Positions 1-32,330 of a stretch of 32,330 bases of DNA are shown here, piece after piece (position 1 is the stretch's first letter; every line of letters begins with the position of its first letter). The notes under the pieces were generated by a model that worked only from the letters and a program-made list of their open reading frames with translations, was not told the origin of the DNA and made no database searches. The DNA comes from Prasinococcaceae sp. CCMP 1430 (lineage: Eukaryota > Plantae > Prasinodermophyta): the NCBI GenBank assembly GCA_013416795.1, contig RQSC01001240.1, positions 72,406 to 104,735 of the forward strand. Direction: 5' to 3'. The position numbers and the translations under genes are program-made.

Positions 1-1686
1 GCCGCCGGCGCCGAGGGCGGCAGCGCGTTCTCACTCGCACCTGCCGTGCCCGCCCTGGGCCCCGCCCCGCCGCGGCTGCTGGCCAGCAGGAGCTCGGACA
101 CGCAGGCGGGCGGGAGCGGCGGGTCGCCCGCGGCGACCCCGCGCATGGGCGCGCCGATGCAGCTCGCGCCCGGTGCGCACCCGCTCAGCTCGTCCAAGAC
201 CAAACGCAGGCTGCTCGACGCCGACGGCGGCGCGGCGCGCGCGAGCGACGACGGTGCGCTCGGCCTGGAGGCGTCCGACGACGACTCGTTCTCCGACGAC
301 GACGACCTGCACTCGCACCCCGAAGCGCCCGGCGGCGGCGGCGCGCATACCGACACGCCCTCGCCGCACGACTCGACGGGCGTCACCAGCGCGCGCACGC
401 GGCGCGGGCGCGGCGGGGCCAAGGGCGCCGAGGCGGGGGGTGGGGTCGGAGAAGGCGATGCGGGGCACGGCACCATGGCCGCCCCGCCCAACAGCTTCGG
501 CAAGCCTGCGCTCGTCACGCCGCTGCGGCCGAGCGAGGGAGCGCGAAGCGATGCCGAGGCGATGGCGGAGGGCGGTTCGGCGGCGCACGCGACTGCCCCC
601 GCGGGCTCCATGCTGGCGTTCGCGCTGACGTCGCCCTCGAGCGCTGCCAAGGACATCGCCAAGCGCTCCGCTGCGGAGGCCGCGCTCATAGCCGAGGGCC
701 GTGACAGGGAGCGCTCGCCGCCTCCCAAGCGCATGCGCCCCTCCGCCAGGGCCAAGGCCGCGGCCGCGGCGGCGGCCGCCGAGGCAGCGGCGGCGGCCGA
801 GCCGGCGGCCGGCGCGGCCGGCGCGGGGGCACGCCCACTCGCGGCCGGGGACGGTGCGGACGGCAGCCCCAAGCGCTCGCCGCATCGCTGCGTCGCAAAC
901 GCGGGCCCCGCGTGCACGAAACCCAACGAGAGCGGCCGTGGCAACACGCGCGCGGACGCCGCCGAGCTACGCGAAGTTCGCACGCCCGCGGACGCACCCG
1001 ACGCCAACAACATTCTGGACGGCTTCAAGTGGCGCAAGTACGGCCAGAAGATAGTGAAGGGCAACCCGTACCCCCGCTCGTACTACAAGTGCACCACGCC
1101 CGGCTGCGGGGTGCGCAAGTACGTCGAGCGCTGTGCGACGGACCCCAGCGTGGTGATCACAACCTACGAGGGCAACCACAACCATCCGCCGCCCGCGCCA
1201 CCCGAGAAGAAACCGGCTGGCAGCTCCAGGAGGTCCTCCAAGGGCAGGTCGTCCGGCGCGCGCAGGGATGCGGGGCTCGCGGCGGCGGCGCGGGTGGCTG
1301 CGGAGGCGCCGGGGGGGAGCCGGGCCGGGACAGGGGCCGCGCGCTCTGGCAGCAGGAAAGGCGGGGCGGGGGCGGCGAGCGGTGCAGCAGCCGGCTCCGC
1401 CGGCGGACCCAAGCGGTCGCGACCGCGCAAGCCCGCGCGGTTGTCGGCGCCGGTGGGGCCCGTGGCTGTGCCGGGCGCGACGCCGCGCGACATCACGCCC
1501 CGCCTCGAGGCCGCGCTCAGCCCGCGCTCGCGCGCCATCGCCCGCAAGGTGATGGAGATCGGCCTGCCTGACGCGGACGCCATCGCCGCGGAGGGGGACC
1601 TCGCAGGCGCGGGTGCGGTGCTTCCCACGCCCTCGGGCGACCTGCCTCTTCACTCGAGCGCGTTCGGCCCGCTCAGCACGCGGTGA
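1..1686 (+). CDS. WRKY: WRKY transcription factor, 5'-partial; one group I C-terminal/IIc-like WRKY domain at ~1018-1185
   Basis: The frame of ORF 46..1686 is open back to base 1 ([17 protein letters not shown]...), and position 46 is GTG, so the true start lies upstream. It contains [56 protein letters not shown], i.e. WRKYGQK (1030-1050) plus a C-X4-C-X23-H-X-H finger. Confidence 0.95.
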
Positions 1687-1974
1687 GTGGCCGCGCGCGC
1701 GCGCGGCGGGCCCTGGGAGGCACGCGCAGCAAGAGCGGGGGCTGGCCGCGCCCCGCCCCGGCGCCCGGCAGACCAGGGCGGCGAGGGCGAGGAGGCTCGC
1801 GACACATTAGGATGAAGGCATTAGGACGACACACACACGCGGGCGGGCCGGGCGAGCGCCGGACCCGCCCGCCGCGGACCACTAGGGGTCGGGCAGCACA
1901 CGCGCGCGGGCGTCCCCTGCGCGCGTGCGCGCCGGCACGCGCGCGCTCGCTTTGGTAACGAGCGGCGCCGCATT

Positions 1975-2006
1975 AGGGAGGGAGGGAGGGAGGGAGGGAG
2001 GGAGGG
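1975..2006 (+). repeat. (AGGG)8 microsatellite, G-quadruplex-capable
   Basis: Eight consecutive AGGG units read directly, about 225 bp upstream of the ZIP4 ATG. Confidence 0.9.
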
Positions 2007-2229
2007 GGGCGGCGGGCGCCGGCCCAGGGCGGGGGACGACGCGCGCAGCGGCGACTGAGAGGCGCCGCGAGGTCCTCCGGAGGGAGGTCGGGGGGGAAGG
2101 AGGGGGCGCCCGCAGGCGTTGCCATCTGGCGGGCGGTTTGGGGCCACGCTGCTGCGTTTTTTCGAACGGCGCCCCGAGCCGTGCCTGTTTTTTTTCCGCG
2201 CTCGCCCTCACATCGTCACCGCCAACGGC

Positions 2230-5200
2230 ATGGCCTACGGGATGGGGATCCAAGCGGGGGTAGGGGGCGACATCGCGGACCGCCGCGGGGAGCCTTCGCA
2301 GGAGAACGAGGGAGGCGGCGAGTGCAACTCGGGCGGGGACGTCGCGGCGTCGAGTGGGCAGCTCCTCGCCGCCGTCGAGGACGCGCTCGCGAGGCTCGAG
2401 GCCACGGCGCCGCTTGCGGCGCCGCTCGCAGCTGGCGGAGCGGGCGCGAGTGGGAGGCCAGATGGTGGTCCCGCTGGCCACTCTTCGGCGCGCGCGGCGG
2501 CGGCCGAGGGGCTCGCCACTGCGGCGGCGGCCTTGCTTGCGGCAGCCCGTCAAAGCATGGTGAGTTTTGCTTGCTTTTACGAACGACGCACGAATGCGTG
2601 CCGCGCGTGCGGGTGTTCGAGCTCGTTCGTTGCGCTCGCGCGTTCGAGCATGGCGCGCTTGCCCTCTTTGGACGCAGTCACTGGCACTCCTCGCGCGCGC
2701 GCGGCCGTGCGTGCCTTACAGCATCGATCGTCCTCTCTCCGGCGTTGCTCCTGCCGCTCCGCCCAGTGTTCTCAGCGGTATGGCTAACACGATCGCGCCC
2801 TTCTGACGTCGTCAAATGTCGCCCGTCGCGGCTGCCCTCAACATTTAGGGCGGCGTGCTACCCCACTCCGACCGCGTGCGTGCGTGGCGCGCTGCCTTTC
2901 GTGGCTGGAACAACTGCGTGGGCGTGTCCAATTCGTCGCTCTCGGCACGGCTTTCCTCAACCGGCACAGCGCATGGCGATGCTGGATCCTCGGATTTGCA
3001 AGTAGGCTCAGCTGCCGTGCGCCTTCCTGAGGCCACGGCTCGCCGCGCCTGCGCCGACGTCGCCCGCGCGGCTGGCCCAGACTGCCCCGACATTCCCGAC
3101 ACGCGCATGAAGCTCACATCCATGTACACCACGAGCGGCGCTCTGTACATGGCTCTGTCACCGCCAGACCCCGAGCAGGCCGAGGTGTGTTTCGAGCTCG
3201 CCACAGGTTATTCCAAAGGGGTGGATGGCGTGTCTGCTGACGGCGCGAGCGCCGGCACGCTGGTGAGCCTTTTCTGTGAGCGAGCGGCGTGCGCGGCGCA
3301 GCTGGGGTCGGTCGCGCTAGCCGCAAACTTGCTTGGAAGGGGGGGCGCTCTCTTGGAGAGCAGGGGCCCGAGGGCAGATGACGCAACGCTACACGAGATA
3401 AGCGTCACCGCCGCGTACATCAACGTTGGCAAAATCGTGTACCAGCAGGCCGCCGCTGCTGCCGGGGGCGTCACGGTCTGCGGACCTGGTGCCAACGGTG
3501 CGAATGACGAGGCTGCAGACGTGGACAACCTCGGCGCCGCAGGATCAAGCACCGCGGCAGAAGAGTCACTTGCGTTCTTCGAGCGCGCGTACGACCTAGC
3601 GATGCGTGCCAGCGCTGCGCGAGCTGCACGCGCTGGCGACGGAGTACCGCCGGCAAACATCGCTGAGGACCTGGACGGCGAGGAAGGCACTCTTGCGCAG
3701 GACGAAGGCGCTCGCGCCCGCGCGCTCGAGCGGCAGGAGGCACTGGCGCGAGAGGAGATGGCCGTGCTCGAGCGCAGCACGTTGCGGTGCCTCGCGTGCC
3801 TCCACACTCAGCTCGGGCGCAACGACGCGGCGTTGCGCTGCATCTCAGCGCTGCGTCAGCTCAGCAGCTGCAGTGACTCAGCGGGCCGAAACATCGAACG
3901 CAGCGGCGACGGCGACGGCGCGGTCGGCGAGAAGAAGGGCGAACCCGAGGCCATCGTCTCGCTGCTCTCCGTTCGCGCTCTGGCCGGATTGTCGCGCATG
4001 GATGAGGCCGAGGCCGCTGCCATGGACCTGGTGTCGATGCCCTCTGCACCCACGTCAATGGGCTGGCAGGCCGTATCCATCATGATCCACTCGGGGCGAT
4101 TCAAGGGGGCTTTGCGCGCGCTCGATGCTCTCGAGACGGCACACAAAGACGAAGTGGCGGAGCTGGTCGCCGCCTGCGTGGAGGCGCTGCTGAAAGAAGA
4201 AGAGAGCGCAGCGAAAGGGGGCGGACCTTCCGGCGGCGCAGGCGAGCTCGCCGCGGACGTCGCATCGCAGCCGCACCGCATCACAGCGATCGCAGATGCG
4301 TCGACTGCCGCAGCGCTAGCGGTGCGGCGCAACGCGCGACCGAGCGCGAACGCAAGGCACGGCCCAGGGGGGCAGGCGAGCAACCACACCTCGTTGACCC
4401 CAGCAGAGGTCATGTGGCTCGTCTTGTGGAACGGCGCCTCGGGAGCGTTCGAGCGGAAGGACTACCCGCTCGCGATGCAGCTCTTTGAAGTCGCGGATCA
4501 CTACGCGGGGGCAGGAGATCAGGGCCCGTCCCGCCGGGCCGATGGCTTCCGCGCCCGGGCCCTGTGTGCTGTGTGCACCAAGCAGCACGTCGTCGCAAGC
4601 GAGTGCCTTGAGCGAGCCGAGTCTCTAGCGCCGCGTCGCGTGACCACAGGATTCCTTGCCGCCAAGGTCGCGATCGAACGAGCTGACCACGGGGCTGCCC
4701 GCCGCGCTCTGCCGCAGATTTGCGGGGCCGACGATTTTGATGCGGCCTTCCTCACGCTCGTTGCACACGAGGCCATGCACGCCGACCAAGCGGGCGTGGC
4801 TGCGGACGCGCTCGAGTCGCTGCTCGCGAGCGTGCAGCGTACGGGCAGCGTGGGCGGCGACACGAGCGGCGGCCCCTCAGAAGTCGCGGTGCTTCGCAAT
4901 CTGATTGAAATGATCTGCGTGGCTGGCGAACGCCACGACAGTGATGCAGTAGCAACTGATGCTGGCGGGGGCAGCGCCGGCGCGGGAGGCGGCGACGATT
5001 GGATGGCGCGCGTCCTGGCGCACTTGGAGCAGGCTCTCGCGCGCGTGCGCGAGCTCGGATTCCGGCGCTTCTTTGGGTGCAGTGCAGGTAGCGCTGCGGG
5101 CGACAATGCCAGCAATGATGAATCTACGGCGAACGCTGAGGCTGCTTGGTTTGCCAACAAGGCGTGGGCACTAGCACGCAAAGCCTCCGAACGCGATCGG

Positions 5201-6196
5201 GCATGGGCGCGCTCATCGAAGCTCTTTGCACTCGCTGGAGACATGCTTACAGCGATGCCAGAAGATGCGAATCGCTTGCGCGACGCACACGCAGCATTTC
5301 TGCTCGCAGCAGCTGCTGCACTGCAAGCGCATGGCGCTGCCACGGGCAGAGCGCGCGCTCGGACCTCGTCATCCGCCAGACTGGGCGAGCCTACGGCGCC
5401 CGCAGGGGACGGTGACACATTGGCGGCCACGAACATCGCAAACGCGCGAGGCCTCATGGACAAGGCTAGGCGCGTGGCAACTCGAGCCGGCGAGTTGCCG
5501 CAGCCTGCCATCAACGCCTCAGCAACGGGCGCGATCACGCCGCTCGACACGGAGGAGCTTGCGCGCAGCGCAGCCATGCTCGACTTCGAAATCGCCGCAT
5601 GCGACGTGAGCGCAATGGACACGGGAGGCGCGGCAGCTAAAGCTCGCACCACCCGCATGCGTGCTGCCCTTGCCGCAGCGAGCGAGCGCGGGCGTGCCGC
5701 CGACGCCGACGCGCTGCTCGCGATGGCTGCGTTGGTCACGCGCGGGGACGCTCGCGCCCCTGATGTTGCGGTGATCGCATGGCGCAAGGCGATCGACCTA
5801 CTGCTACGCAAGCCGTCGCCCGACTACTCGCAACTTGCATCAGCCTACCGGAACCTCATTGACCTGAGCCTCTCATCCATGGACGAGAGTGGCGCTCTTG
5901 CGGCGTGCCGCGAGGCTACGCGCGCCGCTGCCAGCGCACGGTCGGAGGACACCTGGCCCAGTGAGGAGCTCGAATGGCTCGCGGTGCGCTCGTGGAATTA
6001 CGGCGTGGGCGCACGCGTCATGGGCCGCGACTGCACTGCCAAAGACTGGCAAGGCGCCGCCATTGCCGTCGTTGAGCGCTCGAGCGTTCTTGAGGCTCGC
6101 TTCGGCGACTCGATGCGCAGCCACTACATGGACTTACTTTCAGAACTCGGCCAAGACGCCGCGGCCACCAACGCGGCCGCTCCGATGGAAACGTGA
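2230..6196 (+). CDS. ZIP4: Meiotic ZMM TPR protein ZIP4/SPO22/TEX11; join(2230..2559,2849..6196), ~1225 aa
   Basis: Splicing 2560..2848 joins ...RQSM to GGVLPHSDRVRAWRAAFRGWNNCV in frame, which resembles the plant ZIP4 N-terminal W..SFRLWNACV motif. The C-terminus WPSEELEWLAVRSWNYGV...AKDWQGAAI...MRSHYMDLL resembles the TEX11/ZIP4 C-terminal helices. The body is helical and TPR-like. The start ATG is inferred. Confidence 0.88.
2560..2848 (+). other. Spliceosomal intron of ZIP4 (289 bp, phase 0)
   Basis: Donor GTGAGT at 2560, CTGAC at 2803-2807, acceptor TTTAG ending 2848. Removal restores the reading frame. Confidence 0.85.
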
Positions 6197-6710
6197 AAAC
6201 CGCGCATGCAAGCGATCTTTCGCTACAGGATCGCGATTCGCCGCGGCATAGGACAGAGACCAGTGGCAGTCACACCGCACCTGAGACGCACGCCCCACGC
6301 AAAGACACTTCACACGGGCAATTTGGGCACAGGCCTTTCGCAAGGCACAACTCCAAAGCAATGGCAACCACGACACCATCAAAGCGTACCTACCCCGCAT
6401 GTCTTTCTACTGTTGACCAAGCACACATCTGCACTCATCACAGTCACAGCTGGCGACGACAGAACGTGCACGCACCGTGCACCTCAACCGTTCTCGCCAA
6501 GCGCCTGCATCTCCTCATCATCACCATGTCATGGCGATGGCACATTACTATCGCGCGTGGGACGTGCGAGAGAGCGCATTCACGGGGCCCGTAGCAACCG
6601 TTCCCTGCGCGAAGAATTGTCATGCACGTTGCCTCCTCGCATCACGCGCACGGCGCTGTCGACCACCCGGTCACACGCGTGCCGCCCACATTCTCTTTTA
6701 CTCGGCGCCG

Positions 6711-7583
6711 CTATTGCGGCGCCCTCTTGCGTTTCTTTTTCCGCTGCATCGACCCGTACTCCGCCTCCTCCCGCGAGCACCGTTGGCAAGCGCACAGAAA
6801 GGCGTACTCTTTGCGCAGCTTCTCGCGTCGTTCCGCGAGAGGCCTGCTGATGTCGATGTACGCGATGGTGAGCTCCTCGCCCTCGTCGACCTCACGAGTT
6901 GTGCGCACCTCGAGTGCGGCGCCTGCGGCCAGGTCGAAACGAACGGCGCACGAGGGCTCGCACGAGTGGTTGAGCAGCGCCGCAGACGGGTACAGGCCCA
7001 CGCCCACGGTCCGGCCCTGCGCGTGCGCGAGTGCGCCGGGCGCGTTGCGGCCGCCGCCCTCGCCTCTGCCGCTCGCCGCGTCCTCGGTGATTGCGAACGT
7101 GTTGAATTGCAGCTGGCCCGCCAGGCGCTCCCACTCGCACAGCGGCGCGCGGAACGCCGCCGGCGCGGCGAAGCGCGCCTGCGCTGCGATGGACGCTATT
7201 GCGCTCGCTTTGGAGTCCTCGAGGCATTCCACATCGACTTCCTCCACCCCCACCAGGGCTTCGGCGGCCTCGGCCTCGTCGACGATCACGTCGGTGCCGC
7301 CGTCCGCTGGCACGACCGGCGGGGCGAGCGCCCAGTCGTCGTCGCCCCCACCCCCTTCGCCGCGCATGACGCCCATGGCGCGCACGAGCAGCAGCATGCA
7401 TCCGTGGCCGAGGTGCAGGCCGCCCGCGGCCGCGGTGCTGCGCGACGGTCGCCGCTGCTTTCGCCTCTCGACCGACCCCGCGCCTGCGCCGCTGAGCAGG
7501 GCCCACGCCGCGCATTCACGCTCGTGCAGGCTCGCGCAGCGCGGTGCGCCGCACGTGCGCGCGGCGCCGCAGGCAGCGCACGC
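6711..7583 (-). CDS. SMYD-type SET domain protein (split SET with MYND finger, post-SET CxCxxC); 5' part lies in the assembly gap
   Basis: GLYPSAALLNHSCEPSC (NHSC at 6971-6960), EELTIAYID, RREKLRKEYAFLCACQRC. The Cys/His cluster ACAACGAARTCGAPRCASLHEREC adjoins the gap. Basic C-terminal tail RKKKRKR. Confidence 0.9.
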   Translation of the reverse strand, partial: ACAACGAARTCGAPRCASLHERECAAWALLSGAGAGSVERRKQRRPSRSTAAAGGLHLGHGCMLLLVRAMGVMRGEGGGGDDDWALAPPVVPADGGTDVIVDEAEAAEALVGVEEVDVECLEDSKASAIASIAAQARFAAPAAFRAPLCEWERLAGQLQFNTFAITEDAASGRGEGGGRNAPGALAHAQGRTVGVGLYPSAALLNHSCEPSCAVRFDLAAGAALEVRTTREVDEGEELTIAYIDISRPLAERREKLRKEYAFLCACQRCSREEAEYGSMQRKKKRKRAPQ

Positions 7584-7956
7584 NNNNNNNNNNNNNNNNN
7601 NNNNNNNNNNNNNNNNNNNNNNNNNNNNNNNNNNNNNNNNNNNNNNNNNNNNNNNNNNNNNNNNNNNNNNNNNNNNNNNNNNNNNNNNNNNNNNNNNNNN
7701 NNNNNNNNNNNNNNNNNNNNNNNNNNNNNNNNNNNNNNNNNNNNNNNNNNNNNNNNNNNNNNNNNNNNNNNNNNNNNNNNNNNNNNNNNNNNNNNNNNNN
7801 NNNNNNNNNNNNNNNNNNNNNNNNNNNNNNNNNNNNNNNNNNNNNNNNNNNNNNNNNNNNNNNNNNNNNNNNNNNNNNNNNNNNNNNNNNNNNNNNNNNN
7901 NNNNNNNNNNNNNNNNNNNNNNNNNNNNNNNNNNNNNNNNNNNNNNNNNNNNNNNN
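7584..7956. other. Assembly gap (373 N)
   Basis: Run of N bases. Confidence 1.
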
Positions 7957-8196
7957 GTCGCGGCCGCGCCGCGCCGCGCCGGGGTTCCGGCCGGGCCGAA
8001 CGCGCGCGCGAACGCGCGCGCATTTGCGCGACCAACCCACCCCCCAATTCCAATTCGCAATTTGCAAACGGTGTTGTACAATGTACATACAGGCAGGGTT
8101 GCATCGGTGGTCGGTCGGTCGGCGGGGCAAAATTAAAATTGGGATCGGGAATCGCAGACAATTGCCAATTGCCAATGAATTGGTGGTCTAAAAGGT

Positions 8197-8964
8197 ATGG
8201 AGTTTCGCATGGGCTTTTTTGATCCGCTGTTGGGTTGGTTGGCGCGTGTGGCGCGCGCGCGCCGCGGGCCCTCGCCTTTCGCTTGCTTGTCGGACCTCCT
8301 GCGGCCAGGCTGGCCTACCCAGGCCGCGCGGCGCGACGGCCTCACCGCGGTCGTCGGCGCGGAGGGGGACGCCGGCCCCGCCCCGGCGGGCACGCGCGAG
8401 TTCGAGCCGCAGGCGGACGCAGGGGCGACCTCCTCGTTCCTGCTGATCGCGGGCATGTGGCTGCTGCTGCGCTCGCGCGTCGGCGCGGCCGTGCGCGCGC
8501 GAGAGGAGCGCGAGAAGGAGCTCGAGGCGCTCCGGAGGGCCAAGGTCGCGCAGCTGGAGGGAGATGGCGAGAAGGCGGGGGTGGCCGCCATCGCCGCACG
8601 CGTGGCGGAGCTCGAGGCGGAAGAGGAGGACGCGCGCACGCTGCTGGACGTCGCGGGCATCACCCTGCGCTTCGTCACGCCGCGCGCGTTGGGCACGCCC
8701 GTGGCCGACCTCGACTCCGCCGAAGACTCGCGCGAGGCCGGCAGGAGGAGGCGCGAGGGCGACGGCCGGGGTGCGCGCCCGGGCACGCCCGCCGACAACC
8801 GCGCGCGTGGCGCCGCCGGCGAGGGCGACAGCTCGCGTGCGGGCGACTCAGCGGGCTGGCCGCTCTCCGTCACTCTGCTGGTCGCCCTTGTCTTTGCGGC
8901 GCTCGTGCCACTGCTGGTGGGGCTCACGGTGAGCGACCCCATGGGCGGAGCGTCGATGAGATAG
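8197..8964 (+). CDS. Hypothetical membrane protein: two hydrophobic helices flanking a charged coiled-coil; start uncertain (8197 or 8209)
   Basis: GC3-rich coding-like frame from ~8323. TM-like SSFLLIAGMWLLL and WPLSVTLLVALVFAALVPLLVGLTV flank the charged helix AREEREKELEALRRAKVAQLEG...ELEAEEEDAR. No family recognised with confidence. Confidence 0.7.
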   Translation: MEFRMGFFDPLLGWLARVARARRGPSPFACLSDLLRPGWPTQAARRDGLTAVVGAEGDAGPAPAGTREFEPQADAGATSSFLLIAGMWLLLRSRVGAAVRAREEREKELEALRRAKVAQLEGDGEKAGVAAIAARVAELEAEEEDARTLLDVAGITLRFVTPRALGTPVADLDSAEDSREAGRRRREGDGRGARPGTPADNRARGAAGEGDSSRAGDSAGWPLSVTLLVALVFAALVPLLVGLTVSDPMGGASMR

Positions 8965-8991
8965 CCGACGCATGTATCGATGAATTGTACT

Positions 8992-8996
8992 TTACA
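8992..8996 (-). terminator. TGTAA polyadenylation-type signal of the monooxygenase gene
   Basis: Plus-strand TTACA, 48 nt past the TGA at 9046-9044. UGUAA is the known green-algal signal. Confidence 0.55.
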
Positions 8997-9043
8997 CGTT
9001 GAGGACGCCGCCCTTCCTCGCCGCGCCGCCGCGCCGCGACGAC

Positions 9044-10668
9044 TCAGACAACGCCCGCTGGCTTCTCCTTATCGCCGCCCCCTTGCGCCTTGGCCTCACG
9101 GTCGATCGCCCACGCGACCCACTTGTTTTGCTCCAGGATGGTCGTGTACGGGACGAGGGTCTGCGTGAGCTGCGTCTGCACGCCGGGAGCGACGCGCGCG
9201 CTCAGTCGCGGCCCGACAGCGCGGTACAGGGAGTTGAGAGCGAACACAGCAGCGGACAGAACACCTCGCGGTCGGAGCTCGAGGAGCTTCAGAAGCGCGG
9301 CACCTACGAGAGCGCGCATCGGTCAGCGGTCGGCGAACACTCGATGGGGCGCCGCCTGGGCGAGGCGCACGCGCAGGGCGACGCCGTCGCGACTCGCCAT
9401 CGCGGCGCGCGCGCACCTTGCGGGGCCTGCGCCGCCGAATACTCGCGGGCCGCGGAGCATACGTCGCCTCCCGATTCGCCCAGTCGGCAGAGCGCCTCGG
9501 AGAGGGCTTTGGCGTCTTGGAGGGCGCTGTTCGCCCCCTGACCGAGGGTGCCCCCCGTCGAGTGGGCAGCGTCGCCCAAAAGCACGGCAGCGCTCCCTGC
9601 GCGCTCGTTGGTGTACGCGTACGAGTCGCAGCTGACTATGGCTGAGCGAGTAGGCTTCTGAGCGACCACCGAGTTCGCGCTCTCTAGGGAGACGGCGCCG
9701 TATGACGGGAAGCGCTCGGCGATCAGTTCGCTGAGCTCGCGGCCATCTTCGCACGCAAGGAGATCACTGGGAGCGCTCTCATCCTCCCAGCTGACGAGTG
9801 TGCAGGTGTTGCCACCTGGCGCTGGGATGGAGAAGAGGCCAAATTTGCCTTTCGCCTTGTCCTTGTCATCCTTGGCGTAGCGCCCCCCGAAGGCGTGCAC
9901 CGCGTCTGGCTCAAGCCCAGACGGCATAGGGCCGTGGATGACCTTGAGCCCCCCCTTCAACTCGCGCGTGGCCGCCTCGCACGCACCGGCGTCTTGCATC
10001 GCCTGGCGCACACGCGAGCGCACGCCATCGGCCCCAACGAGCAGGTCGTACGCGTGCTCCTGCGTGCTGCCATTCGCGTAAGCCACCTCCACGTTCGAGG
10101 ACTCGAGATCTACGGAGGCAATCTGAGACTCGAACTCCAGCGAGACACGCCCGCCGTCCCCACCGAAGCGCTCGCGCAGCTCTCGGGCGAGCACTCCGCA
10201 CAGCACGCCGCGGTTGATGAGCAAGCTAGGGGGCACCCCGTCGGCGGCCTTCTGCCTTATGTTGAAGCGGCGAGTGTCCGTGGCGTGGATGAAGAAGCGG
10301 TCGGACGCGACGCCCTCGGAGTACACGGCGTCCCACAAGCCCGCGCTCGTAAGCGCGTCGCGCCCGCGCGCCCCCAGACCGATCGAGTATTGGCGGCCGG
10401 AGGCCGCGCTCGCGTCGGCAGACCAGTCGGGCCGGCGTTCGAATACGCTCACTCGCGCGGTTGGATCGCGTGCGAGGATGTCATGCGCCACGAGGAGGCC
10501 CGCGGGCCCACCGCCGGCCACCACGACGCGCAGGCCGCCATCGCGCTCGCCGCTCGCCGTCGCATCCTCGGCGGCTGCGCGAGGCTGTGCGCGCCGCACC
10601 GCCACGCGCGCCAAGCGCGGAGCGCGCGCCGAGCGCGCCGCCGGCGCATGGCCTGCTAGCACGGCCAT
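9044..10668 (-). CDS. FAD-dependent monooxygenase, kynurenine 3-monooxygenase-like, probable plastid transit peptide; complement(join(9044..9303,9417..10668)), ~503 aa
   Basis: Motifs VVVAGGGPAGL (GxGxxG), LLVGADGVRS, LLGDAAH and GQGANSALQD. Splicing 9416..9304 gives YSAAQAPQ-G-AALLKLLELRPRG and recruits the small 9044..9319 ORF as exon 2. The N-terminus MAVLAGHAPAARSARAPRLARVAVRRA is Ala/Arg-rich and lacks acidic residues. Confidence 0.88.
9304..9416 (-). other. Spliceosomal intron (113 bp, phase 1)
   Basis: Minus-strand donor GTGCGC at 9416, CTGAC at 9326-9322, acceptor CGTAG ending 9304. This acceptor TAG is the in-frame stop of the unspliced ORF. Confidence 0.88.
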
Positions 10669-11007
10669 CGTTTGCCCTGCGCGAGCCCTGCGCCCGACGC
10701 CAGTCGCCCGCCGTGTGCCTACCCTGACCCCCTGACTCCCTGACCCCTCCCCCCCCAGCGCAGGGCGGCGCACCGGAGGGCGCCCTGTCCGATCCGCTCG
10801 GGCACGCCCTGCGCGCGAACCCTCCCCAAACCCCTAAAACCAGCTCAGAACGCGAGCTCGCGCGTGCCGCCACACCGTTGGCGTTGACGCTCGGCGCCGC
10901 TCTGTCTGTGCCAAGTGGCAGCGCCTAGCGCCCTCCTCTCGCGCGCACGCGGCCGGGCGGTCGCCTGAGAAGATGGGCATGGGTGTGCTTCTTATTAAGG
11001 CGGCGCG

Positions 11008-12819
11008 TCAGAGGTCCAAGCTGCCATCTACGCCGCTCTCCCACTCGCCCAACTCACCGTTCGGGGGCGGCGGCGGCGGCACGCTTTCCCGCTCTCCCCC
11101 GAGCGCGGCCTGCTCCCTCAGTCCCTCCTTCTCCTCTTCAATGGCGGGATCTGGCAGCACGCCGAGGATCTTTCGGAAGAGGGGCGGGGTGTCGATGAGT
11201 CCGAAAGCGACCGCCACTGCCACCACCACCGTGGCCATCACAAACTGACGCACACACACGTACGCCAGGTCGATGCCGATTCGCTTCATCTCGGCCATGA
11301 TGCCCGTCTGTTCTCTCACAGGCACACTCTTGGGCTTTGCCGCCACGCCTTCCTCCGCGCCATCGCCACCGCCACCGCCACCGCCGGCCGCCCTCGCCTT
11401 CTCTGCACCTCCAGAGTCCCGCTCGACATTGGACTCGGGACTGGCCGCAGCGCCCTCGGCCGTCGGCGCCTCGAGCTGCTCGTGGCGTTCCTTTTCCTGG
11501 CCGGCCGGTGGGCTGGCACCCACGCCGGCGGGCATTTGTCCTGGCGCAGGCGTCGCAACAGCGGGCTCGAGCGCGTCGCCCTCGCGAAGGAGCTGGTGCA
11601 TGGACACCTTGCGCCCACGCAGCCTGCAGAATTCCTGCAGCTTGCGCATCTTGTTGAGCGTTCGCATCACCACGGGATCGTTCTGGTGGTGTGCCACCTC
11701 ACGGTAATCCGCACGCACTGCTTCAATGGCGGTGCGCACGTGGGGCCTCTGAAAGTCCGCCTGGAACTCGTCGTCCGAGCGGAACGCTTCCAACACAAGA
11801 GCGAGCTCCTTTTGCCACTTGGCCTCATCCGCGGCGTCCTTGTCACCCTTTGCCTCCGCGGCCTTCGCGGCTTTCTCATCGGCCCTCGCGGCGTCGCGCT
11901 CGGCGCGCTCGCTCTCGCCGGATCCGTGCACAGCTTTGCGCTTGCGAAGTGCGACGGCAGCCGCGCGGGCTTCGCGTGCTCGGAAGATCTCAGCCTCGTC
12001 CGCGGTCTCGGCGTCCGGCTCGGCGTCGAACGCTCTCTGCGGCAGGTGGTCCAGCGCCGTGTGGCCGTCGATGTCCTCGGCGTTGGGGTCTGCGCCGGCA
12101 TCGAGCAGCGCTTGCACTGCGCCGCCGCGTCCTGCGCGCGCTGCCGCGTGCAGGGGCGTTGCGCGGTCATCGTTGTCGGTGTCTTCGAGTTCGAGGCCGC
12201 GCGCGCGCAGGAGGCGGCACGCCCTGACGCCGCCACACGCCGCCGCGAAGTGCAGCAGGCTGGCGCCGCCCACGCGTGTGCCTTGCACGCGCGCCTTGGC
12301 GTCACACAGCGCTTCCATCATTTTTTCGTCGTCGCGCAACGCGGCCTCCGCGAGCGGCGTCATGCCCGCGCGCGACACCGCGTTGGCGTTGGCGCCCGCC
12401 TCGCAGAGCGCGCGCACCGTCTGGGCCGTCGCCTGCCGCGCGGCGAGCAGCAGGGGCGTCTCGTCGCCGCAGTCGGTGCTCTCCATCCACGCGCCCTTGG
12501 ATGCGAGCAGCGCCACCGCAGGCGCGTGGTCGTACAGCGCCGCGAGGTGCAGAGGCGTGCGGCCCGCCTTGTTGTCCACGTCGAGCTCGAGGCCCCTGCT
12601 GGTGAGAAACTTGATCACCTCGACGTGTCCCTTTGACGCTGCGATGTGCAGCGTGGTGTTGGCATTGTCGTCCTTGGCCGCCGGGTCGCATCCCGCCGCG
12701 ATCATGCGCGCCACTGCGGGCACGTCGCCCAGCAGGCACAAATGCAGCAGGCGCTGGTTGGCCGCATCCTGGTCCTTGGCCTGGTCGGCCGCAGCCTGGT
12801 ACGCCGGCGGCGCTGCCAT
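11008..12819 (-). CDS. Ankyrin-repeat protein with an STI1/HOP-DP-like domain and a C-terminal transmembrane helix, 603 aa
   Basis: Repeated TxLHxAA/TPL ankyrin motifs (~12760-12030). DDEFQADFQRPHVRTAIEAVRADYREVAHHQNDPVVMRTLNKM (~11775-11638) resembles the Tic40/Hop STI1 domain. Hydrophobic FVMATVVVAVAVAFGLI near the C-terminus. Confidence 0.85.
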   Translation of the reverse strand: MAAPPAYQAAADQAKDQDAANQRLLHLCLLGDVPAVARMIAAGCDPAAKDDNANTTLHIAASKGHVEVIKFLTSRGLELDVDNKAGRTPLHLAALYDHAPAVALLASKGAWMESTDCGDETPLLLAARQATAQTVRALCEAGANANAVSRAGMTPLAEAALRDDEKMMEALCDAKARVQGTRVGGASLLHFAAACGGVRACRLLRARGLELEDTDNDDRATPLHAAARAGRGGAVQALLDAGADPNAEDIDGHTALDHLPQRAFDAEPDAETADEAEIFRAREARAAAVALRKRKAVHGSGESERAERDAARADEKAAKAAEAKGDKDAADEAKWQKELALVLEAFRSDDEFQADFQRPHVRTAIEAVRADYREVAHHQNDPVVMRTLNKMRKLQEFCRLRGRKVSMHQLLREGDALEPAVATPAPGQMPAGVGASPPAGQEKERHEQLEAPTAEGAAASPESNVERDSGGAEKARAAGGGGGGGDGAEEGVAAKPKSVPVREQTGIMAEMKRIGIDLAYVCVRQFVMATVVVAVAVAFGLIDTPPLFRKILGVLPDPAIEEEKEGLREQAALGGERESVPPPPPPNGELGEWESGVDGSLDL

Positions 12820-13368
12820 CGGTGCCCCCGCTCAGTGGGACAGACACCTGCCACGGGGGGCGGGGGTGGGGGTGGTGATGGGGGGCGAGTTCCGCCCGTC
12901 AGCCGCCCCCCCTGCCTCCTCCTAGAGGCGCCTACCCCCTCCCACGTGCGTGGCCCTCGCTCACGTGCCCCCGGCCCGCGCCGCCGTCGCCTCCGCCGCC
13001 CCCATCGCCGCCCGCCCGCACTGTGGCACCGCAGCGTCGGCCCCGCCGCCGTTACCGTCGACAATTCGCGGAAAGGCAGATTTCGCGGCCGCGAATTGGA
13101 CTTCCGGAGAAGCGCGCGCGGAGACGAGGGGTGTTTGTGCGTGTGGTGGTGGTTGCGGTGGCGGTGGTGGTGGGGCTCTGGGCTGAGCGGGACGCGCGCC
13201 GGAGCGCGGGCTCGCCGCGGGCTGTCGCGTCGGCGGAGGAGCGCGAAGTGGGTGGTGCGCCGAGGGCGCGCGGGTGAGGGGGGTGGTGAGGGGGACGCAG
13301 AGTTGCGAGCCACGCCCGGGCCACGGGAGGGCTGGCGGGACCGGCCCCTTCGTCGCGGTGCTTTGGCC

Positions 13369-15339
13369 ATGGGCGGTGATGCACAGCCGAACCTGAGCGG
13401 CGGCTGGGTGGCCGACTTTCCAGCGGAGGGAAGCGGCGGCGGCGTCCAAGGCGGGAGCCAAGGCTACGAGGCAGGTGGTGGAGCAGCGGGCGCGCCAGGC
13501 GGTAGCGAGAGCGGCGACGACGGCTGGGGCGAGGAGGAGCTCTCGCCGGTCGATGCCTACGCCGCCGGGGGACTGTTTGCGACGGCGAGCGCCGGCGTGG
13601 AGGGCGCGCGCGGATGGGCGTGGGGGGGGTGGGATGCGCCACAGCGACGGGGCAGCGTCGGCGACGACCGAGCTGGGACGCCGCCGGCAGACTGCCTATG
13701 CATGCGCGTCTTCCAGACGCTCGGGCTGCCGGTGCGGACTGGCCACGCGCTCACCCTCCAGGCGGCCGAGTGCGACGAAGCCGACCGCGGTCACCTGGCC
13801 GCGCAGTTCGCCGAAGCGCTGAGCGACTCGGCGACGGCACGCGCGGCCGCTCTCGTGCGCGTTGCGTGCGCGTGCGTGGGCGCAGGCCTGGGCGCGGGCG
13901 GGGGCGCGGACGTTCCGCCCGTGTACGACGCTCGTGCTCGTGCCGCGCTGTGGGCAGTCGCCGTCTGGCTGGGAATGTCGCCCGCCGACGCGCGGAGGGC
14001 GGAACTGCGAGCGCTTGGGGCGGCGGCAGTCGACACCCTCGCCTTCGACCATGCGTCCACCGCCGAGGCGGCGTCTGCACAAGCAGACGGCGCCCCTGAG
14101 CGCGCGGCGGCGCTCACGAGCTCAAAGTTCCGCGCTGCCAAGGTCGCAGGCGCGTCGATCCTGGGCGGCACGCTGCTCGCGGTGACAGGCGGCCTCGCCG
14201 CGCCTGCGCTTGCCGGTGGCTTCGCGGCGATGGGCCTGGGGGGCGCCGTCACGACGGCGGCCACAGCGGCCACGGCTTCGACCGCCGCCGTCGGAGCGAC
14301 CTTCGGCGCTGCGGGCGCCGGCGTAGCCGGCTGGAAGATGTCCAAACGCACCGGCGGGCTCGACGGCTTCGGCCTCACCTCGCTGTGCGAGGGGCCCATA
14401 GCTGCCGCCGTGTGCGTGAACGGGTGGGTGAAAACTCCTGAGGACTTCAGTGCGCCATTCGAGTGCCTCGTCGAGCACCCGGCCTTTCGCGGCACCGCCG
14501 AGGTGTGCTTCCTGGAGTGGGAGCGCGAGGCCCTGCTAAAGCTGGGCAGCTCGCTCTACGACGTGGTCAAGAACCAGGCGGTGGGCTACGCGCTCAAGCA
14601 ATCCATAAAGTACTCGGCCCTCGCTACGCTCGCCACGGCGCTGGCGGCGCCCGCCGCGGTGGTGGCTGCAGCGGGCACGATCGACAACGTGTGGGGTACC
14701 ACCATGGACAAAGCGAAGCGCGGCGGCGTGCTGCTCGCGCACACGCTTCTCGAGCGCGCGCAGGGCGGGCGGCCTGTGGTGCTCGTTGGCATCTCGCTTG
14801 GGGCGCGCATGGTCTTCGCGTGCCTCGAGGAGTTGGCACGGCACGAGGAGCGTTTCCAGAATCAGCAGGATGGCGGCACGGGCACGAGCGGCCGTGGGCT
14901 CGTGCACCACGCCATTCTGCTGGGTGCACCTGTGACCGCCGCGCCCGCGCGATGGACCGCCGTTCGTAGCGTCGTCTCCGGCTCACTGGTGAACGCGTAC
15001 AGCCGCAATGATTGGTTGCTGGAGTGCCTCACGCGCGTGTGCCGCTGGGGTTCGCCTGCCGCGGGCCTCGCGGCCGTCCAGTGTGCTGGCGTACGCAATG
15101 TCGACTTGAGTGGCACCCGTGCTGGTCGCGGCGACTACTCGGCGGCGACAATGGCCCGAACTTGGCCGAGGCTTGTAGCAGCCACCGAGGGCGCCGACTT
15201 TGCGTTTCCCGCCGGCCAATGGGACGTGGTCGTGTCGGATGACGAGGATGAGGACCGGCTCGCGCGTGACCCAGAGGATGGAGGCGCGAATGTGGAGGGC
15301 GTGACGAGCTCGGACCCGCTTTGGAGCCCGGGCTTGTGA
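13369..15339 (+). CDS. DUF726 / TMCO4 / Mil1-like membrane alpha/beta-hydrolase-fold protein, ~656 aa
   Basis: Gly/Ala-rich TM hairpin GGTLLAVTGGLAAPALAGG, then IDNVWGTTMDKAKRGGVLLA, RPVVLVGISLGARMVFACLEELA (GxSxG) and NAYSRNDWLL. Start taken at the first ATG after the GC-rich leader. Confidence 0.92.
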   Translation: MGGDAQPNLSGGWVADFPAEGSGGGVQGGSQGYEAGGGAAGAPGGSESGDDGWGEEELSPVDAYAAGGLFATASAGVEGARGWAWGGWDAPQRRGSVGDDRAGTPPADCLCMRVFQTLGLPVRTGHALTLQAAECDEADRGHLAAQFAEALSDSATARAAALVRVACACVGAGLGAGGGADVPPVYDARARAALWAVAVWLGMSPADARRAELRALGAAAVDTLAFDHASTAEAASAQADGAPERAAALTSSKFRAAKVAGASILGGTLLAVTGGLAAPALAGGFAAMGLGGAVTTAATAATASTAAVGATFGAAGAGVAGWKMSKRTGGLDGFGLTSLCEGPIAAAVCVNGWVKTPEDFSAPFECLVEHPAFRGTAEVCFLEWEREALLKLGSSLYDVVKNQAVGYALKQSIKYSALATLATALAAPAAVVAAAGTIDNVWGTTMDKAKRGGVLLAHTLLERAQGGRPVVLVGISLGARMVFACLEELARHEERFQNQQDGGTGTSGRGLVHHAILLGAPVTAAPARWTAVRSVVSGSLVNAYSRNDWLLECLTRVCRWGSPAAGLAAVQCAGVRNVDLSGTRAGRGDYSAATMARTWPRLVAATEGADFAFPAGQWDVVVSDDEDEDRLARDPEDGGANVEGVTSSDPLWSPGL

Positions 15340-15543
15340 GAGGCACCGCGACGTGTTGCCCGTGCGTCTCGCCGCGCGGGTGATACGATACGGCTGATGG
15401 CAAGGCGTGATGGGAGGGTACGCAGGCCCTCAAACGATGCCCCGCCGCTTCAAGAATTGGCACGCCACCTCCTGCGAGCTGGCGCGCAAGCGCATCTCTC
15501 TGTACATTTGTTTTCACTGTGTATGTACCTGCGCGCACGAAGC

Positions 15544-15580
15544 TGAGCCTGAGCCTGAGCGCGAGCGCGAGCGCGCGCGC
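15544..15580 (+). repeat. Short (GAGCCT)/(GAGCGC) hexamer tandem run
   Basis: Reads gagcctgagcctgagcgcgagcgcgagcgcgcgcgc, in the intergenic region. Confidence 0.6.
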
Positions 15581-15877
15581 AGGCACAAGAGCTCGGCGGA
15601 GCGCGACCCGCTTGCCAGTCTACCGTACATACAGTACCATCCTGATGGTAGAGTACAGCATTGCTTCCATCAACCCTGGAAAATGCAAATCTCAAATGTT
15701 CGCGCTGAGGTTTGGGTTTTGACGCGGGCGCCCCCGCCCGCCCGCGCCGTGAGGCGAGAGGCGTCGGGCGGGGCGGCGGCTGGCGTCGGTGCCAGTGACG
15801 ACATTCGAGGTCCCGCTGGAGGAGGGCGCCGGTGCCAAGGCCGCGCGGCGTCGCGGCGCTGCCGCGCGGCAAGGCAG

Positions 15878-18577
15878 ATGTGCGCAACGAGCGCGGCGGA
15901 CGCCGCATCGGCCGCTCAAGAGCGCGACGCGCGCGCAGCCCCGGCGCCCGGTGGGCGACCGCCAGCGCTCTCTCGCTGCGAGCACCTGTGTGGTGACCCT
16001 GCGGCGGGCAGGCGCTGCAAGTCGGCGACGGAGGGGGCGCACACGCGCACATGCTCAGCACATGCGCCCGAGGCGCTCGCCGAAATCCGCACGCGCTCGT
16101 ACGCGCAAGCAGAGGCCACTGCCCCCGCGGAGCCCAGGCGGCGGCATCGGCGCCTCGAGACGGCCTGCGCGCGGCCCAGTCATGCCCCACCGGCGGTCGA
16201 CGTGTGCGCGCTCTTCCCGTGCCGGGCAGCCGCATTCGCCGAGACGGGTGCGCGCTGGCCGCTGCACGTGGACCTCGGCTGCGCAAAGGGTGGTCTCGTG
16301 CTCGCCCTTGCGGCCGCTCGCGCGGACACGTGCTTTCTGGGCGTCGAATTCCGTTCTGAGCTCGTAGAAGCCGCCAACGAGCTCGTGAGGGAGCGGGGTC
16401 TCGCGAACGCTGCCTTTGTCGTGGGGGACGTGGCCGCCGAAGGCTCGGACGATGCCGTCGCCTCTGGCTTTGGCGCTCTGACCGACGAGCCCTCGAGTCC
16501 GCTGTGCAGGCTCCTCGCGTCGGCCCGCCGGGGGGGGGCGGAGATAGTCGGCGTCAGCGTGCTGTTCCCCTCGCCGCTCAACCCTCGACGCAGGGAGAAT
16601 CCCAAGACGTCGAATCGCGATGGATCCAGCAACGGGGGCACCGGCGACGCGCGCTACATGCGGCGCGTGGCCGACGGCAGCGGCGCGAATCGCCGCTTGA
16701 AGACACAACGCCTCCTGACCCCGGTAGGTGCGCGTGCTGTAAGCGCGCACCTCACGTGCGGTGGGGAGCTGCACGTCGCCTCGGACTACGAGGGGATTGC
16801 GACCTCACTGTGCGCTGCCGTGCGGCAGGGCGACCGCTTGGGCGTTGGGGAACCCTGCCCGTCACGGCTGAGAGAGCGAAACGCTGTGTGGGAGGCGTCA
16901 CCGACGCTCGGATTGCCAACCGAGCGGGACCGCGTCTGCCAGGTGGAGTGGCGCCCTGTCTGGCGAAAGGTGTGGGTTGCGATCGGGACGCCGCAGGAGC
17001 TTTCGCCGACCAGCGGCGACAACGCCGGCGACCGCCTAGTGGCGACGTCACATGAATCTGCAGAAATTCAAGGCTCGCTCGGAGGAGACGGGCCGGTGGG
17101 GGACGCTACAGGCTCAGGTGTGGGCGCAGGCGCAACTGTTCTCGTGCGTGAGGGCGGGTGCGAGCTGCGCGTGTCCGCAAGACTGGCGTCATCACCGGGC
17201 GGGACGGCGGGCTTCTTCAATCCGCGCATGCGCGCCAACCGCGAATTTGCACTCGCAGCGCTGGCGGCTGCGACCGCTCTACGGTTGCGTGAGAGCGGCC
17301 AGCCAACCGCACACGCCCTTGACGCCTGCGCGGCGTCTGGAGCTCTTGGTCTCCGCTGGGCCACACAGGGGCAGTCCGCAGCTGCCGCCGCCGCGCGCGC
17401 CGTCCGGCCGCTCGACACTCGACCGCTTCCCGAGATACGAGTGCACCTCAACGACCTCGACGAGCAGTGCGTGCGCCTCTGCGAGGTCAACGTTACGGCG
17501 AACGGCCTGTCGACGCGCGTTGAGGCCGTGCATGCGCGCGACTGCCGCGCGCTGTTGTGCGAGCGCGTCTTCGATTTCGTGCACCTCGATCCCTTTGGCA
17601 GCGTGGCGCCACAGCTTGACGCTGCCTTTGGCTCGGCGCCGCACGGCAGCGTCGTCTCTCTCACCGCCACCGACACTGCGGCCATATACGGAATCTATCC
17701 CAGGTGCGAGCATCTGCGCGCGGCGTGTGCCCGTCCTCGCCGTAGCGGCCGCGTGCGCTCAGGAAGCGCGTGGCAGAGGGGTCTCTGACGCGCATGCGCG
17801 CGCGCCGTCGCGCGCCGCTGCATCCGCAGGGTCGGACTTCGCCTGTACGGTGCGAGGGTCTCCCGTCGTGTGCCTGCGTTTCGCGAGTGCGGCGCTCGCG
17901 CGCTCGCCGCCGCTTGCGTGTACGCCGCTGCGCGCCACGGCCGCGGTGTGTCCGTGCTGCGTGTCGCCGCGACTGAGCACTTCGTTTCGATGGCCGTCGG
18001 TGTTCGCAGAGGCATGCGCCACGCCGACGCATCGCTCGACCGCGTGAGGCGCTGTCGCTACGCGCCACGCACCGACACGTACGATTGGCTGGGGGAGGAG
18101 GCCCCTTCGGAGGAGTACGCAGAGGTTGCTGGCGGCGACCAGGGCGAGATGTTGGGTCCTCTTTGGAGCGGCCCGATTTTCGACGCGGAGTGGGTGCGCG
18201 CCGAGTGCGCCGCGCTCGAGGAGGCCGCGCCCGACGGCCCCGCGATTGGCATTCTGCGCAAGGTGGCGATGGAGGCCTCTTGTGACGAGGGCGACGAGGG
18301 CGACGCTTGCTTCTACCACGAGGTGCACAGCGCCTCGCGGCGCGTAGGGGTGACGGACGCGCCGCGGCTCGCACGCGTTTTGGAGCGCATCAACGAGCGC
18401 GCGCGCGGCCGCGGTGGCGGCGAAGGCGGCCGCGCTTGCGCCGCCGCCGCCGCCACACACTTCGAGGCCGGGCGCATACGATCCGCGGGAGGCGCGCGCG
18501 CCATCGAGGACGCCATACGCTCGCTCGCCGAGGAGCGCAGCTCGCTCGCCGAGGAGCGCCCCTCGATCATGTTGTAA
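15878..18577 (+). CDS. tRNA methyltransferase fusion: CCCH zinc-finger-like + TrmB(m7G46)-like + Trm1/TRMT1L-like; join(15878..17703,17830..18577), ~857 aa
   Basis: TrmB motifs: LHVDLGCAKG, FLGVEFRSELV, VSVLFPSP, GGELHVASD, PTERDR. Trm1 motifs: FFNPRMRANR, LDACAASGALGLRWA, VHLNDL, FDFVHLDPFG, LTATD, EHFV, LGPLWSGPIF. No stop lies between the two domains. Splicing gives IYPR|VGLRLYG. The start could alternatively be 15683. Confidence 0.85.
17704..17829 (+). other. Spliceosomal intron (126 bp, phase 2)
   Basis: Donor GTGCGA at 17704, CTGAC at 17785-17789 (contains the in-frame TGA), acceptor CGCAG ending 17829. Confidence 0.88.
18519..18559 (+). repeat. 20-bp direct repeat, period 21, encoding SLAEER x2 at the C-terminus of the fusion protein
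   Basis: gctcgctcgccgaggagcgc at 18519-18538 and 18540-18559. Confidence 0.85.
18573..18577 (+). terminator. TGTAA polyadenylation-type signal overlapping the TAA stop codon
   Basis: ...ATG TTG TAA. TAA is otherwise rare here, as most stops are TGA. Confidence 0.4.
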
Positions 18578-19029
18578 CCACTGTAGAGTAGTGTTCGTGT
18601 CTAGTACTACACGTTGCGTACGCACACTGCGCAGGATGGTGTGCTGGTGCTGCGCTGGACTGTACCATGATGCTACAGTAGCTAGACTAGCTACAGTACA
18701 CTGTGTAGTACGGTACCATCGATGGCACAGGTGGCCGTAACCCAAATATTTGGGGTGTAGACCCTGACACACGCACACGCGCCATCTGATGATGTCTTTG
18801 CATTCCTCCCTTTGCTTTCTTTGCCTCTGCGCTCGCGCGGCGCTGCGCACGGGCGTCGAAAATCAAAAAAAGGAGGCGGCGCAGCGGTGCGCGCGTGAGC
18901 GTGTGCGGGGGGAAGGGGAGCGGGGGCGTGCTCGTGACGCAGCAGTTTGACGGCGCGGTCGTGCGCGCCGCGGGCGCCGGCCGCGCGTGATGTGGCCACG
19001 CGCGCGGGCGAGATCCCTCATCCGCGCGC

Positions 19030-19146
19030 ACACACACACACACGCGTGCTCACATGCGCACGCACGTGCTCGCACGCACGCGCACGCGCCCACCCACCCA
19101 CCCACCCACGCACGCGCGCACGCACGCACGCTCGCTCGCGCGCACG
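19030..19146 (+). repeat. Compound simple repeat (CA)n / (CACG)n / (CCCA)n
   Basis: cacacacacacacacgcgtg...cacgcacgcacg...cccacccacccacccacccacg read directly. Confidence 0.85.
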
Positions 19147-19169
19147 TGTGGCGCGGCGCCGCTTCCAGT

Positions 19170-19180
19170 ATTAGGGTTTA
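19170..19180 (-). promoter_or_regulatory. Telo-box-like motif (AAACCCTAAT on the minus strand)
   Basis: Plus strand ATTAGGGTTTA. The segment 19171-19180 is a 10-nt match to (TTTAGGG)n. Function is not shown. Confidence 0.4.
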
Positions 19181-19815
19181 AATATTCAGGGTCCATATCT
19201 CAGGTCAAACGGCTTCGCGCGCCGCCCGCGTCGGTTTGGGGTCGCGATTAGGGCGCGCCGCGCGCGCGCGCGCGCTCCCGCGCGCCACCGCATCGAAATC
19301 GCCGCCCGACGGATCCGCGGCCGGTGCGCTCTGAGCACCCCGAGCATGCCCAAGCTGCGGAGATGCGCATCGAAATCTCCCAAACCGCAAAAAAAGCCGC
19401 CGAGGCCGAAAAAAAAAAAAAGGTGGCGGGCGCCGGCCCCCGGCACCGGCCGGCACCACAGAAAAAAAAAGCGCGCCGTTCCCCTCGCCGGCGGATGTAC
19501 GCCCGCATAAAATCAGTTCCAGCGCGCGCCGCTCTGCGAGGACGCGGCAGTTTACCCAGGCAACTCATCCTGTGCAGTGTACCCTTCACCCTCTAGCCAG
19601 TGCCATCATGGTATGTGGTACGCCGAAGTAGTAGTACCTGGTAGCTAGTACTGTACGTAGCAGAAAATAAAATAAAATCGGAAATATTTTTTTTACATTC
19701 GAGGGAGATCTCCATCCACTTGGCGCGCGCGCGGATCGCGATTGCGCACGCTCGCGCGGCGCGCGGCGCACGGCGCCGGCCATCAACTCCCATCGCCGAG
19801 CGCCAACCACGTCAC

Positions 19816-19822
19816 TTTATAA
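19816..19822 (+). promoter_or_regulatory. TATA-like element upstream of VPS13
   Basis: TTTATAA about 255 bp upstream of the ATG at 20078, ahead of a GC-rich leader. Confidence 0.3.
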
Positions 19823-20077
19823 CTCGCGGGCTCTATCGAAAGTTGCAATCGTGGAAGCGCTCGGGAGAGTGAAGTGACGAAGGGTTGTGGGGAGGTCAGA
19901 ACGAAGGCGTCGGCGCGCGGCGGCCTGCTGCGGATCGGGCGGGATTGCGCCGTCGTCGTCGCGCCTGCGCAGCGGCGTCCTTCTCAGCCCATGCGCGGAC
20001 GAATTGCTCGCGCGTCGGGCCATTCCACGAGCGGCCGCGGCAGCGCGGCCGCGCGTCGGCGCGGTGGCTGCGCCGCG

Positions 20078-23000
20078 ATGTTCTCGCGGCTGCTCGCAGA
20101 CGTCGTGGCGGGGCTGCTGGGCTCGTTCGTGGAGGGCGTGGCGGCATCGCAGGTGGCGGCGTCGCTACTGCGCGGATCGTTCACGCTGCGGGACCTCGTT
20201 CTGAGGCGCGACGCGCTCGAGGCGCTCGGCGGCGCCGCACAGCCGCTTGCGCTCCGCGCCGGCGTGGTGCGCTGGTTGTCCATCAGCGTGCGCTGGCGCT
20301 CGCTCGCACTGCTCGTCAGTGTGAGCGGCGTCGAGCTCGAGCTGGCGCCGCGCGATGAGCGCAGCTACAGTGCCGAGGCCACCGCGCGCGCGCACGCGAC
20401 GTGGCGAGAGAGGCGCCTCCGCGCGGATGAGGCAGCTCATGTCGCACGACACGCAGGCGCCGGAGCCGGTGCCGGCACTAGTGGCAGCACTGGCCCCGGG
20501 CGCGGAGTGGACGGCGGCGGCGGCATGGCGCTGCTGCGCTCGCCTGCGGCCACCAAGCTGCTGGCGAGGCTCGCCCGGCGCATCAAAGTCCAGCTGAGCG
20601 TGGAGCGCGTGAGCATACGTCACTCGGCGTGCGCGGTGGCCCGCGTGAGCGACGGGGGGCTCAGGAGAGAGCACGCGCTCGCGTTGTGGCTGGAGGCGCT
20701 CAGCGTGACGTCGATGGGGGGCACAGAGGCCACAGACGCCCTCGGCCCCGCCGCGGTGGGCCAGACCGCCCTGGTAGCCATGCGTCTTGAGCTGCAAGGG
20801 TTAGCGCTGAGCTGGGAGGAGCAGCACTACGCGCGTGCGCGCGCGCGAGAGGGCGAGGCGAGAACGACCGCTGATGCCTGCGCAGGCGTGGGCGAGCGCG
20901 TCGGTTCGAGGCACGAGGCACGACTGCTCGAGTGCAGCGCGCTGGCGCACATTGGGTGGGTTCCTGCAGAAGAGAGCCGCGGGGACGTCGACGTCAGCAC
21001 GCAGCGCGTCCTTGCGCGCATGCGTGTTGGCCAAGTGCGCTCGCGTGCGGACGCGCGCGCACTGGCGGACGCCGTGGCGCTGTCGGACGCGCTCGCGCTG
21101 GCGACCACACGTGCGCGCGTGTGGCAGTACCGCCCGCACTGCCTCGAGGGAGGACCGACCGTGGCCCCGCCGCGCGTCGAGGTGCAGCCCGGTGGCACCA
21201 GCAGCGACGTTGCTGACCGCCGCAGCAGCGCGTGGGTGCCTCAGTGGTGGCGATACGCCGCGCGCGCGGTGCTGGCGGTGCGCCACGAGTGCGGCGCGGT
21301 CGGCGTGGAGACGTTGCGCTGGTACGCGCGCGAGGGCATTGCACTGCGGCGACGCTACAGCGAGTTGTACGCGCGCCGCTTTGAGCGCCTGTTGCGTGCG
21401 CCGCTGGCGCCCAGCGCTTTCCTGGATGAGCAATGCGCAGCGCTCGAAGAAGACATGCCCACACACGACGTTCTCGCGTGTAGGGTGGAGGCCGTGTCCA
21501 AGGCTGTGGAGCGGATGGGAAGCGTCACTGATGGGGGAACGGGTGGGAACGCGGGGTCCAACATGCAAGGGAGCAGTATTGGCAGCGGTAGTGGCGACAG
21601 TGGGCGCAGTCGCAGCGGTAGCAACAGCGACAGCGGCGCAGTGTCAGGGAATATCACCCCCATCCCTGTCTCTTCGAGTGCTACGTTTGCGATAGGCGGA
21701 GGCCACGCGCACGATCAGCTCGGAGCTGGAGAGCCGACCGATGGTGGCAGTGGGACACGCGACGGCAATGCGGAGCGGGCGGTGGCGTCATCGGGCCTGC
21801 TCGCAGGCCTGTACTCGATGTCCGCCACAGCGGTGTACAGTGTGCTCGGCTTTTCGCGCACACACAGTGAGACGCTGGACGGCGAAGTTGCGCGAGAGTT
21901 GTCGGCAGCAGGAGGAGGCGCCGTTGCCGCCGCAGCGCCTCATAGCGACGGTGAAGACGATGTGGCCATGCAGCAGCTCATGCGCAGTCTACAAGGGCTC
22001 GAAGCTGAGGCTGAAAGAGTGGTACAGGCAGGTGGCGTCCAAGGAGATGGGGAGCTTCTGGGAGACTCTACCTCTGCGTCGCCGTCCCTAGCGTCCGCTT
22101 CTCCGCTCGGCAACGTGCACCTTACGCTTGAAGCACAGATTGACGGCCTTGATGTGGCACTGCAAGCGGACAGCGGAGTTGGGGACGCCCTTTGGCTGCG
22201 CACTAGTGCCGTGGAGTGCGACACGCAGGTGAACGAGGGCGGTGTACTGTCAGCAGCGGTGCGATGCAGCCGTGCGAGCATTTCGACGAGCGATGGGACT
22301 GGCGCCAACTCGGGAGCGGAGATTCTCACACTTGGAGGAAGTGCTTGTGAGGGCGATCAATGCAAACAGACCGCTGCCAAAGATGCGTTGTGGCTGAATG
22401 TTTCGCATCAGCTCGTCGCGACTGGTAGCGGTGGGAGAGACCGCGTCGAGTGCTTGCTGGATCGCGTGCGATACGGACACGACGTACACGTTGCGGCGCT
22501 CATCGCGCGCCTCGTCGCCGCAGTGCCACCGCCGCACGCGGCGCGCGTTGCTGCTGCCGTGGCGTCCCTGTCCGAGCGGGGCCAAGCTGTCGCCATGCTT
22601 GATCAAATTGCACCAAAAGGAGATTCGAGGCGGGAAGCGCACGACGTGTGCGAGCTCGCCCGCCAGCCCACAACGATAGTCGTGCGAGTCAGTGACATGC
22701 AGGCATGTGTCGGGGAGCGCGTACGCCTGGAATGCGCAGCACTCGAGGGGCGCGTGACTCCTGCAGCCGTGTGCGAGGCGGATCTGATTGGCGCAGTCTT
22801 CGGCCGTGGACAAGGCACGGATGCCGACGCATGGCCCCAGCGTGCCACGCAATTCGTGCGCGTGAAGACAGACGCGCGCATAGTGGCAGCAGGGACGGAG
22901 GTCATTCACATTGATGAAGCATGCATTGAGGCACGGCAGACCCCGCTGCCATTGGCAGACCAGCCGCGCGTGGCTATTGATTTGACTTTCTCCCCTGTTG

Positions 23001-26000
23001 TGATCGAGGCGCGCTCGCACGCCATCAGCGCCATCGGCATGGCGCTCGACGAGATGCAAGCGGGGTCATCGACCGAGCCAGCCGCTGGTGAGAGTGTGCC
23101 CGTGCAGTCGGACGCCAAGGCGAATACGCTGGCACTGGCGCTGTCCACGCCGCTGCTTGCACTTTCGGTGCCTCTGAATGGAGCAGAGCGCTGCGTGGCC
23201 GCTGTGCTGGGTGACGTGCACGTTTCCTTCCGAGCTGAATCGAATGGCAAGAGGACTGCAGCTGCGCGCAGTGGGCGCGTGGGAATGCTCATCGCCGCTC
23301 CTGCCCAGGTAGCCAGCGTCCCCGACCGCGCAGAACCACTCGACATTGAGTTGTCTGGCGGCGAGGTCGCCTCTTGCAGTGGTTCTGATGCGGTTGAGAT
23401 CGCGCTCGATTCTCATGTGCCGTCGAATGTATACGAGCTGCGCGTGCGCGCTCGCGGTGTCCGTGGTCGCATTGACAGTCGCGTGAAGGATGCGCTCGTC
23501 GAAGCAACACAAGTGTGCTCTGTACTCGCAGATGCCTCCGAGAACTCCACAGCTTTGGGTAAACGCCAAGCGGAGGACGAACGTTTGAGCAGCGACGGGA
23601 CATGCGAGAGCACCAAGTGCGGCGCGGCGGACACTATCAACACATCTGTCGATAGGTCGGCGCAACAGGCTGGGCCCGTTGCGCTGGCATGGGTCGATAT
23701 TGGCACGACAAATGTTGGCCTGAGCGACGACAGAGGAGACTTTGCATTCGCACAGTTCGAGCACTGCGGCGCGCAGGTGACTCTGGACCGAGACGGCAAC
23801 GGACCGCGTGCCAAAGTGATGCTGAACGGGATGCGCGTGCTGTGTGACATCGTGCCGCATGAGGCAATCCTCGGCCACAGCGACCTAGAAGGGGCGTCGC
23901 AGTCAACGATCGAGATTCTGTTCGAGGGAGCATCCAACCCTTTGCGCGTTTTGCTCTGCGACCACTCGATCGCGGTCACGTGGCCGTTTAATGACAGGCT
24001 GGCAGCGTTCCTGCAGCCACCGCAAGACGTGGGCGCGTGCTCGGTCGATGCGGCGGGACGTGACGAGGTAGTTGGCCATGGAACGCCACAAGGCTTCCTC
24101 TCGGACGATGCGGCACCGCCTGCGCTCTCTGAAGGGGAGGTGGCTGGCGAGTCCACCTTCCCAGTACCGCTTGCCATCGAGCTGCAACGTTGCGTTGTGC
24201 GCTACCCGCACAGGCCCGGCAGCGGCTCGCTGATTGCAATGAAGATTTTCATGCCCAGGCTGACCATGTCTCTCCCTGAGTATCCCGAAGTTACGCCGAG
24301 CATGCGCCCAGCTTTCGCTGAAGCGTGCGCAATCGACAACATCAGGTTCAACTTTTTTGGGCTGGACGTGTCAATGGAGATGCCGACTGGCGAGACACCA
24401 AGCAAGACGCACGACGTGCCAATAGTGTGTGGACTGCGCGGCGTCCTCGAGTTCGCCATGTACGTGGCCGATGGTACGAGCGTGTATGAGGTCTACACAT
24501 GGGACCTGGAGCGGTTGCGTGTGTGCGTGAGCGAATTATGCCCCCTCGCAGGCGCGATATGGAAACATAGGGAGGGCACACCGAACAAGCCAGGGCCACC
24601 GACTAGCAGCGTGTACCAGCTTGCAGGAGTAGACGCGACAGTTGGTTTCAGCTCGGAGCTCTCACGCGCGCGCGCAAACTCTGCAAGTGCTGGTTGTGTG
24701 GCAGTTAGCCTCGAGCGCGGCGCAATCGAGACGTACACGAATGCGGACGGGGACACTGACGCGGACGTATTCGTTGAAGAGTTGCGAGTGGCGCACCTTG
24801 CTGCGGGTGCGTGTGCTTCGAGCGAATGGGATGAATTCGAGGAGTGCGCGCTGTTGGCTCTGCAAATGGCGCGTGGGGGCGATGCCGGCATCCATGTACG
24901 CACAATATCGCGTGGAGGGTGCACCCACGCGCACGTGTCGCTCACGGACATTGAGCTGTGTGCCGTGCCGGGGCGCGTTGCAGAGTGCTCGGTGGCAGGA
25001 GCTGCGATGGATCACGGACAAGTATATGCGGCTGAACTGTATGACGAGGAGCCGCTTCCGGAGCACGATGTTTCAGACGCAGAGCCTGGCGCGTCGGCGT
25101 CTGCCGTTGCTTGTGAGGTCTGCATCGGTGGCTTGAAAGTACGCGTGCCACTACCACACCGGCAGGCTGGAGCAGACAGCGACATATTGCTTCTGGGGCG
25201 ACTTTCCGGCGCTGCGGATCAGGCATCACCGTTGCCGCTACCGTTCTTCTCTCCGGACTTGAGCGCAGTGCTCGCCAGCTTCTCGGGCATCACGGTGGCC
25301 GCGCGGCACGATGCGCGTGCAGGGGCCAACGTGCGTGTGGCTGTCACCGAATCCCTCTTGGGCATCTCGCGGGAAGTCGTCGCTGCTCTGCGCGCGCTAG
25401 AGACGCAGGTACAGGCCGTGAGTGCAGATGACACCATTGTGAATGCGATTGGCGACCGTGATGAGAGCGGCACCTCTGCAGGTCCGAGCTGCGCAGAGGC
25501 ATCCCCGCTGCATCTGTCGGTTCCGAAGCTCGACGTGTCTGTGCGTCTTCTGCGGGTTGCTGCAACGCTTGTTGAAGACGGCTCGCCGCTTATGCGCCTA
25601 TCACTTGCGAATCTCGACGCGAGCCTGTCTGCGAGCGAAGGCATGCGAAGCGCATCCATGGATGCGTCCGCTTTGGTCGCGCTGGATTTGCGCAGTGCCG
25701 ACCTCGGCATGTGGGAGCCTGCTGTTGAGTCCTTCGATTTGCGCGCGAGTGTGAGGCGGCATCAATGGCACGCACGTCGCGAACTTGACGTGGTGCGTGT
25801 GAGCATCGCAGAGGAGCGCGCACTCAACATCAATATGTCACAATCGATAGCCGAGGGCGCGGCGCATGCGCACCTTGCGCTCACGTCGCACGAGCGCCCT
25901 GGCTGGCTGAGTGGCAAGGCGATCCGCAACGAAACGGGAGTGCAGCTTGAGTATTGGCACGTGCGCGCACACACAGACGTCCCGCTCGAGCGCATATGCA

Positions 26001-29000
26001 ATGCTCGCGTCCCGGATGGCATTTTGCGTGCGGACGAAGCCACGGGCGATATGCGGGCGGACGAGCGCGTGCGCACACACATTGTTGTGAGGGTGGCTGG
26101 TAGCAGCACATGCTCACCCTGCCTCGCATGGAAGCGCACAACTCGTGCGAGCTTCGAGGCAGCATTCGATGTTGAGAGAGAAGGGTCTTTCAGTCGCACC
26201 ATCACGTGCTTGGTGGACGCAGCACAGCAGGGCCGATGCCTCCGCGTGCTCGCACCCGTTGGCGTGTGCAACTCGCTCGACCTACCGATGGAAGTGTGCT
26301 TCACAGCAAGAGCAGGTCGAAGCGCCGACGAGAGCGCACGTGCTGGCGGCGATTCTGTGCAGCTGATGCCGGGTGAGTACGCGCCAATTCCCGCGGACCT
26401 CTCTGACGATGCGAGTCTGCGCGTGCGGCCCTTCGAGACGCTTGGATGGAGCGGTGAAAGCAAGACTACGCATGAGTGGAGCGAGCCGCTGATGTTTGGA
26501 TCCATGCTTGAGGTTGCGCGCGGTGGCCGCGCCCGCTATGTGCGCTGCGGACCGGCACGGGGCATGCGCGTCGCACCGCCAATCCATTGCAGCGTGCTGT
26601 CCGTGCCAGCCGAGGTGCGCGTTGGTGGTGGCAGTAGTGGCGCTCACTTGCGTCCCGAAGTGTCCTGGTTGTCGCTCAGTCCGACCTTGCAGCTCAGCAA
26701 CGACCTGCCTTGCGATATCGAGATGCTGGTCAAGGGGCCGGGCGTCTCGAGTGCCACGCAAGAGGTTTCAATGGTGGCAGGATCTGTGGACAACATACAC
26801 GGTTTCGATCCCAGGTGAGACGAGCGACGAAACGGGACCGCACAGTGCACAGAGTGCACTCGCCCGGCCGCAAAGATGTTGATACGCTCGTTCTGACGCA
26901 CGCGCGTGCTCTCCCAACGCACTGTCGTAGATATGACATCCAGGTGGCTGTCCAATTGCAGGGGTATGAACAGTCGGCGATGTGCGCTATCAGTCCCGAG
27001 TATGACTTGGGGTTGACGGCGGGCTCACAGGGCCCACGGCAGCGCATCATGCTCACGCTCGTGCCATGCTATCATGATTCTCTGTGTGTGCGACGTCCGG
27101 TGACTGTCGAAGTACTGGCTGAGCGCCTCGCGGGGGGCGCTCGGCGCGTGTCGGTGTCGTGCTCGCTAGTTGTCTTCAATCTGTCGCCATTCGATCTGAA
27201 GCTTGAGCTCGATGCGGGAATGGACGATTCAGTACAAGAGCTCGTTATGGGCGCGATGGGGGCCAGCGCGGCCACCATGGTGGCTGGCGCGCACGCGCAT
27301 TCGAGCGATCGCCCTGAAAGGGCGGAGGTGAGCCCGCGCCTGGCGTCGTGCGCGCCCCCACCAGCGGGCTCGGGGCGTGCGGAGGAGCAAAGTGCAACTC
27401 CCGAGCCGCACAGTATCGACTCCAGTATCGGCGGCATTCCCTTGAGATTGTCGGATGCTTTCGAGGATAGCATCAGCCCGGTCTCGGCGGCGCCGTCGCC
27501 GACGCGTAGGGGGGGCTCTCCCGTGCGAAGGTCCGAGTCGCGCGAACTCAGTGGTACTCCGCGTGCAATTTCCCTGCGCTCGGCAGGCGCCCACGAGCTC
27601 GAGGGTGCGATCTACAGCTCGCCCGACGAGGATGTGTCTGCTCCGCCCGTGCGGCGACTTCGCTGTGCCGTGCACGCGCGTCCTGCCACCGGCGTTGAGT
27701 GGGGCTTCGCGCGCACGGAGATTGACCTTGCACAGGCAGGTGTCACTGAGACTGTCCGCGTGCGAGGGAGGTGGGCCAGCGACAGCGACGAGACTGTCGC
27801 GCGGTCGCTCGAATATGGTCTTGCGTTCGAGCACGTCATTTCTGCGCGCCACCTCCACAAGACGCTAGTGGTGCGCGCGCGCTACGAGTTCGCAAATCTC
27901 ACATCTCGAACGATCGCCTACGCACAGGAGGACGGGCCCGAGCACGTACTCCAGCCTGGCGAAGTGCGCCCAGTGTGCGTCACGCGCGTGCGATCGCGCG
28001 CATTGGCGGCTCTTGGAGTACGCGCACCAGCATGGTTTCGCGTCCGCTTCGATGAACCCGGCTGGGAGGCGAGTGGGGCCTTTCCCTTGGACTTTGCGGG
28101 CACTGCCACGCTGAAGCTGCGCCACTTCGACGTGCAACGAACTGTGCTGTTGAAGCTCGACGCGCGCCCAAGAGACACAGCGGCGGCCTCCACGGCGCTC
28201 GATGCGGGGCTCGGCGGAGAAAGTGACGCGACTGAGTGGGCGCTGGGCGCTGCCACGCGCATATGCCTGAGCGAGCACGACGGGCGCTGGCCATATCGTG
28301 TGATCAACTTGAGCAGCGTGCGCGTGCTTGTTGAGCAGGCGGGCGTAGGCCCTAGCGCACGCCCGGCATTGTTGGCCCCGCACAACGGCTGGTGTGAGTA
28401 TGCGTGGGACGAGCCCTTCGCACGCACGCGTCGGCTGCGAGTGGTGGATGCATGCGAGCGCACCATAGCCGTGTGTGCACTCGAGGTGAGCGACGCGCCT
28501 CCTACCTACCGTGAGAGCGCAGAGGGAGAATGGATCGGCAGGCGTTTCCTCAGCAGCACAGTAGGTTGGCTCGGTGCTTGGACTGGCGTGGCATATGCTC
28601 GCTGCGCGCGTGTGCTGCGGAAGCGGCTCACGCGAGGGGGAGACAGTGCGCGCACGAGGGTGCGCGTGCGCGTGGTGAGCGAGGGCAGCCTTCGCGTCCT
28701 TCAAATTCTGGACGAGCGGCCAGTGGGCAGCAGGCAAGCGTCGGTGCCTATGCGCGCGCGAGCGCTCAGCCTGATGCGCCCAGCGGACGGTCCGCGTCGG
28801 TCTGAGAGCGCAGAAGCGCCGGCGACCGATCTGCACTTGGAGTTGTGCGTTGGCACGGTGGGCCTGTCGCTCATCGATGATGCTGCGCGCGCCGAGATTG
28901 CGTACGCGTGTGTTCACGGGCTACGCCTCGCGCGTGCCGACGAGCCCACTGGCGAGACCGCGTACGAGCTGATTTGCGAAGAACTGCGCGTGGACAATCA

Positions 29001-31071
29001 AAACGGCATTGGAGCCAGCGGCGCTGGTGAGGGCTTCGTGGCCGTGCTATGGAACGGCGGGTTGCGCAGGCGCGGTGGCGGCATTGTTGCCCTGCCTGGG
29101 GCAGCGTTGCTCCCGCCTGCACTGCGCCTGCGCGTGCGCCAGGCTCAAGGGCGCGGGAACGAGCGTGCGAGCGCAGTCCATCTTCGCGCGATCTTGGTAG
29201 ATGTGGCGCCTCTGCATGTGCAGTTGGAGGACACGTTCGCGCGATCGTTGCTTGAGCTGGGCGAGGGCCTTGCCGACGCTGCGCAGCTGGGTCGCGGAGG
29301 TTATTTGGCTGCAGGCAATCCACGCGCTGGCGCGGCTGCGGCCGCGGGTGTGCCGGCATTGGGGTCACTGCCCACTTCCCCGGTTGGAAAGGCTCGCCGC
29401 ATGCACTTACGACGCGCGCACAGCGGGGGGGGCGGGCAGGCGCACGCGGATGTGCTTGGCGGTCTCCGCCGCGATACCTTAGGCTCGAGCTCGAGCCTGA
29501 GCAGCGAAGGCGCTCGCGCCCCTCTGGAGAGCACGACGGACCGGGCGGCCACCTCGCTGTCCCTGCACGTTGATCGCGTGCGGGTGTCGGCCCTTTCGAT
29601 ATTTCTTTCGTACAGCAGTTCGGCGCTGCCGACCGCACTGGTCACGCACGGCGCGCTTGGGGGCGTCGGACCGAGCAGCGACGTCGCACGGCTCGCGATG
29701 CGCGCCGCGTACCGCATGCTCTCGTGCGACAATCTGCCGCTCTCCTTCCGCGCGATGGAGCTTGAACACCGCAGCGTGGTCGGCGCGTCCGCGGCAGAGT
29801 GTGTGGGAGAGCTGCTACGCGGGGCGCTGCCGCGTTACCGCTGGCAGGCAATCGGCATGATCTTCCGTGTGCTGCTCTCTGCAGATCTCTTCGCCAATTC
29901 GACGGGCGTCCTCATGGCGATTGCGGAGGGCGTCAGCAGCTTCGTGCGCCACCCATTGCGCGGGCTCGCGCGGCTCAACGCCGATGAGGCGCTCGAGGGC
30001 ATGGCGCAGGGCTGCACGGCGCTCGCGGCGGGTGCGGGCGTGGCGGCACTCACTGGTTTGGCACGCATGAGCGCGTTCGGTCACCGGCTCTGCGTGGCAG
30101 TGCTGGAGCTCAATCAGCAATACCTCGCCGAGGAGGGCGGTGGTGGGCGCGTCTCGCGCGCGAGCTCGCGGCGCGGGCGGGCGCGTGAGGGCAGCGTATT
30201 GGCCAGTGCAGGTAGGGGGCTCACGGCACTCCTGTCGTCCTTCGTCCAGGGCGTGGAGAGCGGGGACCCAATGCGACTGCTGCGAGGCACTCTGCTCGGC
30301 GTCCTGGGCGCAGTGGCCCGCCCCGGAGCGGCAGCGTTCCACACCATCTTCCGCGCGGCGCAGAGCGGACGCGGCGCCATCCGCGGATTGCCGCCACCGC
30401 GCGTGCGGCCGCCGCGCTACCTAAACCCCGTCGGTGCGCTGGCCGAGTACGACGCAGGCGCGTCCGAGGCGCACATGTTGCTGGGGCTCGCGCTCGAGGG
30501 TGAACACCCACTCGAGCTTCGCGCCAGCTCGGGTGCTGCCCCGGGGGCGGCCGACGAAGGCGGTGCCCTCGTGGCGACCGCCGCGGTGGTGCGGCGCTCG
30601 GGCCTTCCGCAGGCAGTGCCGACGCCGGCAGCCGCGGTCGCCGGCGACGTCGGTAGCGCCGAGCGGCGCGTTGGCGTTGCGTGCCACGCTGTGGTGCGCG
30701 ACGGCATCGCCGCATGCCTCGCGCGCGAGGATGTGGCCGTGGAAGAGCGCGCCATGGTGTTGTGGTGCGCGCAGGCCGGCGAGGTGTTGTGGCAGCGCCT
30801 CGACGAGAGCGGGCGCGTGCTCGAGGTCGTTTCGCTGGCGCCGCCGCTGCCAAGCGCGTGCGGCATCGGCAGGTTGCGCGCTCTGAGCCACAGCGTGGCC
30901 GCGCAGGGCGGGCTGCCTTTGGTGACGTGCCAGCTGGAGTTCGGTGACGCCTGCGAGGCCGCCCGTTTCTCGCGCGTGTTGGCCGCCGCGACTTCGGGAC
31001 GGCGGGCGCCCAGGCCCGTCGTGTGGTCCGCGGGGTTCGCGCGGCCGCGCGGCCGGGGCATGCGCGCGTGA
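20078..31071 (+). CDS. VPS13: VPS13-family bridge-like lipid transfer protein; join(20078..26814,26931..31071), ~3625 aa
   Basis: Chorein-N-like start MFSRLLADVVAGLLGSFVEG...SLLRGSFTLRDLVLRRDAL and WWRYA motif. VAB/SHR-BD-like segments MWEPAVESF, IRNETG, YEFANLT, PYRVINLS and YAWDEP. C-terminal GVSSFVRHPLRG and GVLGAVARPG helices. Splicing gives HGFDPR|YDIQVAVQLQGY. Confidence 0.9.
26815..26930 (+). other. Spliceosomal intron of VPS13 (116 bp, phase 2)
   Basis: Donor GTGAGA at 26815, CTGAC at 26893-26897, acceptor CGTAG ending 26930. The nearby AGs at 26943 and 26961 give the wrong frame. Confidence 0.85.
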
Positions 31072-31179
31072 TCGCGCTCGATGGCGCGATCGCCCGGATG
31101 GGGTAGAGATCGAGGGGAGGGGGGGGCGATGGATGGGTGGTTTGGAGAGGGGCGCAGGTGGCGGGGTGTTGTATTTTCA

Positions 31180-31184
31180 TGTAA
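31180..31184 (+). terminator. TGTAA polyadenylation-type signal of VPS13
   Basis: TGTAA in an AT-rich patch about 110 nt after the TGA at 31069-31071. Confidence 0.6.
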
Positions 31185-31265
31185 ACAAGTTTAACGTATA
31201 GCAGGCGCCCCCTCTTGAGAGGGGCGGCGAGTGCGCGGTGCGATGATGCCTCCCTGCCGCACTCT

Positions 31266-32330
31266 TCACTTGGACTTTACGGGGTAGCTCTTGCCGACTC
31301 GCGTGTTGAGGTTGAGCGTCTTGGGCAGCCGCTCCTCATCGTAGTAGCGGTCCTCGACGTCGAAGTAGCTCTTGAGCCTGAGCACCTCCCTGAGCTCGTC
31401 GTATCCGGCGAGGAGGTCGTCCTCGTGTCCCGCTAGCGAGCCACCCTCCTGGAGCGCGCCATACGTGCTGCGCAGCGCGCGCGTCGCCGCCAGCACGCCG
31501 CTGAGCGGCCGCAGCACGATCTGGAAGCCCATGTCGTGCAGCTCTTCGAGCGAGTGGTCCGGCGTGAAGCTTCCCTCGATCATGTTGGCCACGCGCGGGC
31601 CGACGGTTTCCTGGCCGATGCGTTTCAGCTCCTCGGTGGTGCGCGGCGCCTCGATGTACGAGCCGTCCGCGCCCGCCGCCACGTAGGCGTTGGCGCGCTC
31701 GATCGCCATGTCGAGGCCGGTCTTGGCGCTGGTCGCGCGCGCGTCCGTGCGCGCGATGAGGAAGAAGTCGGCGCCGCACTCGTCGATGGCGTCGCGCGCG
31801 GCGTGCACCTTCGAGAGCATCTGGTCGACCGCGATGGGCGGCGAGGTGCGCGCGCTGTGGCCGCAGCGCTTGGGCCACTGCTGGTCCTCGATGATGCAGC
31901 CGCTCGCGCCGGCGGCGATGAGGTCGAGCACGGTGCGGCGCACGTTCAGCGCGTTGCCGCCGCCGGTGTCGGCGTCGGCGATGATGGGCATGCCCAGCGA
32001 GGACTCGGCGGCGCCCACCGGGTTGCCCTCGCTCACCTGGTTGGACACCGACGCGACCGCGGCGCGCGTGGCCGCGGCCATCTCGGGCGGCGTGAGGAGG
32101 CCGACGTCGGGCGCCCCGAGCAGCGTCGCGCTCAGCGCGTAGCCGCTGAGGAATCCCGCGTGGAAGCCGGCGTCCTGCGCGAGCTTGGCGCTGAGCGCGT
32201 CGTAGACGCCCGGCACCAGCAGGCAGCCGTGCTCCTCGATGAGGGAGTGCACGCGGCTCGACCCGACGCGCTCCGTCGTCGACATGCACGCCGCGCGGCG
32301 CGCCGTCGCGCGCGCCGCGCCGGGCCGCGC
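31266..32330 (-). CDS. Isocitrate lyase/PEP mutase superfamily lyase (methylisocitrate lyase / dimethylmalate lyase / CPEP-mutase-like); probably 5'-partial
   Basis: Motifs LLVPGVYDALSA, IIADADTGGGN, IEDQQWPKRCGH (KRCGH at 31872-31858), LIARTDAR and ANMIEG. The frame stays open from ATG 32285 to the window edge (ARPGAARATARRAAC-MS), which looks like the end of a transit peptide. Confidence 0.93.
   Translation of the reverse strand, partial: ARPGAARATARRAACMSTTERVGSSRVHSLIEEHGCLLVPGVYDALSAKLAQDAGFHAGFLSGYALSATLLGAPDVGLLTPPEMAAATRAAVASVSNQVSEGNPVGAAESSLGMPIIADADTGGGNALNVRRTVLDLIAAGASGCIIEDQQWPKRCGHSARTSPPIAVDQMLSKVHAARDAIDECGADFFLIARTDARATSAKTGLDMAIERANAYVAAGADGSYIEAPRTTEELKRIGQETVGPRVANMIEGSFTPDHSLEELHDMGFQIVLRPLSGVLAATRALRSTYGALQEGGSLAGHEDDLLAGYDELREVLRLKSYFDVEDRYYDEERLPKTLNLNTRVGKSYPVKSK

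Follow-up and report, generated by a model that had tools for sequence, protein, structure and literature searches.

We report that positions 15878-18577 (forward strand) of the window, i.e. the whole stretch of 32,330 nucleotides that was analysed, are confirmed by comparative data as a single nuclear gene of the marine green alga Prasinoderma coloniale, coding for a predicted tRNA-modification protein with three modules. Profile and homologue comparisons show these modules in the order TRM13-type CCCH zinc finger, TrmB/Trm8-fold domain, disordered linker of approximately 50 residues and TRMT1L-like Trm1 domain. Specifically, our data suggest, with moderate confidence, that the P. coloniale protein combines an active m2,2G enzyme with a catalytically weakened, TrmB-derived tRNA-binding module; it belongs to a conserved finger-TrmB-Trm1 family. 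An earlier note on this DNA had claimed that a TrmB-type domain and a Trm1-family domain are fused in a single polypeptide, and this was borne out since Pfam Methyltransf_4 and TRM both matched above their cut-offs and homologous fusions were found; the two-domain make-up was right for these two families but missed a third module, the N-terminal TRM13-type CCCH finger.

The gene is one frame on the forward strand, from an ATG at 15878 to a TAA at 18575-18577, and its sole interruption is a TGA inside the intron. It has two exons, and removal of the 126-nt intron gives the spliced product of 857 aa that the note had predicted. The features referred to below are:

15878-17703, forward strand: exon 1, coding for aa 1-608 and contributing two bases to codon 609, carrying the start codon, zinc finger, TrmB-like domain, linker and N-terminal half of the Trm1-like domain
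15977-16063, forward strand: CCCH zinc-finger-like motif of TRM13 type, with C34, C47, C59 and H62 invariant in alignment A8
16139-16159, forward strand: basic motif RR(H/Y)RRLE(T/S) between the finger and the TrmB-like domain, with R91, R92, L93 and E94 invariant in the fusion family and P0002
16250-16978, forward strand: TrmB/Trm8-like Rossmann domain, aa 125-367 (Pfam PF02390)
16565-16576, forward strand: FPSP motif, with Ser232 for the Asp of FPDP(W), corresponding to E. coli TrmB D144 and human METTL1 LFPD
16577-16702, forward strand: lineage-specific insertion of 42 aa (aa 234-275; alignments A1 and A3) at the place of the basic KxRHxKRR tRNA-binding patch of TrmB, with pLDDT <50 in both models
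16781-16786, forward strand: Ser302-Asp303, corresponding to E. coli T179-D180 and A. aeolicus T132-D133 (proposed catalytic centre), invariant as S/D in A3, A4 and A8 and placed by HMMER alignment to 3dxx
16979-17134, forward strand: linker, aa 368-419, rich in Gly, Ser, Thr and Asp and predicted to be disordered (pLDDT 27-40 in the full-length model)
17135-17703, forward strand: N-terminal half of the Trm1-like (TRMT1L-like) domain, with LDA at 17318, ND at 17450 and DPFG at 17588-17599
17704-17829, forward strand: intron of 126 nt, GT..AG, phase 2, length a multiple of three, with an in-frame TGA
17830-18577, forward strand: exon 2, aa 609-857, C-terminal half of the Trm1-like domain and stop codon

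With the intron removed the product aligned without gaps to the intron-less relative P0002, to which the exon 2 product is 57% identical, reaching the C-terminus. The public P. coloniale gene model PRCOL_00006862 (P0167) has start and splice identical to the 857-aa model and covers both domains, as do the 636-aa ORFs on Tara contigs, whose start is identical to that of exon 1. Because the intron lies inside the Trm1 part, everything from the N-terminus through the TrmB-like domain and the linker to halfway into Trm1 is encoded by exon 1 alone; the fusion is thus independent of the splice model, as had been stated. The domain limits given at the same time (approximately 16250-16985 and 17150-18500) agreed with the profile matches, and the Gly/Ser-rich linker was correctly recognised. 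No tRNA genes or Rfam RNAs were present in the window, and the neighbouring genes have no relation to tRNA.

The window has a G+C content of 70%, where chance ORFs of great length are common (e.g. antisense ORFs >300 aa), and two adjacent genes, or a mis-assembly, might by chance appear as a single frame. With ≈0.019 stops per random codon, the probability that a linker of 52 codons lacks a stop was estimated to be ≈0.35, and including a factor of 1/3 for the reading frame an in-frame open linker has a chance of approximately 0.1. In such DNA the open frame across the linker is, taken alone, weak evidence for a fusion, and what proves a single gene is the homologues and the population data, not the open frame. 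The junction is identical in at least five independent metagenome assemblies read as DNA, and the 636-aa ORF is encoded on further contigs. Among six environmental haplotypes exon 1 has no indels, the linker included, exon 2 has in-frame indels only (9-bp and 3-bp), and the 538 bp upstream of the start have approximately 40 indel columns. Moreover, P0002, which has the same N-terminus fused to Trm1, aligns to aa 20-110 and aa 423-842 without aa 111-422, a pattern implying that the N-terminus and the Trm1 part belong to one protein. Homologous fusions in other taxa and the length of the linker (156 bp), too short for a 3' UTR plus a promoter, also argue against two genes, so that we consider an artefact of either kind highly improbable. 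The green-algal poly(A) signal TGTAA is absent from the linker, which points in the same direction; it occurs once within the TrmB-like domain and once overlapping the stop codon, i.e. at chance frequency, and the signal is therefore uninformative. Likewise, the periodicity of codon-position G+C is too weak in the P. coloniale genome to prove that the linker or the N-terminus is coding.

The assignment of the zinc finger is based on comparison of the N-terminus with the N-termini of relatives matching Pfam zf-TRM13_CCCH (hhalign probability 95.4%, E = 1.8e-8). The Pfam profile itself (PF11722) gave no match to aa 1-110 of the P. coloniale protein at E up to 10; N-terminal PF11722 matches were obtained for P0008, P0012, P0091, P0097 and P0098.

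For the TrmB-like domain, Methyltransf_4 (PF02390) matched aa 128-184 with 47.7-50.7 bits (cut-off 24), where the direct alignment covers only profile positions 3-59 of 173, and the best NCBIfam matches of the protein were TrmB and Trm1 models. A profile of the zinc finger-TrmB subfamily matched E. coli TrmB (3dxx, E = 2.3e-18), B. subtilis TrmB, yeast Trm8 and human METTL1. The AlphaFold2 model of aa 100-375 had a pLDDT of 76 and a pTM of 0.76, and the Foldseek ranks 1-27 in the PDB were all TrmB/Trm8/METTL1 (E = 6.5e-11 to 5e-8, target-normalised TM-score up to 0.70). The SAM motifs I-III, comprising a GxGxG-type loop and the acidic residues that follow strands 2 and 3, are kept (D132, G134, G138, E157 and D184; alignments A3, A4 and A8), and so is the C-terminal T348..D351 motif; Ser302-Asp303 takes the place of the Thr-Asp pair for which a role in the catalytic centre has been proposed (PMC6320965; PMC10130221). 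The FPSP motif aligns with E. coli FFPDPW, such that FPDPW has become FPSPL in P. coloniale and the Trp is gone. All 13 other aligned relatives have the Asp of FPDP, which leaves P. coloniale as the sole exception among 14, and Ser232 is fixed in every environmental haplotype covering the position. Equivalents of Trp146, His151 and Arg154 are absent, and for the basic patch (E. coli H151, R154 and R155) HMMER pairs only one Arg, R278, with R155; the canonical patch is still present in the standalone relatives of zinc finger-TrmB type. The nearest kin of this domain in the comparisons are zinc finger-TrmB proteins of eukaryote type, and in its tree the P. coloniale end branch is 1.72 compared to a median of 0.77. 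Its pN/pS of 0.37 is significantly below 1 (p = 0.0036), suggesting that the domain is still useful.

The Trm1-like domain was matched by Pfam TRM (PF02005; cut-off 27) at aa 446-607 with 77.3 bits and in exon 2 with 35.4 bits (profile positions 167-345), which together span positions 21-345 of 376. Among Trm1 structures in the PDB, 3axs (E = 4e-20) and 2dul (E = 1.1e-18) aligned over approximately 290 aa; D571-P-F-G574, D482, D526 and D555 are invariant in A8, and the same motifs are found in both structures. In the full-length model the domain has pLDDT >90, and its pN/pS is 0.09. In the Trm1 tree, from which canonical eukaryotic TRMT1 is absent, P. coloniale groups with the haptophyte-type fusions (97/88*), and the algal clade that includes the P. 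coloniale Trm1 part forms the sister group of metazoan TRMT1L (93/90), separate from prokaryotic Trm1 (100/99*). P0004 from Cymbomonas, the closest standalone relative that carries a name, has no named TRMT1 among its best 120 matches, and the named vertebrate ones are TRMT1L; the P. coloniale Trm1 part is approximately 31% identical to mammalian TRMT1L. Hence the earlier assignment to the Trm1 family holds, but the tree and the P0004 matches suggest that this part, which is intact, is TRMT1L-like rather than canonical Trm1. We infer that it is the working enzyme of the protein, which would use SAM to form m2,2G at G26 and/or G27 of tRNA, where the choice of position 26 or 27 would follow from the TRMT1L kinship only.

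It had also been proposed to search for the domain pair elsewhere, and the pair was indeed found in Prymnesium parvum and in uncultured clusters. The full three-part layout (TRM13-type CCCH finger, TrmB-like and Trm1-like) is present in a 789-aa protein of P. parvum (KAL1522384.1 / UniRef100_A0AB34JP75; P0008), named 'Zinc finger CCCH-type TRM13 domain-containing protein' in UniRef, and in three uncultured clusters; it was seen in P0012, P0151 and P0044 and in P0350/P0352 (1221 aa), the latter with an extra N-terminal TrmA/Trm2-like m5U domain. The family was recovered by an exhaustive search of protein representatives. A word-indexed protein search (608-aa query; alignment A1), dominated by Ala-rich words, returned only P0001 and P0002, and a metagenome locus scan with A8 gave mostly bacterial TrmB and few Trm1-like loci, with tblastn of the fetched loci detecting no fusion beyond L001, L008 and L013. 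The comparisons show a small and conserved fusion family, which P. coloniale shares with haptophyte-type algae and whose members are known from sequence. As to the earlier view that the architecture is undescribed, no paper describing it was found in the literature searched; however, the layout is not unique and is already in public databases, as the P. parvum entry and the P. coloniale annotation, where it is unstudied.

In P0002 the zinc-finger N-terminus is joined straight to Trm1, with the TrmB part cleanly deleted. We also considered that P0002 represents the ancestral state into which TrmB was inserted later, and this was rejected because finger and RRLE motif accompany TrmB in the standalone proteins P0136, P0085 and P0091; the standalone Trm1L relatives, which lack both finger and motif, also speak against it. 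The P0002 loci show no synteny with the P. coloniale locus, which leaves the tree as the sole basis for orthology.

Of the two functions offered by the earlier note, a bifunctional enzyme or one domain turned RNA-binding helper, the helper is favoured by the Ser for Asp replacement, the loss of the Trp and the basic patch, and the deletion in P0002. The ancestral TrmB module would have formed m7G46 on the same tRNA core that holds the target of the Trm1 domain. In P. coloniale it would then have lost the Asp contacting the SAM adenine (FPDPW to FPSPL) together with the basic patch, and it may now be kept under purifying selection mainly for binding or positioning the tRNA in concert with the finger, while its m7G activity would be slight or absent. 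In E. coli TrmB the D144A change makes methylation >150-fold slower and tRNA binding 2.5-fold tighter (PMC10130221), and changing LFPD to AFPA is the standard catalytic-dead mutant of METTL1 (METTL1 AFPA mutant papers). With S302-D303, the SAM motifs I-III and T348..D351 all retained, the domain may have some m7G activity left, or even a normal level of it. Ser232 might still form a hydrogen bond to the adenine N6 of SAM, and, as E. coli D144A is slow rather than dead, linkage to another domain that binds tRNA might make up for what the TrmB module has lost.

These considerations bear on the alternative that both P. coloniale domains are active and form m7G46 and m2,2G26/27 on one tRNA, with Ser232 and the insertion tolerated and the tRNA affinity provided by the Trm1 domain and the finger. 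The purifying selection on the TrmB-like domain would fit, as would the retained S302-D303, motifs I-III and C-terminal T..D motif, and when the enzyme is abundant, methylation by E. coli D144A still goes to completion (PMC10130221). Furthermore, the layout is shared by relatives with intact FPDP, one of which has a TrmA-like domain in addition, suggesting a family built for combining catalytic activities. Yet Ser232 is unmatched in the aligned family, the Trp146, His151 and Arg154 equivalents have given way to a disordered insertion, the branch of the domain is very long and the sister lineage P0002 dispenses with the domain altogether, and we therefore regard two active domains in P. coloniale as rather unlikely. 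That the TrmB-like domain has a new job, with a different nucleotide or RNA target or another reaction, i.e. neither m7G46 nor passive binding, would agree with rapid evolution under continued purifying selection, with lineage-specific insertions on the substrate-binding face and with the kept Rossmann core and Asp303 centre. However, nothing points positively to a new active site, the changes being losses of conserved residues and not gains, and the insertions are predicted to be disordered, which makes such a role improbable. We thus prefer an active Trm1 domain with a weakened TrmB module.

TrmB/Trm8 and Trm1 are textbook examples of separate enzymes acting on neighbouring positions of the tRNA core, and TRMT1L is linked to human neurological disease. 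As a tentative view, held with less than even confidence, marine algae may have multi-enzymes for 'tRNA-core methylation' that join finger, TrmB and TRMT1L-type Trm1, some with a TrmA-type domain, and that would couple m7G46, m2,2G26/27 and m5U54 on one tRNA; the P. coloniale protein would represent a later stage with one module turned into a substrate-handling pseudoenzyme. The conserved fusion and the triple fusion with a TrmA-like domain would be genetic evidence for functional coupling of tRNA modifications, and the fusion would be a ready system for studies of ordered or cooperative tRNA modification. The relatives with FPDP (active), P. coloniale (weakened) and P0002 (lost) form a putative series in which a catalytic domain becomes a helper and is then gone. 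The tree places algal and invertebrate proteins with TRMT1L, which would alter the view of its origin: the data behind the multi-enzyme reading imply an origin of TRMT1L-type enzymes long before the vertebrates, at odds with a recent description of TRMT1L as vertebrate-specific (PMC11831618). The meaning of the fusion, the three-step series and the TRMT1L placement are all read from sequence.

Compared with known systems, the P. coloniale finger keeps the ligands and the spacing pattern of the N-terminal CCCH finger (PF11722) of Trm13, a tRNA 2'-O-methyltransferase, but carries an insertion of two residues and one additional Cys, and is joined to a TrmB-like domain instead of the Trm13 catalytic domain. 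With TrmB/Trm8/METTL1 (PF02390) the middle module shares fold, family, SAM motifs I-III and the T/S-D pair; it differs in its mid-protein position behind a CCCH finger, in FPSPL for FPDPW, in the 42-aa insertion that replaces the basic patch and in a second insertion of 17 aa. The likeness to TRMT1L, the vertebrate tRNA (guanine27-N2)-dimethyltransferase, and the Trm1 family lies in the catalytic domain with DPFG and the SAM-binding Asp and in the C-terminal domain, whereas the C-terminal 'THFDP..IRTDAP' motif is degenerate in P. coloniale. TRMT1L has zinc-finger motifs (PMC11831618), while the N-terminal additions in P. coloniale are the TRM13-type finger and the TrmB-like domain and not the animal ones.

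The closest layouts are those of P. parvum P0008, P0012, P0151 and P0350/P0352, with the same module order (CCCH finger, RRLES motif, TrmB-like, Trm1-like). For the TrmB-like as well as the Trm1-like part, P0008 and the uncultured relatives are the sister group of P. coloniale; these proteins retain the FPDP Asp, are without the insertions seen in P. coloniale and have large insertions within the Trm1 domain. For the ancestral form of the fusion, the best functional analogy may be E. coli RlmKL (YcbY), in which an N7-guanine and an N2-guanine methyltransferase are likewise naturally fused and modify neighbouring sites in the same RNA, forming m7G2069 and m2G2445 of 23S rRNA, with both halves active (PMC3351187, PMC3367195). 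RlmKL differs in being bacterial, in having rRNA as substrate and in that its domains are unrelated to the TrmB or Trm1 families.

The frame opening at ATG 15878 on the forward strand remains open up to 17788 and continues in-frame to the TAA at 18575-18577; the one stop interrupting it falls within an intron of 126 nt (GT..AG, 17704-17829), removal of which leaves a product of 857 aa. In Pfam, Methyltransf_4 (TrmB) is matched by aa 128-184, and TRM (Trm1) both by aa 446-607 and by exon 2; every score exceeds its curated cut-off, and the NCBIfam result is consistent with this. The domain coordinates, linker and intron position read from the sequence alone in an earlier note were correct, and the HMM check named there gave both matches. 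Clustering at >90% identity grouped the protein with Tara Oceans contig ORFs and with EukProt PRCOL_00006862-RA of Prasinoderma coloniale (P0167, 774 aa; genome paper PMC7455551). The start and intron of P0167 are identical to those of our model, while its final ~84 residues (window 18323-18577) are spliced out and it ends '...FYHEG'. Since these residues align with the C-terminus of P0002, an intron-less relative of 539 aa from marine metagenomes, and their only indels across haplotypes are in-frame (9 bp and 3 bp), we prefer the 857-aa read-through model; on this evidence the 3' end of PRCOL_00006862 is probably mis-spliced. The 538 bp 5' of the ATG have ~40 indel columns in six haplotypes and are therefore non-coding. 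The stop codon forms the last three bases of a TGTAA pentamer (18573-18577); TGTAA is the usual green-algal poly(A) signal and its frequency across the window is at chance level.

None of the six neighbouring genes in the window is tRNA-related:
46-1683, WRKY-domain protein
9307-10773, reverse strand, FAD-binding monooxygenase
11011-12819, reverse strand, ankyrin-repeat protein
12646-15336, DUF726 protein, also 5' of the gene in the Tara haplotypes
19874-31068, very large VPS13/ATG2-like protein
31269-32285, reverse strand, PEP-mutase/isocitrate-lyase family protein
Distant from the gene, at ~7600-7950, the G+C content is 0.00-0.20 in 200-base windows, most likely a run of N (assembly gap).

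In DNA of 70% G+C, where long antisense ORFs are plentiful, the lack of a stop in the linker says little about fusion by itself: we estimate the probability of its occurring by chance at roughly one in ten. Independent proof was therefore sought. Four independent lines of sequence evidence argue that the TrmB-like and Trm1-like parts are one gene, as the earlier note had proposed. An exhaustive HMMER search followed by Pfam analysis of the matches (several being metagenome ORFs called by a prokaryotic gene finder) recovered four further proteins whose modules follow the same order:
P0008, Prymnesium parvum KAL1522384.1, 789 aa
P0012, 897 aa
P0131/P0151, 820 aa, assembly GCA_035092305.1
P0044, partial sequence
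A longer form, P0350/P0352 (1221 aa), has an additional N-terminal tRNA-U5-methyltransferase domain; P0352 is a single ORF (L013:6001-9666) flanked by opposite-strand genes on a 25-kb marine metagenome contig, with the order tRNA_U5-meth_tr (TrmA/Trm2-like, 266 bits), CCCH finger and TrmB-like, Trm1-like, i.e., three methyltransferase domains, and its TrmB-like part keeps FPDPW. P0002 aligns with aa 20-110 (39% identity) and aa 423-842 (57%) of the window protein and lacks aa 111-422, which places the two flanks of the TrmB part, the N-terminus and the Trm1 domain, in one protein. Finally, several separate metagenome assemblies share the same TrmB/Trm1 junction, and exon 1 has zero indels in the six haplotypes. 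That the fusion is an artefact is consequently very improbable.

At the N-terminus, Pfam zf-TRM13_CCCH matches the relatives at the equivalent position and gave no match in the P. coloniale copy; comparing the latter with these N-termini using hhalign gave a probability of 95.4%. C34, C47, C59 and H62 are invariant in the family alignment, and after the finger comes a basic RRxRRLE motif. The finger and TrmB-like domain also occur without Trm1 (P0091, P0097, P0102 and P0136), for P0091 and P0136 borne out on their contigs. P0098 (684 aa, JGI metagenome) combines a TRM13-like/class I methyltransferase domain, a zf-TRM13_CCCH finger and a canonical TrmB domain, by its domain matches another double methyltransferase built on the finger-TrmB unit.

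The Trm1-like domain (modelled at pLDDT >90) aligns over ~290 residues, including DPFG and TATD, with solved Trm1 structures (Aquifex aeolicus, E 4e-20; Pyrococcus horikoshii, E 1.1e-18). In the Trm1 tree, the haptophyte-type fusions, i.e., the P0008-like proteins, form the sister group of the window protein plus P0002 (97/88*); all lie within an algal clade that also takes in standalone algal-type proteins, Cymbomonas and unnamed others, and is sister to metazoan TRMT1L (93/90). The latter includes crinoid, sponge and brachiopod proteins named TRMT1-like at NCBI (P0015, P0022 and P0084), whereas TRMT1L orthologues were reported only in vertebrates (PMC11831618). None of the best 120 matches of Cymbomonas P0004 is named TRMT1, the named vertebrate ones being TRMT1L, and a mammalian TRMT1L shares 31% identity with P0002. 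The Trm1 part thus likely belongs to the TRMT1L branch, a placement kept at likely because canonical eukaryotic TRMT1 is absent from the tree. Human TRMT1L generates m2,2G27 in tRNA-Tyr (PMC11834103, PMC11831618). A further Trm1 fusion that recurs, apparently in prokaryotes, is SpoU_methylase (TrmL/TrmH-type 2'-O-methylase) joined to Trm1 in the P0050 cluster (35 members, ~609 aa) and P0063 (666 aa), some such proteins being named TrmL in their sources.

The subfamily profile of the TrmB-like domain matches E. coli TrmB (E 2.3e-18), then B. subtilis TrmB, yeast Trm8 and human METTL1, and the top 27 PDB matches of its AlphaFold2 model (pLDDT 76) are TrmB/Trm8/METTL1. A tree of this domain joins the P. 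coloniale copy, on an end branch of 1.72 (median 0.77), to the haptophyte-type clade as its sister (83/82). Motifs I-III, the C-terminal T..D motif and Ser302-Asp303 are kept; this pair corresponds to E. coli T179-D180 and A. aeolicus T132-D133 (alignment to 3dxx), the proposed catalytic centre (PMC6320965, PMC10130221). FPDPW is changed to FPSPL, with loss of the Trp, and Ser232 replaces the Asp present in 13/13 other aligned relatives and is fixed in all environmental haplotypes covering the position. In E. coli the equivalent D144A change abolished multiple-turnover activity, slowed single turnover >150-fold and tightened tRNA binding 2.5-fold relative to wild type, and the B. subtilis Asp hydrogen-bonds the SAM adenine (PMC10130221); METTL1 LFPD to AFPA is the usual catalytic-dead mutant. 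A 42-aa insertion, predicted to be disordered, replaces the basic patch (E. coli H151, R154, R155). Selection was compared in six haplotypes (window, L001, L094-L097):
Zinc-finger N-terminus, pN/pS 0.38
TrmB-like domain, pN/pS 0.37 (17 synonymous, 17 non-synonymous; binomial p = 0.0036 against neutrality)
Linker, pN/pS 0.53
Trm1, exon 1 part, pN/pS 0.09
Thus, the TrmB-like domain is still selected, far less tightly than the Trm1 core. Synonymous diversity drops three- to fivefold from the finger/TrmB half (15878-17144; pS 0.056-0.081) to the Trm1 half and intron (17145-18577; pS 0.016-0.026), which could mark a sweep or a recombination boundary.

Sequence and model together show a protein of three modules, flexibly joined, whose Trm1-type active site is intact and whose TrmB-fold module lacks one residue essential for SAM/catalysis and, apparently, the basic patch. 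G26, G27 or both would be dimethylated by the C-terminal domain. The ancestor, a fusion of the Prymnesium kind, may also have formed m7G46, which lies on the adjacent face of the tRNA core; along the Prasinoderma branch the TrmB module would have lost most of its catalytic power and been retained for binding or positioning tRNA, and in the P0002 lineage it would have been wholly deleted. Given the behaviour of D144A, a weakened module could still bind tRNA well. We somewhat favour this reading, an active Trm1 enzyme with a weakened tRNA-binding/positioning module. The earlier note had left a choice between a bifunctional enzyme and a helper domain; Ser232, the apparent loss of the basic patch and the P0002 deletion tip it towards the helper. 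Full bifunctionality, with the catalytic pair and motifs I-III kept, is a less probable but serious alternative, and a new specificity of the altered TrmB module appears unlikely.

The finger-TrmB-Trm1 layout is already present, unstudied, in public databases, and we found no description of it in the open-access literature. Its constituent domains are known families, and functionally the nearest parallel is E. coli RlmKL, an rRNA methyltransferase in which m7G and m2G activities are fused (PMC3351187, PMC3367195).
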